Positions 1 through 61,505 of a stretch of DNA of 61,505 nucleotides are shown here, piece after piece. Under the pieces are notes generated by a model. It did no database searches. It saw nothing but the letters and a program-made list of their open reading frames with translations, and was not told the origin of the DNA. The first letter of the stretch is position 1, and each line of letters starts with the position of its first letter. The stretch is from Candidatus Pacearchaeota archaeon. GTDB lineage: Archaea > Nanobdellota > Nanobdellia > Pacearchaeales > UBA284. The stretch spans positions 1 to 61,505 of the forward strand of contig JAPLYB010000015.1 of NCBI GenBank assembly GCA_026395795.1, given 5' to 3'. The position numbers and the translations under genes were made by a program.

Positions 1-1
1 A

Positions 2-295
2 AAATATCATCCACAAAAAATCCTTACAGATAACAATCCCTTCAAAGAAAATTGGAAAAACTGGTGTTCAGAGAATAAAATTGAAGCAGTTTTTGCTCAT
101 CCTTACTATCCTCAAGATAAAGGAAAAGTAGAAAGAACAAATAGGAATATTGCTGAAGAGCTTGTGAATATAATCACAATCTTTCACAAGCTTTTGAAAA
201 ATGAAGAAGTTGAGAAATGGACGAAGTGGTTCAATGAAAAGAGATTTAACAATGGGATTAAAGATTTTCCTGCAAATCTTTATGTTAAGTATTAA
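2..295 (+). mobile_element. C-terminal fragment of a DDE (rve/integrase-core type) transposase; the 5' part lies outside the window
   Basis: Frame 2 is open from the window edge to TAA at 293-295: ..ILTDNNPFKENWKNWCSENKIEAVFAHPYYPQDKGKVERTNRNIAEEL..WFNEKRFNNGI. The HPYxPQxxGKVER block matches the region around the last catalytic acidic residue of integrase-core transposases. Confidence 0.6.
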
Positions 296-359
296 GGTTT
301 ACTTAACATGTTTACTCCCCTAGTAAGAAGTATTATAAACTAGAGCACCTCTGTTTTGT

Positions 360-578
360 ATGAATAAAACACTTTTAATTATAGGGGTTATAGTCTTAGT
401 TTTAGGAATTTTAGCACAAATTTATTCTGTAACAACCACTGAAGATTATGTTTTTGGTTTGTTCACAAAGTCGATTACTTCTCAACCATATGATTATCTT
501 GCAATTCCTTTGATTGTCGGGGGAGCTGTTCTAATTATTGTTGGACTTGCAGTACGTGGAAATTCTGAGAAGAGATAG
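360..578 (+). CDS. small membrane protein (two hydrophobic helices), function unknown
   Basis: 72-aa ORF with an N-terminal LLIIGVIVLVLGILAQIY helix and a C-terminal LAIPLIVGGAVLIIVGLAV helix. Confidence 0.45.
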   Translation: MNKTLLIIGVIVLVLGILAQIYSVTTTEDYVFGLFTKSITSQPYDYLAIPLIVGGAVLIIVGLAVRGNSEKR

Positions 579-640
579 GTTTTTCTTTAGAAAAAAAGTG
601 TTGTTCCAATTCAATCAGACAACTTAGAAAAAAATTGAAT

Positions 641-907
641 TTATTCAGATTCGTTTAAACCAAGACTCTTTCTCAATTTTTCTAATCTTTCTCTGTAAAT
701 CGAGACAGAATCATCATTTTCTATTCCCAAGATTTTAATCTTGATTTCTAATGCTTTTAATAAACTTTTATCAATCTCTTTAATATGATACCGCCCTAAA
801 TTGATATTGTCTTTCAGAATATCCTTCTCTATTTTCTTAAAATGTTCTTCTATTTCTTTTTTTAGACTTTCAGCTCCTCTTTCTATTCTTTTAGCTCTTT
901 TAACCAT
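641..907 (-). CDS. small charged helical protein, downstream partner of the AbrB-NTase gene
   Basis: 88-aa Lys/Glu-rich ORF overlapping the 3' end of 883..1632 by 25 nt. A counterpart with the same size and composition (3429..3659) follows the paralogous NTase. Confidence 0.5.
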   Translation of the reverse strand: MVKRAKRIERGAESLKKEIEEHFKKIEKDILKDNINLGRYHIKEIDKSLLKALEIKIKILGIENDDSVSIYRERLEKLRKSLGLNESE

Positions 908-1632
908 TTTTCAGATAATTCTAATATATCCATTAATTCGTCTGGAAGAAGATTATCCAACTCTTTTTCATCTCTTTTTATTCTTAAATAAGCTGAATAA
1001 GCTTTGTCTCCTGCCAGTTCTAAAAAATCTTTTTTATGGTAATTTTTGTTTGAAAGAAGGCATTTTATCAGGTATAATTCTCTCAGCCTTAAAACAATAG
1101 AATAAACAATGCCATCTGGAATATTCATGATCTTCTCTTTACACAGATCTACAGCATCTTTGTTTATCTTAAAAATCTTATTGATCTCCAACAGATTTTT
1201 TTTAAAATTAAATTTGTATCTCTTAAGCCTGTATTTTTCAATTAATTCTTTATTGAGAATGACTTTTGCCTCTTTTAGGATGCTCAAGTAATTCAGACTA
1301 TTTGGCAGGTTCTTTGAAAAAGAACTCTCTGAAACTAGGAGCATCTCGTAATTATTGTGATTGATGAGCCTATTTGTTTTTTCTGTTATGATTAGAACAT
1401 CTATATCACTGTTGAAATCAAAATCTGATCTTGAATAACTGCCAAATAAATAAATCCCTTTTATTTCCTCATTTAAATCCTTTTCAAACAGGCAGGTTAT
1501 TATGTCCTGGAGAATTTTCTCTTTTGAAGGATTAAAAAGAGTTACAACCACCTGTTTGTTTAGCCAGCTTCTAGGCAATAAAACTCCGGCAGATGTTCCA
1601 ACTTCTCTTGCTTGTTTTACTATTGTTTCCAT
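883..1632 (-). CDS. AbrB/SpoVT-like N-terminal domain fused to a minimal nucleotidyltransferase (MNT-like) domain
   Basis: The N-terminus VGTSAGVLLPRSWLNKQVVV is a swapped-hairpin AbrB/MazE-like motif. It is followed by the GS-x10-DxD NTase signature LFGSYSRSDFDFNSDIDVLIIT. Paralog of 2674..3468. Confidence 0.75.
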   Translation of the reverse strand: METIVKQAREVGTSAGVLLPRSWLNKQVVVTLFNPSKEKILQDIITCLFEKDLNEEIKGIYLFGSYSRSDFDFNSDIDVLIITEKTNRLINHNNYEMLLVSESSFSKNLPNSLNYLSILKEAKVILNKELIEKYRLKRYKFNFKKNLLEINKIFKINKDAVDLCKEKIMNIPDGIVYSIVLRLRELYLIKCLLSNKNYHKKDFLELAGDKAYSAYLRIKRDEKELDNLLPDELMDILELSEKWLKELKE

Positions 1633-1865
1633 GTTTCTGTTTTCGTGCTTTAATCTTATTCAGGGGGGTTAGTATTATAATATATTATAATGCATCTATT
1701 TAAATCTTTCTTTTAAAATCGTTACCTTTTTGGCAGGAATTATTTTTGGGGTTGTAAGAAGTGAGCCGCTTCGCTGCGATGAGCAGGATGCGACTGAGCG
1801 CAAAAATCGGAAAAGAGCCGGAGGCGCGAAGGCGCCGAAAGATCTTTAATCTAAATCAAAGAGGA

Positions 1866-2135
1866 TTATTCTAATCCTCTGAGTTTCTTCCAGTTTGGAT
1901 CATAATCGAACTCTGGCCTAAGAAGACATCTATCCTCTCTTTTTGTAACACTGTCATTTAATTCTAAAAAAATTGCTGTTCCCCAATTTCTGTCAAAATC
2001 TGCTTTGTAGCATCTTTGATTAATTTTGAGAATTTCTTCTTTTGTTAGTCCTTCTGTTCTTCCTTTTTCAGATTCAGCAATTATTGCAACAAGTACATTA
2101 CAAGCATATAACAGAGTCATGATTTTCAATATCAA
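1866..2135 (-). CDS. hypothetical protein
   Basis: 89-aa ORF with ordinary amino-acid composition and no recognisable motif. Confidence 0.35.
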   Translation of the reverse strand: MILKIMTLLYACNVLVAIIAESEKGRTEGLTKEEILKINQRCYKADFDRNWGTAIFLELNDSVTKREDRCLLRPEFDYDPNWKKLRGLE

Positions 2136-2673
2136 TTAAAGTTTTTAAAAACTATTGTACTCGAAAAACAAGAGTTTTTCGGCACCCTAAAAAACCCGCC
2201 GGTTTTTGGGTTGCCGGAAACAGAAGTTTCTGGACACACTAAAAACTGAAAGTTTTTTAGTGCAGTAGAAAGGATTTTATAGATGTGTGGCTGGTAAGAA
2301 GATATGGAAGAAGATGGTGAAGAAATTAATAGGATAATTATTCTAGAAAAGAACATTATAGGAGATTTAAGCAGATGCAAAATCTGTAACATTAATTTTA
2401 CCGCAATACAACCCTGTATTATTTGCCAATTAATCATAGAAAAAGAGCAAAAACTTGGAAGAAAACTAACCAAACAGGAATTCCAAGATGCTATAAAGGG
2501 GTTTAAGTGAAAAAAAGGCGTAAGCGATTAGCGACCTTCCCAACCAATCATCCACATAAATTGTTGGTCAGTTTGAATCATGAAAAATGCAAAGCATTTT
2601 TGTGATGCTCGAAAATTGAACAAATTTTCGGTTAAACCGAAACCTTTAAGTAGTTATAACTTGTTATAACATT

Positions 2674-3468
2674 ATGGAATTAATCAAAAACACGATTAGG
2701 GTTGGAAATTCTGCGGGAGTTCTTTTACCTAAAGAATGGCTGAATACTCAGGTAAGAGTAGTTTTACAGCCCTTGAATATTGAGAGAGAAGTTTTGGAAA
2801 TTTTAATAGAAGAAAAGCTGTTAAAAAATCTGATGGGGGTCTATATAGTTGGAAGTTATGCAAGAAATGAGCAGACCATAGACAGTGATATTGATATTTT
2901 AGTTATAACAGACTCCATTGATAAAAGGATTAAAAAAGGAAAGTATGAAATTATATTCATTTCTAAGGAAAATGTAGAAAAACAGCTTAAAAACAATATT
3001 TTACCTTTGCTTCCAATGATTAAAGAAGCTAAAACATTGCTTAATCCTACTTTCCTTGAATCTTATAAAGAAGCCAGATTAACAATAAAAAATCTTAAAT
3101 GGCATATTGACACTACAAAATCTGCAATGAGGGTTGTTGATGCAAGTATTAAATTAGCTGAAGAATCTAACATCAAGATAGGGGATGGTTATGCTTATTC
3201 ATTGATTCTTAGGCTTAGAACCACATATATTATTGATTGCTTAAAAAAAGGCGGATTATGGACAAAAAAAGAATTTTTAGATTTAATAAAAAAAATAAGC
3301 GGTTCCTTAACTGCTTATGAAAGATATATCAGCTCAAAAAACAAAGACACCCTTGAATGCAAGCTTCCAATAGAAGAAGCAAAAAGATTAATGGGTTATG
3401 TTAATAAAAAAAATAAAGAGGCGGAAAAATGGCTAAAGGAGAAAAAAGATCAAGAAAGAAAAGAGTGA
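2674..3468 (+). CDS. AbrB/SpoVT-like domain fused to a minimal nucleotidyltransferase domain (paralog of 883..1632)
   Basis: Contains RVGNSAGVLLPKEWLNTQVRVVL followed by IVGSYARNEQTIDSDIDILVIT. It is colinear with 883..1632 along its whole length. Confidence 0.75.
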   Translation: MELIKNTIRVGNSAGVLLPKEWLNTQVRVVLQPLNIEREVLEILIEEKLLKNLMGVYIVGSYARNEQTIDSDIDILVITDSIDKRIKKGKYEIIFISKENVEKQLKNNILPLLPMIKEAKTLLNPTFLESYKEARLTIKNLKWHIDTTKSAMRVVDASIKLAEESNIKIGDGYAYSLILRLRTTYIIDCLKKGGLWTKKEFLDLIKKISGSLTAYERYISSKNKDTLECKLPIEEAKRLMGYVNKKNKEAEKWLKEKKDQERKE

Positions 3469-3659
3469 TTAGACAAATAGGAAGTTTGTTAAAAAGGGCA
3501 GAAGAACATAGAATAAAAGCCGAGACTATGCCAGGAGAAAAAGATACAACTCCTGCTTATTGGATTGAGGAAGCAGAAAGATTTGAGCAGCAGGCAAAAG
3601 AAAGAGAAGATATATTAAAAAGATTAGAAAAGAAAAAAGTAATGGAAAGAAAAAAATAA
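3429..3659 (+). CDS. small charged helical protein, downstream partner of the AbrB-NTase gene
   Basis: 76-aa Lys/Glu/Arg-rich ORF overlapping the NTase 3' end by 40 nt. Its ..YWIEEAERFEQQAKE.. segment resembles ..YHIKEIDKSLLKALE.. in 641..907. Confidence 0.5.
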   Translation: MAKGEKRSRKKRVIRQIGSLLKRAEEHRIKAETMPGEKDTTPAYWIEEAERFEQQAKEREDILKRLEKKKVMERKK

Positions 3660-3853
3660 GAGTGCCTGTGGGCTTCAGTTGAAACATTATTGTAAGTATG
3701 CCCTTCTGGACTTGGTCAAAGCCCACCAGACGAACTCCTTACCTTGGGTATATTCTTATATGTTATCTGTTGATTTAAATCTTTTTCTTAACCAAAACTC
3801 TTTTATATCTCTCATCTCTAAGCATTTCATGAAAAAGAGTTTTAGAAGATAAA

Positions 3854-4309
3854 ATGGAAACATTAATGCTAATAATAATACTTGTAATATTTCTTATAGC
3901 AATCATCATGGCTTATGTGATAGGAAGTGGGGCTGGATCGTATAAAAAACAAAAAGAGTGGGGAGAACAACTTCCTGATTTAAGGAAAGAGGCCATAATG
4001 AAGTCGAGGGCTGTTCTTGGAGGACAATTTTCAGAACAACTAGCACCTTTCCTGCCTGATTTCAAACATCTTCCAACAGAATGCAAGTTTTTAGGCAAGC
4101 CAATTGACTTTATTTGTTTTAAAGGGATGGATGAGAAAGAAATAAATGAGATTGTTTTTGTTGAAATCAAGAGTGGAAAAGCAACACTTAACTCTCAAGA
4201 AAAATCGCTTAAAAACACAATTGAAAAAAAGAAAGTAAGGTGGGAAGAGTATAGGATTCCTGAAGAGATAACTAAGAAAGCAGATGTGGAAGAAAAAGAG
4301 GAAAAATGA
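3854..4309 (+). CDS. membrane-anchored PD-(D/E)xK endonuclease distantly related to archaeal Holliday-junction resolvase (COG4741-like)
   Basis: N-terminal TM helix LMLIIILVIFLIAIIMAYVIG, then KPIDFICFKG....IVFVEIKSGKATLNSQEKSLKNTI (D...E-x-K nuclease core). Confidence 0.6.
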   Translation: METLMLIIILVIFLIAIIMAYVIGSGAGSYKKQKEWGEQLPDLRKEAIMKSRAVLGGQFSEQLAPFLPDFKHLPTECKFLGKPIDFICFKGMDEKEINEIVFVEIKSGKATLNSQEKSLKNTIEKKKVRWEEYRIPEEITKKADVEEKEEK

Positions 4310-4977
4310 TAAAAGCAATTCTTTTTGATCTGGACAACACACTCCTAGATTTCATGACTATGAAACATAAGTGCTGCGAAGCTGCTATTGAGGCAATGAT
4401 AGGAGCAGGACTTGATATGAAAAAAGACAGGGCATTGAAGATTCTGTTTGAATTGTATGATCAGTATGGAATAGAATATCAGAAGATTTTTGGGAAGTTC
4501 CTTATGAAAGTTGAAGGCAAAGTAGATTACAGGATAATGGTCCATGGCATTCTTGCTTATAGGAAAGTCAGGGATTCTTATCTTAGGCCTTATCCTAATG
4601 TGATGTCTACACTTCTTCAGTTAAGAAAAAGATACAAGCTTGCGATAATAAGCGATGCTCCAAGAATTGAGGCATGGCTCAGGCTTGTTACAATGAATAT
4701 GGAAGCTTTTTTTGATGTTGTCGTAACAGCAGGTGATGTCAGGAAACAAAAAACTTCTCTAACCCCTTTCAAGGCTGCATTAAAAGCATTAAAAATAAAG
4801 CCAGAAGAAGCTTTGATGGTTGGCGACAGGATCCCCAGAGACATAAACACAGCTAAAAAGCTCGGCATAAAAACGTGCTACGCAAGGTATGGTGATATGA
4901 AACCAGCGCCAAGGGGGAAAAGCGGAGCTGACTTTGAGATAGGGGATGTAAAGGAATTGATGGGGTTGGGAATTTAG
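4306..4977 (+). CDS. HAD-superfamily hydrolase (subfamily IA type)
   Basis: DxDxT motif ILFDLDNTLLDF, then IISDAP, then a C-terminal MVGDRIPRDINTAKKLG. A 4-nt ATGA overlap joins it to the upstream gene. Confidence 0.85.
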   Translation: MIKAILFDLDNTLLDFMTMKHKCCEAAIEAMIGAGLDMKKDRALKILFELYDQYGIEYQKIFGKFLMKVEGKVDYRIMVHGILAYRKVRDSYLRPYPNVMSTLLQLRKRYKLAIISDAPRIEAWLRLVTMNMEAFFDVVVTAGDVRKQKTSLTPFKAALKALKIKPEEALMVGDRIPRDINTAKKLGIKTCYARYGDMKPAPRGKSGADFEIGDVKELMGLGI

Positions 4978-5049
4978 TGGATAAGAAAGAAGAATAGAAT
5001 GATTTTCTTTGAACGAAAGAATTTTATAGACTTGTAACTAAAGAAGTTT

Positions 5050-5418
5050 ATGGCCAAAGACCACGAAACAAATGTTCATGAATTAAAAGAAAAAATCAAA
5101 ACTTTCTGTGAAGCAAGAGATTGGGATAAATTTCATAATGCAAAAGACCTTGCTATTGCTATCATTATAGAATCCGCAGAACTTCTTGAACCTTTCAGGT
5201 GGAAATCGGAACAAGAAGTAAAAGAATTATTTGAAAATCCACAAAAGAAGGAACATATAGAAGAAGAAATGGCAGACATTTTATACTTCTTATTAAGACT
5301 GGCTCAAAGATACAACATTGATTTATCAGAAGCTCTAGAAAAAAAGATTGAAAAGAATAATAAAAAATATCCTATTGAGAAAGCCAAGGGATCTAATAAA
5401 AAGTATAATGAGTTGTAA
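5050..5418 (+). CDS. MazG-type nucleoside-triphosphate pyrophosphohydrolase (DCTPP1/YpjD-like, all-alpha NTP-PPase)
   Basis: FCEARDWDKFHNAKDLAIAIIIESAELLEPFRW ... EEEMADILYFLLRLAQRYNIDL ... KIEKNNKKYP is the characteristic MazG-like core. Confidence 0.85.
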   Translation: MAKDHETNVHELKEKIKTFCEARDWDKFHNAKDLAIAIIIESAELLEPFRWKSEQEVKELFENPQKKEHIEEEMADILYFLLRLAQRYNIDLSEALEKKIEKNNKKYPIEKAKGSNKKYNEL

Positions 5419-5420
5419 AG

Positions 5421-7271
5421 ATGAGATTATATGAAGGAACAGTTCAAGAATTTAAAAAAGATATTGTAAATAATTCTATTGCTGAAAAAATAGCAGATAA
5501 ATTCAGAGAATATTACAAGAAATCAGCCAATGAATCTGAATTTAGATCGTGGGATAATTCTTTAAGAGTCTTAAAAGATGTTTTAGAGCAATCTAAATTA
5601 CTCAAAAATAAGATAGTTATTGAATATGAATTACCTTATTCTGCAAAAAGGATAGATGTCATTCTTTTTGGTGTTGATAAAGGGGGCTCGGATAACATAA
5701 TTGTTATAGAATTAAAGCAATGGTCGAATAATAATGTCAAGGATTCTGAAAATGAGGGTAATGTCTTGGTTAAGTTTGGTAGATTTAAGGAAACTCCCCA
5801 TCCTTCTCTTCAAGTAGAAGGCTATTACTATTATCTTAAAGATTTTATGAGTGTTTTTGAAGAAACTCCAAAAATATCTCTTAGCGCATGTGCATATTGT
5901 CATAATTATAAAAAAGGTGAAAAAGAAGTTCTTTATTCAACTAAATTTCATAAAGCCATTGAAAAGTATCCTTTATTTTCTCGAGAGGATATAAACGAAT
6001 TGGGAAAGTATTTTAAAGAAAAATTAGGTAAGGGGGATGGTTTAGAAGTTTTTGGCAGGTTTACACATAGTATACTGAGGCCTTCTAAAAGATTGTTAGA
6101 CCATACAAGGGATATGATTCAAAAACAACAAATTTTTAATTTAATTGATGAGCAGATAACACCATATAATACGATCATGCATAAAGCAAGAAAACTATCT
6201 AAACTGAGTGAAAAATCAATAATAATTGTTAAAGGTGGACCAGGAACCGGGAAATCGGTTATTGCACTAGAAGTTATGGGGGAATTGTTAAGAAAGGGTA
6301 AAAAGGTTTATCATGCAACAGGTTCTTCTGCATTTACAAACACCTTAAGAAAAATATTGGGCATAAGATCTTCTAGTTTATTTAAATTTTTTAATAGTTT
6401 TACAAACCACCAAGAGAATGAAATAGAAGTTTTAATCTGTGATGAAGCACATAGGATAAGAAAAACTAGCGAAAGCAGATATACCCCAAAAATTCAAAGA
6501 ACAGAAACTCCACAAATTGAGGAATTAATTAAAGCCGCACAACTTTTAATTTTCTTTATTGATGAACATCAGATTGTGAGACCAAAAGAAATAGGGAATA
6601 TAAAATTAATAAGAGAAACTGCTGAAAGATTAGGAGTTAAAGAAAACAATATCTTTGAATATGAGTTAAAAACGCAATTCAGATGCGGTGGTTCTGATTC
6701 TTATCTTCAATGGCTGGAAGATGTTTTGGAAATAAATGAAAGCAAGAATATTCTTCTTCAAAAAGAAGAAAAAATGAAATTTAACATTCTTTCTGATCCA
6801 AATGAATTAAGGAAAATTATAGATGAAAAGAATAAGCAAAAGAAGAATTGTGCTAGAATTGTTACGGGTTTTTGCTGGCCTTGGAGTGCTCCGAGAATGG
6901 ATGGAACTTTAGTAAATGATGTTAAAATAGGAAATTTTGAAATGCCTTGGGAAAAGAAAGACGAATTTTGGAAATGGGCAACAGACGATTCTGGAATGCA
7001 ACAAGTTGGAACAGTTTATACTGTCCAAGGATTCGAATTTGATTATATCGGAGTAATTTTTGGAAAAGATTTGGTTTATAACAAAGAAAAAGAAAGCTGG
7101 GAAGCTAAACCAGAAAATTCTTATGATGGTGAAGTAAAAAGGAATAATCCAGAATTACTAAAACACTTAAAAAATGTATACCGGGTTTTATTGTCTCGAG
7201 CACACAAAGGAGTTTATGTTTATTTTATGGATAAAGATACTGAAAATTATTTTAGAAATAAAAATTGTTGA
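5421..7271 (+). CDS. DUF2075-type (Schlafen group-3-like) nuclease/SF1 ATPase protein
   Basis: N-terminal PD-(D/E)xK-like KRIDVILFG..NIIVIELKQW; Walker A VKGGPGTGKSV; Walker B VLICDEAHR; C-terminal VYTVQGFEFDYIGVIFG and YRVLLSRAHKGVYVY. Confidence 0.85.
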   Translation: MRLYEGTVQEFKKDIVNNSIAEKIADKFREYYKKSANESEFRSWDNSLRVLKDVLEQSKLLKNKIVIEYELPYSAKRIDVILFGVDKGGSDNIIVIELKQWSNNNVKDSENEGNVLVKFGRFKETPHPSLQVEGYYYYLKDFMSVFEETPKISLSACAYCHNYKKGEKEVLYSTKFHKAIEKYPLFSREDINELGKYFKEKLGKGDGLEVFGRFTHSILRPSKRLLDHTRDMIQKQQIFNLIDEQITPYNTIMHKARKLSKLSEKSIIIVKGGPGTGKSVIALEVMGELLRKGKKVYHATGSSAFTNTLRKILGIRSSSLFKFFNSFTNHQENEIEVLICDEAHRIRKTSESRYTPKIQRTETPQIEELIKAAQLLIFFIDEHQIVRPKEIGNIKLIRETAERLGVKENNIFEYELKTQFRCGGSDSYLQWLEDVLEINESKNILLQKEEKMKFNILSDPNELRKIIDEKNKQKKNCARIVTGFCWPWSAPRMDGTLVNDVKIGNFEMPWEKKDEFWKWATDDSGMQQVGTVYTVQGFEFDYIGVIFGKDLVYNKEKESWEAKPENSYDGEVKRNNPELLKHLKNVYRVLLSRAHKGVYVYFMDKDTENYFRNKNC

Positions 7272-7308
7272 GGAAAGTAAGAAAAGTATTTAATGAAGGA
7301 TTAATAAG

Positions 7309-8007
7309 ATGAAACTCATAAAAACAATAAACTATAAATTAACAGAAGAAACACTCGAGAAAGATATTGATAAATTTATTGAATTAGCAAAAAAAGGGCA
7401 TTATCATATGGATAAAATGTATCAAAATGAGGGATTAAAAATAATAAAACAATACTTCAAGATATTAAATGAAAAATTTAAAAATAATGAATTAGAAGAA
7501 TGCAAAAGATGCTACCATAAATTAATCCTTTTTTTACTAATAGCGTCTAGTGGAGAAGATGATTTATTTGATTACAACGACCTTTTAGCAAAAATTAGCA
7601 ATGACTTTGATCATCATATCCAAAATTATTTTATTTGTCTTGTAAAAACCTGCGATATCGATGAGCTGACAGATAAAATCTCTGAATATGCCGCCTCACT
7701 AGATATTTACGGATTTGATTCTGATAAAGAAATTTTGTTAGAAAGTTTAAGTAAGGAGCAGTTAGATAAACTTGAGGAGAAAATGCTTGCAAAAACTCTG
7801 GGCATGACTAAAAAAGATGAAGATAAACAGGGGGTTGTTTATTTTTTAATGAATATAGCAGAAGTACGAGAAGATAAAGAAAAATATCTTAAGCTATGTG
7901 AGAGATTTAAGGGAGTTTTGACTGATAAAGAACTTGAATATTTGAGAGGAGAATATGAAGAAAACAAGATAATAGCTGAAAGATTAAAAATGTTGGGGAA
8001 AGTGTAA
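7309..8007 (+). CDS. hypothetical all-alpha protein, member of the 5050-10266 operon
   Basis: 232-aa ORF, 37 nt after the DUF2075 gene and ending 1 nt before the next start. No recognisable motif. Confidence 0.6.
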   Translation: MKLIKTINYKLTEETLEKDIDKFIELAKKGHYHMDKMYQNEGLKIIKQYFKILNEKFKNNELEECKRCYHKLILFLLIASSGEDDLFDYNDLLAKISNDFDHHIQNYFICLVKTCDIDELTDKISEYAASLDIYGFDSDKEILLESLSKEQLDKLEEKMLAKTLGMTKKDEDKQGVVYFLMNIAEVREDKEKYLKLCERFKGVLTDKELEYLRGEYEENKIIAERLKMLGKV

Positions 8008-8008
8008 A

Positions 8009-8512
8009 ATGAAATCAATTAAATTTACAGATTCTGAATTGAAATTCATTTATCAACTGATAAAATCTTTTGAAGAAGAGATGGTTCAAAATCCCTCGGA
8101 ATCTTGGGAAATGGACTATTACGATGAACCTCTTATTGATAGAAAACCATTAAAAAGCATATTGAAAAAGGTGGAAAAGTCCTTGCCTAAAAACAAAAAG
8201 GAAGAGATCTTAAAATCTTTTTTAAGAAGAAAGTATAGCACATTCAATAATGAAATTGATGAAAAGGTTTATTCTATTTTAGAAAAAGCATTCATGCAAT
8301 TAAAAACAGTTGAAATAAAGTATTTTAATACTGAAAGTGCTGAGTTTAGCAAGAGAAAAATTGACATTTATTATAAATCAAGGAAACATATCATCGCTTA
8401 TTGCCATTTAAGAAAAAGTATAAGAAAATTTAGAACAAGTAGAATAGCATACGCTAAATTAACAGATGAAAAGTATAAAATACCAGACGATTTTGATAAA
8501 AATAAATATTGA
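8009..8512 (+). CDS. WYL-domain protein
   Basis: The C-terminal half TVEIKYFNTESAEFSKRKIDIYYKSRKHIIAYCHLRKSIRKFRTSRIAYAKL fits the WYL pattern (..Y....R.i.P......yl.ayC...r..R.Fr..RI). Confidence 0.7.
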   Translation: MKSIKFTDSELKFIYQLIKSFEEEMVQNPSESWEMDYYDEPLIDRKPLKSILKKVEKSLPKNKKEEILKSFLRRKYSTFNNEIDEKVYSILEKAFMQLKTVEIKYFNTESAEFSKRKIDIYYKSRKHIIAYCHLRKSIRKFRTSRIAYAKLTDEKYKIPDDFDKNKY

Positions 8513-8531
8513 TAAGATAAAGAATTAAAAA

Positions 8532-9107
8532 ATGAAAATGGATAAAGAAGCAATGAAAAAAGAAGGGACAAGGGGCATGAAAGAATTTGATTTGGCTTGG
8601 AAAGAATTTTTTAAAAACAAGCTCCATCCGAAAAATGACGAGGAAGAAAAGAAAGAATTAGAAGAATTTGGTCATTGGTATAATTATGTTAGAAAACAAA
8701 GTGATACTGGAAAAACCCCTGCTGAAATGTATAAAGAAATTTATGGAAAAGAGCCCTCACAAAACCTGCCCATAAATTCTCAAGAACCAGGCAGAATGAT
8801 TAATTTTGAATGGGATGGTGACTACAATGAAAGTGATCTCAAGGGTGAGGATGAATTAGATGAATCTCAAGAAGGGGCTGTTGTTGTTGCTACTGAAATA
8901 TTTGAGGACAGTTGGAAACGAATAAAACAAGAAATAGATGGGGTTGACAAGAAAGAAGCATGTAAGTATTCGTTTATACTGGGATTTTTAGACTACCTAA
9001 AAATGATGGACAAGAAAGCAGAACTGATGGAGAAAAAAATGAAAAAGATGTCTAAAGAAGAGATTGAAAAATTTATTGATAATTTTAAAGAATATAAAAA
9101 GAATTAA
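8532..9107 (+). CDS. hypothetical acidic protein, member of the 5050-10266 operon
   Basis: 191-aa ORF in the tight same-strand array. No family assignable. Confidence 0.55.
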   Translation: MKMDKEAMKKEGTRGMKEFDLAWKEFFKNKLHPKNDEEEKKELEEFGHWYNYVRKQSDTGKTPAEMYKEIYGKEPSQNLPINSQEPGRMINFEWDGDYNESDLKGEDELDESQEGAVVVATEIFEDSWKRIKQEIDGVDKKEACKYSFILGFLDYLKMMDKKAELMEKKMKKMSKEEIEKFIDNFKEYKKN

Positions 9108-9118
9108 GGGGAGAACGA

Positions 9119-10000
9119 ATGCCAACATTAATTGATCAAGAAGCAGAATTATTTTATAAAATTATGAATCAGTTAATCTATTTCGCTAATTCAAGATTTA
9201 ATTTAGTTAATAATTTTCCAAAACCAGAAGAAGGAACTTGGGAAGAAGAAGATATTCAAAAAATAACAGAAAAGATTTTTTCAAAGCCCGAGATAATTCT
9301 CTCTTTTTGCAGTGAAAATCCGGCTATGCTAAATAAAGATGAAATTGAAATTGCAAAAACTTGGAAAACTTTTGTAAAAGATAAGTTTATGGTATTTACT
9401 AATAAGGATAAAACTATATTTTTTAGTTCTGAAAAAAACCCTAAAGCTTATGAAGTTTGGGGGATACGTAATACTTTTTTTGATTTATTGCCTTTTGAGC
9501 CAATAATGCTTGAAGCGATATTAGTTCCATTTAGAGAAAAGATAGTTTACAGTAGCTCATTAAGACTCTTTCCAATTTCATTCGGAGGAGGGTATAAACG
9601 AAGTTTAGAAAGAGATTTTCAGATATCAAAAAATAAATTTGGCATAATCTCCTCATTAATACAACCAATAGAAGAAAAAAAACAATCTGATGAAGATTTG
9701 CTGAGATTTTATTTAAAAAATAAACAAAATCGAGAAGAATTTTGGGAAGAGATTAATGAAATTTTAAAGAAAGATGGTTCTCTTAAAAATGTTTATCATA
9801 ATGAGATAGGAAAATCTTATGTGAAAGAGGTAAAAAAAATATTTTCAGATATCGGCATAAAAGAAGGATATTTTGCGATTGTAAATTCACAAGTTATAAC
9901 TTCTGGGAAATCTGAAAATGAAGTTAAAGAAAGATTAAAAGAAATCTTGCCTGAAGATAAGATAATCTCTGCACATATTTTTAGATATCAGAAAAAATAA
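9119..10000 (+). CDS. hypothetical protein, member of the 5050-10266 operon
   Basis: 293-aa ORF starting 11 nt after the previous stop. No recognisable motif. Confidence 0.6.
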   Translation: MPTLIDQEAELFYKIMNQLIYFANSRFNLVNNFPKPEEGTWEEEDIQKITEKIFSKPEIILSFCSENPAMLNKDEIEIAKTWKTFVKDKFMVFTNKDKTIFFSSEKNPKAYEVWGIRNTFFDLLPFEPIMLEAILVPFREKIVYSSSLRLFPISFGGGYKRSLERDFQISKNKFGIISSLIQPIEEKKQSDEDLLRFYLKNKQNREEFWEEINEILKKDGSLKNVYHNEIGKSYVKEVKKIFSDIGIKEGYFAIVNSQVITSGKSENEVKERLKEILPEDKIISAHIFRYQKK

Positions 10001-10026
10001 GATAAGCAAAGAAGGGGGAGGGAAAA

Positions 10027-10266
10027 ATGACTGAAACTTGCAAAACTTGCCGTGAACAATTTGATTCTGGAGTTTGGTTAGTCCCACAATTCAATGATGA
10101 AAAAGATCTATTATTTTGTTCAAAAAAAAAATGCAAAAAAGGTTATATAAAAATGAAGCTTGAAAGAATCAAATGGAACTATCCAGATTATTATCAAAAG
10201 ATAATAAAACATAAAAAAGAGAAAGGAGTTATCAGCTTTAGTTTAGGCAGGATAGAAAAGAGATAA
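10027..10266 (+). CDS. small Cys-rich (possible zinc-ribbon) protein, last gene of the operon
   Basis: 79 aa with CKTC...x24...CSKKKC. Confidence 0.45.
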   Translation: MTETCKTCREQFDSGVWLVPQFNDEKDLLFCSKKKCKKGYIKMKLERIKWNYPDYYQKIIKHKKEKGVISFSLGRIEKR

Positions 10267-10520
10267 TAATCTAAAAAAGATGGCAGAAAAACAAGAAGAA
10301 GAATTGAGCGAAGAGTATGTATCCACAATACCTAATGAGCCAATCAGTATTAAAGAAGATGAAATAAGCACGAAGATAGGAGAATTGACGCAGGAATGGA
10401 TAGAGAGTGAAACTTGGAGATAATGAAGATAGAGATAAAGAACGACTGTGGAAGCTAAAAGTTTATCACTAATCATTAAAATTATTTTTGGTTCTACAAT
10501 GCGTTGCGGCCTTCGTTCTC

Positions 10521-10545
10521 GCTTCGCCCTGCTGGGCTCGCTCTT
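10521..10545. repeat. left copy of a 25-bp perfect direct repeat flanking the Fic gene
   Basis: gcttcgccctgctgggctcgctctt occurs here and again at 11682..11706. The similarity extends imperfectly upstream (cggcct...). Confidence 0.9.
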
Positions 10546-10553
10546 CAAAAATC

Positions 10554-10653
10554 TTCCTGCCCAAATGGTGCAGTTTTTATCAGATTTTCCTGCCCAAAAC
10601 GTACATTAAAAGGATGTTATCGAGGATAAAGCTTAAAATAATTCCTGCCCAAA
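10554..10653 (+). promoter_or_regulatory. three TTCCTGCCCAAA boxes upstream of the Fic gene (candidate operator or iteron set)
   Basis: ttcctgcccaaa is at 10554-10565, 10587-10598 and 10642-10653. The first and third copies extend to ttcctgcccaaatggt. The last copy ends 37 nt before the Fic start. Confidence 0.6.
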
Positions 10654-10690
10654 TGGTAACATTTTTAAACTCCAAGTTATAATCTATTCT

Positions 10691-11647
10691 ATGAGCTACT
10701 TAGAACAGAAGGAAGTTAAGACAAAAACTTATGTGTCTTTTGTAAAAAAAATCACTTTTATGAAGCATCAGCTAGTCATCAAAAAATACATCGGCCCAGC
10801 AGACAGCAAGATAAACAAAGAAAAATATCTTTTGGATAACCTCCAAGAGATTTCACATAAAGAATTCCAATTTAGACTGAAGTATCTGGAACCAATAAAA
10901 AACCGGCTGTCTTATAACGCTTCTCTTCCAGAAGAGGTTGAGAAAAGAACAATAGAGATAAACAACTTGATTGAAGGAAAACAGTGCACTAATCTAGTTG
11001 ACAGTGAATTCGCAATGGAGTTCACATTCAATTCCAATAACATAGAAGGCTCAAAAATTCCTCCAGACGTGGTTAGGCAGATAGTAGAAACCGGGAGCAC
11101 TAAATATAAGAACAAGAACGAGATCAGGGAAGTCAAGAACTCGATTACAGCCTTAAATTATCTAAAAGGATCCTTTAGATTCAATATTCAATCAATAAAG
11201 AAGCTGTATCATCTATTGACTCATGAACTTTATATGGAGAACAAAATCCCTTATCCCCGAGGATTCAAAAAAGTAAAAAATATTATTGGCAACTCAACAA
11301 CGACCCCCCCCGAAGAGGTGGCAAAAGAGCTGGATAAACTGCTTTCTTGGTATAAGGACAATAAAGACAAAATCCATCCACTAATCCTTGCTTTTGAGTT
11401 TCATAGAAGGTATGAATCCATCCATCCTTTTTTAGATTGCAATGGCAGAACAGGAAGGTTGATTATGAATAAAATTCTTATTAACGCAGGGTATTTTCCG
11501 ATAGTGATCTATAAAGAGAATAAAACTGCTTATTTCAATTACTTAGAGAAATCAAAAGAAGGAAAAACAAAAGTTTGTTACCAGTTTATGCTAGAACAAG
11601 CCAGAAAAACATATGATTATATCCTGCATATATTAGATAAATACTGA
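10691..11647 (+). CDS. Fic/DOC family protein (AMPylase-type fold)
   Basis: Fic motif variant HPFLDCNGRTGRL, against the canonical HxFx(D/E)GNGRxxR. Typical length of 318 aa. Confidence 0.85.
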   Translation: MSYLEQKEVKTKTYVSFVKKITFMKHQLVIKKYIGPADSKINKEKYLLDNLQEISHKEFQFRLKYLEPIKNRLSYNASLPEEVEKRTIEINNLIEGKQCTNLVDSEFAMEFTFNSNNIEGSKIPPDVVRQIVETGSTKYKNKNEIREVKNSITALNYLKGSFRFNIQSIKKLYHLLTHELYMENKIPYPRGFKKVKNIIGNSTTTPPEEVAKELDKLLSWYKDNKDKIHPLILAFEFHRRYESIHPFLDCNGRTGRLIMNKILINAGYFPIVIYKENKTAYFNYLEKSKEGKTKVCYQFMLEQARKTYDYILHILDKY

Positions 11648-11681
11648 TCTTAAAATTATTCTTTCGGCCTCACTCCGCTCG

Positions 11682-11706
11682 GCTTCGCCCTGCTGGGCTC
11701 GCTCTT
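11682..11706. repeat. right copy of the 25-bp direct repeat flanking the Fic gene
   Basis: Identical 25-mer to 10521..10545, beginning 34 nt after the Fic stop. Confidence 0.9.
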
Positions 11707-11734
11707 TCCTTGCGGACGCCAAAAGATTTATAAG

Positions 11735-11758
11735 CTATAGCCACTATAGTTGCTATAG
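11735..11758 (+). promoter_or_regulatory. three CTATAG palindromes at 9-bp spacing (candidate antitoxin operator)
   Basis: ctatag is at 11735, 11744 and 11753, ending 9 nt before the start of the RHH-like gene. Confidence 0.5.
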
Positions 11759-11767
11759 GTCAAGAAC

Positions 11768-11974
11768 ATGGATACCACAACAATTCAATTAAGCAAGGAA
11801 ACAAAAGATAAATTATCTTCATTTGGAGTGAAAGGCGAAAGCTATGATATTATTCTCAAAAGAATTTATTCTCTAGCAGTAAAAGAACAGCTTAGAAGCT
11901 TTTTGATGTCATCAGAAGGATTCATGCCAATCGAAGATGCCATAAAAGAGGCAGATAAAAAATGGCCAAAGTAA
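11768..11974 (+). CDS. ribbon-helix-helix/CopG-like antitoxin candidate
   Basis: 68 aa with TTIQLSKETKDKLSSFGVKGESYDIILKRIYSLA. It overlaps the downstream toxin-like gene by 13 nt. Confidence 0.55.
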   Translation: MDTTTIQLSKETKDKLSSFGVKGESYDIILKRIYSLAVKEQLRSFLMSSEGFMPIEDAIKEADKKWPK

Positions 11975-12303
11975 GCATCTCCGAAACTTTAAAAGATGAA
12001 ATTCTGAAAAAATTCAAAGAAGAATCCAAGATAATATTCAGACAAATGTATTCTTTGGCAGAAAATCCGCATAAAGGCAAGATTCTTGGTCAAATTGGTG
12101 GAATTGTAATCAAAGAAATAAGATATAAAACTTTCAGATTTTATTTTATCACAGATGGTTATAAATTGAAGATAATGAATGAATCAAGCTTAACAGATTT
12201 ATTAATAAGATTTGTGAGGATGTCTGATAAAAAAGATCAACAAGAGACTATTGAAGGGATTAGAAAGATACTCCTTAAGTTTGGACCAGAAGGGCTTGAT
12301 TGA
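11962..12303 (+). CDS. RelE/ParE-superfamily toxin-like protein with a C-terminal extension
   Basis: 113 aa with ..LAENPHKGKILG...EIRYKTFRFYFITDG.. Paralogous to 29950..30273, including the shared SDKKxQQETIxxI tail. Confidence 0.5.
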   Translation: MAKVSISETLKDEILKKFKEESKIIFRQMYSLAENPHKGKILGQIGGIVIKEIRYKTFRFYFITDGYKLKIMNESSLTDLLIRFVRMSDKKDQQETIEGIRKILLKFGPEGLD

Positions 12304-12321
12304 AATATTAAACAAAAATTT

Positions 12322-13032
12322 TCAATCAGTCCATTCTTCCACGCTCTTTGCCTTCAAATCTTTAGAAGAATATAATCTTTCGACTTCCTGGCTGATGGTA
12401 GAGACTGCAGATTTATCTTCAACTTTTATTGCTGTTTCGTAATGGGTTTTGAATCCACTGTAAGTTAAATTAACTGAGCCGAGAAACGCTATTTCTTCAT
12501 CTATTATGAAAATTTTTGAGTGAATAAGCTCTGTGCTTCCTGGATTTTTTCCAGAATGGGAATCAAATACTTTTATCCTGAAGATTGGCTCAGATTTATG
12601 CGAGTAAGGGCTGATTAAAAAATAAGACAAAAGAGTCAACACGCTGATTGATAATAACAAAGTTGATATGAATCCTGGTATGAGATTTGTAAAAGAGAAT
12701 ATCAAAGATATTAGAGAAACGCCAAATAAGAAGATAGATATTTTAGATATGTTCTTTTTTAGTTTTTCTTTTTTCTCATCATAAACCTTTTCTGTTTTTA
12801 TTAAATCTGAAACAGAAAAATCAGAATAAGAATTACTTTCTATTTTATCACAGGTAATTAGAGTTACTTTCACGCCTTTTTTATGCAAAGTAATAAGATC
12901 TTTTATATAATTTGCAGAAAGGTAAGGGGAAACAATTTTTACAGATTTTTTAGCGTTTTTTATGGTCTCGTGAATCTCTTTTCCAGCTTGTCTTCCAATA
13001 TAAATCTGGTCTTTATTGCTGTTAGTTATCAT
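12322..13032 (-). CDS. single-HKD phospholipase D/Nuc-family protein with an internal two-helix membrane insertion
   Basis: HKD motif LIHSKIFIIDEEIAFLGSVNLTYSG. The hydrophobic stretch ISIFLFGVSLISLIFSFTNLIPGFISTLLLSISVLTLLSYFLI lies between the N-terminal half and the HKD half. Confidence 0.75.
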   Translation of the reverse strand: MITNSNKDQIYIGRQAGKEIHETIKNAKKSVKIVSPYLSANYIKDLITLHKKGVKVTLITCDKIESNSYSDFSVSDLIKTEKVYDEKKEKLKKNISKISIFLFGVSLISLIFSFTNLIPGFISTLLLSISVLTLLSYFLISPYSHKSEPIFRIKVFDSHSGKNPGSTELIHSKIFIIDEEIAFLGSVNLTYSGFKTHYETAIKVEDKSAVSTISQEVERLYSSKDLKAKSVEEWTD

Positions 13033-13036
13033 TCTT

Positions 13037-13396
13037 TTATTTCCCTAACTTTTCCCCCACCTTCTTAAATAACTCTGAATGTTCTTTTCTCACTTTTTCT
13101 ACTGTTTTTATAAAAGTAGTCATGGTACCATCACATTCTTCTTTCATATATCCTTCAAAATCTTCTTTTTTGTCGGGAGCAAAATGATGACAATCAGAAC
13201 ATAAGGTGATGAGGTTATCTAATTCGTCTTTTCCACCATAACATGATGGAACAAGGCGGTGCGCTTCTAGAATCTTAGATGTTTTATCCCGAACTTTACA
13301 TTTCTGACATGTAAAATCATCTCTTTCAAATGTTTTTTTCTTCAGTGTTTGATTCCTTTCTTTCATTCTAACTCCCCTCCTTTCTCGTTCTCCCAA
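13037..13396 (-). CDS. HNH endonuclease
   Basis: CQKC...[28 protein letters not shown]. Its start overlaps the recombinase 3' end by 34 nt. Confidence 0.8.
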
Positions 13397-15366
13397 ATGT
13401 CTTCTATATCTTCTTTTTCTATTGCTTCCTCGGGATGTTCTTCTAATTTTTCCATTATTTCTTCTTGCTTAACCTCCTTTTCTTGTTTTATTTCATTTTT
13501 CATCAATGCATCGATTGGACTTGGAACCTTTTTGATTTGTTCTGATGAGATATGGGTGTAAATCGCCGTCGTGTCTAGATTAGAATGGCCTAACATTATT
13601 TGGATCATCCTGATATCTATGCCGTCTTCTAAAAGATGTGTAGCGAAGCTATTGCCAGTAATAAATATTTTTTCATTAGATTTTGCAATCCATGTTTGAT
13701 TTTTGGTTGAAGGACACCAAACTAATCCCTTAAAGTGTTCTTTTTTTATATCTCCTCTGTCAAAGTAAATATCACATTCGGATTTCTCTGTGATATATGT
13801 TCTATAATATACTTTATCTTTGTCTAGGCAATATCCATGTAAATTGTTTTTCTTAAATCCAATCAATGTTCTTTTTCCGAGAAGACAGCAAAGGGCTCTA
13901 AAAAAGTCTATCTTCTTCTTATCTTGCAAGGTCAATTCATTACAAGTATAACCATCCTTTCTAGATGTGCCGTCCCCCATCATTATACACTTAAATAATT
14001 CTTCTAGCTCTTCTTTTTTTAAGGAAAGTAATTTATACTTTGGGGTTTTATCTATATTAATCCATTCAAATATCCAATTATGATTCTTCCCTTTGACCTT
14101 GCCCCTATTCCCCCCATTTATTAATCTAAAGCATATAAAATCCCCCCTCTCTTTTTCCGTAAATGGGATTTTTCCACTGATTAACAAATTTCTTATGTAA
14201 TCACATTTTTTTGTATTTGCCTTACAACTCTGAACTATAACAATTTCTATGTGATTTTTCCTGTTCGAAATATTTCCATCTGTTAAAATCCAGCCAATAA
14301 TCCCTGCTTTTTCTTTGGTAATTGACTTTGGGCCGTCATAAAAAGAAGAAAGTTTGTGCTTGATTAACCTTATCCCTCTAATTTTTAAAAGCTGATTAAA
14401 ATTTATAAGTTCCCAGTTTTTCCAATCAGTAAAAACCCTATAATTTTTCTGTCTTTCATAACCTATCTTTAAAACTCCTTTGTGTTCTGCAGTGCATAAA
14501 TAATCAAGGCAGTAGTTTTTAATCCTAAGAAGATTATCTTCTATATTATACTGAAAAATGTCTAGAATAGGATTGGTTTCAATTTTATCCTTTTTAAGAT
14601 TATAAGTAAATACTAAATCTCCTTTCTTAATTTTATCATGTTTTTTCCAGCCATCAACGGTCAAAATTTCTGTATCATCTGTTACGCAATGCCTCAAAGT
14701 ATGCGGATGAACCTTTTTCTGGATTCCTGTTTTAGCTAGGGCATTGCCCATTATCTTTTCTATATTTCTTGTGGAAAGCCGACCTTTTGGACCTGAAAAT
14801 AGGAATTCTTGTGAACTGTTCTTCTGAAGTTCTGCTTGTTCTTTAATTTCCTGGAGTAAGAGGTCAGGAATATTGAACACACGATCTTTTTTGCCTTTTG
14901 CTTTTCTAGCATAACCTATTTTTTCATCAAAATGAAGATCTTGAACTTTCAAGTTAGTTAATTCTGAAACTCTAAAACCACAAGCATAGATCAATGAGAG
15001 CATTAATTTGCTTTTTTTGCTAGTAATGGCATTTAGAAGTGTTTTAACTTCTTCTTTTGTTAAGACAGTTGGAATTTTTGTTTCTTTTTTAGGTCTTTTA
15101 ATACCTTGCGTGATGTCTTTTTTAAGAATATTTAAAAAACCATACTTTATTGCGGCTAAAAACAAGATAGCTGAACTTGATGATCTTTCACCAAGCTTCT
15201 CAGCCATAAATAACTTTAGATCATCTTGATTAATCTGTTCTGGCTCTTTTTTAACAAATTCAATGAGCTCTGAGTTTGCTTTGGTGTAGTTCCTTATTGT
15301 ATACTCTGAGTTCTTTGATATTTTGAGCTCTACTTCTAACTTTTTGAGGAATTCGGATTGATTCAT
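13363..15366 (-). CDS. XerA/XerC-type tyrosine recombinase interrupted by an intein
   Basis: SAM-like N-domain ([17 protein letters not shown]), catalytic Arg box [14 protein letters not shown], then HPHTLRH. A 346-aa insert follows, after which the sequence resumes [33 protein letters not shown] (catalytic Tyr). Confidence 0.9.
13651..14688 (-). mobile_element. intein (residues C227-N572 of the recombinase) with a LAGLIDADG homing-endonuclease domain
   Basis: Block A is [14 protein letters not shown], block B is TAEH, the LAGLIDADG motifs are [14 protein letters not shown] and [13 protein letters not shown], block F is [15 protein letters not shown], and block G is IFITGN followed by +1 Ser. 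The Cys codon is confirmed at 14686-14688. Confidence 0.85.
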
Positions 15367-15863
15367 TTTAATTTCTCCATTATCTCTTTTACAACCTGAT
15401 CTTCGGTTTTGTTTTCAGTATTTATTATAATTCCGTGATCAAATCTTGAAACTAATTTATGGACTTCTATTGCTGCTTTTTCCCCCAAACATTTCTCTCT
15501 TTTTCTGTCTCTTTCTAAACATACTTCAACAGGAGCTTTGAGTGTTATGACATAGTTTTTAAAATTTAGATTATGAATCAAATGTTCAATATTTTCTTTA
15601 TGATAAAAACAACATTCAATTATTACTTTTTTTCCTTTTTCTAGGCTTTCTTTTATAGTTGGAATGATTTTTTCATCTACTTTTAAGAAATTATTTAAAG
15701 GAACACAACCTTGTTTTTGATCTAATTCATCTAAATTCATATTTTTTAGGATTTTGTCTATAGAAATGTAGTCTGCTTTTAGGATTTTAGCTAGTTTCTT
15801 GGCTATTGTTGTTTTTCCAATTCCTAATGGGCCCCGGATTATAATGTAGTATATTTTGTTCAT
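15363..15863 (-). CDS. P-loop kinase (AAA_33 / shikimate-kinase-like fold)
   Basis: [24 protein letters not shown] Walker A. I chose the ATG at 15863 because it forms an ATGA overlap with the upstream stop. The longer ORF to 15920 would overlap the upstream gene by 61 nt. Confidence 0.7.
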
Positions 15864-16399
15864 TTTATTTTGAATCCTATTTGTTTGAGTAAATTTATTA
15901 TTTCTTCTGAATTTCCCCACTCTTTTACAAATTCCAATAATAAGTTTTGATTTAAAGGTATATTTTTTAATAATTCTAGATCTGCTAAATCCTTGTCTCT
16001 ATGGGTAAATGCTTTTTGAGAAACTAGTTCTTCGATGGGAGTTACATAAATTTCCTCTCCTAGATATTTTTTCTTGACTTTGTGCTCAAAGGTTTTCTGC
16101 ATTTTAGTGGTTTGTTTGCCTTTTTCTGTTGAGATTGCTTCTATTGAAAGTCCTGAAAAGTCTGTTTCAAAAACATAATCTTCTGTTAAAAAATTCCCTT
16201 TGCTCGTTATTCTCTTGTTTGGTGTACAGCCCATCCTTTCTGCAAACGTATCAATATCTTTTGAATCAAGAACAATATCTAGGTCTTTAGCTTCTCTTTT
16301 TCCATCAGAGTATACAGAAACTGCTGTTCCAGATATAAAACAGTAATTTAAATCTCTTAGTTTTTCCATTAAATTAAAAAATGCTTCTTCTTGGTTCAT
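15860..16399 (-). CDS. minimal nucleotidyltransferase-fold protein
   Basis: SGTAVSVYSDGKREAKDLDIVLD fits the G[ST]-x(9-13)-DxD pattern. 179 aa. Confidence 0.55.
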   Translation of the reverse strand: MNQEEAFFNLMEKLRDLNYCFISGTAVSVYSDGKREAKDLDIVLDSKDIDTFAERMGCTPNKRITSKGNFLTEDYVFETDFSGLSIEAISTEKGKQTTKMQKTFEHKVKKKYLGEEIYVTPIEELVSQKAFTHRDKDLADLELLKNIPLNQNLLLEFVKEWGNSEEIINLLKQIGFKIK

Positions 16400-17235
16400 T
16401 TTACTTCAATTGTTTTTGTAAACTCTTTTTTAATTAGTTTTGATAGTTGAGAGATTCTTTTTAAAGAATCTTTTAATTCATTTGGAGATATATTAAGTTT
16501 TCTAGAATCTTCTTTTAAATTTATATTTCTTTTATTAAAGATAAGGTCTATGGTGTTTAGATCCAAAAGGGCTTTTTGTCTTGCTTCTTGATTAGTAAAA
16601 AGCCAAAAAACCATGTGCGGAATTTTAGAAATGGGCGTTATTCTGGTATGACCTTCAAAATAGATTTTTTTAATTAAAAATTTTGTGTTGTATAATTTAG
16701 CAAGAGTTGTAACAATAGCAGGATACAAATGGGGCTTATTTCCAGTTGATACATTATCTTTCCCTTCTCGGTCATAATAGACAAGGATTCCTCCTTTATT
16801 GTTTAACAAGGATCTTAAGTAAGCTATTGGCAATCCCTGACTTCCATTACATGCTTCAAATACAAATGTCCAATCATACTTTTTAACAGCTTTAGGGATT
16901 AGTTCGTAATTTGCCGTGATATATTCAAAGAATCTAATTTTGATTTTTTTCTTAACATAATTTACCATTGAGCTTGAGATATCACTATAAGAAACAATTG
17001 CCCCTGCTTCTTGAATTTTTGATGCCCAAGAAGCATAAAAACCTGCAATCGCAAGAACCTTGTCTTTTTTCTTGATTTTAAGTTTTTCAAGAATCCTTTT
17101 GTCTTGGGGAGTTGTGGATTGTTCAAGAATGTTTTGTTTTCGAGATTTACCTGTTTTGGGGTTTATACCAAAACCAGGTCTATGCGCCCAGATTGGTTCT
17201 ATTATTTTTTTAAGATTTAAAACACTAAATTTCAT
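16396..17235 (-). CDS. putative class I SAM-dependent methyltransferase-like protein
   Basis: DKVLAIAGFYASWASKIQEAGAIVSYSDIS resembles motif I / post-I of Rossmann methyltransferases. The assignment is weak. Confidence 0.4.
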   Translation of the reverse strand: MKFSVLNLKKIIEPIWAHRPGFGINPKTGKSRKQNILEQSTTPQDKRILEKLKIKKKDKVLAIAGFYASWASKIQEAGAIVSYSDISSSMVNYVKKKIKIRFFEYITANYELIPKAVKKYDWTFVFEACNGSQGLPIAYLRSLLNNKGGILVYYDREGKDNVSTGNKPHLYPAIVTTLAKLYNTKFLIKKIYFEGHTRITPISKIPHMVFWLFTNQEARQKALLDLNTIDLIFNKRNINLKEDSRKLNISPNELKDSLKRISQLSKLIKKEFTKTIEVK

Positions 17236-17681
17236 CTTAATTTCTCCTTTTTAGTTATAAAAACTATTTTTTTATTCAACCCTTCTTTTAAACAATATGG
17301 TAAGGATTCGCAACCATAACAAATATCTTTCAAATCCTTATTGCTAATATTTTGTAAAACCCGTTTAAACAGATATTTTATTTTATATGTAGAATTTTCT
17401 TTTATTTTTAGTTTTTTCAATACCTTATTATCCATAACAATAATCCAATAATTGATTTTTAATCTTTTTTCACAAATTCCTTTCTTTATATTTGGGCACT
17501 TTTTACACAAATCATCACATTTTTTTACAATTCTAATCTTTAATTCGGGTTTATTTTCAAAAATCAAGCAAATTTTGTTTGCATATCTAAACAATTTTTG
17601 ATTGTACCATCCACCCCTTTTGCTATACGATCTTGAAAGACAGATTAGATGGTGCGGTCTTAATTTAATCAATTTTTTCAT
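17232..17681 (-). CDS. DUF1284-family Cys-rich (putative Fe-S) protein
   Basis: N-terminal LRPHHLICL plus the cysteine cluster KCDDLCKKCPNIKKGIC and a C-terminal CYGCESLPYC. Confidence 0.65.
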   Translation of the reverse strand: MKKLIKLRPHHLICLSRSYSKRGGWYNQKLFRYANKICLIFENKPELKIRIVKKCDDLCKKCPNIKKGICEKRLKINYWIIVMDNKVLKKLKIKENSTYKIKYLFKRVLQNISNKDLKDICYGCESLPYCLKEGLNKKIVFITKKEKLR

Positions 17682-18217
17682 TTTGCCTCCTTTTTAGCCT
17701 TTATTATGACTGATTTGATAAAGGGATTTTTTAATTTTAGATAGGGTCTATAATCATTTTTGCATGATTTTGCAGCTTTTTTCTTAAGTTTGGCATAATC
17801 CTTGACTATTTTAGGGTGAGTTATGAGATAATCTCTAAAGATCAACATTGTCTCAAAAACATTCTTATCTGAAGTTATGTGGGAATGGAAAACTTTTTCT
17901 GGATGATCTTTTGAACCATAATACCTGGCAAATGAGAAAAATTTTCTCTTTTTAGGAACTGGCCATTCTTCATAACAATAATTTGAGATTTTCTTTTTTG
18001 TTTGGTTGAGCAATCCTTTTGGTGCAAAAATTGCTATATCAATTATTCCTTTGCCTCCAAGTCCTGGAACTGCTGTGCTCCCAATATGTTCAATTATTGT
18101 TTTTTGATTTTGTTCTTTTCCAAAAACTTGAAAAAGATCTTTTTTTTCTTGGTTAAACCATTTTGGAAAATCTTTATTATATTTCTTAAAAGAATATTTT
18201 ATCCAGACTTTTTTCAT
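17678..18217 (-). CDS. GrpB-family (UPF0157, NTase-fold) protein
   Basis: IEHIGSTAVPGLGGKGIIDIAI is the GrpB signature. I prefer the ATG at 18215-18217 (MKKVWIKY..) over the TTG-initiated extension to 18304. Confidence 0.75.
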   Translation of the reverse strand: MKKVWIKYSFKKYNKDFPKWFNQEKKDLFQVFGKEQNQKTIIEHIGSTAVPGLGGKGIIDIAIFAPKGLLNQTKKKISNYCYEEWPVPKKRKFFSFARYYGSKDHPEKVFHSHITSDKNVFETMLIFRDYLITHPKIVKDYAKLKKKAAKSCKNDYRPYLKLKNPFIKSVIIKAKKEAK

Positions 18218-18243
18218 CTTTACCTCTTCTTTAGTAAATGTGA

Positions 18244-18351
18244 TTGTACGAACTAGTTTATATATTTTCTCGAGAATTCTAGGGTAGTAACACACTACCC
18301 ACAATACATCTTGTACGAACCATTTGACCTTTTTCTTGATATTGTACGAAC
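18244..18351. promoter_or_regulatory. three TTGTACGAAC boxes plus a 7-bp-stem hairpin upstream of the GrpB-led gene chain
   Basis: ttgtacgaac is at 18244-18253, 18311-18320 and 18342-18351. The inverted repeat gggtagt-aacac-actaccc is at about 18282-18300. Confidence 0.5.
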
Positions 18352-18470
18352 TTTTTGCATAATTTTCTGGACATTTTACTCACGCAGAAAGTTGTTAGCG
18401 ATATGCAGAGGTTTTAGCGTAAAGAAATTAATCACCATAAATTATTTATACTGTTAAAAATAAAAAAATC

Positions 18471-19043
18471 ATGCTAAATGACGTTCTAAGTATTGGAGAT
18501 GAAAATAAAGTTGCTTTTTATGGGTCTTCTGTCGCAAGAAAAGGTATATCCCAACATGGAGCGTATGATTGTGTTGCTTCTGTTCCTGCTCCTTTGATTA
18601 CCAAGGCGATTCAAATACATCGGCCCGATTTAGAAGAAAGATTAAATCTAAAAGGAAAAATATTAACCGGTATTGATCATCCCTATTTTTTTAGCCCAGA
18701 CTGTCCAGAAAGAGGTTTTTTGTTTGTCCATATTTTAGCTGGTGATTGTATATCTGCGTGTGTTTTTGGAACAGATGAAGATGTTCGAGAGTATCATCCA
18801 GATGAAATAAAACAGTCAATTGAACGAGAAAAGGAAATGGTTCCTTTTACAATCAAAAGAGGAGGAGAGGATGCAGAAAGAGCAAGAGCGTATCTTGATG
18901 AATTAAATCAGGGAATCTGGCATTTGCCTGCAGTCCAATTTAGTTCTGGAAATACTTACGGCCTGGAACAACAAAAAGCTGCAAGAAAATTGTTTGTTTT
19001 ATGGCTTCGAACACTACGCGGAATCAAAAAATACGCATGCTGA
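18471..19043 (+). CDS. hypothetical protein (compositionally atypical, less Lys/AT-rich)
   Basis: 190-aa ORF with no recognisable motif. Confidence 0.5.
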   Translation: MLNDVLSIGDENKVAFYGSSVARKGISQHGAYDCVASVPAPLITKAIQIHRPDLEERLNLKGKILTGIDHPYFFSPDCPERGFLFVHILAGDCISACVFGTDEDVREYHPDEIKQSIEREKEMVPFTIKRGGEDAERARAYLDELNQGIWHLPAVQFSSGNTYGLEQQKAARKLFVLWLRTLRGIKKYAC

Positions 19044-19099
19044 AAGATGCTGGCAAAGAGCAGAAGTTTTAGCGGGAATTTTGACTTACTTAAAAAGTT

Positions 19100-19240
19100 T
19101 TAGAACTTGATTAATTGCAAAAGACCTAACAAAATGAGATAGATTCCAACACCTAATCTAAGCAATTTTGGCCAGATCAAAACCAAAATGCTAATAATTA
19201 TTGCTAGAATTGCGGGGGCATATATTGCTATTGCTACCAT
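19100..19240 (-). CDS. DUF3096-like small membrane protein (46 aa, below the ORF-track cutoff)
   Basis: Hand translation gives MVAIAIYAPAILAIIISILVLIWPKLLRLGVGIYLILLGLLQLIKF. The ..LIWPKLL....G.YLI..G.. pattern matches that family. Confidence 0.45.
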   Translation of the reverse strand: MVAIAIYAPAILAIIISILVLIWPKLLRLGVGIYLILLGLLQLIKF

Positions 19241-19390
19241 AATTTTCTAAGGGATTTTAGTTTATAATACTATATTTTTTTCCTTATCTCTCAAAAGAGC
19301 ACCGATTTTTGAGGTTATTTTTTCTTAATTTTTTGACATTTTTTGCATTTTTTCAGAAAGATTTAAAAAGCAAAAAGTTCACTAATTTAT

Positions 19391-20008
19391 ATGAGTTTTT
19401 TGTGGTTTGGAAAAAGAAGAGAGGAGGTTCTGAACAGAGAAATTAAGAGTTCTTTTGAAAATATTAAGGGGGATATTAGCAAAATTGGGTCGTGGATTGA
19501 TCATTTGCACACCCATGATGGCAAACATGATGAGAAGATTTCTGAACTTTATGATGAAATACTGAAAATTAAGGAAGATATCGACGGTATAAAAAACTTC
19601 ATTTCTTTCTTTGATAATCAAATTTCAAACAGGGTGTTTAAACAGACATCAACAGCTGTTGATAAACAAACAGCTGTTGAAGGTGTGCAAACACGTGTGC
19701 AAACACCTGTTCAAACACCGATTTTTAATGCTTTTTTAAAGAATTTAAGTGCAAGTGAAAAGACAATTGTATGGGTTGTTTTGAATAGTGAAATGAAATT
19801 AAGCTGTGAAGATATTTCTGCTCTGCTTGGAAAAGATAAAGCAACAGTCCGCGGACAATTGAACAGTATAAAAAGAAAAAGTGATACTTTGATCATGGAG
19901 CAGATTGAATTAAATGGGAAAAAAAGATATTATGTTGACCCCAGAATTAAGGACATGATTGTTAAGCAGCTTCGAGCAAAAACTCGAGCAAAAAAGATGA
20001 AAAAGTAA
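19391..20008 (+). CDS. coiled-coil / winged-helix DNA-binding protein
   Basis: N-terminal heptad-like region, a VQT-repeat linker, and a C-terminal LSASEKTIVWVVLNSEMKLSCEDISALLGKDKATVRGQLNSIKRK (wHTH-like). Confidence 0.6.
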   Translation: MSFLWFGKRREEVLNREIKSSFENIKGDISKIGSWIDHLHTHDGKHDEKISELYDEILKIKEDIDGIKNFISFFDNQISNRVFKQTSTAVDKQTAVEGVQTRVQTPVQTPIFNAFLKNLSASEKTIVWVVLNSEMKLSCEDISALLGKDKATVRGQLNSIKRKSDTLIMEQIELNGKKRYYVDPRIKDMIVKQLRAKTRAKKMKK

Positions 20009-20029
20009 GGGTTTCAGAAGGGTTTAGAT

Positions 20030-20481
20030 ATGTGCAAAAAAGAGTCAAAAACCGAATAATAAACCGAAAAAGTGAGAAAAACGGGGTTAGGTAATCGGCT
20101 TGGGAGCAAAAATAAGCTAAAAAAGAGCAAAAGTGAGACTTCGTGAAAGGGCAGAAAACCGAAAAAAGATGAAAAAATCAGAGAAATAGAGCTTTTTGAA
20201 CAAAAAAGCTAAGAAATGCTAAAAACACAGAGGGGAAAAACGGAAAAGTGAGAGTTCCCGTAAGGAGATATCCTGAGAAAAACTGAAAAAGTGAAAAAAT
20301 CTGTGAAAGAACGCTAAAAAGATAAGAAAAGGCAGAATTCAGAGAAAATATCGCAAAGATAGAAAAATAAATAAAGGGAGGGGTACGATCTGATAAGGAC
20401 AAAAAAAGAAAAAGAGCGAGATAAATAGAATTTAAAAAAAGAGAAATGGGGGCAAAGTGTGTGTTAGAGAGAAAAATGAGC
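20030..20481 (+). repeat. purine-skewed non-coding block carrying repeated AAAAGTGAGA motifs
   Basis: The plus strand is almost entirely A/G. aaaagtgaga is at 20068-20077, 20129-20138 and 20244-20253, with the variant aaaagtgaaa at 20287-20296. gaaaaacgg occurs twice. Confidence 0.7.
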
Positions 20482-20585
20482 CTTTTTTGTTGATTTTTTC
20501 AATGAAAAAATCGATGAAATTGCTGATTTAAGGCTTACATCTCTATTATAATGCCAATTTGATAATTTTTATTATCTTAAAACAG

Positions 20586-21077
20586 TTATTCGTTTGCCGG
20601 CTTAACTTTAAAAACTTCTCGATGAGTACTATTCATTTCTTTGCATAAATTAATTATTTGATTATAACCCTCTTGATTTAGATGCTGTTTGGATGATTTT
20701 AAATCTAAAATCCTAAAAAAAATTTCCATGTCTTTTTTCTTTTTTGTATGAAATTCTGATGAATTTAGAATTTCTTTTAACTTTGATAATTCTTTAATCG
20801 AGGTTACATAAAAAGCGTATTGATCTCTGGCATTTATCCCTTGACTTCGACTATATTCATAAGTTTTTTTGTATACTCTTCCTATTCCAAAGGTTTCTTT
20901 TATTTTTTCTAAAACCGCTAAATCATCTTCCCTAAAAAAAATTCTGAATTGAAGGATTGGATAAAATTCAAATAAATACTTACTCGAACGACTCTTGTTA
21001 TATTTAGATAAAATAACATTAAAATTACCTTCTCCTTCTATAAACCCAATCAACCACTCTTTTGATATCTGGGACAT
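20586..21077 (-). CDS. free-standing single-motif LAGLIDADG homing-endonuclease-like protein
   Basis: EWLIGFIEGEGNFNV sits near the N-terminus. 163 aa, the size of homodimeric I-CreI-type enzymes. Confidence 0.75.
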   Translation of the reverse strand: MSQISKEWLIGFIEGEGNFNVILSKYNKSRSSKYLFEFYPILQFRIFFREDDLAVLEKIKETFGIGRVYKKTYEYSRSQGINARDQYAFYVTSIKELSKLKEILNSSEFHTKKKKDMEIFFRILDLKSSKQHLNQEGYNQIINLCKEMNSTHREVFKVKPANE

Positions 21078-21156
21078 TTTATCACTAAGGTGAATAAATA
21101 TATAAATATTTGCATTATTAATTAACTCTTGTATTACTAAAAAAGAAGATTCTCTT

Positions 21157-21894
21157 TTATAATCTTTTAAGTTTCGAGAGACTTTCCAGCGTGGCTAAAT
21201 CCTTCAACTCCGAAGGTATTCTCAATAAAACCAGTTTATTGTTCACTCTTTCTTTGATTATGGGGATGCCTTTATGCTCGAGTCTAGCAATGTAATCTCG
21301 TATTGAGCTCTCGGTGAGACTCGATTTCTCAGCAAGATCTTTGTAAGTTACCTTGCCCTTCTCTTCGTTAATCGTATAAATCAATGAAAAAATAATAAAT
21401 TCTTGTTTTGTAAGATTCTTAAATTTAGAACGAAGATCTTGTTTTAAGGTATTAAGAAATGTTGAAATCTCCTCGGTTTTTTTAGTTTTATCCTCTTCCT
21501 TTTTTGCGAAGTTTTCTGCAGGGCCGGGTGAATACACCTGGACTGTCTTCAATGGTTCTTCTTGAACGAATTCCCCTGAGCTGCGTCTGTTGTCTGTCTG
21601 TTGTCTGTCTGCTGGAACCCCCCTGTTTCCTATGGAAAACTGAGAATTATCGCTTAAATCTCGATTATAATAGAGATTATGTGCTGGAAAATCGCTTATG
21701 TGCTGGAGATGTGCTGGAGATGTGCTGGACTGAGAATTGTTGCTTTTATCAGCATTTCCTAGCTTATTAATCATGTCTTTTATTTGATCCAGACTAACCT
21801 TTAATGCAAGAACCTCTCCTGCAAGGAAATTTATTTCCCATTTTATCTTTTGAAAAGATTCTCTTATTTTCTCGTCAGATACCATTTTTATCAC
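21157..21894 (-). CDS. coiled-coil / winged-helix DNA-binding protein (same architecture as 19391..20008)
   Basis: N-terminal ESFQKIKWEINFL.. coiled coil, a low-complexity linker encoded by 11-bp tandem repeats, and a C-terminal LTKQEFIIFSLIYTINEEKGKVTYKDLAEKSSLTESSIRDYIARLEHKG. Confidence 0.6.
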   Translation of the reverse strand: MIKMVSDEKIRESFQKIKWEINFLAGEVLALKVSLDQIKDMINKLGNADKSNNSQSSTSPAHLQHISDFPAHNLYYNRDLSDNSQFSIGNRGVPADRQQTDNRRSSGEFVQEEPLKTVQVYSPGPAENFAKKEEDKTKKTEEISTFLNTLKQDLRSKFKNLTKQEFIIFSLIYTINEEKGKVTYKDLAEKSSLTESSIRDYIARLEHKGIPIIKERVNNKLVLLRIPSELKDLATLESLSKLKRL

Positions 21895-21947
21895 TGAGGT
21901 AATACTCGCTCTCTTTAAATAAATTTTCGTAATGAGAAATAACTATC

Positions 21948-22361
21948 TTATTCTGATTTATGAAATTCTTCGGTTTCTTCTGATTTGAAAAGATTAGTTG
22001 TTGATTCTACCTGGTTTGGGGTCTCTGCTGGAATCTGTGCTTGTATATGTGAATCTTGAATTGGCCCTGAAACCGATCCTGGATTATCCTGAGCAGCTTT
22101 GTAAACGCTATAGACTTTTTCACTTAGATTCCATCTTAATCTTCTTTTATAATCAATCCCTTCGGGGTTTTTTTTAACAGATAGTATCATGGATCCCGTC
22201 TCCATTTCTAGAAGTAATTTCTTTACATATTCCTCATCCCTAGCTAATTCTTGTGATATCTGAGCTGTAAACAAAGGTTTTGGAGAGTTTTGAAATAACA
22301 GCAATAGAATTGCCTCCTTTATCTTGTCCTGCTTAGATTTGCTGATTCTTGGCATCCACAC
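21948..22361 (-). CDS. winged-helix protein
   Basis: KIKEAILLLLFQNSPKPLFTAQISQELARDEEYVKKLLLEME is wHTH-like. Confidence 0.45.
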   Translation of the reverse strand: MWMPRISKSKQDKIKEAILLLLFQNSPKPLFTAQISQELARDEEYVKKLLLEMETGSMILSVKKNPEGIDYKRRLRWNLSEKVYSVYKAAQDNPGSVSGPIQDSHIQAQIPAETPNQVESTTNLFKSEETEEFHKSE

Positions 22362-22459
22362 TTAAGATGTGAAAGATTTAAAACCCTTTCGGTAAAAAGA
22401 AAAACAGGGGGCGAAGATAAAGAGGAATATTTAAAAGATTTAAGAGAGTATGTAAAATA

Positions 22460-23440
22460 ATGAAAAGAGGCTTGACTGCATTGTTAGGAATGGGAACACC
22501 TTTAGTTCTAGGTCTAGGAGCGATGGCACTTAGTCCAGGACTTGCTGTTGGACAATCTTTGAATCAGAATAGAGACGGAATAATCAGCATTGAGGGGGAT
22601 CCTTCACGTTTGTATGCCCCTTATTTTCCAGGAGAGGAAGAGGTACGGAGTACAGATTCACTTGAACTAGTTACACATCATCTGCTTGAAAGTTTTCTTT
22701 GGGAGAACTCAACAGGTCCGCGCGCTTCTTTTAATAGCATTTTTATTCCGTTTCCTGAGAATAGATTGACTTCTCCTGATTCAACCATGGGTTGGATGAT
22801 TGTTGCCGGCTTTCCAGATTATGAAAAACAAGAATTGAAAGTAAGTATTGCTATTATGGGACAAAAAGGCAAGTCCACAGATTATGCCCGAACAAATCTG
22901 GGAGATGTTGCGGTTCATGTTATCTCCCCCCTTGGATTAAATGTTTACAAGGGATTGGAAAGCGACTTAGTTGTAAGAGAAAGAGGACATGTTCCAATAA
23001 GAAAAAATTCTGAAAATCAGAGCTTGTTAGGTCTTTCAGAAATAAGCGAGGATGCTACAGATTATATAAAAAGAGTTGCAAGAGGAATAATAAGTATTCC
23101 TGCTACTATAATGTCTATTTGCAGTGACTATCTAGGAAATCTTCTAGAAAGTGTACAAACAGAGAGAATGGAAGAGCTATATGGAAATAGATTTGGGGAT
23201 ATAGGGATATATCGAGACCCAATAATGCCTATCTTTTCTGGGCAAGAGATATATAATGCGATAGCAAGAAGTTTTTATTACAGGTGGAGAGTCAATGAGA
23301 ATGCGATTCCACGCTTCCCTTATTTAGTGAGAATAGAAATCACTCCAAAAAGAACAGTCAGCTGGTTGCCGATTGAAGATGAAGAGCTGGGCTTTTTTAC
23401 TGCTGGTGAAATCCAGATAGTCCCTCCTCCTGGAGAATAA
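22460..23440 (+). CDS. secreted or exported hypothetical protein
   Basis: Signal-peptide-like N-terminus MKRGLTALLGMGTPLVLGLGAMALSPGLAVG. 326 aa. Confidence 0.55.
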   Translation: MKRGLTALLGMGTPLVLGLGAMALSPGLAVGQSLNQNRDGIISIEGDPSRLYAPYFPGEEEVRSTDSLELVTHHLLESFLWENSTGPRASFNSIFIPFPENRLTSPDSTMGWMIVAGFPDYEKQELKVSIAIMGQKGKSTDYARTNLGDVAVHVISPLGLNVYKGLESDLVVRERGHVPIRKNSENQSLLGLSEISEDATDYIKRVARGIISIPATIMSICSDYLGNLLESVQTERMEELYGNRFGDIGIYRDPIMPIFSGQEIYNAIARSFYYRWRVNENAIPRFPYLVRIEITPKRTVSWLPIEDEELGFFTAGEIQIVPPPGE

Positions 23441-23573
23441 TTCCTTTTCTAAAGAAGAAAGTATTTAAACTAGAATTTCCGGACATAAACACAACCACTA
23501 GTGATGTCAATCTTTTGCTAAACAAAGGAAAATTTCTATTAACTTAAAAAAAATAAAGAAGAGGTATTAAAAA

Positions 23574-26216
23574 ATGATACAATTTATTGATAAACCAGCA
23601 AAGCCAGAAGAAATCAGTCAGTTGCTAGACCCTGATGTTAAGGAATGGTTCTTTTCGAAGTTTAAAGAGTATAGTCTGCCTCAACTTTATGGAGTTAAAC
23701 CTATTTTTGAAAGAAGAAACATTCTTGTAAGCGCTCCAACTGGCGGAACAAAAACACTTACTTCTTTTTTAGCAATCATAAATTACCTTGTTGGGCTTGG
23801 AAAAAGGAATGAGCTGGAAGACAAGATATACTGTGTCTACATTTCTCCTTTGAAAGCGCTAAACAGTGATATTGCGATAAATCTCATTACTCCACTAAAG
23901 GAAATAGAAGAGATTATCAAAGTAAAAAATAAAGAAAAACTGCAGGCGATAAGGGTGAGTTCTCGTACAGGGGATACAACAGCAAGTGAAAGACAAAAAA
24001 TGGCTAAGCACGCGCCGCATATTCTTGTTACAACTCCTGAAAGTTTTGCAATTCTTTTAACTTCTCCTAAATTTGTTGAGAAGCTTAAACAAATTGAGTT
24101 TGTGATAATTGATGAGATCCATGCAATCGCTTCTGGAAAAAGAGGAGTTCATCTTAATTTAAGTTTGGAGATATTAGAACAGATTTCATCAATCAAACCA
24201 GTAAGGATTGGATTAAGTGCAACAGTTGCCCCTTTAGATGAAGTTGCAAGATATCTTGTAGGTTATGAAAAAACAGCTAAAGGATTTAAAGAAAGAGACT
24301 GCCTTGTTGTTGATGTTCAGTTTTTGAAAGAACTTGATCTGAAGGTATTAAGCCCGCTGAAAGATATGATTAATACAACTGCTAAAGAAACGCAAAGAGA
24401 ATTATATAATCTTCTTGATAAATTAATAGAAGGACATAAGACAACGCTTGTATTCACTAATACAAGAAGCGCAACTGAGAGAGTTGTTAACCACCTCAAA
24501 GAGATGTTTCCTGAAAAATATGAAAAGTTGCATGAAATTGGGGCACACCATTCTAGTTTAAGCAAAGAACATCGATTTAATATTGAAAAAAGGTTGAGAG
24601 AAGGGAAGCTGAAAGCTGTTGTGTGCAGCACATCTCTTGAGTTAGGGATAGATATTGGTTACATAGACCTTGTTATACTTCTTGGCTCTCCTAAATCAGT
24701 CGCAAGGGCATTGCAAAGAACAGGAAGAGCAGGACATAAGTTACATGACATATCAGAGGGCAGATTAATTGTTATGGACAGAGATGATTTAATCGAATGC
24801 GCTGTTTTATTAAAAGAAGGAATTGAAAAGAAAATTGATAAAATTCAAATTCCTAGAAATTGTTTGGATGTTCTTGCACAACAAATTTTTGGAATGACTA
24901 TCATGCAAAGATGGAAAATGACTGACTTGATTGAGACTATCAAAAGAAGTTATTGCTATAATACATTAAGCAAAGAAGATTTTTTTTCTGTTTTGTCTTA
25001 CTTAACAGGGGATTACGCTGGACTGGAAGATCAGAATGTTTATGCGAAGGTATGGTATGATGAGAGCACGGGAGAGATGGGAAAGAGAGGAAAACTTGCC
25101 CGAGTAATTTATATGACAAATGTTGGAACAATTCCAGAAGAAAGTTTTGTTAGTGTTGTTGTTGCTATGCCAAGAGAAAGAAAAGATGAACAGATTGGAA
25201 AGATTGATGAAAGTTTTTTAGAAAGACTGAAAAAAGGAGATGTTTTTGTTTTAGGAGGACAAAAATACCAGTTTCTTTACAGCAAAGGGATGAAAGCTTA
25301 TGTTAACGCTAGTGTTTCTCAAGCTCCAACAATTCCTTCTTGGAGTTCTGAGATGCTTCCTTTGTCTTTTGATCTGGCTATGGCAATCCAAAGATTCAGA
25401 AGGTTGATATGTGAGATGCTTGACAGGAAAAGAACAGAAAAAGAAGTGAAAGATTTCATTGAAAAATATTTGTATATTGACAAGAATGGGGTTGATGCAA
25501 TCTATAATTATTTTTATGAGCAGTATGTCTACACAAAAAAGAAAATCCCTCATGAGTATAGATTTTTAATTGAAAGATACAAAGATGAAAGTGAAAAACA
25601 CTATGTGATTTTCCATTCTCTTTATGGAAGACGAGTGAATGATGCTCTTTCCCGTGCGCTGGCATATGTTCTTGCAAAGAATAGAAAGAAAGATGTTGAA
25701 ATTGGGATAAATGATAATGGTTTTTTCATTGCAAGCAACTATCCATTGCAAGCTGAAAAGGCTCTTGCGCTTCTTGCAGAAAAACCAGAAGCAATAAAAG
25801 AAATTTTAAATGAAGCAGTTGATAAAACAGAGGTATTTAAGAGGAGATTCAGGCACTGTGCTACTCGTTCTTTGATGATTTTGCGGTCATATAAGGGTTT
25901 GAGCAAAAGTGTTGGGAAGCAGCAAGTTAAATCTGATTTTCTTTTGAATGCTGTCAGAAAGATAAGCACTGATTTTCCGATCCTTAAAGAAACTAAAAGG
26001 GAAATAATGGAAGATCTGATGGATATAAAAAATGCTGAACAGGTTTTGAGATGGATGAAAGAAGAAAAAGTTAAGATCGAATCTATTGTGAGTGATGTGC
26101 CAAGCCCTTTTTCGTTTAATCTCATCACTCAAGGACATGCTGATCTCATGAAAATGGAAGATAAGATTGAATTTTTGAAAAGAATGCACGAAAAGATTTT
26201 AGAAAGAATAAAATAA
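23574..26216 (+). CDS. lhr: Lhr-type (COG1201) superfamily-2 ATP-dependent helicase
   Basis: Motif I SAPTGGTKTL, motif II IIDEIH, motif III LSATV, motif VI LQRTGRAGH, and a long C-terminal DEAD-associated region. 880 aa. Confidence 0.85.
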   Translation: MIQFIDKPAKPEEISQLLDPDVKEWFFSKFKEYSLPQLYGVKPIFERRNILVSAPTGGTKTLTSFLAIINYLVGLGKRNELEDKIYCVYISPLKALNSDIAINLITPLKEIEEIIKVKNKEKLQAIRVSSRTGDTTASERQKMAKHAPHILVTTPESFAILLTSPKFVEKLKQIEFVIIDEIHAIASGKRGVHLNLSLEILEQISSIKPVRIGLSATVAPLDEVARYLVGYEKTAKGFKERDCLVVDVQFLKELDLKVLSPLKDMINTTAKETQRELYNLLDKLIEGHKTTLVFTNTRSATERVVNHLKEMFPEKYEKLHEIGAHHSSLSKEHRFNIEKRLREGKLKAVVCSTSLELGIDIGYIDLVILLGSPKSVARALQRTGRAGHKLHDISEGRLIVMDRDDLIECAVLLKEGIEKKIDKIQIPRNCLDVLAQQIFGMTIMQRWKMTDLIETIKRSYCYNTLSKEDFFSVLSYLTGDYAGLEDQNVYAKVWYDESTGEMGKRGKLARVIYMTNVGTIPEESFVSVVVAMPRERKDEQIGKIDESFLERLKKGDVFVLGGQKYQFLYSKGMKAYVNASVSQAPTIPSWSSEMLPLSFDLAMAIQRFRRLICEMLDRKRTEKEVKDFIEKYLYIDKNGVDAIYNYFYEQYVYTKKKIPHEYRFLIERYKDESEKHYVIFHSLYGRRVNDALSRALAYVLAKNRKKDVEIGINDNGFFIASNYPLQAEKALALLAEKPEAIKEILNEAVDKTEVFKRRFRHCATRSLMILRSYKGLSKSVGKQQVKSDFLLNAVRKISTDFPILKETKREIMEDLMDIKNAEQVLRWMKEEKVKIESIVSDVPSPFSFNLITQGHADLMKMEDKIEFLKRMHEKILERIK

Positions 26217-26217
26217 A

Positions 26218-26769
26218 CTAAACCCTGACAACTAAAGAATCTTCTCTTTGTTTTTTTGCTGCTTCAATTCTCTGAAATGCATAATCTGATAAATTTGGAA
26301 GCAATTTTTGTTCTAATGTTCCAACAAGGAAGGGAGTTCCAGGTAAAACAAAGGCCAAACCAGCATGAGGAAGATCTAAACAAGTTATTTTTTCTCTGGG
26401 TTGATTAAAACCGGTTATAAGCCTATCAGAAATGTCTTGGGTCATTGAAAAAAGTCTGGTTGCAGCATCTGCTTTCTCTTGGGTCAGAAGATATGGTTTA
26501 GAAAGACCTGTAAAATTAAAAAAGTGAGTGGCTAATCTTGATCCCGGGCCAATGTCTGAACCATTTCCATCGAATAAACCTGCAGCATAAATCCTAATTC
26601 CAAAATCTACTCCATAAATTCGCTCATATCTCTGAAAAAAATCAGTTATTATTCGTGCAGCAGTCACACTTCTCGCAAAGGCATGCTGGCACACGACGTA
26701 CCAGGTCTCTGTTAGCGGAGCTATTGGAACTGCTGTTTGATGCCTTTGCATTGATAGTGGGGAATACAT
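26218..26769 (-). CDS. hypothetical protein (compositionally atypical)
   Basis: 183-aa ORF, low in Lys, with no recognisable motif. Confidence 0.45.
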   Translation of the reverse strand: MYSPLSMQRHQTAVPIAPLTETWYVVCQHAFARSVTAARIITDFFQRYERIYGVDFGIRIYAAGLFDGNGSDIGPGSRLATHFFNFTGLSKPYLLTQEKADAATRLFSMTQDISDRLITGFNQPREKITCLDLPHAGLAFVLPGTPFLVGTLEQKLLPNLSDYAFQRIEAAKKQREDSLVVRV

Positions 26770-26909
26770 TTTAAGTATTAACTCACCTCAAAATTAACTA
26801 ATTCTTTAATTATAATCGATATTTAAGTGTTATGTTTTGCATGAATTGATTAGAAGATATATATTTTTTCGAACGATAATGCTTATAAACCAGAATTTGA
26901 TTTTGTTTC

Positions 26910-27920
26910 ATGAGCGTTGACGAATTAGTTCTGTTGGTGAGAGAGAAAGGAAAAATGAGACCTTTTGTAGAAGGCGTTCGGGATTATATCTGTAATGAGC
27001 ACGGCAAGTCTGTTGACTGCAAACTTGTCCCTATTGAAGTTAGTGATTACGCGAGTGAGGAATTCAAACCCCATATAACAGAAAGCATCAGAAGAAAAAG
27101 AGTTTTCTATATAACTGATCCTTCTTTAAATCCTTCAGAAAGTATTATTGATGCTACTTTGACTGCCCAGGCTGCAAAACTTGCTTCTGCGGACGAAGTA
27201 AATCTTATTTTAACTTATATGCCTTGGTTGAGACAAGATTTAAAAGACAAATCAAGAGTGCCGATATCTGCCAGAGCAGTTGTAGATATACTCTCGCTTT
27301 ACGCTAATCGATGTGTGTTATGCGATCCTCACTTTAAACAAATTCAGGGATTTTTTGATATTCCTACAGATGTCTTAAGCGCATATCCTGTTGTGATTGA
27401 CTATTTACAAACAAACCACCCAGATATAATCAAAAATTCACAGATACTTACTGCAGACGGCGGAGGGAATAAAAGAATTGGGGATTTTGCCAAACGAGCA
27501 GGCCTCCCATTAGATGTTTTAACTGCAGAAGATATACAAGATAAAAGAGACCCTAACAGACCTAATGAAGTTGTCAGAGAAACAGTGGTGTATGGGGAAG
27601 TTAAAAAACCAATAGGCCTTGTTGTGGAGGATATTATTGATACAGGAACTACATTGATACATCTCGCAAAAGGAGCTAGAAAAAGAACAGCAGATGGTTT
27701 ACGTGAATTAGTAGTTTATGCGACACATTTCGTTAATTCAAACCATGCTTTTGAAAAATTAAAAGAAATATATGATCTGATAGTAACTACTGACACTATC
27801 CCCACGCCTCCAGAGGAAAGGGGGAGATTTGAAGTTGTTTCTTTAAAGAAACTGTTTGGTGAAGCGATTTATAGGGTCCATGCTGGTGAAAGCGTGGATA
27901 GTCTTTTTGACAAGATATAG
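26910..27920 (+). CDS. prs: ribose-phosphate pyrophosphokinase (PRPP synthetase)-like protein
   Basis: ..FKPHITESIRRKRVFYI.., ..LTYMPWLRQDLKDKSRVPISARAV.., DPHFKQIQGFFDIP, and the PRPP-binding loop GLVVEDIIDTGTTL. Confidence 0.8.
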   Translation: MSVDELVLLVREKGKMRPFVEGVRDYICNEHGKSVDCKLVPIEVSDYASEEFKPHITESIRRKRVFYITDPSLNPSESIIDATLTAQAAKLASADEVNLILTYMPWLRQDLKDKSRVPISARAVVDILSLYANRCVLCDPHFKQIQGFFDIPTDVLSAYPVVIDYLQTNHPDIIKNSQILTADGGGNKRIGDFAKRAGLPLDVLTAEDIQDKRDPNRPNEVVRETVVYGEVKKPIGLVVEDIIDTGTTLIHLAKGARKRTADGLRELVVYATHFVNSNHAFEKLKEIYDLIVTTDTIPTPPEERGRFEVVSLKKLFGEAIYRVHAGESVDSLFDKI

Positions 27921-28073
27921 ATAAAATTTTAATGTCTTCTTTCTTGATTGACTATGGAAATCTTAAAGAAGAAGTGTTGTTGTTAAAAAGAATATAAAAT
28001 TCTTGTTCTAAAATCTTAGAGATAGGTTGTGTAATATAATAAATCTTAAATACTATTGGATATAATACCCATT

Positions 28074-28796
28074 ATGGAGCAAGGACCAATTAATATCGAC
28101 GAAATGCAATGGCCACGCACAGTTTATCCAGAATGGTGGAAAAATTTTGATAAAGTAATCAGCTATCTTAAGGAGAACGGGGTTGGTTGCACGCATCTGT
28201 GGGAAATTCTTCCTAGTTTGAGTTCTTCAGGATTTACTCAATTTGCTAATACGTTTATGGACAGCAGGTCCTTTGTTGCAGTGAGCAGTGGACTTGATCC
28301 TAAAGATTATATTGGAGATCCCGTACTCGTAGATATCTTACTTGAAAAGATTAAAGAAAAAAGATTGGAAGCTACAATTATTTATGGAACCCCCGTTATT
28401 GTGCAAAAAGATCTTAAAAATCCATTTCTAGATAAGCTGCTTTATAGTGATTATGATACATTTCCAGATAACTTAAAATTATTACAGACAAGCGAAGGTA
28501 GACCAGAATTTAATTTCTATGCTCTAGGCGGTAAAAGTAGTTTATTGGTCGTAGAATATCCTCGGCCAGCATGGAGTCATGTTAGATATACTTTAAGAAC
28601 AGGAGATATAAAAAAGCCAAATAAATTAAATGATTTGGTTAATGACTTGCTTAAACCTCATTTGGATGAATCTAGAACTGTTAGAATAACAACAAGGATG
28701 CAACTCCTGGATGAAGTGATAAAAAGAGGGAGAACTACACCGGAACAGGAATTAGCACGTAGACACGTGCCTGCACACACAGTTTATGTTAAGTAA
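28074..28796 (+). CDS. hypothetical protein
   Basis: The ORF is open from 28056 (TTG). The first ATG is at 28074. No recognisable motif. Confidence 0.5.
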   Translation: MEQGPINIDEMQWPRTVYPEWWKNFDKVISYLKENGVGCTHLWEILPSLSSSGFTQFANTFMDSRSFVAVSSGLDPKDYIGDPVLVDILLEKIKEKRLEATIIYGTPVIVQKDLKNPFLDKLLYSDYDTFPDNLKLLQTSEGRPEFNFYALGGKSSLLVVEYPRPAWSHVRYTLRTGDIKKPNKLNDLVNDLLKPHLDESRTVRITTRMQLLDEVIKRGRTTPEQELARRHVPAHTVYVK

Positions 28797-28915
28797 AATA
28801 GTTATTAAAGATAATCCCTCTAGTGTTTTATTAAGTTTTTTCTAGCATAATATTGGTTTGATAATTTTTTATTAAAACCAAGAAAGTTTATAAGTTTTTG
28901 AGCAATGATATAAAT

Positions 28916-29617
28916 ATGGAAATCCTTCCAGGAATTGAAATTAAAGAGAAATCACTTTGGGTTAAAAAGAAAAAGATCCTAATTATCGCTGATATTCATC
29001 TTGGATATGAACAAAAGATGATTGATTCTGGGATACTTGTTCCAAAGAGGATGTTCTCTGAAATAAAAAAAGAGATTGAGGAGCTTCTTAAATTAAAGCC
29101 AGAACTTATTGTGATTAATGGGGATGTTAAACATGAGCTTGGAAAAATTTCAGATCAAGAATGGAGAGACGCTCTTGATTTTCTTGATTTGCTGATGAAC
29201 AAAGCTGAAGTTATTTTGATAAGAGGCAATCATGACAACCTTCTTGAACCGATTGCGAGAAAAAGAGGGATTGAAGTAAGAAATTTTTATTGTTTTGATG
29301 ATATCTGTGTACTGCACGGTCATAAAATCTTTCTGGAAACGATGGATAAAAAGATAAAAACATTGATTATAGGACACGATCACCCAGCGATTACTTTAGA
29401 TGACGGTGTAAAAAAAGAAAAATTCAAATGTTTTTTGTTTGGATCTTATAAAGACAAAAAGATTATTGTGATGCCCTCATTTTTTAATCTTGTTGAGGGA
29501 TCAGATATAAAAAAAGAAAGACTTTTCAGCCCGTTTTTGAAAGATCTTAATAATTTTCGGGTCTTTGTTTTGGGAGACAAAGTTTACGATTTTGGAAAGT
29601 TAAAAAATATAAGATGA
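28916..29617 (+). CDS. calcineurin-like metallophosphoesterase
   Basis: IIADIHLGYE, INGDVKHE, IRGNHDN, VLHGH and IIGHDHP are the five metallophosphoesterase blocks. The first ATG is at 28916 (TTG at 28898). Confidence 0.8.
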   Translation: MEILPGIEIKEKSLWVKKKKILIIADIHLGYEQKMIDSGILVPKRMFSEIKKEIEELLKLKPELIVINGDVKHELGKISDQEWRDALDFLDLLMNKAEVILIRGNHDNLLEPIARKRGIEVRNFYCFDDICVLHGHKIFLETMDKKIKTLIIGHDHPAITLDDGVKKEKFKCFLFGSYKDKKIIVMPSFFNLVEGSDIKKERLFSPFLKDLNNFRVFVLGDKVYDFGKLKNIR

Positions 29618-29724
29618 AGATGAAAGAAGTATAATTCTAATCGGTTTTCTATTTATAATTATCAAACGAAACATTTATAAAGTTGGAAAATCTTACTTTC
29701 TTACAAAGGAAGAACAAAAATAAA

Positions 29725-29934
29725 ATGACAGAACTAACAAGAATAAGCTCAAAGGGGCAAATTGTAATCCCCATTAAAATTAGAGACCAACTAAGCATGA
29801 ACGAAGGTTCTATAATTGCAATGGATACAACTAAAGATTTGATTATACTAAAAAAAGTAGATGTAGACTTAGTTAATCAATTCAAAAACAGCTTATCAGA
29901 CTTAAAAACAGGAAAAATAAAAAGAGTCGCTTAA
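29725..29934 (+). CDS. AbrB/SpoVT/MazE-type antitoxin-like protein
   Basis: TRISSKGQIVIPIKIRDQLSMNEGS. The ATG is at 29725 (TTG-extended ORF from 29683). Confidence 0.65.
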   Translation: MTELTRISSKGQIVIPIKIRDQLSMNEGSIIAMDTTKDLIILKKVDVDLVNQFKNSLSDLKTGKIKRVA

Positions 29935-29949
29935 TGAGTAAGAAGGTCT

Positions 29950-30273
29950 TTAAGTTTTTAGTAACGTTTCAAGATATTCTTTGAAGTCAGGAAGATATTT
30001 TATAATCTCATCAATTGTTTCTTGTTGAGCTTTTTTATCACTGCTGGCAACAACCAAAACAGCAGATAGATTATCATATACTAAATAATAAATTCTTTTT
30101 TCTCTTAATCTTTTCTCACGAAAAAATTTATATCTGATTTGATCACCAACATAAGGATTTTCTTTAAGCTGTAAGAATATATTTTTTATTATTGTTTTGT
30201 CTGCTTCTGAGAATTTTTCAACCTCTTTTTCAAAACTTTCAGTAGTATAAACTGCGTATGCCATAATGCCCAT
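29950..30273 (-). CDS. RelE/ParE-superfamily toxin-like protein (paralog of 11962..12303)
   Basis: ..LKENPYVGDQIRYKFFREKRLREKRIYYLVYDN..VLVVASSDKKAQQETIDEI. Confidence 0.5.
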   Translation of the reverse strand: MGIMAYAVYTTESFEKEVEKFSEADKTIIKNIFLQLKENPYVGDQIRYKFFREKRLREKRIYYLVYDNLSAVLVVASSDKKAQQETIDEIIKYLPDFKEYLETLLKT

Positions 30274-30338
30274 ATTTCTTTGTTGTTTTTAATCTTTTCT
30301 TAGAATTTTCTGTCTCTTAAGGTTCAAAGAAGGGGTTA

Positions 30339-30433
30339 CGCCCAGACCAGGAATCGAACCTGGAGATCCTTGCGGAAACGAGTTATCTTGTTTTGAATTC
30401 GAGACTCGCGCCTTACCGTTGGGCCATCTGGGC
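30339..30433 (-). tRNA. tRNA-Ser (anticodon CGA) with a 13-nt intron (30385..30397) at the canonical 37/38 position
   Basis: The reverse complement folds as acceptor GCCCAGA/TCTGGGC, anticodon stem CGAGT/ACTCG, loop CT-CGA-A[ttcaaaacaagat]A, a long variable arm TTTCCGCAAGGATCT, T-arm CCAGG-TTCGATT-CCTGG, and discriminator G. Confidence 0.85.
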
Positions 30434-30503
30434 ATAATTATTAAGACAGAGCAAATTTAAAAGTCTTTACACACGCGCCTGCGGGCGCGCGTGGCGCATA
30501 GGC

Positions 30504-31508
30504 ATGTTGGCTAATAAGATTTTTATAGTCTTAATTATCTCAATTTATATGGAAAAGAGGAAGAATGTCCTTGATATACTAAAAGGAGGAGCTAGTAAGG
30601 TAAAAAATGGTTTTAATATATCAGAAGATAGTCTTAACAGATTAAGAAGGGGCGCTAGTACGTTCAAAAAAAGAAAGTTCTTAGTTATATTTGCTGCGGT
30701 TATTGTTGCAGTACTCTTCACAGGAGCAAGTGCGCTAATTTATGATTACAATAAAAGTTTAAATAATAAAAACCAACAGAGTAATGCGCCCGATGCATCT
30801 AATTACGTTCCTCCAGTATATAATCTTCCTCCCCCAGAACCCATTGATTACTCAAAAAAGATAGAAATTGTGAATTCTTCGTTTGTTCCCAACAGCCTTA
30901 CAATAATACAGGGAGAAACTGTCAAGTGGACTAATTATGAATTTTTTACTTGTACACTTATTTTCAATTCTTCAAATATAACTAACTCTACACCTATGAG
31001 TTTTAAAAGCAATTATTCTTATGCATTCTCAACTGCGGAAAATTATACTTATTATTGCGCGGAAAACTCGCGTGTAAAGGGCTTTTTAATTGTTAATGCG
31101 ATACCTTTGCCTCCGCCTGCTCCACCATTGCCTCCTCCTGTACCTGTTCAAGTTCCAACCATAATCGAAATAAATGCACAAAGGTTGCAAACTTTATTCC
31201 AAAAATCAAGTTATTTTACCAAACTTCCAGGTAGTGCAGCCATTCTTTTAACATTCTTTGACGGAAATGGGCAGATGAGATCTGAAAAGCTATTCATTTC
31301 TGGTGGAGGAGTGATAAGTAATTATGCTGGCGGAAGTTATGACTTGGAATTTACAATGGGGGACTATAGAATTCCTGAATTAGAAGGTTCGAGTGACTTT
31401 TGTGCTGCATTGGCCAAAATAAAAAGTCAACAAGATCTTCGTGTTAGTTTAAAGAACATTCTTTCTGTTACAAAGTATGCGTATTTGAAAAGTTGTGTGC
31501 CCTTCTAA
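30504..31508 (+). CDS. membrane-anchored protein with a cupredoxin-like beta domain and a Pro-rich linker
   Basis: TM helix FLVIFAAVIVAVLFTGASALI, then IEIVNSSFVPNSLTIIQGETVKWTN...YYCAENSRVKGFLIV, then the PLPPPAPPLPPPVPV linker. Confidence 0.5.
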   Translation: MLANKIFIVLIISIYMEKRKNVLDILKGGASKVKNGFNISEDSLNRLRRGASTFKKRKFLVIFAAVIVAVLFTGASALIYDYNKSLNNKNQQSNAPDASNYVPPVYNLPPPEPIDYSKKIEIVNSSFVPNSLTIIQGETVKWTNYEFFTCTLIFNSSNITNSTPMSFKSNYSYAFSTAENYTYYCAENSRVKGFLIVNAIPLPPPAPPLPPPVPVQVPTIIEINAQRLQTLFQKSSYFTKLPGSAAILLTFFDGNGQMRSEKLFISGGGVISNYAGGSYDLEFTMGDYRIPELEGSSDFCAALAKIKSQQDLRVSLKNILSVTKYAYLKSCVPF

Positions 31509-31952
31509 TTATCCGGCATAGCCGGTTTTGCTTTTCTCATTCTTTTTTTCTTCCTGAATTTGAAATTTCGGCAAAGGAAAATGTGCTGGGAGGCCCATAT
31601 ATTCTTCTAAGCCAAGTGCCTTGATATTACATCTGCTTAGAACTGCGTTGATTATCTCCATCCTTATCTCTTTCGTAATCTCTTTCTTTTTCCAAGATTC
31701 AAGAATCTCTTTTGCTTGTTTTGGATCTGCTAAATAAAGGAGGCTTCCTTCCATTTTTATCTTTGCTATGTTCTTTTCATAATCAACATTAAAAGAGAAA
31801 CTGAATTTTAATGCTGTTTTCTCTTTGATCTCTATCTTTTGTTCAGAAATATTACTTATGTCTGTTTTTGTACTGACTCTCTCTATTTTTTTAGGTTCGT
31901 CTGTTGAGTCTTTCTCAACTAAAATTTTTATTAGATTAAATCCGATTATCAT
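31509..31952 (-). CDS. hypothetical protein
   Basis: 147-aa ORF with normal composition and no motif recognised. Confidence 0.5.
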   Translation of the reverse strand: MIIGFNLIKILVEKDSTDEPKKIERVSTKTDISNISEQKIEIKEKTALKFSFSFNVDYEKNIAKIKMEGSLLYLADPKQAKEILESWKKKEITKEIRMEIINAVLSRCNIKALGLEEYMGLPAHFPLPKFQIQEEKKNEKSKTGYAG

Positions 31953-32124
31953 TTTTAGGAATATATTTCTTATACTTTATAATTTATAAATTGATTGATT
32001 GGAAGTTTGTTCATAATCTGCAAGAGATAAAAACTTTGATTAACATGGTTTATAAAAAGTCTAAACAAGTATATTTACTTTAGACTTACCCTATTAAAAG
32101 GGTTTAGAAATGTTAAGCAAAAGT

Positions 32125-32382
32125 TTAACGCATGTCTTCTTCGCTTACTACAACAAAGTCGCCGATTGCGAGAATTGCTGAATAAGGAACAAGCAAGCTT
32201 CCTTCTCTTGACTCTACATTTAATGAAGAGCCATAGGGTGTAGCAGAGCTAACTAGTAAATGTATTAATTCACCAGTTCTCGCTTCGAAGGAAACATCAG
32301 TTACTGCTCCTATCCTCTTACCTTCTTTCGTTACAACAAGCTTTCCAACGATTTCTTTTGATGGTCTTTTTTCTAATGTCAT
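32125..32382 (-). CDS. PRC-barrel domain protein
   Basis: IVGKLVVTKEGKRIGAVTDVSFEARTGELIHLLV...LVPYSAILAIGDFVVV. Confidence 0.75.
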   Translation of the reverse strand: MTLEKRPSKEIVGKLVVTKEGKRIGAVTDVSFEARTGELIHLLVSSATPYGSSLNVESREGSLLVPYSAILAIGDFVVVSEEDMR

Positions 32383-32769
32383 TTTACATCGCGTTTAATT
32401 TTAAATATACTATTAGTTTATAAACCTTTCTTTATAAATTTTTCTGCATTTACATTCGAACATCCTCCGAAGGAAAAAGGAGGCATTTTATGGTATTTGT
32501 GCGGTTGCTCTCTGATAGACACCGACGTAATCGAGGCCCTGAATGATTTGCTTCGCATCTTCTAAATCTTCTAGCAGACTTGGGAGCTTCAGAAAAAACA
32601 TGTTGAAGATCTGCTGTAAGAAGAAAAATAAAAGGGACCTCATAATCATCTGTATGCCTTCCTTTAATACATATTAAATTGGGGGTGCTTTCTGTTCTTG
32701 CTGCCCTCATGGGAAATAATAAACAAAGTTTACTTGTTCGGTTTTGATCCGGTTTAAGCTGGATCTTCA

Positions 32770-33001
32770 CCCCCCCCTGTCGTTTCTCATGGAGAAAGTG
32801 TTAAAGTTTATAAAGGATTTGGGGTTATTTTATTTTAGTTTATATTTATAAATATTTATATATTATATTATATATATTATAATTATATTATTATATTGAT
32901 TGTTTTGTAATATACTATATCCCTTTATAATATTGGGGGTTTTCTTATTTTTTGCGACGAGGGTTCCGTGTTCATTTGTTGTTCCATGAGAAATGGGGGT
33001 G
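32770..33001. other. chromosomal replication origin (oriC): two inverted ORB-like boxes flanking an AT-rich unwinding element
   Basis: tccatgagaaa is at 32983-32993, followed by tGGGGG. Its exact reverse complement tttctcatgga is at 32783-32793, preceded by a C8 run at 32770-32777. Between them, about 32826-32935 is almost pure A/T. The element lies directly upstream of orc1/cdc6. Confidence 0.8.
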
Positions 33002-33057
33002 TACCTCTCCTTTCCAGTACAACAAATTTTATAAACTACATTACTTGCTATAATTCT

Positions 33058-34362
33058 ATGACAAAAGAAAAAGAGTTGATAGTGGATGGACAAAATAGGG
33101 GGAAAGAATATTCTGCAGGGGAATCTAGGGATTCTGGTGAACAGGCAAAAAATAACATAGATTCTATTTTTAACGCATTTATTAAACACACAATTTTCAA
33201 GAATAAGTTTGTTCTTCAATCGAATTACGCTCCCGAAAACATCCCCCATAGGGAAAAACAAATAAATCAGATTGCCCCCATTGTTGCTCCAAGCCTTAGA
33301 CTTGAAAGACCATCCAATCTTTTCATTTATGGATTGACTGGAACTGGAAAAACGTTGGTGGTGCAATATATAAGAAATCAACTTTTTAAAAAAGCAAAGG
33401 ATCAACAAGTTTGTGTCGTAATGCCTTTTATTAATTGCAAATTAAGGAAGGTTGCAGATACAGAATATCGAATTCTTGCTGAATTAATCAAAAAACTTGG
33501 AGGAAAGGTGGCAGCTACTGGCTTGCCAACGGACCAGTTATACAAAAGATTTGTAGATATTGTTGATGAGAAGAAACAGATTATTATTGTCGTGTTTGAT
33601 GAAATTGACCAGGCTGTAAAAAGGATTGGAGATGAATTTCTTTATAATTTTACTAGACTAAATACAGAGCTCACACAGGCTCAAATTTCCATGATTGGAA
33701 TATCAAACGATCTTAAGTTTCTCGATTCTCTTGATCCAAGAGTGAGAAGTTCTCTTGGTGAGGAAGAAATCCTTTTTGCACCCTATAACGCTCTTCAACT
33801 TCAAGATATCTTGAGACATAGGTCTAATGAAGCATTTAAGAGTGGGATTTTAGATAACGGAGTTATTGAAAAGTGCGCTGCTTATGCTGCTAGAGAACAT
33901 GGAGATGCTAGAAGGGCTCTTGATTTGTTGAGGATTTCCGGAGAATTAGTTGAGAGAGATGGAAAAAAGAAGATCACTTTAGATTATATAGACAAAGCAA
34001 AAGAAAAAATGGAAGCTGATAAAATATTAATTGCTGTTGAAAATCAGCCTAAACAATTTCAACTTGTACTAATCTCTGTTTTGCAACTTTATAGACAGGC
34101 ACTAAAGGAAAATGAAAGTATGATATTTACGGGAGACATTTATAATCTTTATAGAGACTTTTGTGTAAGAACACAAACAGAATGCTTAACTCAAAGAAGA
34201 GTTAGCGATATTATTGCTGAGTTTGATATGCTCGGCTTGATAAATGCAAAGGTCATAAGCAAGGGAAGGCATGGGAGGACAAGAGAAATAAGGGTGGATT
34301 TGTCAGAAAATCTGAGAGAAAAGATAAATATGATTTTGATGAATTCGCTTAATCTAACTTAG
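33058..34362 (+). CDS. cdc6: Orc1/Cdc6 replication initiator
   Basis: Walker A IYGLTGTGKT, Walker B IIVVFDEIDQ, sensor GISND, the ARREHGDARRALDLLR motif and a C-terminal winged helix. I chose the ATG at 33058 because the longer ORF from 32968 runs through the right ORB box. Confidence 0.9.
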   Translation: MTKEKELIVDGQNRGKEYSAGESRDSGEQAKNNIDSIFNAFIKHTIFKNKFVLQSNYAPENIPHREKQINQIAPIVAPSLRLERPSNLFIYGLTGTGKTLVVQYIRNQLFKKAKDQQVCVVMPFINCKLRKVADTEYRILAELIKKLGGKVAATGLPTDQLYKRFVDIVDEKKQIIIVVFDEIDQAVKRIGDEFLYNFTRLNTELTQAQISMIGISNDLKFLDSLDPRVRSSLGEEEILFAPYNALQLQDILRHRSNEAFKSGILDNGVIEKCAAYAAREHGDARRALDLLRISGELVERDGKKKITLDYIDKAKEKMEADKILIAVENQPKQFQLVLISVLQLYRQALKENESMIFTGDIYNLYRDFCVRTQTECLTQRRVSDIIAEFDMLGLINAKVISKGRHGRTREIRVDLSENLREKINMILMNSLNLT

Positions 34363-34428
34363 TCTATAAAGAATTTAATCAACTCTTAAAGAGTTAAATT
34401 TGTGCCAGTTTAAGGCACCAAACAGAAA

Positions 34429-36042
34429 ATGCAGTTTTTAAGGGAATGCTTGAGTAGAGGATATCTTTTTGAATCGTCTCTGTTGCAACTCTTCTATGAT
34501 TCTGGATTGGGAGACAATGAATTAAGTGAGATATCAACCTTTTTATTACAACTAAATCCCCCAAAAATTGTCACAAAGACTTTCTTCTATGAAAATGTGG
34601 AAAAACTTCTGAAAAATGAATTAAGTGAAAGCTCTAGGGTTTTTTTGGAAAGGAACAGCAAGATTCCAGCTACTGTGGAAATTGAAAAAATAAAAGAGAA
34701 TGGAAATCCAGAAAAAAACTTTGAAAAAGAGAAAGACAAACAAAACAAACAATCTTCTTTTGATCCAACAAATTTTATCAATCCCTACTCTTACAAGCAT
34801 TTTGAAGATGTAGAGACAAGAGATTACATAATTAACACAAAAAAAATATCTGTTCAAGATTTTGTTGGAGTTTACAGAAGCAGATTTAATTTTTTAAAAG
34901 AAATTTTAATGGGGAGAGGATTGCAGAATCTAACCAGCATAAATAAGATTTCTAATCAAAAAAGAAATATTTCTATAATCGGAATAGTATTTAACAAGAG
35001 GACTACAAAAAATAAAAATGTTTTATTAAATATTGAAGATCCAACAGGGCAAATCACCGTTTTAATCAGACAGGATAAATCCGAGCTTTTTGAAAAAACA
35101 AAATCGCTTCTTCTTGATGAAGTAATAGCAGTGAGTGGGGTTGGAAATAATGAAATAATTTTTGCTAATGATCTTATTACAGTAGATATTGTAAAAGAAG
35201 TAAAACACGCTCAAGAAGAGAGTTATGCTGCATTTATTGCAGATATGCATGTTGGTTCATCAAAATTTCTTCAAGAAAACTTTTTAAGATTTGTATCTTG
35301 GTTAAACGGAGAAATCGGTTCTGAAAAACAAAGAGAAATTGCAAAAAAAGTAAGATACCTCTTCATTTTAGGAGATAACATCGACGGTGTTGGGGTATAT
35401 CCAAAACAGGAATCAGAACTTTTGATTAAAGATGTCAGGGAGCAGTATAAACTTTTAGCAGAACTTTTATCAAAAATAAGAAAAGATGTTATCATCTTCA
35501 TGTGTCCTGGAGGAAAACACGATGCAGTCAGGCACATTGAACCACAACCAAAAATACCAGAAGATATGGCCCCAGACTTATACAAAATTGAAAACCTGAT
35601 TTTAACAACAAATCCTTGTGAAGCAAAAATAGCAGGCACCAAAACCTTTCCTGGATTTGATGTGCTTATGTATCATGGTGACTCTTATGATTACTTTATG
35701 GATAGTGTAGAGTTTCTTAGAGTAAATAATGCAAAACTAAAACCAGATATGATCATGCATCTATTACTTAAAAAAAGACATCTCGCACCTTCCCACACTT
35801 CTACAACTTACTTTCCAGGAGAGCAGGACATGTTTACAATAGAGCGAATTCCAGATATCCTTGTTTCTGGGCACATTCATAAAAGTGCTGTTTCATACTA
35901 TAACGGCGTTCTGACAATTTCTTGTTCATGTTGGCAATCTAAAACTGCTTTACAAGAGAAATTTGGACATGAACCAGACCCCTGCAAAGTCCCCCTCTTA
36001 AATTTGAAAACAGGAAAAATAAATATCTTAGATTTTAGCTAA
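34429..36042 (+). CDS. DNA polymerase II (PolD) small subunit DP1
   Basis: An OB-fold region followed by the calcineurin-like phosphoesterase blocks FIADMHVGS, ILGDNIDGVG, PGGKHD, YHGD and SGHIH. Its position between cdc6 and DP2 supports the call. Confidence 0.88.
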   Translation: MQFLRECLSRGYLFESSLLQLFYDSGLGDNELSEISTFLLQLNPPKIVTKTFFYENVEKLLKNELSESSRVFLERNSKIPATVEIEKIKENGNPEKNFEKEKDKQNKQSSFDPTNFINPYSYKHFEDVETRDYIINTKKISVQDFVGVYRSRFNFLKEILMGRGLQNLTSINKISNQKRNISIIGIVFNKRTTKNKNVLLNIEDPTGQITVLIRQDKSELFEKTKSLLLDEVIAVSGVGNNEIIFANDLITVDIVKEVKHAQEESYAAFIADMHVGSSKFLQENFLRFVSWLNGEIGSEKQREIAKKVRYLFILGDNIDGVGVYPKQESELLIKDVREQYKLLAELLSKIRKDVIIFMCPGGKHDAVRHIEPQPKIPEDMAPDLYKIENLILTTNPCEAKIAGTKTFPGFDVLMYHGDSYDYFMDSVEFLRVNNAKLKPDMIMHLLLKKRHLAPSHTSTTYFPGEQDMFTIERIPDILVSGHIHKSAVSYYNGVLTISCSCWQSKTALQEKFGHEPDPCKVPLLNLKTGKINILDFS

Positions 36043-36063
36043 AAATCCAATAAAAAACAAAAA

Positions 36064-39000
36064 ATGCAGCAATATTTTAAAAAAATAGCAGAAAGTGTGA
36101 AAAAGACATATGATGTAGCGAATCTGGCAAGAGCAAAAAATTTAGATCCTGCTGATCATGTTGAAGTTCCTATTGCTTCTTCACTTGCAGAAAAAGCTAT
36201 TGGGTTAATTGCGACAATCTACCCTCAGCTTGATCAAAAAGTTGTTGCAAGAATCCTTGAACTGGAAAAAGAGTATGGTTCACTGGACCCTTGTGTTTCT
36301 TTTAAGATTGCAGAAGAAATCGCGAAAGAAAAATTTTGTAAATTTAAGGATTTAATGGAAGCGATTGATGCAGGCATTAGAGTTGGTTTTGCTTATAATA
36401 CTCTTGGAGTTGTTTCTTCTCCGATTGAAGGATATACTGGACTAAAACTTGAAAAAACCGCAGAAGGAAAAGATTATTTTAAGGTTTATTTTTCTGGACC
36501 AATAAGAAGCGCAGGAACAACTGCTTCTTGTGTTGTCCTTATGCTGATTGATTATTTAAGAGAAACCTTTGGTTTTGCTAAATATGATCCTACTGAGTTT
36601 GAAGTTAAGAGATATGTTACAGAGAATTACGACTATCATACACGTGTTAACAACTTGCAATATCTCCCTACTGAAGAAGAGATAGAGTTTCTAGCAAGAA
36701 ATATCCCAATTCAGATTGCTGGAGAACCAACTGAAGATCGTGAAGTTTCAAATTATAAGGATCTTCATAGAGTTGAAACTAATTTTATTAGAGGAGGGAT
36801 GTGTTTAATTTTTTCAGAAGGATTAGCACAAAAAGCAAAAAAAGGGATTAGGATGTTGAAGAGAGTTCAGGAGAAGGGCTTTCAGACGACTGGTTGGGAT
36901 TTTTTGGATAAATATCTTGAATTACACAAAAAAAGAGAGGCTGGAAAGGGGGAGGTTACTGCTACGTATATGAATGATCTTGTTGCAGGCAGACCTGTTT
37001 TTTCTCATCCATCAAGGTCCGGGGGTTTTAGATTTAGATATGGAAGATCACGGGTGAGTGGATTTTCTGCAACTTCTATCCATCCTGCAACTATGGCTAT
37101 TACTGGCTGTTTCCTTTCTACTGGAACTCAACTGAAACTTGAAAAACCAACAAAAGGATGTGTTGTGACTTGTTGTGAAGAATTAGACGGCCCAATTGTT
37201 AAACTTAAAGATGGAAGTGTTAAAAAGATTAAAACTTTCGAAGAAGGTAAAAGAATATATCCAGAAACAGAAGAAGTGATTTATTTGGGGGATCTTCTTG
37301 TTTCATTGGGAGATGTCATTAACAGAAATTCGGTGCTTCTTAAATCAGGATATGTTGAAGAATGGTGGGAATTGGAATTGAAAAAAGAAAATCCTGATGA
37401 AAAAGTGGATAAATTTCACGTTTCTCTTGAGCAAGCTACTGCATACTCTGAAAAATATAAAATCCCCCTGCATCCAGAGTATATTTTCTATTGGACACAA
37501 ATAAAATATGATTCTTTTTTGTCTTTATTAGATTGGATTGTTCATTCTAGGACTGCAGATGGAAAGTTAATCTTGCCGTATAACAGGAGTGAACAAGAAA
37601 AATTTGTGAATGCAAAAAGAGCACTTGAAATTCTTGGAGTGGAACATGAGATTTCTACTGAAAATGTTGTTTTGAATGAAGTGAACAGCAAGGCGTTCTT
37701 GATCAATCTTGGAATTGAGGCAGACAAGGATAAAAGTGATTTGAAAAAAGATGTTGAAAAAATACTTTCTATCATAAAACCAGAAGAAGAAGTACTGGGA
37801 AATATAAACCATCTTTCTAAATATAAAATAAAAGATAAAGCTGGAACTTTCATTGGAGCGAGAATGGGGAGGCCTGAAAAAGCAAAGCCAAGAGAATTAA
37901 AAGGATCCCCACATGTTCTTTTCCCTGTCGGTGAGGAGGGAGGAAAGTTGAGAAGTTTTCAAGCTGCTCTTGGAAAAGGCAGCGTCAAATCAGATTTTCC
38001 CCTGAACTTTTGTGAAAACTGCAATAAGGAAACAATTTATCCCGTATGTTCGTCTTGTGGAAACAAAACAAAGCAGATGTATTATTGTTCTGTTTGTGAT
38101 TCTAAATCTTTTTCACCCTTCTGTGGTTTGCATGGCAATTTAAAATCCTATTCAAGTCAAAGAATTAATATCAGAGAGTACTATGAAAATGCTGTTAAAA
38201 CAGCAAAATTAGGAAATAATCTCAAGATTGTTAAGGGAATAAAAGGGACAAGCTCTCAAGCACATATCCCCGAACATTTATCCAAAGGGATTATAAGGGC
38301 TAGTTTTAATTTGCACGTAAATAAAGACGGAACAGTCAGATACGATGTCACAGAACTTCCGATAACTCATTTTAAACCCAAAGAAATTCGAACTAGCATA
38401 GAAAAGCTCGAAGAGTTAGGATACCATAAAGATATTCATGGGGAAAAACTTGAAAATGAGGATCAGATCCTAGAACTTATGCCCCAAGACATAATCCTGC
38501 CTTCTTGTCCTGATCCAGATTCCAAAGATGAAAAAGCAGATGATGTTTTTTTGAATGTCACCCGTTTTCTTGATACTCTGCTTGTTAATCTATATGGATT
38601 AGAACCTTTTTATAAAATTGATAAAGTAGAAGATCTTGTTGGGCATCTGACTGTTTGTATGGCCCCTCATAATTGCGCTGGAGTTATCTCAAGAATTATT
38701 GGTTTCTCAAAAGTACAAGGGTTGATGGCCAGCCCTTACATACATGCTGCTGTGAGAAGAGATTGTGATGGAGACGAGGTTGCTGTGATGTTACTATTAG
38801 ATGTGCTTATCAATTTTTCTAGAAGTTTTCTTCCAGCCCATAGAGGAGGAACGCAAGATGCTCCTCTTCTTTTAAATGCAAGGATAAATGCGGGAGAAGT
38901 AGATGATCAGATTCTTGATTTAGAAGTTGGGCCTTATCCTCTTGATCTTTATTATCTCGCTGAGCAGGGAAAACATTCTTCTGAAGTTGTTTTAGACACT

Positions 39001-39531
39001 GTAAGAAAGAGATTAAAGAATGGAATCGATCCTTTTACAAATATCTATTTTACCCATAACACCCCAGATTTTAATCATGGATGCATAAATTCTTCTTATA
39101 AGGTCTTGCCAACCATGCAAGAAAAAGTTACAAGACAGATGCATGTTTCTGGATTGATACGTGCTGTTGATGCGAGTGATGTTGCAAGGCTTGTGATCGA
39201 GAGACATTTTATTCGTGATATAAAAGGTAATTTTAACAAATTCACACAGCAACAATTCAGGTGTGTCGAATGCAATGAAAAATATAGAAGACCGCCTCTT
39301 GCAGGAAAGTGCATTAAAATTTTAAATGACGGCAGTCTTTGCGGGGGAAAAATACTTTTTACAATTACAGAAGGCTCAATCATAAAATATCTTCAACCAG
39401 CATTGATGTTATCCCAAAAATTTGATCTTTCTCCATATTTAAGACAAAGTTTAGATCTTGTCAGGCAGTCTATAGAAAGTGTCTTTGGAAAGGAGACTGA
39501 GAAACAGCAAGAATTGAAGAAGTGGATTTAA
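36064..39531 (+). CDS. DNA polymerase II (PolD) large subunit DP2
   Basis: 1155 aa with conserved DP2 blocks such as FSGPIRSAGTTAS, GRPVFSHPSRSGGFRFRYGRSR, MAPHNCAGV..RRDCDGDE and the C-terminal Zn motif FRCVECNEKYRRPP. No intein is apparent. Confidence 0.92.
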   Translation: MQQYFKKIAESVKKTYDVANLARAKNLDPADHVEVPIASSLAEKAIGLIATIYPQLDQKVVARILELEKEYGSLDPCVSFKIAEEIAKEKFCKFKDLMEAIDAGIRVGFAYNTLGVVSSPIEGYTGLKLEKTAEGKDYFKVYFSGPIRSAGTTASCVVLMLIDYLRETFGFAKYDPTEFEVKRYVTENYDYHTRVNNLQYLPTEEEIEFLARNIPIQIAGEPTEDREVSNYKDLHRVETNFIRGGMCLIFSEGLAQKAKKGIRMLKRVQEKGFQTTGWDFLDKYLELHKKREAGKGEVTATYMNDLVAGRPVFSHPSRSGGFRFRYGRSRVSGFSATSIHPATMAITGCFLSTGTQLKLEKPTKGCVVTCCEELDGPIVKLKDGSVKKIKTFEEGKRIYPETEEVIYLGDLLVSLGDVINRNSVLLKSGYVEEWWELELKKENPDEKVDKFHVSLEQATAYSEKYKIPLHPEYIFYWTQIKYDSFLSLLDWIVHSRTADGKLILPYNRSEQEKFVNAKRALEILGVEHEISTENVVLNEVNSKAFLINLGIEADKDKSDLKKDVEKILSIIKPEEEVLGNINHLSKYKIKDKAGTFIGARMGRPEKAKPRELKGSPHVLFPVGEEGGKLRSFQAALGKGSVKSDFPLNFCENCNKETIYPVCSSCGNKTKQMYYCSVCDSKSFSPFCGLHGNLKSYSSQRINIREYYENAVKTAKLGNNLKIVKGIKGTSSQAHIPEHLSKGIIRASFNLHVNKDGTVRYDVTELPITHFKPKEIRTSIEKLEELGYHKDIHGEKLENEDQILELMPQDIILPSCPDPDSKDEKADDVFLNVTRFLDTLLVNLYGLEPFYKIDKVEDLVGHLTVCMAPHNCAGVISRIIGFSKVQGLMASPYIHAAVRRDCDGDEVAVMLLLDVLINFSRSFLPAHRGGTQDAPLLLNARINAGEVDDQILDLEVGPYPLDLYYLAEQGKHSSEVVLDTVRKRLKNGIDPFTNIYFTHNTPDFNHGCINSSYKVLPTMQEKVTRQMHVSGLIRAVDASDVARLVIERHFIRDIKGNFNKFTQQQFRCVECNEKYRRPPLAGKCIKILNDGSLCGGKILFTITEGSIIKYLQPALMLSQKFDLSPYLRQSLDLVRQSIESVFGKETEKQQELKKWI

Positions 39532-39590
39532 TTTCGATCATTCAGCATATAAATGCTTAAAAAGGAAATTCTTCTAATTAGATTTTCAAA

Positions 39591-41021
39591 ATGTGCGGCA
39601 TAATCGGAGAAATATCAAGACAAGGAACAAACGTAACTGGAGACATCTATAGTCGATTATCCCAATTGCAACATAGGGGACAAGAAGCAGCAGGAATTTA
39701 TGTTTCTGATCCTCACACGGGAGTACTTCACGAACGTAAGGGCCAGGGTCTGGTAAATGTTGTTTTTCAAGATGGAGAGCTTCTTTCTAAGTTTGATGGA
39801 ACAATGGCATTGGGGCATGTTCGTTACTCAACAACTCTTGACAAAGATGTTGCTCAACCATTTTCAACATCCTTTGGAGAAATTATGCTTGCTCACAATG
39901 GACAGGTTGCAAATGAACCTCAACTTAGAGCGCAGTTGGACAGAAAGAATAGATCTTGTAAAACTGGTTGTGACGCAGAAGTATTGTTGAGGGTTTTTGA
40001 ATATTATTTTGATGATAGAAGAGGAGAAACTGTTGAAAGGGTTTTTCGAAGTGTTGAAAAATTAATGCAAGTCACTACTGGAGCTTATTCTGTTGTTGCA
40101 GGAATAAATGGAGAGGGGCTGCTTGCATTTCGCGATCCACATGGAATAAGGCCTTTGGTGTATGGAAGATCCGAGGACCGTTATGTTTTTGCTTCTGAAA
40201 CAGTCGCACTTGATGGTTTACAAGATGTTCAAACTGTTAAACTAGGTGAAGCAATATTCGTTGATAATGATCTTAATGTATCTAAAAGAATAATCTCTCA
40301 AGGACAACCTGCCCACTGTTTTTTTGAATGGGATTATTTTGCACATGTTGATTCAGATATAGAAGGTATTTATGTACATTCTGTCAGGAAGAGATTGGGA
40401 ATAGAACTAGCCCATGAATTTGAAAAGAATGCACGAACTCGTTTAGAAAGCCACGTTTTATCTCTTAGACAAAGTTATCCGAACATTGAGGTTCTTGTTT
40501 CTCCTGTTCCAGAAACTGCGAGACCTGCTGCAGAATCTTTTGCTAGAGAAACGGGTTTTAATCATAGGGCCTTTTTAATAAAGGATAGATATTCTAATAG
40601 AACATTCATCCAACCAACTCAGCAAAAAAGAGAAGCAGGTGTAAAAAAGATTAGGGTTCTTTCTCAGGTGATTAGGGGGAATATCGCTTTAATTAAGGAT
40701 GATTCAATAGTAAGAGGAACGAGTAGTAGAGAGTTAGTTCAAGCTGTCCGCGATGCTGGTGCAGTTGGAGTGTATTGGGGATCTACTTGTCCCCCGATAA
40801 AATTCCCTTGCCCATGTGGAATTGATTTTCATACTACTGAAGAGCTAATTGCTGCAAATAGAAGTGAAGAAGAAGTGGGGAGAATTATCGGAGCAGACGT
40901 ATTAACTTATAACACACTCGATGGATTAGTTGCGGCAATAGGAAAAAGAAAAGATCAGTTATGTCTCGGTTGTTTGACTGGAGAGTATCCCGCCTCTCTA
41001 GAAATGGAAGTGGAATTGTAA
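39591..41021 (+). CDS. purF: amidophosphoribosyltransferase (PurF-type class II glutamine amidotransferase plus PRTase domain)
   Basis: N-terminal MCGIIG catalytic Cys, GHVRYST, AHNGQ, the PRPP loop IALIKDDSIVRGTSS and the C-terminal CLGCLTGEYP. Confidence 0.85.
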   Translation: MCGIIGEISRQGTNVTGDIYSRLSQLQHRGQEAAGIYVSDPHTGVLHERKGQGLVNVVFQDGELLSKFDGTMALGHVRYSTTLDKDVAQPFSTSFGEIMLAHNGQVANEPQLRAQLDRKNRSCKTGCDAEVLLRVFEYYFDDRRGETVERVFRSVEKLMQVTTGAYSVVAGINGEGLLAFRDPHGIRPLVYGRSEDRYVFASETVALDGLQDVQTVKLGEAIFVDNDLNVSKRIISQGQPAHCFFEWDYFAHVDSDIEGIYVHSVRKRLGIELAHEFEKNARTRLESHVLSLRQSYPNIEVLVSPVPETARPAAESFARETGFNHRAFLIKDRYSNRTFIQPTQQKREAGVKKIRVLSQVIRGNIALIKDDSIVRGTSSRELVQAVRDAGAVGVYWGSTCPPIKFPCPCGIDFHTTEELIAANRSEEEVGRIIGADVLTYNTLDGLVAAIGKRKDQLCLGCLTGEYPASLEMEVEL

Positions 41022-41039
41022 TTTTTATACCGAATTGTT

Positions 41040-42236
41040 TTATATTAGATAATAGATTATAACTGGCAGAAGCAATGCACCCATCAAGAATATTTTCTTT
41101 ATTCCTATCAATGAACAGAAAATCCCGAGAGCGGTTGCTGTCAAAAGAACTAGAAGACCCCACCAATTTGAGATTATTGGTGTGAGGATGATGAGGAAAA
41201 GGAGAATTGCAAAGCAAAGCCATTTGTAATTTACTTTTTTTATTATTGTTGAGAATTCTTTTGCTAGAATGAGAGAGATAAAAAAAGCAAAAACCCCCAC
41301 GATTAAAGAGACTATTAAGAGAGTCCAAAGATTGCTTAGTGTTATATCCGGAAGAAATTTTCCTACAAAAACTGCTACTCCTGATCTTGGTTTTTTAATT
41401 GCGTAAAGAGCCACAAAACTTAACAAAACAACAAGTGTGTTGATTGCGCCCAATAGAACCAAAAAAGATTTTTCTTTTATCTTTTTGAATACAGAAGCGA
41501 TAACTGCTGCTTGTGCTGAGCCAACTCCAGGAAGAAAAGAGACTAGGGAACTGGAAAAAATACTTACCCCCAAGATTTTAATTATCTCCTTTTTTGATAT
41601 ATCTACTTTTGTAATCCTCTGTTTTGGAATCTTTACATTTTGCACAAAACTGAGAATGAGGAGGGGTGTTGCGAATAACCCTGTAAATAAAGGAAAGAGT
41701 GCTTGTTTCAACAAAGAAAAATTTAATGTTCCCAATCCGAGAAGACCAGCTAAGATAAAAACAAAAAAAGCCGCGAATTTTCTTTTTTCCGTAAAAATTA
41801 GAATCAATGAAAGAGAGATTAAGATGAATGCCATCATCTTCTCTAATAAAGGATAGAAAATGGGGGCAGTGAATATAAACAAAGGAGTTAAAACACAGGC
41901 TAGAACTAACCCCAAAAAACCACCAATGACTGTTAGTTTAACTGCTTCGTACCCTCTTCCTTCAAGAAGCATCCTATGTCCGGGAAGTATGCTGAGAACA
42001 GTGTCTTCGTTTGGTGCTCCTAAAAAGACTGAAGGAATAAAATCAATGAATGTGTGGGCCGTAGTCATGGAAATAATAAAAATTGCTAAAATCAATGGAT
42101 TTGTAAATCCTAGAAAAAAAGCAGAATTAATAAAAAGAAGAGTTGCCACAAGATTTATGTGAACTCCTGGGATTAGACCAGTGATCGTGCCCGCGATAAT
42201 TCCCAGGAGACAGGCAAGGAATATTTCTAAAATCAT
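41040..42236 (-). CDS. TctA-family (DUF112) integral membrane protein
   Basis: 398 aa, polytopic, with LIPGVHINL.. and FLPGVGSAQAAV motifs. Confidence 0.65.
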   Translation of the reverse strand: MILEIFLACLLGIIAGTITGLIPGVHINLVATLLFINSAFFLGFTNPLILAIFIISMTTAHTFIDFIPSVFLGAPNEDTVLSILPGHRMLLEGRGYEAVKLTVIGGFLGLVLACVLTPLFIFTAPIFYPLLEKMMAFILISLSLILIFTEKRKFAAFFVFILAGLLGLGTLNFSLLKQALFPLFTGLFATPLLILSFVQNVKIPKQRITKVDISKKEIIKILGVSIFSSSLVSFLPGVGSAQAAVIASVFKKIKEKSFLVLLGAINTLVVLLSFVALYAIKKPRSGVAVFVGKFLPDITLSNLWTLLIVSLIVGVFAFFISLILAKEFSTIIKKVNYKWLCFAILLFLIILTPIISNWWGLLVLLTATALGIFCSLIGIKKIFLMGALLLPVIIYYLI

Positions 42237-42248
42237 TTTGATAGATTA

Positions 42249-42608
42249 TCAAGAAATTATTTTTATTTTGGATGCTTCAATTTGAATTGCCCCTTTATAG
42301 TCTGAGACTTTTCCCAAAATTTCTACTTGTTGGTTAGTCTGCAAACTCATTCTTTTTCTAAAAACTCCTTCTATTGATCCAGAGCCGTCTTTTATTGTGA
42401 ACAATTCTAAATATTCTGAGTCATTGAGAAATATTTCTTGCGTGTCAATTATCTCCCCTTTGATCTTGACATAGTTGTCTAGTTCTTTCTGGGTTATATT
42501 AGATATATCTGAAAAATTAGGTTCTAGATTGTTAGCTAAAAAAAGAATGAGAAAAATTCCGAAAATAGAAATAATCAAAGAAAGTTTCAACAAATTTTTC
42601 GTTTTCAT
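42249..42608 (-). CDS. membrane-anchored OB-fold protein
   Basis: N-terminal TM helix, then VKIKGEIIDTQE...VEILGKVSDYKGAIQIEASKIKII (tRNA_anti-like OB). Confidence 0.55.
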   Translation of the reverse strand: MKTKNLLKLSLIISIFGIFLILFLANNLEPNFSDISNITQKELDNYVKIKGEIIDTQEIFLNDSEYLELFTIKDGSGSIEGVFRKRMSLQTNQQVEILGKVSDYKGAIQIEASKIKIIS

Positions 42609-42630
42609 CTAACTGAATTGGAACTTTTGT

Positions 42631-43071
42631 TTAATACTCAGTATTTTTTTCAAATCTCCACAGTTCTAATATCACCAATGCAATAAGGGTGGTTATTAAT
42701 GCTACGACGTAAAGGCCCAAACCCACCGATATTCCAATTGCTGCAACCAGCCAGATTGATGCTGCGGTTGTTAACCCTATTATTTCCCCTTTGTTTGCTA
42801 TTATTGTGCCAGCGCCTAGGAAACCAATTCCCATTACAATATATCCAATAATATTTATCTTTCCAATATCGGCATTAATAAACCCTGAAAAACCATCTAT
42901 GGCAATTAAAGTTATCAATGCAGAACCTAAAGAAACAAGCATATGCGTCCTTAATCCGGCAGTCCCTTTTACAGAAACCTTTCTTGTTTCTCTTTCATAT
43001 CCTATTAATGCAGCTAATGCTACTGCTAGAACTAATTTTACTAAAACGGTTCCATAATTTAGATCCATCAA
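42631..43071 (-). CDS. MgtC/SapB-family membrane protein
   Basis: LIGYERETRKVSVKGTAGLRTHMLVSLGSAL is the MgtC signature region. Confidence 0.75.
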   Translation of the reverse strand: MMDLNYGTVLVKLVLAVALAALIGYERETRKVSVKGTAGLRTHMLVSLGSALITLIAIDGFSGFINADIGKINIIGYIVMGIGFLGAGTIIANKGEIIGLTTAASIWLVAAIGISVGLGLYVVALITTLIALVILELWRFEKNTEY

Positions 43072-43178
43072 AATACTCCCTCTTTTTTCTATTTTAATAG
43101 ACCAATATGGACTTTTATACTTTATGTTTCAGTAAAGGTTTTGTTAAAATTTATAAAGTGAAATGTCTTCAAAATGAG

Positions 43179-44195
43179 ATGGATATAGAAAAGAGATTTG
43201 AATTGATAAAGAGGAATACAGAGGAGATTGTTACAGAACAAGAACTGAAAGACATCTTAATCAAAAAGAAGACCCCTACTGTTTATTTAGGAACTGCAAT
43301 AACCGGAAGGCCACATGCTGGATATTATGTATGGGTCTTAAAACTAGCGGATTTTCTTAAAGCAGGATTTAAAGTGAAAGTTTTGTTAGCCGATCTACAT
43401 GGGGCATTGGATAATTGTCCTTGGGATGTTCTTGAAAAGAGATACAAATACTATGAAAAAGTCATTAGTATGATATTTGAGTCTGTTGGGGTGAATTTAA
43501 AGAATATAGAATTTGTTAAAGGAAGCACCTTTGAGTTAGATAAAAAATATTTCTTTGATGTTCTAAAGATGAGCACTTTTGCAACTGAACATGACTGTCT
43601 GAAAGCCGCTTCTGAGGTTGTAAAGTTTGGAGATAATCCTAAACTTGCTGGATTAATCTATCCTATTATGCAAGCTCTTGATGAAGAATATCTTGGAGTT
43701 GATATTCAATATGGTGGAGTAGATCAAAGAAAAATATTCATGTTTGCTAGGGAGAATCTGCCTAAACTAGGATACAAATCAAGAGTTGAGGTGATGACTC
43801 CATTAATCCCTGGTCTGATTGGCAAGAAGATGTCTGCAAGTGATGAAAAAAGCAAGATTGATCTGCTGGATGATGAAGAGACTGTTAAGAAAAAAATTAA
43901 TAGTGCAGAATGCGTTGTAGGAGATATTGATAACGGAATCCTCGCATTCTTAAAATATGTTTTAATGGTAGTGAAAAAAGATAGTGGTGGAAAGTTTGTG
44001 GTAGAACGACCTGAGAAATATGGTGGAAATTTGGAATATAATAATTATGAACAGATTGAAAAAGATTTTCTTGATAAAAAACTGCATCCTCTTGATTTAA
44101 AAAATTCAACAGCGAAAGAGATCAACGACCTTCTTAGATTATTCAGAAAAAACAAAATAGAATTACAAAAATTAGTTAAAGAAGCTTATACTTAG
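43179..44195 (+). CDS. tyrS: tyrosyl-tRNA synthetase (archaeal type)
   Basis: HIGH-type motif GRPHAGY and KMSKS-type motif KMSAS. The ATG at 43179 (MDIEKRFELIKRNTEEI) is preferred over the extension to 43107. Confidence 0.88.
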   Translation: MDIEKRFELIKRNTEEIVTEQELKDILIKKKTPTVYLGTAITGRPHAGYYVWVLKLADFLKAGFKVKVLLADLHGALDNCPWDVLEKRYKYYEKVISMIFESVGVNLKNIEFVKGSTFELDKKYFFDVLKMSTFATEHDCLKAASEVVKFGDNPKLAGLIYPIMQALDEEYLGVDIQYGGVDQRKIFMFARENLPKLGYKSRVEVMTPLIPGLIGKKMSASDEKSKIDLLDDEETVKKKINSAECVVGDIDNGILAFLKYVLMVVKKDSGGKFVVERPEKYGGNLEYNNYEQIEKDFLDKKLHPLDLKNSTAKEINDLLRLFRKNKIELQKLVKEAYT

Positions 44196-44199
44196 TTCT

Positions 44200-45126
44200 T
44201 TAGTCAGTATGAAATTCTACAATGTCTTTATCTTTTAGAATGTGCTGCAGCCCAACTTTTTGGTTTGGAAATTTGCTTGACGGGCCGGTGACTCTTGCTC
44301 CTTTTACTTTGATTGTTGAATGAAAAACCTTTTTTGACAAATCTCCCACTGTCGAGTCTGGTCTCATAATCACCGGGTCTTCATCTTTTTGTTTGCTTGG
44401 TTGTTTTGTGTAAATTCTTATTACACCAGAGTTTTCAATTAACTTTCTTTTTAAGATATCAAATCCTTCTTGAGTTTTACAAGATATCAAGCAAAAATTA
44501 TATCTCTTACTCTGTAATCTCGCCCCAATTCTCCTTCTCTCATTTTCATTTAATAAATCTATTTTATTAAAAAGAATTATTCTTTTACCTGTTGTTTTGT
44601 CTAGAAAAGAAAGAATCTTATCAATCTCATCTATGCTAGTAATCATAATCAGGAGGATATCTGTAGAATTTGTTGTTCCTTGATCAAACGTTTCATGATT
44701 CACTGCGGGCATATCAATTATCTGAAAATTTATGCCCTCTAGATTCAGCATACCAATTCCTGGTTGTTGTGTTGTGAACTCTAAGCTGCTTATTCTTGGC
44801 TGGGCATTGGTCAGTCTCGAGAGTAAAGCGGATTTTCCAGAGTTTGTTAGACCAAGAAGAACAACTTGTGTCCCTTCCTTTTTTATCCCAGGTTTACTTG
44901 CAGATTGTTTTTTCTTTTTTTTCCTTTCTTCTATCTTTTCTTTTAATTTTTTGTATCTTCCTCTTAAATCTGCTCTTAGTGCCTCCGCACCCTTGTGTCC
45001 AGGCATCCAGCGCATCATCTCTTCCATCGCCAAAAGTTTTTCTTCTTCTGTACTTGCTTGAAGATATTTCTTTTCAGCTGAGATATATTCGGGATGTGCA
45101 TTGATTGGCATAAAAAGATGAAGCAT
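44200..45126 (-). CDS. DRG/OBG-type GTP-binding protein with a C-terminal TGS domain
   Basis: G1 motif LLGLTNSGKSAL, G3 motif IIDMPAV, NKID, and a C-terminal ..LKDKDIVEFHTD. Confidence 0.8.
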   Translation of the reverse strand: MLHLFMPINAHPEYISAEKKYLQASTEEEKLLAMEEMMRWMPGHKGAEALRADLRGRYKKLKEKIEERKKKKKQSASKPGIKKEGTQVVLLGLTNSGKSALLSRLTNAQPRISSLEFTTQQPGIGMLNLEGINFQIIDMPAVNHETFDQGTTNSTDILLIMITSIDEIDKILSFLDKTTGKRIILFNKIDLLNENERRRIGARLQSKRYNFCLISCKTQEGFDILKRKLIENSGVIRIYTKQPSKQKDEDPVIMRPDSTVGDLSKKVFHSTIKVKGARVTGPSSKFPNQKVGLQHILKDKDIVEFHTD

Positions 45127-45224
45127 GCAGGAATTTAAACTTTTTTACTTGAGATATAGCATTTATAGAAAAAGTTATGAAAAAGAGTTATAGAATATCG
45201 AATATGTTAGATTAAGTTGTTAAC

Positions 45225-45485
45225 TTAATTGCCTGCTGGTGCATCTGCGTTCTCTGTTGCAGCTGCGGGAGCAGGCTTTTCTGACTTGGTCCCACATTCT
45301 GGACAGAATTTTTCTTCATCATTCACTTGTCTTCCACAACCTTTACAACGAATGATCTCCACCCTTCTTTCTTGTACCGGAATGTATCCTCTTTTTCCAC
45401 TGATTAAATATCCAAAGATTTCTTGCGTCTTTTTATCATCCATATATTTTCTTAAATCCCTACATCCGCCAGAGGTTGTTGCCAT
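45225..45485 (-). CDS. zinc-ribbon protein
   Basis: CKGCGRQVNDEEKFCPECG. 86 aa with an Ala/Pro-rich tail. Confidence 0.55.
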   Translation of the reverse strand: MATTSGGCRDLRKYMDDKKTQEIFGYLISGKRGYIPVQERRVEIIRCKGCGRQVNDEEKFCPECGTKSEKPAPAAATENADAPAGN

Positions 45486-45652
45486 TTTTCTTTTTCTCTT
45501 TTTTTATTTATGAATTATTTTTCAGTTTTTTATATTTTATAAACTTTTCTTAACACTTTTGAACAATAAAACTTGTTAGTGTTTATGACTTTATTTTTGC
45601 ATATCCTTCAATGTGTGAGAAAAAAATAGAAAACTTCTTTTTTGATTAATTT

Positions 45653-45750
45653 CATACAAAAAAAGAGGCCCCCGCAACCCCTCGGGAGGGTCACTATGGG
45701 TTCCCCCTCTTTTTGTATGTTTTTAACATACTCAGTTCCCCGAAAACTGA
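45653..45750. ncRNA. candidate structured small RNA (three adjacent or overlapping hairpins, GC-rich core); strand undetermined
   Basis: The long inverted repeat catacaaaaa(aa)gagg / cctctttttgtatg (45653-45668 with 45706-45719) encloses a GC-rich core of about 37 nt. The hairpins gtatgtt-ttt-aacatac (45715-45731) and tcagtt-ccccgaaa-aactga (45732-45750) follow. The element sits in a 390-bp divergent intergenic region. Confidence 0.3.
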
Positions 45751-45876
45751 AATTCTTAATAATCTGCCGTTGTTTTTCTTTAAATACTTTCTTATATCTT
45801 AGAATATACAATAAAAAACCTATTTTCTTAAGAATTTGATGCAAATGTTTAAAAAAACCCACCGATTCTATTTACT

Positions 45877-47073
45877 ATGAATGATTTTTATAAAAAGAGG
45901 CTGTCTAATGGATTGACTGTTCTATTTGAGAAAAGAAAACTGCCTATTGTGGCAATTGTTGTCCTAACTAAAACCGGGGCAGCGTATGAAGTGAAACAGA
46001 CCAAGGGTTTGGCGCATTTTTTTGAACATATGTTATTTAAAGGAAGTTTTAAAAGAGACCAGAAACAAATTTCTTCTGCAATTGAAAGAGTTGGGGGAAT
46101 CTTGAATGGGTTTACTTCTGAAGAGATGACTGCTTTTTGGTGCAAACTTCCCAGTAAACATTTTGAAAGGGGATTTGACGTTATCACAGATATGGTTGCA
46201 AATCCAAAGCTGGATGCCAAAGAGTTAGAAAGAGAAAGGGGAGTCATTCTTCAAGAGATGAATATGATTCATGACCAGCCAAAACAATTTTTATTTGATA
46301 AGATGAAAGAAATTTCGTACAAGACGCCATTTGCTTGGTCTATTCTCGGATTTAAAGAGAATATTAAGTCGTTTACAAGGAAGAATTTTTCAGATTGGCA
46401 TAATAATTTTTATTGTCCAGATAATCTGGTTGTATCGGTTGTTGGAAACGTGGAATTCTCAGATATTATCTCACTCTGTGAAACTGCTTTTAAGCAGATT
46501 GGAAGGACTCAAATGCCAAAAATTACTATATCAACTAGAAACTCAAATTTTATAGAAAAACGAGAGCATATTGACCAGGCACATCTTGGATTCTTATTTC
46601 ATCTTCCTAAATTAGGAGACGAAAAAAGATATGCTTGCGATGTTATGAATGCTGTTCTTGGAGAAGGGATGAGTTCTAGACTATTCCAAGAAGTTAGAGA
46701 AAAAAGAGGTTTGGCATACACTGTAAAAAGTTTTGTTGAGCAAGAGAGAGACTATGGTCATTGTATGGTTTATGCAGGTGTAGAAAAACCAAATTTAAAA
46801 AAAGTCAAAGAGATTATTTTAAAAGAGATAAAGGGCATGAGGAAAATCGATAAGAAGGAGTTTGAAGACGCAAAAGAACAATGCATAGGAAGAAATGCTG
46901 TTGAAAGTGAACAATGCGAGAATGTTGCGATTCAATTGTTCTTGCAAGAAAGTGTTACAAAGGCAGAGGAGATATACAAATATGCAGATAAGATAAGTGA
47001 AGTAAAACTCAAAGATGTTCTTGACCTAGTGAAATTTAAAGGATTAAGTCAAGGAATGATCGTTCCCGTATAG
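45877..47073 (+). CDS. M16-family (pitrilysin/insulinase-like) zinc peptidase
   Basis: Inverted zinc motif HFFEHMLFKG (HxxEH) with a downstream E. Confidence 0.85.
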   Translation: MNDFYKKRLSNGLTVLFEKRKLPIVAIVVLTKTGAAYEVKQTKGLAHFFEHMLFKGSFKRDQKQISSAIERVGGILNGFTSEEMTAFWCKLPSKHFERGFDVITDMVANPKLDAKELERERGVILQEMNMIHDQPKQFLFDKMKEISYKTPFAWSILGFKENIKSFTRKNFSDWHNNFYCPDNLVVSVVGNVEFSDIISLCETAFKQIGRTQMPKITISTRNSNFIEKREHIDQAHLGFLFHLPKLGDEKRYACDVMNAVLGEGMSSRLFQEVREKRGLAYTVKSFVEQERDYGHCMVYAGVEKPNLKKVKEIILKEIKGMRKIDKKEFEDAKEQCIGRNAVESEQCENVAIQLFLQESVTKAEEIYKYADKISEVKLKDVLDLVKFKGLSQGMIVPV

Positions 47074-47113
47074 GCCCTACATAAATTTAAAAGTTTTAGG
47101 GTGTTTTATATTT

Positions 47114-47890
47114 ATGATAATTGTTGAAGTCCCGATGATAAATGGTCTTGGAAAAACAAAAGGATGTGAGGATGCCCCCTGTATGATCACCACTTCACTT
47201 TCTAAAAATAGGAAGAATTTTCAAATTGTTGAGTTGAACCTAAGCAAAAAGAATTTAGAAGAGAGTCAAAGAATTATCTTCAAGGAAGCCATGGATATTA
47301 TTAAAAAGAATAAAGATAACAATGAAAAGATTCTTTTTTTAGGAGGGGATCACTCTATAAGCTATCCCCTTGTAAATGCTTTTAATCAAGTTCACCCCTT
47401 ACCTTTTTTGATTGTATTTGATGCGCATGTTGATCTAATGGAACCTATGAAAGAACCAACGCATGAAGAATGGTTAAGAGCAATAATCGAAAAAGGATTT
47501 GATTCAAAGAATATTTTGCTTATTGGCGGACAGAAAATTTATGATGAAGAAAAAGACTTTTTGAAAAAATCAAAAATTAGACTTGTAAATAAAAAAGAAG
47601 TAGATGAAATGATTTCCAATCCGCAAAAACTAAATTTTTTGAATGAATATGGCGCGATTTATTTAAGCATAGATATAGATGTTTTAGACTCAAGTTTTTT
47701 TAGCGCTACTGGTTACCCTGAAAAGGGAGGTTTGAGCAAAGAACAATTTGAAAAGTTATTACGAGCAATTTTTCTTTTTAAAAATGTCAAAGCTTTAGAT
47801 CTCGTGGAAATAAATCCAGACAAAGATTTAAATAATAAAAACGTGAAATTAATATCAGAGGTCTTGTCTAACATCTTTCAAGATTACTGA
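47114..47890 (+). CDS. arginase/agmatinase-family ureohydrolase
   Basis: The Mn-ligand blocks LGGDHSISYP, VFDAHVDL and LSIDIDVLDS. Confidence 0.8.
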   Translation: MIIVEVPMINGLGKTKGCEDAPCMITTSLSKNRKNFQIVELNLSKKNLEESQRIIFKEAMDIIKKNKDNNEKILFLGGDHSISYPLVNAFNQVHPLPFLIVFDAHVDLMEPMKEPTHEEWLRAIIEKGFDSKNILLIGGQKIYDEEKDFLKKSKIRLVNKKEVDEMISNPQKLNFLNEYGAIYLSIDIDVLDSSFFSATGYPEKGGLSKEQFEKLLRAIFLFKNVKALDLVEINPDKDLNNKNVKLISEVLSNIFQDY

Positions 47891-47916
47891 AAAAGTAAGA
47901 GTGAAAAAGAGGAAAA

Positions 47917-48519
47917 ATGAATAGAACATTAAAATTATTGATAGCATCAGACAGTCTGGTGTTTACTGGATTTGGACTTGTGGCCCCCATCTTAGCGGTT
48001 TATTTAAAAAATTCTATTGGCGGGAGTTTAGAGGCTATTGGGTTGATGACCACGTTATTTTTAGTATCTAAAACCGTTTTTCAACTATTGTTCTCAAAGG
48101 TTTTTGAGCCTAAACAAAGATTCTTCATGGTTTGTGTAGGAACATTAATGATCGCCCTTGTTCCATTTATTTATCTCTTTTCTAGTCAAATGTGGCATTT
48201 TTATATTGCTCAGGTCCTTTATGGAATTGGGGGTGGTTTAGCCTATCCTGCTTGGTTCTCATTGTTTTCATCTAATCTAACAAAAGGAAAACAAGGTTTT
48301 GAGTGGAGTGTTTATTCAGGGCTAGTTGGGCTTGGCGCTGCTGTTTCTGCTTCCATAGGATCAATTCTTGCAAATAAATGGGGATTTAATCTTGTGTTCT
48401 TCTTAGCAGGAGTCGTGTCCATTATTGGAATGTTAATTCTCCTTGGACTTGAGAGAAATAATCTCAAGAGAATCCTGCCAAGCGAAATGTTTGTGAATAA
48501 ACATAAACCGGTGCACTAA
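47917..48519 (+). CDS. half-size (6-TM) MFS-like transporter
   Basis: 200 aa with about six hydrophobic helices, resembling an MFS N-terminal half. Confidence 0.5.
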   Translation: MNRTLKLLIASDSLVFTGFGLVAPILAVYLKNSIGGSLEAIGLMTTLFLVSKTVFQLLFSKVFEPKQRFFMVCVGTLMIALVPFIYLFSSQMWHFYIAQVLYGIGGGLAYPAWFSLFSSNLTKGKQGFEWSVYSGLVGLGAAVSASIGSILANKWGFNLVFFLAGVVSIIGMLILLGLERNNLKRILPSEMFVNKHKPVH

Positions 48520-48520
48520 A

Positions 48521-49045
48521 ATGAGATGTTTTTTAGCAATCGATTTGCCAGAAGAAGTTAAAGAAGAACTTTTGAGAATTGAAAGAGAGATCCAACCATT
48601 TTTAGTTGGAAATTTTGTTGAATCAAAGAATATGCATTTAACTCTAAAGTTTCTTGGAGAGATCGATGAAGCTAAGTTAAAAGATATCCGGAAAAAACTG
48701 AAAAAAATAAAGCTTAAGAAATTTAAAGCTGGTTTGGGAAAATTTGGATTTTTTTCTCCTTCTTTTATTCGGGTCGTTTGGATCTCTGTAGAGCCAAAGG
48801 AAATTATTAAAGGATTATATGAAGAAATTGAAAAGGCCCTTGGAAATAAACCCGCGGGTTTTGAAAGTCATGTCGCTCTTGTTAGAGTTAAAAAGATAGA
48901 TGATAAAAGAAGTTTTTTAAGTAAAACCCTGAGAATAAAAATTAAAACTAAGGGGTTTGAAGTCAAGGAATTTGTTCTGAAAAAATCAACCTTGACTCCC
49001 AATGGCCCAATTTATGAAGACCTTGAAGAGTTTGAACTAAATTAG
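48521..49045 (+). CDS. thpR: RNA 2',3'-cyclic phosphodiesterase / 2'-5' RNA ligase family (2H phosphoesterase)
   Basis: Two H-x-T/S-x-type motifs, HLTLKFLG and HVALVRV (the second has Ala in place of Thr). Confidence 0.75.
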   Translation: MRCFLAIDLPEEVKEELLRIEREIQPFLVGNFVESKNMHLTLKFLGEIDEAKLKDIRKKLKKIKLKKFKAGLGKFGFFSPSFIRVVWISVEPKEIIKGLYEEIEKALGNKPAGFESHVALVRVKKIDDKRSFLSKTLRIKIKTKGFEVKEFVLKKSTLTPNGPIYEDLEEFELN

Positions 49046-49662
49046 TTTTCAGGGTAAGGGAATTCTAGAATCTTTTTCATGTCTTCAATTTTATTTTTAT
49101 TTAGACATTTTTTCAAGTCTTTTTTCTTTGCATTTACAACTTTTTTAATTGTTTTAAATTCTTTTAATAAGTCTTTTGCTGTCGTTGGTCCAATTCCTGG
49201 AAATGATTCTAGGATAATTTGTTGTTGATCTTGTAGCGATCTCGCTAACCTTTTAGCAACTAGAGAGACTTCTTTTGAAGGCCTGTTCTCTTTTTTGTCT
49301 AACAAAATCAAGTAGTCTGCTGTTTCTTCATAATTCTCTGAGAAGATAATCGGAATTTGAAATTCTAAAGAAATAGAAAGGATCATGCCCCTGATTGCAT
49401 TAGGGTGAATGTTGATATTCATCCTTTCTCTGCCTTCAATGATCAATAATTGCTTTGGAAATTGCTTAAGATTCTGAAGTTGGAGCATCAGTCTTTTTGA
49501 GAGCATACTTGAAATAAAATCATTCATTGTTTTTCTTTCAATGGCTAAATCTCCGACGATATAATCTCCAACCTCTATGTGTCGGATACTTATTTCCTGT
49601 TTTCTTCCAATCAGTTCAGAAACTAGTAAGGAATTTTTTTCTCTATGATCTACTATTATCAT
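49042..49662 (-). CDS. XPF/ERCC4-type nuclease with a C-terminal (HhH)2 (Hef nuclease half)
   Basis: IIVDHREKNS, the ERCC4 core VGDYIVGDLAIERKTMNDF, and a C-terminal LESFPGIGPTTAKDLLKEF. Confidence 0.85.
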   Translation of the reverse strand: MIIVDHREKNSLLVSELIGRKQEISIRHIEVGDYIVGDLAIERKTMNDFISSMLSKRLMLQLQNLKQFPKQLLIIEGRERMNINIHPNAIRGMILSISLEFQIPIIFSENYEETADYLILLDKKENRPSKEVSLVAKRLARSLQDQQQIILESFPGIGPTTAKDLLKEFKTIKKVVNAKKKDLKKCLNKNKIEDMKKILEFPYPEN

Positions 49663-49779
49663 ATCTCTTCAATATCAAACGATTTTAATAACTTTGTCAT
49701 AATCTTTTAGAAATAGGCATCTTAAGGTTATTCGATATTTTCGAATTTATAATATATGGGTGCGGGAATGTTCTTTGTT

Positions 49780-50031
49780 TCAACCCTTTATTTTCAAAAG
49801 ATTTCTTATCTTGTTTTCATCAAATCCGATAATAATATTATTATTAATGTCTATCACTGGGACACCCATCTGTCCTGATTTTTCAATCATTTCTTCTGCT
49901 GCTTTTTGATTTTTAGAAACATCTATCTCCTTGAATTCTATCCCGTGCTCTTTGAAAAAGTTTTTAGCAACAATGCACCAAGGGCAACTACTTGTTCCAT
50001 ATACTTTAATATGGTCTTTTTTTTCAATCAT
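49780..50031 (-). CDS. glutaredoxin/NrdH-like small redox protein
   Basis: VYGTSSCPWCIVAKNFF ... GVPVIDINN. Confidence 0.8.
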   Translation of the reverse strand: MIEKKDHIKVYGTSSCPWCIVAKNFFKEHGIEFKEIDVSKNQKAAEEMIEKSGQMGVPVIDINNNIIIGFDENKIRNLLKIKG

Positions 50032-50033
50032 TT

Positions 50034-50987
50034 TTATTTTTCAAACGAATTTATTAGTGTTACGAGCTCCTTTTGTTTTCTTTTGATTGAAAACCCAACA
50101 TATTTATAAAAGTTTCGCATACCCTCTTTGTTATAAATTAAAAGTTCATATTGTTGTCTCTTACTTCCGAATCCAGAATGAACCCCGGGCCTAATTTTGT
50201 AGGTGATGCATAAACTATCTAAACAGGTTTTAACAAGGTTGATTGTTTTTATCTTACTATTCGAAAAATGAATCCATCTTTTTGCTTTTCTTCTGCATTC
50301 AAGGTTTTTTGCTATCACTCCCCCCTCAGAATCGTACATCCCTCTTAAAAAATAGATTCTTACTTGTCTGTTTTGCCTTAATACATTTTTTACATTGACG
50401 TCTTTAATGATTTTTGCACAATCGATAGAATACAATGCAACATAGTGTTCGCTATGATTATTATATTCTTTTGCTTTAATCCCGGACCATCTCCCTAAAA
50501 CTTCTTTAAAATTGTCAGCAAAGTCTTTATCTTTAACATGTAACCCGATTATTGCGCTAGTTCTAAGTTTAGATTTTCTTATGTAACAATATCCGTCCCC
50601 ATGAATAACCCCTAAAATGTATGCCAGCTCTTTAGTCACTTTCTTAATATCCTTTTTGATTTGATGGTGTTTTGGTCTGCTAGTTTTGAGATTGGCTTTA
50701 TTTTTTGCATTATTAAATGATCCAAAAAATCGGAGTGTTGCTTGATAGAGCTTTTGTGAAACTTCTCTTACTGAAGGGCTATGGCCTATTTTTTTATTTA
50801 GGTTTTTTAATTCAAGAATTATCTCTTCTTCGGTCCATTTGTTGGAATGTTTTAATTCTAATTGATATTTCTTTTTGGCAATTGCACCAATAGTCCTATC
50901 TAGGTTTTGACTTAGAGTTTTGTTTTTTGATTTGTACTCCTTTTTTAGAAAATTTATCTCTTTTTTCGTCCAATGCTGCGCTTTCAT
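50034..50987 (-). CDS. free-standing double-motif LAGLIDADG homing-endonuclease-like protein with N-terminal Myb/SANT-like repeats
   Basis: LAYILGVIHGDGYCY and IYFLRGMYDSEGGV. The N-terminus has WTKKEINFLKKEY and WTEEEIILEL. Confidence 0.8.
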   Translation of the reverse strand: MKAQHWTKKEINFLKKEYKSKNKTLSQNLDRTIGAIAKKKYQLELKHSNKWTEEEIILELKNLNKKIGHSPSVREVSQKLYQATLRFFGSFNNAKNKANLKTSRPKHHQIKKDIKKVTKELAYILGVIHGDGYCYIRKSKLRTSAIIGLHVKDKDFADNFKEVLGRWSGIKAKEYNNHSEHYVALYSIDCAKIIKDVNVKNVLRQNRQVRIYFLRGMYDSEGGVIAKNLECRRKAKRWIHFSNSKIKTINLVKTCLDSLCITYKIRPGVHSGFGSKRQQYELLIYNKEGMRNFYKYVGFSIKRKQKELVTLINSFEK

Positions 50988-51075
50988 TATCGATAAGGGG
51001 GGTTGTTCTTATAAATGTTGTGTTGAGTAGATTATGACTATAAGTCTTCTACCCCCCTTTTACAACGCTTCAAAA

Positions 51076-52599
51076 TTAAAATAATGTCTTCTGTTTGTTT
51101 TTCTCTCCCTGTTTCTTTAGATCGCTTTTAACTTCGTCTAGAATGCTATACATCTTCTTTTCTTTATGATGTGCTGCCCAATGAGATGTTTCATCTCGTG
51201 TGCCTTTTGTCATCAATATGACTAATCTCCCTGGTGCAAGTCTCGCGGTTCTCCCTGCTCTTTGGATCTTCCTTATAGCACTTGGGACTGGTTCATAAAA
51301 TATCACGAGATTTACTTCTGGGATATCTAATCCCTCTTCACCAATTGATGTTGAAACAAGACAGTTTATCTCACTTTGTTTAAATTTATGGAGAATTGCA
51401 TGTTGCTCTTTTTGACTTAGTCCATTAACTAGTTTCTTCTTTGCTTGCCCAATGAAGACTGCAGACTTTATTCCTATCTTCTTAAATTTCTCATTTATGG
51501 TAGCCCCTGTATCACGATATTGTGCGAACACCAGAATCTTTGCATTTTGATTTTCTTTCAAAGTTTCTTGTACAATCTCTAATAGTTTCGCTAGTTTTGG
51601 GTGTTCAAAACCTTGTTTAGATAGGTTTGTTGCTAAAATATAAGCATCTTGGAATTCATGAGACGCAACAATTTGTACAACGGCCTTACTTTTTTTTTCT
51701 TTGGCTTGGGCGTACATATCATCTAGATAACTAACAAGTGTTTCTAAGGTTTGAGTCTCAACTAATTCGATGGCGTGACCAATTTTAATGACTTGTGCAC
51801 AAACAGATATCCCTCGAAGAATGTTAAAGTTTTTATTTCCAGCTATGACCATGCCCCTTAGTTTTATTTGTAATTCAAGAAGAGTCACTTTTGTAACTTG
51901 TTTGAAAATCAGTTTACGATTTCTAAGTTCTTCTACTTTTTTGTCGTATAAGGCTTTTAGAAGAGATCTAATATCTTGCAATTCTTGTGGAAAATCTATC
52001 TTAATTAGATCGTAAGTCAATTTTTGCAAGTAAGGAATAACATCTTCTGATTCCCTGGTCCTTACTTCTACTTCTTCTATGCCAAGATTATCGCAAATCT
52101 CTTTGACTTTCTCTTTGTCTGAACCTGGAGAAGCAGTCAGTCCAAGGATCCTTGCATGTTGCGATTGTTCTTTGAATGCTTTAACAACAAATGTATATGA
52201 ATAATTTTTTAAGCATCTATGCGCCTCGTCTTCAATCAACAAGGACACGTCTTTTAGATCAATAAGCTCATTCTTGAGGTCATTGTGGATGCATTGGGGT
52301 GTTGAGAAGATGATTATCGCTTTTTCCCAGATTTCTGCTCTTTTACTTGGATTTATCTTTCCTGTGAAGATATGCATCTCCTTTACTGGAAAATATTTTT
52401 TGAAATAATCATAGTGCTGTTCTACAAGAGGACGTGTGGGGGCAAGAAAAAGGATTTTTGATCCAGGATATAGATGGAGCCTCTCTTTAGCAAGAAGTAA
52501 TGCTATCAGAGTTTTCCCCAATCCTGTCGGAATAATAACTAGACAATTCTTATTTTTGCAGGTTTCTACTATGCTCTTTTGATATTCTCTTGGTTCCAT
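51076..52599 (-). CDS. Hef/FANCM-type SF2 helicase (Hef helicase half)
   Basis: EPREYQ, motif I IIPTGLGKT, motif II IEDEAHR, motif III LTASPG and motif VI IQRAGRTAR. 507 aa. Confidence 0.85.
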   Translation of the reverse strand: MEPREYQKSIVETCKNKNCLVIIPTGLGKTLIALLLAKERLHLYPGSKILFLAPTRPLVEQHYDYFKKYFPVKEMHIFTGKINPSKRAEIWEKAIIIFSTPQCIHNDLKNELIDLKDVSLLIEDEAHRCLKNYSYTFVVKAFKEQSQHARILGLTASPGSDKEKVKEICDNLGIEEVEVRTRESEDVIPYLQKLTYDLIKIDFPQELQDIRSLLKALYDKKVEELRNRKLIFKQVTKVTLLELQIKLRGMVIAGNKNFNILRGISVCAQVIKIGHAIELVETQTLETLVSYLDDMYAQAKEKKSKAVVQIVASHEFQDAYILATNLSKQGFEHPKLAKLLEIVQETLKENQNAKILVFAQYRDTGATINEKFKKIGIKSAVFIGQAKKKLVNGLSQKEQHAILHKFKQSEINCLVSTSIGEEGLDIPEVNLVIFYEPVPSAIRKIQRAGRTARLAPGRLVILMTKGTRDETSHWAAHHKEKKMYSILDEVKSDLKKQGEKNKQKTLF

Positions 52600-52671
52600 A
52601 TCAGAAAAAGGACAAAGACTTTATAAAGAATTCTTCATTTTATAAATAGATCAAATAAATGGAGGTTAAAA

Positions 52672-52869
52672 ATGTGCTTTAAGTGGTATGAAGAAAAATC
52701 AAAGAGATTAGGTTTCATAGGAGTAAAAGCGGCCAAATGGAGTGCTTTTTTCTTGGCATTAATGATTGCTAAACTCTGGCCAGGAATCTTGGGACTTAAT
52801 TGGTATTGGTATTTGGTAATCGCATTGGTTTTAATAATTATTGCGATGATTAAAGTGTTTAAGAAATAA
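52672..52869 (+). CDS. small membrane protein
   Basis: 65 aa with two hydrophobic helices. It overlaps the 3' end of the convergent HIT gene. Confidence 0.35.
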   Translation: MCFKWYEEKSKRLGFIGVKAAKWSAFFLALMIAKLWPGILGLNWYWYLVIALVLIIIAMIKVFKK

Positions 52870-53301
52870 TTTTTTATCTTTCTTTTTATTTTTTAATTCT
52901 TTAGAAATCTTTTCTGCAATTTCTTTCATTTCTTTTTTTGAAATGTCTTTAACATTCTTCATATCAAGCCAACCAAAAGGATGACCATCACCTTTAAATT
53001 TGGGGACAAGCCAAACATGGGCATGTTGAACTGCTTCTCCAAAAATAATAGACACAATTAATTCTGTTTTCATAATTTCTTTTATCGCATTTGCTATTTT
53101 TTGTGTGACTTTAAAATATTTGTCTATGTTTGGAACATCCCAAACCCATTTGTAATGTTTTTTAGGAATAACGAGAGTATGACCTGGGTTTAAAGGACGG
53201 ATATCAAGAAATGCTAAAAAGTCCTTATCTTCGTAGACTTTGTAGTAGGGAATCTTTCCTTCAACTAGCTTGCAGAAAATGCAATATTTTTTCTCTGGCA
53301 T
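52831..53301 (-). CDS. HIT-family (histidine triad) nucleotide hydrolase/transferase
   Basis: CIFCKLVEG and the histidine triad QHAHVWLVP. Confidence 0.85.
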   Translation of the reverse strand: MPEKKYCIFCKLVEGKIPYYKVYEDKDFLAFLDIRPLNPGHTLVIPKKHYKWVWDVPNIDKYFKVTQKIANAIKEIMKTELIVSIIFGEAVQHAHVWLVPKFKGDGHPFGWLDMKNVKDISKKEMKEIAEKISKELKNKKKDKKLFLKHFNHRNNY

Positions 53302-53519
53302 TTTAAATTATTTAACCAATATATTTTAACTCTTTTTCTATGTCTTCTTCTTTCGGAGATTCTAATCCAAGCTCTTTATTCATTTCAGCTTCAATGTTCT
53401 CGACTTCTCTTTTCTTTATTTTCTTTACCATACTTTTTATAATTTTTACTCATATAAAAAGCTTTGTACAAACATTTTTATTTGAGAACATATTAAAAAA
53501 TTGTGAAAAGGAGAAAGAC

Positions 53520-54359
53520 ATGAAGACAAATAATAAGTCTAAAAAGGTTCTGTTTGTATTGCTTGCTCTTTTTCTCTCTGCTATAATTTTTGCGTTTTTC
53601 AAATTAGACCCTCTCGAATTAACTGGAAAAAGCATTTCTGTCGGAGAGATGGAAACAGTTACAAAAGTAATTGATGGAGACACGGTTATAATCTCTGGGG
53701 GAGACAGCGTCCGTCTACTGGGGATAGATGCTGACGAACGAGGTTATCCTTGTTATAATGCGGCTAAAGAACGAGTTGAGGAACTTCTCTTAGGAAAAGA
53801 AGTTTATCTTGAGAAAGGCAAAGAAGATCTAGATATTTATGGGAGAGAATTAAGATACATTCTTTTTAATGGAGAAAATATCAATCTGAAACTTATCCAA
53901 GAGGGTTTTGTTATTGCACGTATAGAAGAAGAGGATAGATATAAGCAAGAATTTGTGGATGCTGAAAATTATGCAAGAGAGAACAATCTCGGATGTAAAT
54001 GGAGCGGGGATTGGTTGCCTGGAAGTAATATTCAAACAAATGTTTCTTGGAACAAGCTGTCTGGAAATGCTATTCTTGCATGTGCTGCTAAGGGTTTTAT
54101 TGACAAAACTATGATTGTTGAAGGAAAAGTCATCGACATATACCAAAGTTCAAGTAATACGGTATTTATCAACTTTGAAAAACCATACCCTAATTCTTGT
54201 TTTACAGCAGTGATATTTAAATCAGATTTAGGAAAGTTTGACAGTTTAGATATCTATAAAAATAAAGTTGTTCGAGTTAAGGGAAAAATCAAAGAGTATG
54301 AAGGCAAGCCAGAAATGATCCTTGAAAATGAAGATATGATTGAAGTAGGACAGAATTAA
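53520..54359 (+). CDS. membrane-anchored or secreted staphylococcal-nuclease-like thermonuclease with a C-terminal OB-like domain
   Basis: The ATG at 53520 is preceded by aaggagaaaga. A TM/signal segment VLFVLLALFLSAIIFAF is followed by VIDGDTVII..SVRLLGIDADE...RELRYILFNGENINLKLIQEGF. Confidence 0.8.
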   Translation: MKTNNKSKKVLFVLLALFLSAIIFAFFKLDPLELTGKSISVGEMETVTKVIDGDTVIISGGDSVRLLGIDADERGYPCYNAAKERVEELLLGKEVYLEKGKEDLDIYGRELRYILFNGENINLKLIQEGFVIARIEEEDRYKQEFVDAENYARENNLGCKWSGDWLPGSNIQTNVSWNKLSGNAILACAAKGFIDKTMIVEGKVIDIYQSSSNTVFINFEKPYPNSCFTAVIFKSDLGKFDSLDIYKNKVVRVKGKIKEYEGKPEMILENEDMIEVGQN

Positions 54360-54392
54360 GTTTAAATATGTTCTAGATTAATGAAATTATAG

Positions 54393-54463
54393 GGGCCTAT
54401 AGTACAACGGTAGTACGCGCCCATGGCATGGGTGTGGTTCGGGTTCGATTCCCGATAGGTCCA
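54393..54463 (+). tRNA. tRNA-Ala (anticodon GGC)
   Basis: Acceptor GGGCCTA/TAGGTCC with the G3:U70 alanine identity pair, D-arm GTAC-AACGGTA-GTAC, anticodon arm CGCCC-AT-GGC-AT-GGGTG, T-arm TCGGG-TTCGATT-CCCGA, and discriminator A. Confidence 0.88.
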
Positions 54464-54545
54464 TTCTGGTTTTTAGGGAATCGAACGGGTTCCGCTAGAA
54501 AATTAGGAATTTTCTGCGCCCCAAAAATGTAAACCTTTTTTAGGG

Positions 54546-54564
54546 GATTCCCGATAGGTCCATT
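54546..54564 (+). repeat. 19-bp direct duplicate of the tRNA-Ala 3' end (att-like scar)
   Basis: gattcccgataggtccatt at 54447-54465 is repeated exactly at 54546-54564. An inverted partial T-arm copy (gggaatcgaac) lies between the two copies. Confidence 0.85.
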
Positions 54565-54656
54565 TATTTCAATTCATCAACTAGCTTGTCAATCTTGACT
54601 CTCTTCTGTTTCATTGAATCTCTGTCTAGTTAATAGCGAGGTTTTATAAATAAGGG

Positions 54657-55916
54657 ATGCTATCTAATGTTATGATGCTGGATGCATTAGAAATATTGAA
54701 GAATGAAGAAAGACTTAGAGTAAAAATTGCTTCTGATTTTAGGCAAGAACTTTTGAAATCTTTAAATCAAAGAGATATTGCAAATCTTTCTAAGATTTTG
54801 GCGGTTCATATTAGAACATTGGAAAGAAAGTTGAATAATATAAAAGGAAATTCTTTTTTGTTGTCAGAATTATTGAAAATAGTTTCTTATCTTGGCATTA
54901 ACAAAAATCATGTGTGTGGTAATATAACCAAAATAAAACTTGGTAAAAATTCAACATGGATTTCTCCATTAAGGATGAAATTAGATGAGGGGTATACAGA
55001 GGGAGTAGGGTATTATGTGGGCGATGGTAGAGCTAGAACAAATAGAAGTGTCTCAACAGTAAACAACAATGAGCTTACTTTAATGTTTTTTGTGAATTGG
55101 CTTACTACTTATTTTAGAATCAAGCCACAACACATAAGGGCAACCGTATATTGGCCAAACAATGATTTTAATGAGAATGAAGTAAATTTACATTTTTCTA
55201 GAATTTTACGTCTTCCACTCCAAAATATCCGGGTTGTTGAACGCAAAGGAAAGAGAATACTAAGCCCTTTAGTTGAAATTGGCCATAATAATACAACTTT
55301 AAAAAAATTGTATGATAAATCCATAATCATCGTGAAAAACCTTTGTATAAATAATGAAGATTATGCTATCGCTTATTTAAGGGGAATTCTTGTAGCAGAG
55401 GGTTCTCCTAAACATCATAAGCCTTCTTCAAGTAGAGGCGTGCACATAAAAATGAAATCAAAAGAATTAAGTGAATTTAACAAAACACTTCTTATTAAGA
55501 TAGGTTGTAAACCAGCTATTTATCCAACATCTGATGGTGAATGGGTTGTTTGTTTATCTGGGGTCGATGATTTAGAAAGAATAAAGGATATAGATGGCTT
55601 TAAGTATCATTCTAAAAAACGAGAAAAATTAATTCAGATGTTGAATACTTATAAGCATAAACAAGTAAAGAAAGGGGATGTTGAAGAGATTTATTTAAAA
55701 AGAATTTTTGAACTTATACAAATTAGGAAAAGAGGAATTAGTGTTGATGATTTGGCTAATTTTTTTAAAAGAGAAAGAAGTGGTGTGGCCAATGTTTTAC
55801 ATTCTTTAACCAAGAGGGGCATGGTTAAGAGAAGGCATATAACTAAAACAGGTTCTCCCTATTCATATAACCTAACTAAGAAAGGAAAAGTATTGTTATC
55901 TTCATTTAGAAGATGA
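54657..55916 (+). CDS. LAGLIDADG-domain protein fused to a C-terminal winged-helix domain
   Basis: GVGYYVGDGRA and AYLRGILVAEGSPK (two LAGLIDADG-like motifs). C-terminal ISVDDLANFFKRERSGVANVLHSLTKRGMVKRR. Confidence 0.7.
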   Translation: MLSNVMMLDALEILKNEERLRVKIASDFRQELLKSLNQRDIANLSKILAVHIRTLERKLNNIKGNSFLLSELLKIVSYLGINKNHVCGNITKIKLGKNSTWISPLRMKLDEGYTEGVGYYVGDGRARTNRSVSTVNNNELTLMFFVNWLTTYFRIKPQHIRATVYWPNNDFNENEVNLHFSRILRLPLQNIRVVERKGKRILSPLVEIGHNNTTLKKLYDKSIIIVKNLCINNEDYAIAYLRGILVAEGSPKHHKPSSSRGVHIKMKSKELSEFNKTLLIKIGCKPAIYPTSDGEWVVCLSGVDDLERIKDIDGFKYHSKKREKLIQMLNTYKHKQVKKGDVEEIYLKRIFELIQIRKRGISVDDLANFFKRERSGVANVLHSLTKRGMVKRRHITKTGSPYSYNLTKKGKVLLSSFRR

Positions 55917-57437
55917 TTTATTTAGATAATCTATAATTTTGTTAATAGGCAATCTTATTTGAGTCATGTTATCACGATTTCTAATAGTTATAGAATTATC
56001 TTTAAGAGTCTGTCCATCGACGGTAATACACCACATCGTGCCAATTTCATCTTGTCTCCGATATCTTCTTCCTATACTGCCCGATTCGTCATAAAAACAT
56101 TTAAATTGCGGTTTTAGAAGAGCATAAACTTTTTTTGATAATTCAGGCATGCCTTCTTTGTTAACTAAGGGAAAGATAGCAACTTGAACTGGCGAGAGAG
56201 ATTTAGGGAATGAGAAAATTGTTCTGTCATCTTTAGGTTCTTCTTTATATGTTAATTCTAAAATAGCATACAATGTCCTGTCTACACCCGCTGAAAGTTC
56301 AAAAACATTGGGCAAGATTTTCTTTCCAACACTTTCGTCAACTATTTCAAAAGATTGTTTTGAGGCTTTTTGATGTCCTGAAAGATCGTAATCTCCTCGA
56401 TGGTTGCAGGCGCATAATTCCAACCAACCTGTGCTTACTTGAACTTCAAAGTCCCATGTTTCTTTTGAATAAAATGGCCGGTCATTTTCATTCACGTATC
56501 TAAAACGCATTTTATCTTCTGGGATTCCGAGTTTAAGGTAGAATTGTTTTAATCTTGATAAGTAATAGGCAACAAGTTTACTTTTTACGATATTCTTCTT
56601 GACAGATTCTTCGCTAGAAACTCGCTGGAGTTTATCTTTAAGATATATGGGAAGGATTTCTTTCTTTACAGGGTTTAGATTAAAATCATTTTCTTTTTCA
56701 GGGTTAAAGAAGATTTCAATCTCCATCTGGTTGATTTCTCTTTCTCTGATAAGGCCTTGTCTTGGGGCTATTTCATTTCTAAATACTTTTCCAGTTTGAG
56801 CTATTCCAAATGGAAGCTTAACTCGACATGTTTTGAAAATCCTTGGGAAGTTGACAAAAATAGACTGACATGTTTCTGGTCTAAAATAAGCTTCTTTTAG
56901 TTCTGCACCCACCCCTGTTTTTAACATCATGTTCCATCTTTCTGTTTTGTTAAAAAAGGACTTGCATTTTGGGCACACTATTTTATTCTTTTTCAGTAAT
57001 TCATCATATTTCTCATTTTCAAGTTTTTCCGGAATCTCTTGTTTTGTTATATCTTGAATTAGTTTATCTGCTCTAGTCTTAAATCCACATTTTGAACAAG
57101 TGATTAATGGATCATCAAAATTTTTTAGATGCCCTGATGCTTGGAACACAGACTTCGGAAGAATCTGGCAACCGTCTATTTCAATCATGTTTTCTTTTTC
57201 AATCAACTCTTCTCTCCAAACCTGGAGGATGTTGTTCTTTAGAGCCAGCCCATTTGGACCATATTCAAAAAAACCAGCCAGTTTGTCAGAATAGATCTCA
57301 GCTGTTGGCCAGAAAAAACCCCTACTTGCGGCTATTTCTGCTACTTTATCAAAGATTTTATTATCTTCTTTTTTGTTGCATGAAAATTTCTTTGAATTTT
57401 CGGCACGCCCAAAATTTTCCATTTTGATTGTTTCCAT
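55902..57437 (-). CDS. glyS: glycyl-tRNA synthetase (archaeal/eukaryotic alpha2 type)
   Basis: RGFFWPTAEIYSDKLAGFFEYGPNG, FRNEIAPRQGLIREREINQMEIE (class II motif 2) and a C-terminal anticodon-binding domain. Confidence 0.9.
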   Translation of the reverse strand: METIKMENFGRAENSKKFSCNKKEDNKIFDKVAEIAASRGFFWPTAEIYSDKLAGFFEYGPNGLALKNNILQVWREELIEKENMIEIDGCQILPKSVFQASGHLKNFDDPLITCSKCGFKTRADKLIQDITKQEIPEKLENEKYDELLKKNKIVCPKCKSFFNKTERWNMMLKTGVGAELKEAYFRPETCQSIFVNFPRIFKTCRVKLPFGIAQTGKVFRNEIAPRQGLIREREINQMEIEIFFNPEKENDFNLNPVKKEILPIYLKDKLQRVSSEESVKKNIVKSKLVAYYLSRLKQFYLKLGIPEDKMRFRYVNENDRPFYSKETWDFEVQVSTGWLELCACNHRGDYDLSGHQKASKQSFEIVDESVGKKILPNVFELSAGVDRTLYAILELTYKEEPKDDRTIFSFPKSLSPVQVAIFPLVNKEGMPELSKKVYALLKPQFKCFYDESGSIGRRYRRQDEIGTMWCITVDGQTLKDNSITIRNRDNMTQIRLPINKIIDYLNKSSSK

Positions 57438-57478
57438 ATTAAGTTTTAGGCTTGAGAGTTTTTAAATTATTTCTTGTC

Positions 57479-58093
57479 TTATATGAACACTGCCCAGTTT
57501 ATTTTATTCAAGAAGTACATGGCTGTTGCTGCAGCCAATGGAACAACAAGATTATCATCTGCATCTGTCTCTCCTAATTTAATTGAAATTGCTTCTGCAA
57601 CCATTCCAAAAAAAGCACCAACTGCTGCCGATAACGGATCAATTACAATGATCGCAAATAAAAAGGCAACCACCATCCCACAGAACGTACCAAAAAGACT
57701 CTTCCATTTTCTAAAAGGATTAATCTTATACTTTGCTCCAAAAAATCCTGCTAGATAACTAACGGAATCCCCGAAAGTCAAAACAAGTATTGATGCCATG
57801 GCGACATCTCTTGGAAAAAGCAGTATTACTATGGCCGCCCCAACTAAAAAAAATATCGCCCCTTTCAATGGAAATTTTTTCTCACTGTCTTTTCCAACTT
57901 TTTCTAAAATTTTTATTTTATATCTTAGATTGACTACTGTGATAAAAACTGTGAACAAAAATAGAACAAGAAGAAGTCTGATAAAAATGCTTTGTTCTAT
58001 TGTTTGAAGTCCAGCTACAATTAACAACCCAAAGAGTATATGGATTAATTTCCTTAAGATCTCTTTGTTATCATTCATTTTTCTTATTTGCAA
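57479..58093 (-). CDS. CTP-transferase-1-family membrane protein (dolichol/polyprenol kinase-like)
   Basis: Polytopic, with RKLIHILFGLL and FGDSVSYLAGFFGAKYKINPFRKWKSLFGTFCG. Confidence 0.6.
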   Translation of the reverse strand: MQIRKMNDNKEILRKLIHILFGLLIVAGLQTIEQSIFIRLLLVLFLFTVFITVVNLRYKIKILEKVGKDSEKKFPLKGAIFFLVGAAIVILLFPRDVAMASILVLTFGDSVSYLAGFFGAKYKINPFRKWKSLFGTFCGMVVAFLFAIIVIDPLSAAVGAFFGMVAEAISIKLGETDADDNLVVPLAAATAMYFLNKINWAVFI

Positions 58094-58679
58094 TTTTTAG
58101 TATTAAAAGTGGGATAATATAGCCCAAAACTGCGCCAGCAATAACATCACTTAGATAATGCACCCCTTGCCAAACTCTTGACAAGCCGATTATTATTGAA
58201 ATAACTAGCCAAATTGACTTTAAAGTCTTGCTTTTTAAAAATGGGAGGGCCGTGAATGCAAATGCTGTATGACCTGAAGGAAAGGATTTGTCTCCTGAAA
58301 ACGAAAGGAGATCTTGTGGTCTTTGTCTTGATATAATGATCTTTAATGCAACAACAACCGCCTCGACTACTAGAAGACTTATGAATAAAATAGGAATTTT
58401 TTTCTTCTTTTTTTTGATCTTTTTGTCTAAGATGATAAATAAAATTTGTAATGCTAAAATAACTCCGTAAAACATAAGATAGTTATTTTCAAAGAAAGAG
58501 ATTCCCAGATTTATTTCATATTTTTCTTTGATATTCTGTGCAAAAGAAAGAATTTGTTTATCAAAAATCAAAGATGTAAGGAAAAGGATTACGAGAACTA
58601 CTATTGGGCATATCAAACCCCTCTTAAATATCCTTTTTGGAGATTTATTTTTGTCTTTTAACATTTTTGTAATCTTCAA
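58071..58679 (-). CDS. PAP2-family phosphatase (polyprenyl-diphosphate phosphatase-like)
   Basis: The PAP2 motifs KIIISRQRP, SFPSGH and SRVWQGVHYLSDV. Confidence 0.8.
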   Translation of the reverse strand: MKITKMLKDKNKSPKRIFKRGLICPIVVLVILFLTSLIFDKQILSFAQNIKEKYEINLGISFFENNYLMFYGVILALQILFIILDKKIKKKKKKIPILFISLLVVEAVVVALKIIISRQRPQDLLSFSGDKSFPSGHTAFAFTALPFLKSKTLKSIWLVISIIIGLSRVWQGVHYLSDVIAGAVLGYIIPLLILKIANKKNE

Positions 58680-58747
58680 GATTTTAGATATAACTTCTTT
58701 GATATCTCAATCTAAATCTATTTAAATAAATTAGCCTATGGATAAAG

Positions 58748-59299
58748 ATGATGAAAAAAGAGAATATCTTATTTTTAGATGTCTTAATTAGATATGCCGT
58801 TATAGCAGCATCTATCTTTGTTATCCCTTTGTTTTATTTTGCTTTGAAAACTCCGACAACGCAAGTTTTATACTTTATTATGCATTTTTTCTATAATGTT
58901 AATGTTAACGGAAACATTTTAACCTTTTTTATTTCTGGAAACTTGTTCAATGTGGAAATAATCGATGCTTGTGTGGCAGGAAGCGCATTTTTTCTTTTGC
59001 TTATATTGAATCTATCTACAAAAGGAATAAGTTTTATAAAAAGGGTTTATCTGTTCCTTTTTGATGCTCTCATCCTATTTTTAGTTAATATCATAAGACT
59101 AATGGTAATTATACCTCTCTATCTCCAAGAGTCTGCGTTCTTTCCAATAGCCCACCAAATTTTTTGGTATGGACTAAGCATAATCTTTGTTATCGTAATA
59201 TGGCTTTTTGGAACCCGAGTTTTTAGAATAAGAGAAATTCCTGTTTATTCTGATGTTTGTTGGCTAATTGGGAAGAGTAAGAAAGCACAGCGAGCTTAG
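58748..59299 (+). CDS. putative archaeosortase/exosortase-family membrane protein
   Basis: Polytopic, 183 aa, with a conserved-looking Cys (EIIDACVAGSAFF), a later Arg (NIIRLMVI) and a His (PIAHQIFWYG), in the order expected for exosortase-like transpeptidases. Confidence 0.45.
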   Translation: MMKKENILFLDVLIRYAVIAASIFVIPLFYFALKTPTTQVLYFIMHFFYNVNVNGNILTFFISGNLFNVEIIDACVAGSAFFLLLILNLSTKGISFIKRVYLFLFDALILFLVNIIRLMVIIPLYLQESAFFPIAHQIFWYGLSIIFVIVIWLFGTRVFRIREIPVYSDVCWLIGKSKKAQRA

Positions 59300-59347
59300 T
59301 ATTCAAATTAAGTAAGTTGTTGTAAGTCTGTGCCTTTAACTTTTTGC

Positions 59348-59632
59348 TTAACCAAACAATGCTGCTAAACCTTCGGCTGCTTCTTCTTCTTTTGGCTTTT
59401 CTTCTTTCTTGGCTTCTGGTTGTTTTGCTCCGCCAGCTGCTGGGGCTGATGCCACAACTGCTGCTTCACTAATTGCTTTGTTAATGTCGACGCCTTTTAT
59501 GGATGTTACTAACGTTTTTATCTTTGCTTCATCAGCTGTTACACCAGCTGCTTGTATCACTGCTTTCAGACTAGCTTCGGTTATCTCTTTGCCAAGTTTG
59601 TTTAGCAACAAAGCTGCATATATGTATTCCAT
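59348..59632 (-). CDS. rpl12: ribosomal stalk protein P1 (archaeal L12)
   Basis: [19 protein letters not shown]... and the acidic tail [13 protein letters not shown]. Confidence 0.92.
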
Positions 59633-59633
59633 T

Positions 59634-60428
59634 TTATTGTATATTTTGATTTAATATTTGATTTAATGCGAGTGCGTGCGTGGCAGCTTTCCCTAAAATC
59701 AACCCAATTATCTCTTTGCAAGGGAAATCTGTATTGTAAGCGAGATTGAGCGCTTCTGTTGAAGCCTGTTTTAGCCTGTTTAGTGTTTCTTCTTTGTCGA
59801 TTACTGGATTTTCATAATCTTTATCTTCTTTTGAATCATGAGCGATTAATGGTTTAATTGAGATGCTTACCGGCTTTATTTCTAGTCGGTCTAGAACAAT
59901 TGTGAGCTCTCCGGATATTTTGCTTCCTGCAGGAATCAGATGCGACTCTTTAATCGCAATTTTTCCCTGATCAATTCCAACTTTTATATTTGCATTTGAA
60001 AATTCAGTTATTGCTGGTCCGGCCATAATATCTGTTGTGCATGGTTCGATTAGAATATCTTTTTCAACTATTTGCCCAGCCTTCATTTTTGATTTGATCT
60101 TTAATTCTGATAGTAATGAAGAGAGCTCAAATGGTTCTAATTGAGAGAAGATAATAACCACATTTTTCTCAATTTTTTTATTAAGATTTGTTAATTTTGC
60201 TTCATCCATGGCTTTTATTGCAACTTTCTTTTTAGAGACAATTACTGTTGCTTTGCCTTTCAGAGACTTTTTAATCTTTTGGAACTGAGCAGAGGGCAAA
60301 CCTTCGATTGAAGCAATCATTATTGTTCTGTTCTGCTTAGAAAGATCAACCAGTTTTTTTAATAATTTCTGTTTTTTCTCTGGAACTTTTCTTTCTATTT
60401 GTTTTTCTGATAATTTTTTTATTGCCAT
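59634..60428 (-). CDS. rpl10: ribosomal protein uL10 (P0)
   Basis: 264 aa lying between the L1 and P1 genes, with an L10-like N-domain (..[39 protein letters not shown]..). It lacks a long acidic tail. Confidence 0.85.
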
Positions 60429-60436
60429 TTTTATTA

Positions 60437-61060
60437 TTAAGCCTTAACCTTTACTGGTTTGCTCATTGTAAATTTAATCATCACATTTCTTAGATTGAAC
60501 TCTTTTTTTGGAAGAGCGGCCATTACAGCTTTAAATGTTTTATCCAAATTTTCTGCAAGAACATCATCTTTCATTGATTCTTTTCCGATAGCTATCTTTA
60601 GACTCTTCTCTTTTGCTTTTATTTTGATTGTCTTTTCAAGTTTTTCTGCTAATTGTTTAAGTAATTCTTCTTGTTCTTGCATTAAAACTCCTCCTATTTT
60701 TGGATCTGGCATTTTTCCAGCTACCCCTAGTACCTTTCCAAATTTTGATGCAACAACGGGCATAAGTTTTGCACTTGCGACAAAATAATCAAATTCTCTT
60801 GAGAATTTTTTCATCTCCTTCGGAGTTATCTTCTCAAGATCTGATTTTGTAAATATCTTTGAAACTGCTTCTGATTTTGTTATCTTCTCTAAAAAAGCAG
60901 CAACTTTCTTTTTTTGAGCATTTTCTAAAATAAGAAAAGTATTTATTGATTCTCTTTGAGGATCAAAATTCTTTAAATTTACAATTATCTCAATGGTCTG
61001 ATCAAAATTCCTTTTTTCAGAGATATCCCTTAATTGTTTTAGTGCTTCTTTGAAATTCAT
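60437..61060 (-). CDS. rpl1: ribosomal protein uL1
   Basis: ..FDQTIEIIVNLKNFDP.. and ..FDYFVASAKLMPVVASKFGKVLGVAGKMPDPK.. are typical L1 blocks. Confidence 0.9.
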   Translation of the reverse strand: MNFKEALKQLRDISEKRNFDQTIEIIVNLKNFDPQRESINTFLILENAQKKKVAAFLEKITKSEAVSKIFTKSDLEKITPKEMKKFSREFDYFVASAKLMPVVASKFGKVLGVAGKMPDPKIGGVLMQEQEELLKQLAEKLEKTIKIKAKEKSLKIAIGKESMKDDVLAENLDKTFKAVMAALPKKEFNLRNVMIKFTMSKPVKVKA

Positions 61061-61505
61061 TTTATAGTAAATTTCTTAGTTATCTTTAAATTTTCTAAAT
61101 ACCAAACAAATGATTTTGTTTGCTATAATCCTCCTACGCTAAGAAACGTAGTATGCTCGTTAAGAGCTTTTTGGATAATTGTTATGGATTAGTGGGTTTT
61201 TAAAGTTTACGAGCGGTCTTTATCTTTTCCATTCCGCTATATCGGGGTGAAAATCAACTTGATATTCTGGGATTCCTAAGGAAATTCCATATTCTTTTGC
61301 CTTGTCATATTGTTCCTTGATTTTTCTATCAACAAAGAAGACTTTGTTTTTAAAAATAATATAATTGTTAAGCCAATAATCAAACTTAACATTCTAGAAT
61401 TTTTGTCCAAAAATTCTCATCGACAGATTTAAATATCAATTATCTCTTATTTTTTTGTCTCTCTCTTTTCTCTCTCTTGAGAATGAGAAAACATGAAGAA
61501 GAATA

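Follow-up and report, generated by a model that had tools for sequence, protein, structure and literature searches.

Two probably independent gene units, a MazG/nuclease-helicase pair and a DPANN-restricted mosaic, adjoin in a defence-rich stretch of a Pacearchaeota-like genome

Seven tightly packed genes in a 61,505-nt stretch of DNA from Candidatus Pacearchaeota archaeon (GCA_026395795.1, JAPLYB010000015.1:1-61505; hereafter the window) raise the question of whether they work together as one multi-component immunity module. A preliminary description had proposed such a module, combining a MazG-type pyrophosphohydrolase with a nuclease-ATPase effector and placing the system under a WYL sensor or regulator. 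Our analysis indicates instead, with good confidence, that the 5.2-kb block consists of two independent units juxtaposed where a Pacearchaeota-like (DPANN) genome is variable and rich in defence genes, namely a MazG-DUF2075 pair (Unit A, genes 1 and 2) and a set of five further genes (Unit B, genes 3-7; Table 1).

The layout of the block is as first described: the seven ORFs occupy the same positions on the plus strand, with successive gaps of 2, 37, 1, 19, 11 and 26 nt, and because each has conserved homologues elsewhere, all are genuine genes rather than chance ORFs. SD-like AAGGA and GGGGGAGGG stand ahead of genes 3 and 7, and gene 1 has a TTTTATAG box ~25 nt upstream; a promoter/terminator scan, which is of the bacterial type and inapplicable to archaea, returned nothing above shuffles. 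Judged by the spacing and the SD-like sites, co-transcription of all seven genes is plausible, and local functional coupling may therefore occur here. The surroundings likewise correspond to the defence/toxin-antitoxin/mobilome island originally depicted: NTase genes precede the block together with a Holliday-resolvase-like nuclease and a HAD hydrolase, and it is followed by Fic, PLD and HNH genes and a 667-aa integrase.

Table 1. Genes of the 5.2-kb block, with coordinates counted from the first nucleotide of the window.
Gene	Coordinates	Strand	Length	Assignment	Unit	Basis
1	5050-5418	+	122 aa	MazG-like all-alpha NTP pyrophosphohydrolase, DCTPP1/RS21-C6 type	A	PF12643
2	5421-7271	+	616 aa	Nhi-like nuclease-helicase: PD-(D/E)xK N-domain and DUF2075/Schlafen-group-3 SF1-type ATPase	A	PF09848
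3	7309-8007	+	232 aa	All-alpha helical-repeat (TPR/ARM-like) protein, DPANN-restricted family	B	Homologues and AlphaFold model
4	8009-8512	+	167 aa	Small WYL-domain protein without recognisable HTH	B	PF13280
5	8532-9107	+	191 aa	Two domains: N-domain with WYNYVRKQSDTGKTPAEMY motif, helical C-domain	B	
6	9119-10000	+	293 aa	Central beta-barrel (possible OB fold), DUF5678-like C-terminus	B	Predicted structure
7	10027-10266	+	79 aa	Putative TRASH/eL24-like four-cysteine zinc-ribbon protein	B	Profile and Cys motif

Gene 1 matched the Pfam MazG-like family (E=3.8e-19; 69.2 bits, cut-off 27), its closest solved structures are those of dCTP pyrophosphatase 1/RS21-C6 (E=9e-21), and its metal-binding residues, E41-x2-E44 ... 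E73-x2-D76, are shared by at least 90% of 53 aligned homologues, in line with its first reading as a MazG-type NTP pyrophosphohydrolase. DCTPP1/RS21-C6 and the phage and bacterial MazG-type enzymes share with gene 1 the PF12643 family and the ExxE...ExxD metal site, but are known as stand-alone enzymes with house-cleaning or (p)ppGpp-related roles, whereas gene 1 is the putative operon partner of a nuclease-helicase. Gene 2 carries the DUF2075/SLFN-g3_helicase domain (E=9.3e-87, residues 265-604), whose family has been treated as an Abi family, and a weak NERD-type nuclease match at residues 54-143 (E=6.5e-4). Since the latter falls under the Pfam cut-off, the PD-(D/E)xK nuclease domain is recognised at motif level only. 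D79, E97-x-K99, the Walker A sequence GGPGTGKS (272-279) and CDEAHR (340-345) are invariant across 22 homologues, which agrees with the proposed fusion of a PD-(D/E)xK-like N-domain to a DUF2075 P-loop ATPase; no match to gene 2 was found among PDB sequences.

For genes 3, 5, 6 and 7, whose products had seemed to belong to no recognisable family, no family in Pfam, NCBIfam, PHROG or PADLOC indeed rose above threshold. The AlphaFold model of gene 3 consists of helices throughout (pLDDT 83.9), and Foldseek returned generic helical-repeat matches, none of them significant (best E=0.06). The gene 5 profile had no match among PDB sequences; its N-domain recurs as a fusion to ~600-aa repeat proteins with a terminal SEC-C motif, and its C-domain also exists as a stand-alone 94-aa protein. 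Foldseek with the predicted gene 6 model (pLDDT 87.6) gave nothing significant, the best PDB match reaching E=0.02; weak matches to OB folds (RPA14/32, RecO, ExoVII) came up repeatedly, and a viral structure library yielded weak local matches to LEF-3/SSB and DUF5678. Against PDB, the gene 7 profile found archaeal ribosomal protein L24e/TRASH chains (E=3e-4) and a 'TRASH domain-containing protein' (E=0.046), its Pfam and NCBIfam matches being sub-cut-off, and C5-x2-C8 ... F30-C31-S32-x3-C36 is invariant in six aligned sequences. Gene 4 does carry the WYL domain ascribed to it (PF13280, E=1.4e-8, residues 87-150, 35 bits against a cut-off of 21.8; PADLOC WYL profile, E=9.7e-17). WYL proteins regulate several defence systems, and gene 4 has this domain in common with the CRISPR-associated WYL and BrxR/CapW-type regulators; unlike these, it is a small protein that aligns only from position 88 of the CRISPR-associated PADLOC WYL profile (residue 37), with no N-terminal winged HTH detected and no HTH family among its Pfam, NCBIfam and PADLOC matches. 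As anticipated, the composition of the block corresponds to no named system in PADLOC-DB v2.0.0, a 2023 release: the matches were to single genes or domains, in genes 2 and 4 and marginally in gene 6 (Cas2, E=0.0086), whereas genes 1, 3, 5 and 7 had none and no PADLOC model exists for the MazG partner.

The relatives of genes 3-7 are confined to Pacearchaeota/Woesearchaeota-type (DPANN) archaea. Among 168 homologues of gene 3 (E<=1e-3), the 120 listed share 56-82% identity, and those among them with a named source are all from Pacearchaeota, Woesearchaeota or Nanoarchaeota MAGs. Gene 6 has just 26 homologues at the same threshold, the few source-named ones coming from Pacearchaeota or Woesearchaeota, and gene 7 is represented by only 28 clusters among 1.84 billion proteins, with 78 metagenome loci recovered. 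Elsewhere the five genes appear in shuffled sets, as a gene 5-gene 7 pair, a gene 5-6-7 triplet (in the same order in loci L004/L005 and in L173, which holds the nearest gene-6 relative), gene 3 followed by gene 7, or gene 4 next to gene 7. Gene-5-family ORFs are the commonest genes directly upstream of gene-7 homologues (25 loci), often as the C-domain alone (residues 106-188); gene 3 occurs without MazG/DUF2075 and usually precedes a gene-7 homologue, and in other DPANN contigs gene 4 homologues (53-61% identity) have an HNH gene or a gene-7 homologue as neighbour. Gene 7 is the hub of this DPANN gene network. Type I R-M, HEPN/NTase, Fic, AlbA_2, AAA_14-DUF4143 or DUF3800 genes are present in 26 of the 32 gene-7 loci of at least 8 kb, and relatives of genes 3-7 are often located inside type I R-M operons or have HEPN-NTase and Fic genes as neighbours. 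Type I R-M loci can house accessory genes, for example PrrC in the EcoprrI locus, and in several DPANN contigs homologues of genes 5, 6 and 7 sit in a comparable position between hsdR, hsdS and hsdM; however, genes 5-7 resemble neither PrrC nor RloC in sequence or domains, and the window contains no type I R-M genes.

The best reading of Unit B is a mosaic of five DPANN-restricted island accessory genes centred on gene 7. A less probable alternative, to which we give a minor but real chance, is that genes 3-7 are the cargo or remnant of a DPANN-specific mobile element or virus inserted 3' of gene 2, with functions in replication, regulation or anti-defence that would serve the element and not the host. 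Such an origin would suit the GC content of the block (28.4%, second lowest among 293 equal-sized windows), the break in synteny exactly 3' of gene 2, the shuffled, multi-copy occurrence of these genes in islands with KilA-N, Bro-N, ORF6N, primase and integrase genes, and the weak OB-fold/SSB-like structural matches of gene 6. Relatives of genes 3 and 6 are, however, absent from 2.9 million IMG/VR viral contigs, the block has neither flanking repeats nor an adjacent recombinase, the nearest integrase being 3 kb off on the opposite strand past the Fic/PLD/HNH genes, and many copies reside within type I R-M operons rather than recognisable elements.

The gene-2 family comprises more than 7600 homologues at E<1e-10, with 38-76% identity across domains of life, and includes members on plasmids and in a phage record as well as some fused to a LexA-like Peptidase_S24 domain. 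Gene-2 relatives were surveyed at 80 genomic loci (79 evaluable), spread over many phyla of bacteria and archaea. In 43 of the 79 the gene directly upstream was MazG-like and on the same strand, and 11 more had a MazG-like gene within 3 kb, a strong conservation that supports the suggested tie between the MazG-type enzyme and the nuclease-ATPase; no such gene was detected in 25, so the partner is not obligatory. Unsupervised ORF clustering of these loci revealed MazG as the sole recurrent neighbour (53 loci, median gap 3 nt), while the flanking ORFs nearest the pair were mixed (HNH_2 in 5, RadC in 4, PDDEXK_1 in 4, the others singletons) and some flanks included housekeeping genes. The pair is also found in a Microcystis phage record (MazG identity 49%) and, with a Peptidase_S24-fused DUF2075 variant, adjoins MNT-HepT and SoFic-like genes. 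The pairing is broad, and the catalytic motifs of both proteins are intact. The literature, as far as searchable, holds no description of a MazG-like enzyme paired with a nuclease-helicase or of a fixed operon partnership between them, and the pair may already have a name in catalogues newer than the 2023 PADLOC-DB.

Gene 2 shares its layout, a PD-(D/E)xK N-terminus followed by an SF1 DUF2075/PF09848 core, and the same kind of island context with Nhi (S. epidermidis SERP2475) and Nhi-like. Both are anti-phage by experiment (Nhi-like: Millman et al. 2022), and no sequence identity was reported between the two (Millman et al. 2022); no PADLOC family named Nhi appears among the gene-2 matches at E<=1. 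Whereas Nhi and Nhi-like are single-protein systems, gene 2 and 54 of 79 related loci have a MazG-like pyrophosphatase partner, as judged from genomic evidence. The profiles of PDC-S41 (E=4.3e-26, residues 413-608) and lactococcal AbiO (E=1.8e-15, residues 240-474), single-gene candidate or abortive-infection proteins of the DUF2075 type, match gene 2 as well, but the best-scoring match of each spans only part of it. Unit A is best read as a form of Nhi-like immunity that is complete in two genes and has its own pyrophosphatase, and its architecture, relatives and context tip the balance somewhat towards a defence role. That the pair is instead a DNA-repair or nucleotide-sanitising module, in which the pyrophosphatase cleans non-canonical dNTPs and the nuclease-helicase processes damaged or stalled replication intermediates, seems rather improbable. 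DCTPP1-type enzymes, the PDB relatives of gene 1, are house-cleaning enzymes, and the LexA-like fusions, the housekeeping neighbours of some pairs and the high conservation of the gene-2 family would fit such a role. Eukaryotic Schlafen DUF2075 proteins also take part in the replication-stress response (PMC6765204). Against this stand the patchy bacterial and archaeal distribution, as expected from horizontal transfer, the plasmid and phage occurrences, the recurrence beside TA, Fic, HNH, RadC and R-M genes, and the demonstrated anti-phage activity of the same-architecture proteins Nhi and Nhi-like.

The two units part after gene 2. Window positions 4303-7254 are colinear with the locus of the closest gene-2 relative (L172, 76% identity) at 73.7% DNA identity; beyond the gene-2 3' end the colinearity is lost, and L172 continues with unrelated genes. 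The low GC content of the gene 3-7 block, 28.4%, likewise speaks for two separate units. Relatives of genes 3-7 were found in none of the 80 gene-2 loci, and MazG/DUF2075 genes in none of the 78 gene-7 loci nor in the gene-3 and gene-6 loci examined. Genes 3-7 follow MazG-DUF2075 in no other genome examined, and the one-module reading fails on this lack of synteny. Its regulatory part is likewise not supported, and gene 4 is linked to MazG-DUF2075 in no other genome examined; the WYL protein is best explained as another shuffled component and not as the sensor of Unit A. What survives of the proposed module is the MazG/nuclease-ATPase link and the island setting, and what is lost is the membership of genes 3-7, WYL included. 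A lineage-specific defence operon of all seven genes, with MazG and nuclease-ATPase effectors, a WYL sensor or regulator and genes 3 and 5-7 as accessories, is very unlikely and largely refuted by the absent synteny, for although the same-strand packing with 1-37 nt gaps, the SD-like sequences before internal genes, the lack of an obvious internal promoter or terminator in a bacterial-type scan inapplicable to archaea, the known regulation of defence systems by WYL proteins together with the PADLOC WYL match, and the island-like setting speak for it, the combination is absent from all 80 gene-2 loci, all 78 gene-7 loci, L172 and L173, genes 3-7 turn up elsewhere in other arrangements and with other partners, and gene 4 has no recognisable DNA-binding domain.

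With the block read as two juxtaposed units, Unit A would be a horizontally mobile two-gene cassette, its pyrophosphohydrolase and nuclease-helicase genes separated by 2 nt, that acts against viruses or plasmids. The DUF2075 protein would spend ATP on unwinding foreign DNA or replication intermediates and cutting them, as shown for Nhi. The pyrophosphatase might act on dCTP-type or modified dNTPs needed by the invader, removing or depleting them, or else tune the nuclease-helicase. The genes of Unit B would recombine freely among islands around a core formed by the gene 5 C-domain and gene 7, and, more tentatively, gene 7 might be a small nucleic-acid-binding zinc-ribbon partner or regulator common to different cassettes.

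The plus-strand block of genes 1 to 7 (g1-g7) resolves into two units: Unit A, comprising the MazG-like g1 and the PD-(D/E)xK-DUF2075 protein g2, and Unit B, comprising g3 to g7. The layout of the block, seven tightly spaced same-strand ORFs, was recovered with exact coordinates and gaps of 2, 37, 1, 19, 11 and 26 nt, and the minus-strand ORFs within it are all of 50-63 aa and contained within plus-strand genes. Pfam searches assigned g1 to PF12643 MazG-like (E=3.8e-19), g2 to PF09848 DUF2075/SLFN-g3_helicase (E=9.3e-87), with a weak NERD nuclease match over residues 54-143, and the WYL domain of g4 to PF13280 (E=1.4e-8), in agreement with the families named at first sight. Against PADLOC, g2 matched PDC-S41 (4.3e-26) and AbiO (1.8e-15), g4 matched a CRISPR-associated WYL profile (9.7e-17) and g6 gave a single marginal match, to Cas2 (E=0.0086), with none for g1, g3, g5 or g7; NCBIfam and PHROGs returned nothing specific beyond Pfam and PADLOC for the seven proteins. 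Thus g3, g5, g6 and g7, initially listed as matching nothing recognizable, still belong to no recognizable family in these four scans, and a named multi-gene defence system was rejected since the same scans of all seven proteins yield none. The surroundings were likewise as described, with two NTase genes, a Holliday-resolvase-like nuclease and a HAD hydrolase upstream, and Fic, PLD, HNH and tyrosine integrase genes downstream. Named relatives of several block genes come from Candidatus Pacearchaeota, Woesearchaeota and Nanoarchaeota MAGs. Because ORF layout, families and surroundings all match the preliminary description, its observation is confirmed. Rfam detected no credible structured RNA in window 4500-12500, and a promoter/terminator scan, using a tool not built for archaea, gave signal not above shuffles.

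Coordinates of the seven genes, of further features in the window and of loci from other genomes
Feature	Record	Position	Strand
g1, MazG-like	window	5050-5418	+
g2, PD-(D/E)xK-DUF2075	window	5421-7271	+
g3	window	7309-8007	+
g4, WYL	window	8009-8512	+
g5	window	8532-9107	+
g6	window	9119-10000	+
g7	window	10027-10266	+
NTase gene	window	883-1632	
Fourth repeat copy, one mismatch	window	1728-1739	-
HAD hydrolase gene	window	4306-4977	
Acidic 47-aa ORF	window	10281-10424	
GC-rich stretch	window	10495-10545	
Three exact direct repeats	window	10554-10653	
Fic gene	window	10691-11647	
Long tyrosine integrase ORF	window	13363-15366	-
97-nt tRNA	window	30338-30434	-
SNase-like ORF	window	53340-54359	
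SNase-domain protein	L173	1850-2722	
Split g7-like copy	L008	10570-10855	
Split g7-like copy	L146	8902-9187	
Phage Mwe-JY31 locus	L174	3657-5863	
Peptidase_S24-fused variant locus	L175	4651-7412	
g5 N-domain fusion	L011	6125-7657	
g5 N-domain fusion	L123	5285-7075	
g5 N-domain fusion	L159	4524-6311	
g5 N-domain fusion	L119	258-1292	

Several further features lie around the block. The 425-nt gap between g7 and the Fic gene holds three exact direct copies of TTCCTGCCCAAA, spaced by 33 and 55 nt, where 0.4 matches with at most one mismatch are expected by chance, and a fourth copy adjoins an NTase gene; these repeats could represent an operator, an iteron or a recombination site. Just upstream of them, the stretch gcgttgcggccttcgttctcgcttcgccctgctgggctcgctcttc is unusually GC-rich within 33% GC sequence, and the acidic ORF directly after g7 falls below ORF-list length; Rfam found nothing in either. 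At 667 aa, the integrase ORF is of unusual length; it contains two separate Phage_integrase matches and could reflect an insertion (e.g., an intein), a duplication or a fusion. Elsewhere, ARAGORN called a tRNA with a four-base anticodon (aatt) and no assigned identity, which may be an intron-containing archaeal tRNA.

The proposal that all seven genes form a single system did not survive comparison with other genomes, as the five downstream genes are syntenic with MazG-DUF2075 in no other genome examined. An alignment-driven scan with one genome per species yielded 80 g2 loci, and none contains a homologue of g3, g4, g5, g6 or g7 at E<=1e-3. The closest g2 relative listed (76% identity, locus L172) preserves the order NTase, HAD, MazG, DUF2075 seen in the window: positions 4303-7254 are colinear with L172 6910-9837 at 73.7% nucleotide identity, but this colinearity breaks off where g2 ends, and the genes beyond are unrelated. 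The closest relative of g6 (85% identity, locus L173) has g5-like and g7-like genes on either side and then an SNase gene, with no MazG or DUF2075 found on its 7-kb contig. In composition, the g3-g7 segment has 28.4% GC versus 33.1% for the window, the second lowest of 293 equal-sized windows. Since the contexts of g2, g3 and g6, the L172 and L173 loci, and base composition all separate the two units, the reading of the block as one seven-component system dissolves and is not supported. Tight same-strand packing in small, gene-dense genomes should therefore not be taken as evidence for one system.

The linkage between MazG and the nuclease-ATPase, also part of the original proposal, proved to be real and widely conserved: of the 79 evaluable loci, 43 have a g1 homologue directly upstream of g2 on the same strand, a further 11 have one within 3 kb, and 25 have none. 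The g2 family exceeds 7600 proteins at E<1e-10, the best 120 of which are archaeal and bacterial and share 61-76% identity with g2. Phyla represented in the 80 loci include Woesearchaeota, Micrarchaeota, Methanosarcinales, Thermoplasmata and Thaumarchaeota among archaea, and Acidobacteriota, Pseudomonadota, Bacillota, Bacteroidota, Actinomycetota, Chloroflexota, Omnitrophota, Elusimicrobia, Planctomycetota and CPR lineages among bacteria. When the ORFs within 5 kb of the g2 homologues in these loci were clustered without supervision, only the MazG family emerged as a recurrent neighbour, in 53 loci, 48 of them upstream on the same strand with a median gap of 3 nt. The 70 nearest ORFs flanking the pair are heterogeneous by Pfam scan (HNH_2 5, RadC 4, PDDEXK_1 4, HTH 3, a second DUF2075 in 2, the rest singletons including housekeeping enzymes), and neither approach identified a third conserved partner. 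The HAD hydrolase is colinear in L172, yet we rejected it as a component of Unit A because every further gene family is confined to 6 or fewer of the 80 loci.

The pair is also found outside cellular chromosomes. Microcystis phage Mwe-JY31 (PP438423.1) encodes a g2 homologue immediately preceded by the gene for a 109-aa protein 49% identical to g1; the deposited cyanophage genome labels both products as hypothetical proteins. Relatives of g2 occur on 111 plasmid records, and no MazG is annotated nearby in the two distant plasmid homologues inspected (<40% identity). We conclude that Unit A is a self-contained, horizontally mobile two-gene cassette. DUF2075 variants of ~800 aa carrying a LexA-like Peptidase_S24 domain were also observed (P0198, P0222, P0252, P0265). 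An 803-aa variant fused to Peptidase_S24 has a MazG-like gene directly upstream and lies among MNT-HepT, SoFic-like and NTase genes; the LexA-like fusion together with the upstream MazG hints at damage- or RecA-linked control.

The catalytic motifs of both proteins are well preserved. The closest solved structures to g1 are dCTP pyrophosphatase 1/RS21-C6 (E=9e-21), and its metal site ExxE...ExxD (E41, E44, E73, D76) is kept in at least 90% of 53 homologues, while the invariant positions of g2 include D79, E97-x-K99, the Walker A motif GGPGTGKS and CDEAHR; a single-sequence search of PDB sequences with g2 gave nothing. This domain order, PD-(D/E)xK nuclease first and DUF2075 helicase second, is shared with Nhi, a single-protein anti-phage system of S. 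epidermidis that combines nuclease and helicase activities and has been proposed to break down the replication intermediates of phages (bioRxiv 10.1101/776245), and with 'Nhi-like', shown experimentally to be anti-phage (Millman et al., bioRxiv 10.1101/2022.05.11.491447). PF09848 was moreover counted as an Abi family in a survey of E. coli defence islands (PMC10121019). Unit A resembles Nhi and Nhi-like in build and, presumably, in action, but differs from them by its conserved enzymatic partner, the MazG-like protein. The two Nhi papers are silent on any MazG or pyrophosphatase partner, full-text literature combining DUF2075, Nhi or Schlafen with MazG held nothing relevant, and PADLOC v2.0.0 has no system matching Unit A gene for gene. 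Unit A is a broadly distributed, apparently undescribed variant of the Nhi-like protein with a MazG partner, and by analogy we infer that it may serve as an immune system. In such a system, the pyrophosphatase could remove modified dCTP-type nucleotides; alternatively, it could lower dNTP levels or modulate the nuclease-helicase.

Unit B showed a different pattern, in which each gene recurs in changing company. The g3 family has 168 members at E<=1e-3 (56-82% identity among the 120 listed), and all listed relatives with a source name belong to Pacearchaeota/Woesearchaeota/Nanoarchaeota-group archaea; in four contexts, a g7-like gene comes after g3, the small genes ahead of g3 vary, and MazG/DUF2075 is absent. 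The WYL protein g4 has no detectable HTH. The N-domain of g5, which bears the motif WYNYVRKQSDTGKTPAEMY, recurs as part of larger proteins, joined either to helical-repeat proteins of ~600 aa that have a SEC-C zinc motif at their end or to an unrelated protein of 344 aa, marking it as a putative mobile module; a g5 profile search against PDB sequences returned nothing. The g6 family counts only 26 members at E<=1e-3, the few with a source name being Pacearchaeota or Woesearchaeota, and occurs in three settings, none with MazG or DUF2075: in a type I R-M operon with UvrD, YgjP, SWIM, KilA-N, ORF6N, DUF3800, Bro-N and NYN (L001-L003), in an array of g5-like, 71-aa, g6 and g7-like genes (L004, L005), and alone downstream of a TPR protein (L006, L007).

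AlphaFold gave confident models for both g3 and g6. It predicted g3 as an all-alpha helical repeat (pLDDT 83.9) with generic TPR/ARM-like Foldseek matches only. In the g6 model (pLDDT 87.6), helical domains surround a beta-barrel and the C-terminus forms a small alpha/beta region; its matches were repeated weak ones to OB folds (RPA14/32, RecO, ExoVII, LEF-3, SSB) and a DUF5678-like one at the C-terminus. No match to PDB or BFVD reached E<=0.001, fold assignments for both were rejected, and we treat these predicted resemblances as leads only. A viral origin of g3 and g6 was likewise rejected, as no relatives were found in IMG/VR viral contigs.

The hub of Unit B is g7. A C-x2-C ... FCS-x3-C motif is invariant across six homologues, and profile comparison with PDB matched archaeal ribosomal protein L24e and 'TRASH domain' chains (E=3e-4 to 0.05); motif and matches together identify g7 as a predicted TRASH/eL24-like zinc ribbon, distinct from the ribosomal protein itself and probably nucleic-acid binding. 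The family is tiny, with 28 representative clusters among 1.84 billion proteins, and a metagenome scan located 78 loci, none with g1 or g2. Directly upstream of g7 in these loci stand a g5-family ORF (25), HEPN (7, arranged NTase-HEPN-g7), g3 (4), g6 (2) or Fic (2), and g4 adjoins g7 in several further loci. The g5-family ORF is often the C-domain only (g5C), which also exists as a 94-aa stand-alone gene. Among the 32 loci of at least 8 kb, 13 contain type I R-M genes and 26 encode at least one of Hsd, HEPN, NTase, Fic, AlbA_2/HATPase_c_4, AAA_14-DUF4143 and DUF3800; the family of the window's Fic gene is recurrent in g7 loci. As a working hypothesis held with low confidence, g7 would be a common small nucleic-acid-binding partner or regulator of diverse island cassettes. 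Separately, L008 and L146 share a second g7-like copy split by a ~70-nt insert (alignment residues 27/21), which may be a pseudogene or a small insertion.

The shuffled contexts of g3-g7 argue that Unit B is a local combination of DPANN-restricted island genes that appear to recombine freely. Only two sub-arrangements recur, the g5C-g7 pair and the g5-g6-g7 triplet, and no named system is matched. The nearest analogy for Unit B is with known accessory genes that lie within type I R-M loci, for example PrrC, to which it shows no homology. The window itself contains no type I R-M genes by similarity to DPANN Hsd genes. Elsewhere (L001-L003, L097, L105, L111, L124, L130), type I R-M operons of DPANN archaea carry up to ~15 extra co-directional genes between hsdR, hsdS and hsdM, including small unknown families, g5C, g7, UvrD and YgjP-like genes as well as SWIM, KilA-N, g6, ORF6N, DUF3800, Bro-N and NYN. 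An SNase-like ORF in the window, 43 kb from its g5-g6-g7 triplet, is 51% identical to the SNase-domain protein of L173, whose gene directly follows the triplet.

Two broader, separate readings, which we consider possible but rather unlikely taken together, would make the MazG-like and PD-(D/E)xK-DUF2075 pair an unnamed two-component antiviral system and g3-g7 a new class of R-M-embedded accessory immunity genes. The pair would have moved horizontally among bacteria and archaea and into phages, its DCTPP1-type pyrophosphatase manipulating (modified) dNTP pools alongside an Nhi-like nuclease-helicase, and g3-g7 would represent DPANN-specific mix-and-match cassettes with a TRASH zinc-ribbon hub. 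Cultured bacteria that carry the pair make it directly accessible to experiment: Parageobacillus caldoxylosilyticus (NBRC 107762, locus L035), Paraburkholderia spp. (among them P. sediminicola, locus L063) and Pararobbsia alpina. Nhi/Schlafen-type nuclease-helicases restrict viruses from bacteria to humans; if the pair does act in defence, these enzymes would gain a nucleotide pyrophosphatase partner, and nucleotide-pool control and DNA degradation would be joined in one compact cassette. The DPANN gene network, in turn, opens one of the few ways to approach immunity and island architecture in these uncultured, host-dependent archaea.

Follow-up and report, generated by a model that had tools for sequence, protein, structure and literature searches.

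We uncovered a full-length LAGLIDADG intein lodged in the active-site motif of a tyrosine recombinase. The intein is very probably mobile and resides in a chromosomal xerA gene; the host archaeon belongs to DPANN, in its Woesearchaeota/Pacearchaeota group (Nanoarchaeota in GTDB). The window, i.e., the entire stretch of 61,505 nucleotides that was analysed, is archaeal chromosome, with genes for Orc1/Cdc6, both PolD subunits, Hef and GlyRS. In it, a single gene codes for a 667-residue precursor that the Pfam Phage_integrase and the NCBIfam XerA models each match in two stretches with an insert between them. Translation of the ORF places the insert in frame, as the 346 residues 227-572 of the precursor, between HPHTLRH and SFATH. 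The initial annotation of this DNA had put an intein at 13651-14688, and these coordinates are exact: the insert opens with CVTDDTEIL, from residue 227, and closes with KIFITGN, whose last residue is 572. The motifs quoted in it (Cys1, TAEH, two LAGLIDADG motifs, block F and a terminal Asn followed by Ser) can all be read in the translation, as can Gly345 in the place of the penultimate His. The precursor is organized as follows:

13363..15366, minus strand: xerA precursor gene, a single uninterrupted ORF of 667 codons plus a TGA stop, in which N-extein, intein and C-extein share one frame
14689..15366, minus strand: N-extein, residues 1-226, with the SAM-like DNA-binding domain and the catalytic domain up to box II
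13651..14688, minus strand: intein, 346 aa, precursor residues 227-572, bounded as read in the translation, supported by the AF2 model, Foldseek and profile matches and missing from 120 orthologues
14353..14688, minus strand: N-terminal part of the HINT splicing domain, intein residues 1-112, the all-beta segment of the AF2 model
14644-14688, minus strand: block A (15 residues), in the N-terminal HINT part
14467-14508, minus strand: block B (14 residues), with Thr66 and His69; TAEH is intein residues 66-69
13789..14352, minus strand: predicted LAGLIDADG homing endonuclease domain, intein residues about 113-300, the alpha/beta segment of the AF2 model
14266-14310, minus strand: LAGLIDADG motif 1 (15 residues), intein residues 127-141, with GWILTD137G and its Asp137
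13957-14007, minus strand: LAGLIDADG motif 2 (17 residues), intein residues 228-244, with MMGD239G and its Asp239
13651..13788, minus strand: C-terminal part of the HINT splicing domain, intein residues 301-346
13681-13728, minus strand: block F (16 residues), with Cys325 at F:4
within 13651..13788, minus strand: block G, KIFITGN, with Thr344, Gly345 and Asn346
13366..13650, minus strand: C-extein, residues 573-667, with Ser573 (+1), His594 (LGHS), the catalytic Tyr603 (IYTH) and an acidic tail, as aligned with 4A8E and 5HXY

The host protein is an interrupted XerA

Judged by its sequence, the host protein without the insert is a full-length XerA with an equivalog-level match. Against NF040815 (cutoff 220), the joined exteins reach 229.5 bits in a single match over profile positions 4-262 of 263; the match of the unspliced precursor is broken into two stretches and, at 204.3 bits, falls under the cutoff. 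The joined exteins likewise match Pfam Phage_integrase in one stretch (positions 2-170 of 172) and are colinear through PH.LRHSFATH with the XerA structures 4A8E from P. abyssi (E 2e-42) and 5HXY from T. acidophilum (E 6e-39). The XerA, XerC and XerD models and both structures are matched in one stretch across the junction, an alignment that the initial annotation had proposed as a test of its reading. An HMM built from 120 intein-free orthologues gives the joined exteins 500 bits, within the range of the orthologues themselves (481-521). These 120 closest homologues are 275-322 aa long, all without the insert, and HPHTLRHSFA is read in 74 of them. The colinear HxLRH-SFATHLL box that excision had been claimed to restore is borne out by the joined 17-residue string, which occurs uninterrupted in intein-free orthologues. 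Further, the segment 27497->13515 of the window is syntenic with the intein-free locus L001, and the tblastx match between the two stops exactly at 14689. The alternative that the insert is an ordinary lineage-specific domain, which had been raised alongside the original proposal, fails since it is missing from all 120 closest homologues, one of which (L001) is syntenic.

Alignment with 4A8E assigns to the N-extein the catalytic residues Arg132 of box I, the Lys of the KGKKDR hairpin, and His222 and Arg225 of the box II HTLRH motif; with H594 and Y603 of the C-extein the joined protein displays the full Arg-Lys-His-Arg-His-Tyr set. The catalytic residues described for P. abyssi XerA are R135, K160, H226 and Y261 (PMC3646895). 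The domain order and the R-K-H-R-H-Y active site are like those of the archaeal XerA proteins 4A8E and 5HXY; unlike the window protein, the characterised XerA proteins have no intein, and the window protein additionally features a 50-aa acidic C-terminal tail. The intein sits directly after the box II H-x-x-R-H, leaving Arg-I, Lys, His-II and Arg-II on the N-extein, and His-III and the Tyr nucleophile on the C-extein. With the catalytic residues so divided, recombinase activity, presumably in chromosome dimer resolution at dif, would be expected to need splicing.

Identification of the insert

Sequence profiles and structure modelling together identify the insert as a full-length LAGLIDADG intein, in which a HINT domain has a double-motif endonuclease nested inside it. 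Its AF2 model (pLDDT 90.7, pTM 0.90) recovers PI-SceI, TliVMA, PI-PfuI, PhoVMA and PI-TkoII as the top Foldseek matches over the whole chain (E 7e-12 to 2e-8), the best being PI-SceI (E 7e-12, TM 0.61). It also matches I-DmoI (E about 1e-5, TM on the target about 0.6), with the LAGLIDADG alpha-beta-beta-alpha-beta-beta-alpha fold occurring twice. Profile searches match the solved inteins TliVMA, AceL NrdHF, Mja KlbA and Spl DnaX, the mini-inteins being covered over blocks A-B and F; the endonuclease region of TliVMA is recovered with E 2e-7, and the AceL NrdHF and Spl DnaX inteins are matched by the N-terminal HINT part. Searches with the insert in a set of 1.84 billion representative proteins detect 3606 relatives (E<=1e-3); most of these relatives match residues 1-346 within unrelated host proteins. 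Across these relatives H69 is invariant, C1 and T66 are nearly invariant, and D137, D239 and G240 are conserved; W324, C325, G345 and N346 are invariant in A2. Cys1 (Cys227 of the precursor) is kept in at least 90% of the relatives.

Curated models remain below threshold on the insert, and the identification therefore rests on the structure model, the family profile and the blocks. When the insert alone is searched against Pfam, only sub-threshold matches are obtained (PT-HINT, E 0.05; Intein_splicing PF14890, E 0.08, 13.2 bits, cutoff 35.8); NCBIfam yields no match, and a single-sequence phmmer search of the PDB returns only a PT-HINT toxin (E 0.3). The relative P0009 carries a precomputed PF14890 match. 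The resemblance is not one of chance: the profile built from the insert family finds the window insert with E 3e-132 and has no other match in the window, which thus encodes no further intein of this family. The intein features proposed from the letters are hence present as blocks, as intein and LAGLIDADG folds, and as profile matches to solved inteins; taken together, they make the insert a real and probably active intein, of a kind already known but in a host family that is new.

Relationship to known inteins

The window intein shares with PI-SceI (from S. cerevisiae VMA1), TliVMA, PhoVMA, PI-PfuI and PI-TkoII a HINT domain split by a double-motif LAGLIDADG endonuclease (TM about 0.6), along with Cys1, TxxH and the C-terminal Asn. 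It differs from these five in being 9-12% identical to them, in being shorter (346 aa versus 360-540) with no obvious extra DNA-recognition region, in its penultimate Gly rather than His and in its Cys rather than Asp at F:4. Their hosts are V-ATPase, RNR and DNA polymerase, whereas the host in the window is a recombinase.

Among named, isolated genomes the nearest relatives are the mycobacteriophage DNA methylase inteins (DNMT-1/2, N6_N4_Mtase; phage Martik gp66), recovered by tblastn over residues 1-346 with E 1e-14; mycobacteriophage methylase inteins are among the described phage inteins (Kelley et al. 2016, PMC5050341). The Martik gp66 intein shares the signature of the window intein, in the form C-L-T-D-D...L-T-P-x-G-W, TPNH, EVWC in block F and a FITGN|S end. 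However, the methylase inteins are about 22% identical to the window intein and are inserted at LYG|SGFPKS in a bacteriophage DNA methyltransferase, unlike the window intein, which sits in a cellular archaeal recombinase.

The RecA and RadA inteins (M. tuberculosis RecA, Pyrococcus RadA) are similarly placed in the active site of a recombination enzyme whose activity needs splicing, and the idea of conditional splicing is founded on them. However, their hosts are strand-exchange ATPases of unrelated fold and chemistry, with the intein in the P-loop region, and our comparisons detected no sequence relationship between these inteins and that of the window. The class 3 inteins (mycobacteriophage Bethlehem DnaB, M. 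smegmatis DnaBi1) also show Cys at F:4, Thr at G:5, Ser/Thr at +1 and an association with phages. In contrast to them, the window intein has Cys1 and no Trp at B:12, and their hosts are helicases, terminases and Cas4.

Distribution, selection and mobility

Eight further xerA-intein loci (L008, L012, L123-L128) retain every block and the Asp of each LAGLIDADG motif. The same architecture and junctions recur in independent JGI, ENA and NCBI assemblies, with an intact ORF in nine independent assemblies. The intein is under purifying selection: comparison of the window with L008 gives dN/dS values of 0.125 for the whole intein, 0.076 for the splicing domain, 0.19 for the endonuclease and 0.063 for the C-extein. 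The constraint on the endonuclease domain could reflect folding rather than nuclease activity.

Inteins that are 76-80% identical occupy the same site of four XerA lineages that are only 53-67% identical; relative to the window, intein and extein identities are 80 and 53% for L124, 77 and 62% for L126, and 79 and 61% for L012. Moreover, every intein-bearing xerA allele has closer intein-free orthologues. We infer from the sequences that the intein is mobile, and propose that homing into intein-free alleles accounts for both the patchy distribution and the incongruence between intein and extein. The predicted endonuclease would cut intein-free xerA at the conserved site coding for HPHTLRH|SFATH, and repair of the cut allele would copy the intein in. 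We also considered a co-conversion signal in the codon for the +1 Ser, which is AGY in the window and L008 and TCN in three intein-free alleles; with TCT, TCC and AGC used by other recombinase inteins, this signal is too weak.

The tyrosine recombinases that carry this intein fall into about 40 protein clusters, the majority being virus-like integrases. In this wider clade the intein uses two sites, four residues apart and both in the catalytic motif H|xLRH|S. The same intein family is also found in many unrelated phage proteins.

Splicing mechanism and alternatives

All residues for class 1 splicing are present, viz., Cys1, TxxH, and the C-terminal Asn followed by Ser573 at +1, and we infer that the intein uses the standard class 1 pathway. 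Accordingly phrased for this protein, the 667-aa precursor would be translated, Cys227 would undergo an N-S acyl shift at His226, Ser573 would attack the resulting thioester to form a branched ester, cyclisation of Asn572 would release the 346-aa intein, and an O-N shift would join His226 to Ser573 to give a XerA of 321 aa whose active site is normal. The penultimate His (block G:6) is usual in inteins, though not obligatory. The window intein has neither this His nor a His in block F, so that some other residue may assist Asn cyclisation, and its penultimate Gly is the family norm, with a GN terminus in 94 of 97 further members; Martik gp66 ends in the same way. There is also an experimental precedent in the Bethlehem gp51 RDF intein, which has a penultimate Gly and splices, while its G316H mutant accumulates precursor (PMC5050341). 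It stands as a precedent for Gly rather than as a homologue, for it was not recovered by a search that started from P0024, a relative hosted by a metallophosphatase.

The recombinase-intein clade may not be strictly class 1, given that its closest sisters P0002 (Leu1, codon TTA) and P0145 (Ala1) lack Cys1; along with P0018, which has Ser1, they keep every other block. In the profile match, Cys325 also takes the place of the Asp found in block F of the Mja KlbA intein. It is rather unlikely, but worth stating, that this block F Cys serves in the clade either as an alternative initiating nucleophile, in a class-3-like manner without the WCT Trp, or as a redox partner of Cys1. In the former scheme, Cys325 (precursor residue 551) rather than Cys1 would attack first and the N-extein would then pass to Ser+1, a route that would explain the Ala1 and Leu1 sister inteins. 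The nearly invariant Cys at F:4 and Thr at G:5, i.e., two of the three WCT residues (Cys325 and Thr344 in the window), with the typical Ser or Thr at +1, point in this direction. However, assignment to class 3 itself was rejected: Cys1 is present in the window intein, and position B:12 is Gly there, being variable in the family and never Trp, the residue that class 3 inteins need to activate the N-terminal junction (PMC2807308). As Cys1 is kept by all 97 further members, whereas F:4 is Ile, Ser, Leu or Asp in several, the family behaves like class 1, and the Ala1 and Leu1 relatives could be merely splicing-dead; we accordingly regard class-3-like splicing in the window intein as quite unlikely. 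A conditional intein, with splicing gated by redox (e.g., by a Cys1-Cys325 disulfide) or by DNA binding and retained for its benefit rather than purely selfishly, is an unlikely reading too. It would make use of the two conserved Cys residues in the splicing center, as in the M. smegmatis DnaB intein, where a reversible disulfide of the block F Cys118 blocks splicing (PMC6195587). It would also fit the strong purifying selection on the splicing domain and the reported substrate- or stress-responsiveness of RadA and RecA inteins. However, it is a selfish homing cycle, and not a fixed regulatory module, that predicts so patchy a spread, in which each lineage has intein-free orthologues closer to it, and the same intein family occupies many unrelated phage proteins.

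Two further readings deny a functional splicing element altogether. The insert might be a non-splicing relic, with xerA dead or the recombinase tolerating a 346-aa domain in its active-site loop, as the missing penultimate His, the failure of any curated intein model to reach threshold and the loss of Cys1 from close relatives could be taken to hint. This is very unlikely, as every class 1 splicing residue is present and conserved, the low dN/dS extends to both splicing domain and C-extein, the ORF is intact in all nine assemblies, and the insert would separate two conserved active-site elements, Arg-II and His-III/Tyr, by 346 residues. That a chimeric contig or binning error had brought a viral intein into an archaeal xerA is almost certainly wrong: while the source is metagenome-type sequence and the exact window protein is not in a collection of 15 billion proteins, the same junctions are found in the independent assemblies bearing L008, L012 and L123-L128, the reading frame is continuous, and the GC (30%) and GC3 (28%) of the intein match those of the exteins and the window. 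We favor a functional, class 1, mobile intein.

A new host family and its implications

Inteins are known to favor active sites, namely those of enzymes for replication, repair and homologous recombination. In the literature and published lists searched, we found no natural intein in a tyrosine recombinase, and a review of archaeal tyrosine recombinases (PMC8371274) nowhere mentions inteins. The public records of these intein-bearing recombinases are unnamed or "hypothetical", and the presence of an intein in xerA accounts for such genes being so labelled or falling under the XerA model cutoff. The original claim of rarity thus stands for the host class, which is new to the literature searched, but not for the sequence data, with their roughly 40 clusters, nor for the penultimate Gly, which is no oddity.

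These observations add site-specific tyrosine recombinases (Xer, phage integrases and Cre-like enzymes), which are off the published lists searched, to the intein host families, with two independent insertion points in one catalytic motif. A single intein clade links viral integrases to a housekeeping recombinase of genome-reduced DPANN archaea, a clear case of extein switching and of transfer from virus to cell. If splicing is needed for XerA, chromosome dimer resolution would hang on a protein-splicing step that could be regulated; were the redox switch considered above true, a DPANN archaeon would control XerA maturation post-translationally, and through it chromosome dimer resolution and cell division. 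The predicted endonuclease would be a natural meganuclease whose target is the DNA stretch best conserved among tyrosine recombinase genes, and the intein marks a position where Cre- or Xer-type enzymes might tolerate a splicing insertion.

Genomic neighborhood

The large subunit of PolD is a frequent intein host; the copy encoded in the window is without one. No second tyrosine recombinase is encoded in the 61.5-kb window, the portion of the genome within the scope of this analysis; a second, intact xer gene could lie elsewhere in the genome. Immediately downstream of xerA lies one further gene of interest:

13037..13366, minus strand: HNH endonuclease gene (Pfam HNH, E 6e-7), whose ATG overlaps the xerA TGA (ATGA)

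Downstream HNH genes accompany three of the six intein-bearing xerA alleles and none of the three intein-free ones, the homologues besides that of the window being those at L008 and L126. This neighbor of xerA may belong to the intein element; its identity of 63% tracks the extein and not the intein.

Identity of the insert

The window xerA gene is a sole ORF whose product carries a long insert between the two host portions of the recombinase, the N- and C-exteins. Its features are as follows, with positions in the insert counted from Cys1 (precursor Cys227):

13363..15366, minus strand: xerA precursor ORF, 667 aa
13651..14688, within the ORF: insert of 346 aa, from CVTDDTEIL at residue 227 up to KIFITGN at residue 572
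In the insert: block A, 15 residues
In the insert: block B, TAEH
In the insert: two LAGLIDADG motifs, with Asp137 and Asp239
In the insert: block F, 16 residues
In the insert: block G, KIFITGN, then Ser at +1

The initial annotation had proposed a LAGLIDADG intein at 13651..14688; these coordinates match the ORF translation exactly, and every intein motif that it quoted is found there. The base composition of the insert (GC 30%, GC3 28%) is like that of its surroundings (GC 33% in both the N-extein and the whole window).

Curated sequence models barely detect the insert; hence, we used structure, a family profile and family-wide conservation instead. A confident AlphaFold2 model computed with 24 homologues (mean pLDDT 90.7, pTM 0.90) is rich in beta structure in both its N- and C-terminal parts, with an alpha/beta region between them. 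Foldseek searches of the PDB with this model recover full-length endonuclease-containing inteins at the top, with PI-SceI first (E 7e-12), followed by TliVMA, PI-PfuI, PhoVMA and PI-TkoII, and then the free-standing LAGLIDADG enzyme I-DmoI. A profile built from ten family members likewise matches solved inteins: TliVMA (2e-7), AceL NrdHF (5e-5), Mja KlbA (2e-4) and Spl DnaX (4e-4). In the KlbA alignment, the V-W-C of the family lies opposite I-Y-D, which places Cys325 (precursor residue 551) at block F position 4. Across the relatives, little or no variation is seen at C1, T66, H69, D137, D239, G240, W324, C325, T344, G345 and N346. Thus, fold, profile and conserved residues all support the interpretation of the insert as a full-length intein, and we consider it very probable that the window xerA holds a genuine, mobile intein that is predicted to be splicing-competent.

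A split active site in an orthologous XerA

In the unspliced protein, the Pfam Phage_integrase and NCBIfam recomb_XerA_Arch models each match in two separate stretches, and the score against the XerA model (204 bits) is under the cutoff of 220. With residues 227-572 removed, the joined exteins match this model in a single stretch (profile positions 4-262 of 263) with 229.5 bits, above the cutoff. They also align with the XerA structures of Pyrococcus abyssi (4A8E; E 2e-42) and Thermoplasma acidophilum (5HXY; E 6e-39) with no gap across the junction, through the string PH.LRHSFATH.LE.GIDIR.IQ..LGHSNL.TT.IYT, as expected from the earlier proposal that removal of the insert restores colinearity. 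Mapping by the catalytic residues of P. abyssi XerA (R135, K160, H226, Y261; PMC3646895) assigns Arg132, the hairpin Lys, His222 and Arg225 to the N-extein, and His594 and Tyr603 to the C-extein. The intein therefore lies one residue past Arg-II, splitting the active site.

Thousands of tyrosine recombinases were recovered with the joined exteins as query; the best 120 (275-322 aa, 63-85% identical), several of them named from Nanoarchaeota, Pacearchaeota or Nanobdellota archaea, display an uninterrupted HPH(T/S)LRHSFATH and thus provide intein-free alleles with the same junction. Scored against an HMM built from these 120 sequences, the joined exteins reach 500 bits, within the range of the 120 themselves (481-521 bits); hence, the window gene is an orthologous xerA. 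The locus of the closest orthologue, P0025 (NCBI assembly GCA_964500015.1), is colinear with the window from 27497 to 13515, including genes for a PRPP synthase, a Lhr-type helicase and several small proteins, and its translated match to the N-extein ends exactly at 14689, the base that adjoins the intein. A Glu/Lys-rich C-terminal tail (13366-13515, minus strand), extending ~50 aa past the end of the XerA model, is common to the intein-bearing locus L008 and is absent from most orthologues.

Probable movement of the intein between xerA genes

The same xerA-intein arrangement with identical junctions occurs in eight further loci (L008, L012 and L123-L128, with L127 and L128 being fragments), one of them (L012) from a Woesearchaeota MAG that represents its species in GTDB, and the splicing blocks and LAGLIDADG motifs are intact in all of them. 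Between the window and L008, the intein shows a dN/dS of 0.125 (68 synonymous and 48 non-synonymous differences), with values of 0.076 for the splicing domain, 0.19 for the endonuclease domain and 0.063 for the C-extein, which points to purifying selection on an intein that is still functional. The similarities of intein and extein are discordant across four xerA lineages:

Identity to the window intein and extein
L123: intein 88%, extein 91%
L124: intein 80%, extein 53%
L126: intein 77%, extein 62%
L012: intein 79%, extein 61%

Moreover, every intein-bearing allele has a closer intein-free orthologue, e.g., P0025 (85%) for the window, P0112 (76%) for L126 and P0067 (68.5%) for L012. Such a patchy distribution, combined with an insert that has diverged less than the essential gene around it, is classically the mark of horizontal spread by homing. 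These comparisons indicate that the intein moved between xerA genes and suggest that its endonuclease is active now or was so until recently.

Relatives of the intein and the proteins that carry them

Among 1.84 billion representative proteins, 3606 relatives of the insert were recovered at E<=1e-3, most of which match positions 1-346 end to end.

Hosts of 67 complete inteins taken from the best-scoring relatives (arrows mark junctions)
Tyrosine recombinases, site B (after x-[L/I/F]-R-H, then Ser/Thr): 34/67
Tyrosine recombinases, site A (after the first His, H↓(S/T)(L/F)RH): 7/67
N6/N4 DNA methyltransferases, two junction types: 13/67
Primase-helicases: 3/67
Other hosts, including family B DNA polymerase, terminase-like, metallophosphatase and DAC-like proteins: 10/67

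Site A precedes site B by four residues, which puts the intein between the catalytic His-II and the x-L-R-H segment (H↓C...N↓(S/T)(L/F)RH); it is occupied in P0007, P0008, P0009, P0013, P0150, P0159, P0165 and P0166. A rough neighbour-joining tree groups the recombinase inteins into one clade, with site-A inteins nested inside site-B inteins at several places. The other intein-bearing recombinases (31-104 bits on the orthologue HMM, 23-36% identical) are, judging from these scores, not XerA orthologues. Their inspected contigs resemble viral genomes, in which many small ORFs follow one another in the same direction and RuvB-like ATPases, a D5-type primase and a 5'-3' exonuclease are encoded, and two recombinase-intein genes are located on IMG/VR viral contigs. 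The nearest relatives in isolated, named phages are mycobacteriophage DNA methylase inteins (~22% identity), listed by Kelley et al. 2016 (PMC5050341); that of Martik gp66 resembles the window intein in its EVWC block F and FITGN↓S end.

Several further members of the family were observed in other settings. P0010 (527 aa, on a 110-kb JGI contig) belongs to the recombinase-intein clade and resides in another host with the junction GTRH↓C...N↓SAAY, which presumably corresponds to a conserved motif of DisA_N/diadenylate-cyclase-type domains; it may exemplify extein switching. A related intein occupies an identical site, TRVGFQ↓C...ITGN↓(T/C)PF(T/S/V)N, in a large protein of many CPR/Patescibacteria, Gammaproteobacteria and other MAGs and viral contigs (L015, L018, L020-L029, L032, L033, L035, L037, L039, L041, L069, L075). 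Two family inteins within one polypeptide occur in several phage-like proteins (P0163, P0170, P0185; L022, L087): a methyltransferase, a terminase-like protein and a large protein of structural or portal-like type.

The element itself is an ordinary mobile intein of an already known kind. A natural intein in a tyrosine recombinase, Xer protein or phage integrase was not found in the full-text literature, the coverage of which was incomplete, with InBase outside the search; matches were only to engineered split-intein recombinases or unrelated co-mentions. A large prokaryotic survey (PMC4760082) and two phage intein surveys do not mention an integrase or Xer host, one of the latter, on mycobacteriophages, using 'integrase' only about an RDF protein (PMC5050341), and the word intein is absent from a review of archaeal tyrosine recombinases (PMC8371274). 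In public records the recombinase-intein proteins are nameless or 'hypothetical protein'. Hence, the suspicion in the initial annotation that this host class is undescribed stands as 'not found' rather than 'proven absent', and the same holds for the two insertion sites within the H-x-x-R-H motif and for the link between viral integrases and the cellular XerA of DPANN archaea.

Splicing chemistry

The residues present are all consistent with a standard class 1 pathway, in which Cys227 would perform the N-S acyl shift, Ser573 the transesterification and Asn572 the cyclisation, with an O-N shift making the His226-Ser573 peptide bond. The penultimate Gly in place of His, remarked upon earlier, is indeed present; it is a trait of the family (..GN in 94/97 members) and not peculiar to the window. 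For a phage intein, Kelley et al. (PMC5050341) showed that splicing proceeds with Gly at the penultimate position and that a Gly->His mutation makes the precursor accumulate.

The Cys at F:4, in place of the common Asp, raises the lesser possibility of class-3-like chemistry, for together with Thr at G:5 it supplies two of the three residues of the WCT signature of class 3 inteins, which is accompanied by a +1 Ser/Thr; further, the closest sister inteins, P0002 (Leu1, codon TTA) and P0145 (Ala1), lack Cys1. However, Trp at B:12 is never found in the family, Cys1 is present in the window intein and in 97/97 further members, and in some of these Ile, Ser, Leu or Asp replaces Cys at F:4. By analogy with a precedent (PMC6195587), a Cys1-Cys325 redox switch is likewise conceivable as a minority alternative to the plain class 1 route. 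Were the block F cysteine to confer non-canonical or conditional splicing, the finding would be of greater interest. P0002 (L009:4-1314), P0145 and P0018, all in other tyrosine recombinases, have Leu, Ala and Ser respectively at position 1 and retain block B, both LAGLIDADG motifs, the block F Cys and TGN↓S; these inteins would be either splicing-dead or dependent on a non-class-1 route.

Genomic neighborhood

The window also codes for Orc1/Cdc6, both PolD subunits, Hef, GlyRS and PurF, which, with a probable intron-containing tRNA, mark it as a core chromosomal region of an archaeon. This tRNA (30338-30434, minus strand; 97 nt) is above the Rfam threshold; ARAGORN reports a four-base 'anticodon' and assigns no name. 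Orc1/Cdc6 and then the small and large PolD subunits (32968-39531, plus strand) lie ~18 kb from xerA; such genes typically surround an origin of replication in archaea. No intein interrupts the PolD large subunit (1155 aa), and the 61,505-nt window contains neither a second tyrosine recombinase nor another intein of this family.

From xerA to a conserved SLFN-like/AAA_30 helicase gene (~7300-13400), there is no synteny with the related genome L001; this stretch is a variable, defence- or MGE-like island immediately downstream of xerA, with WYL-domain, Fic/DOC, PLD-like (NgoFVII-type) nuclease and HNH genes. The start of a 109-aa HNH endonuclease gene (13037-13366, minus strand) overlaps the xerA stop codon (ATGA). 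Homologues follow the intein-bearing xerA of L008 (82% identity) and L126 (63%), and are absent after xerA in the intein-bearing L012, L124 and L125 and the intein-free L001, L010 and L011; the gene may encode a second homing endonuclease linked to xerA, in this case a free-standing one.
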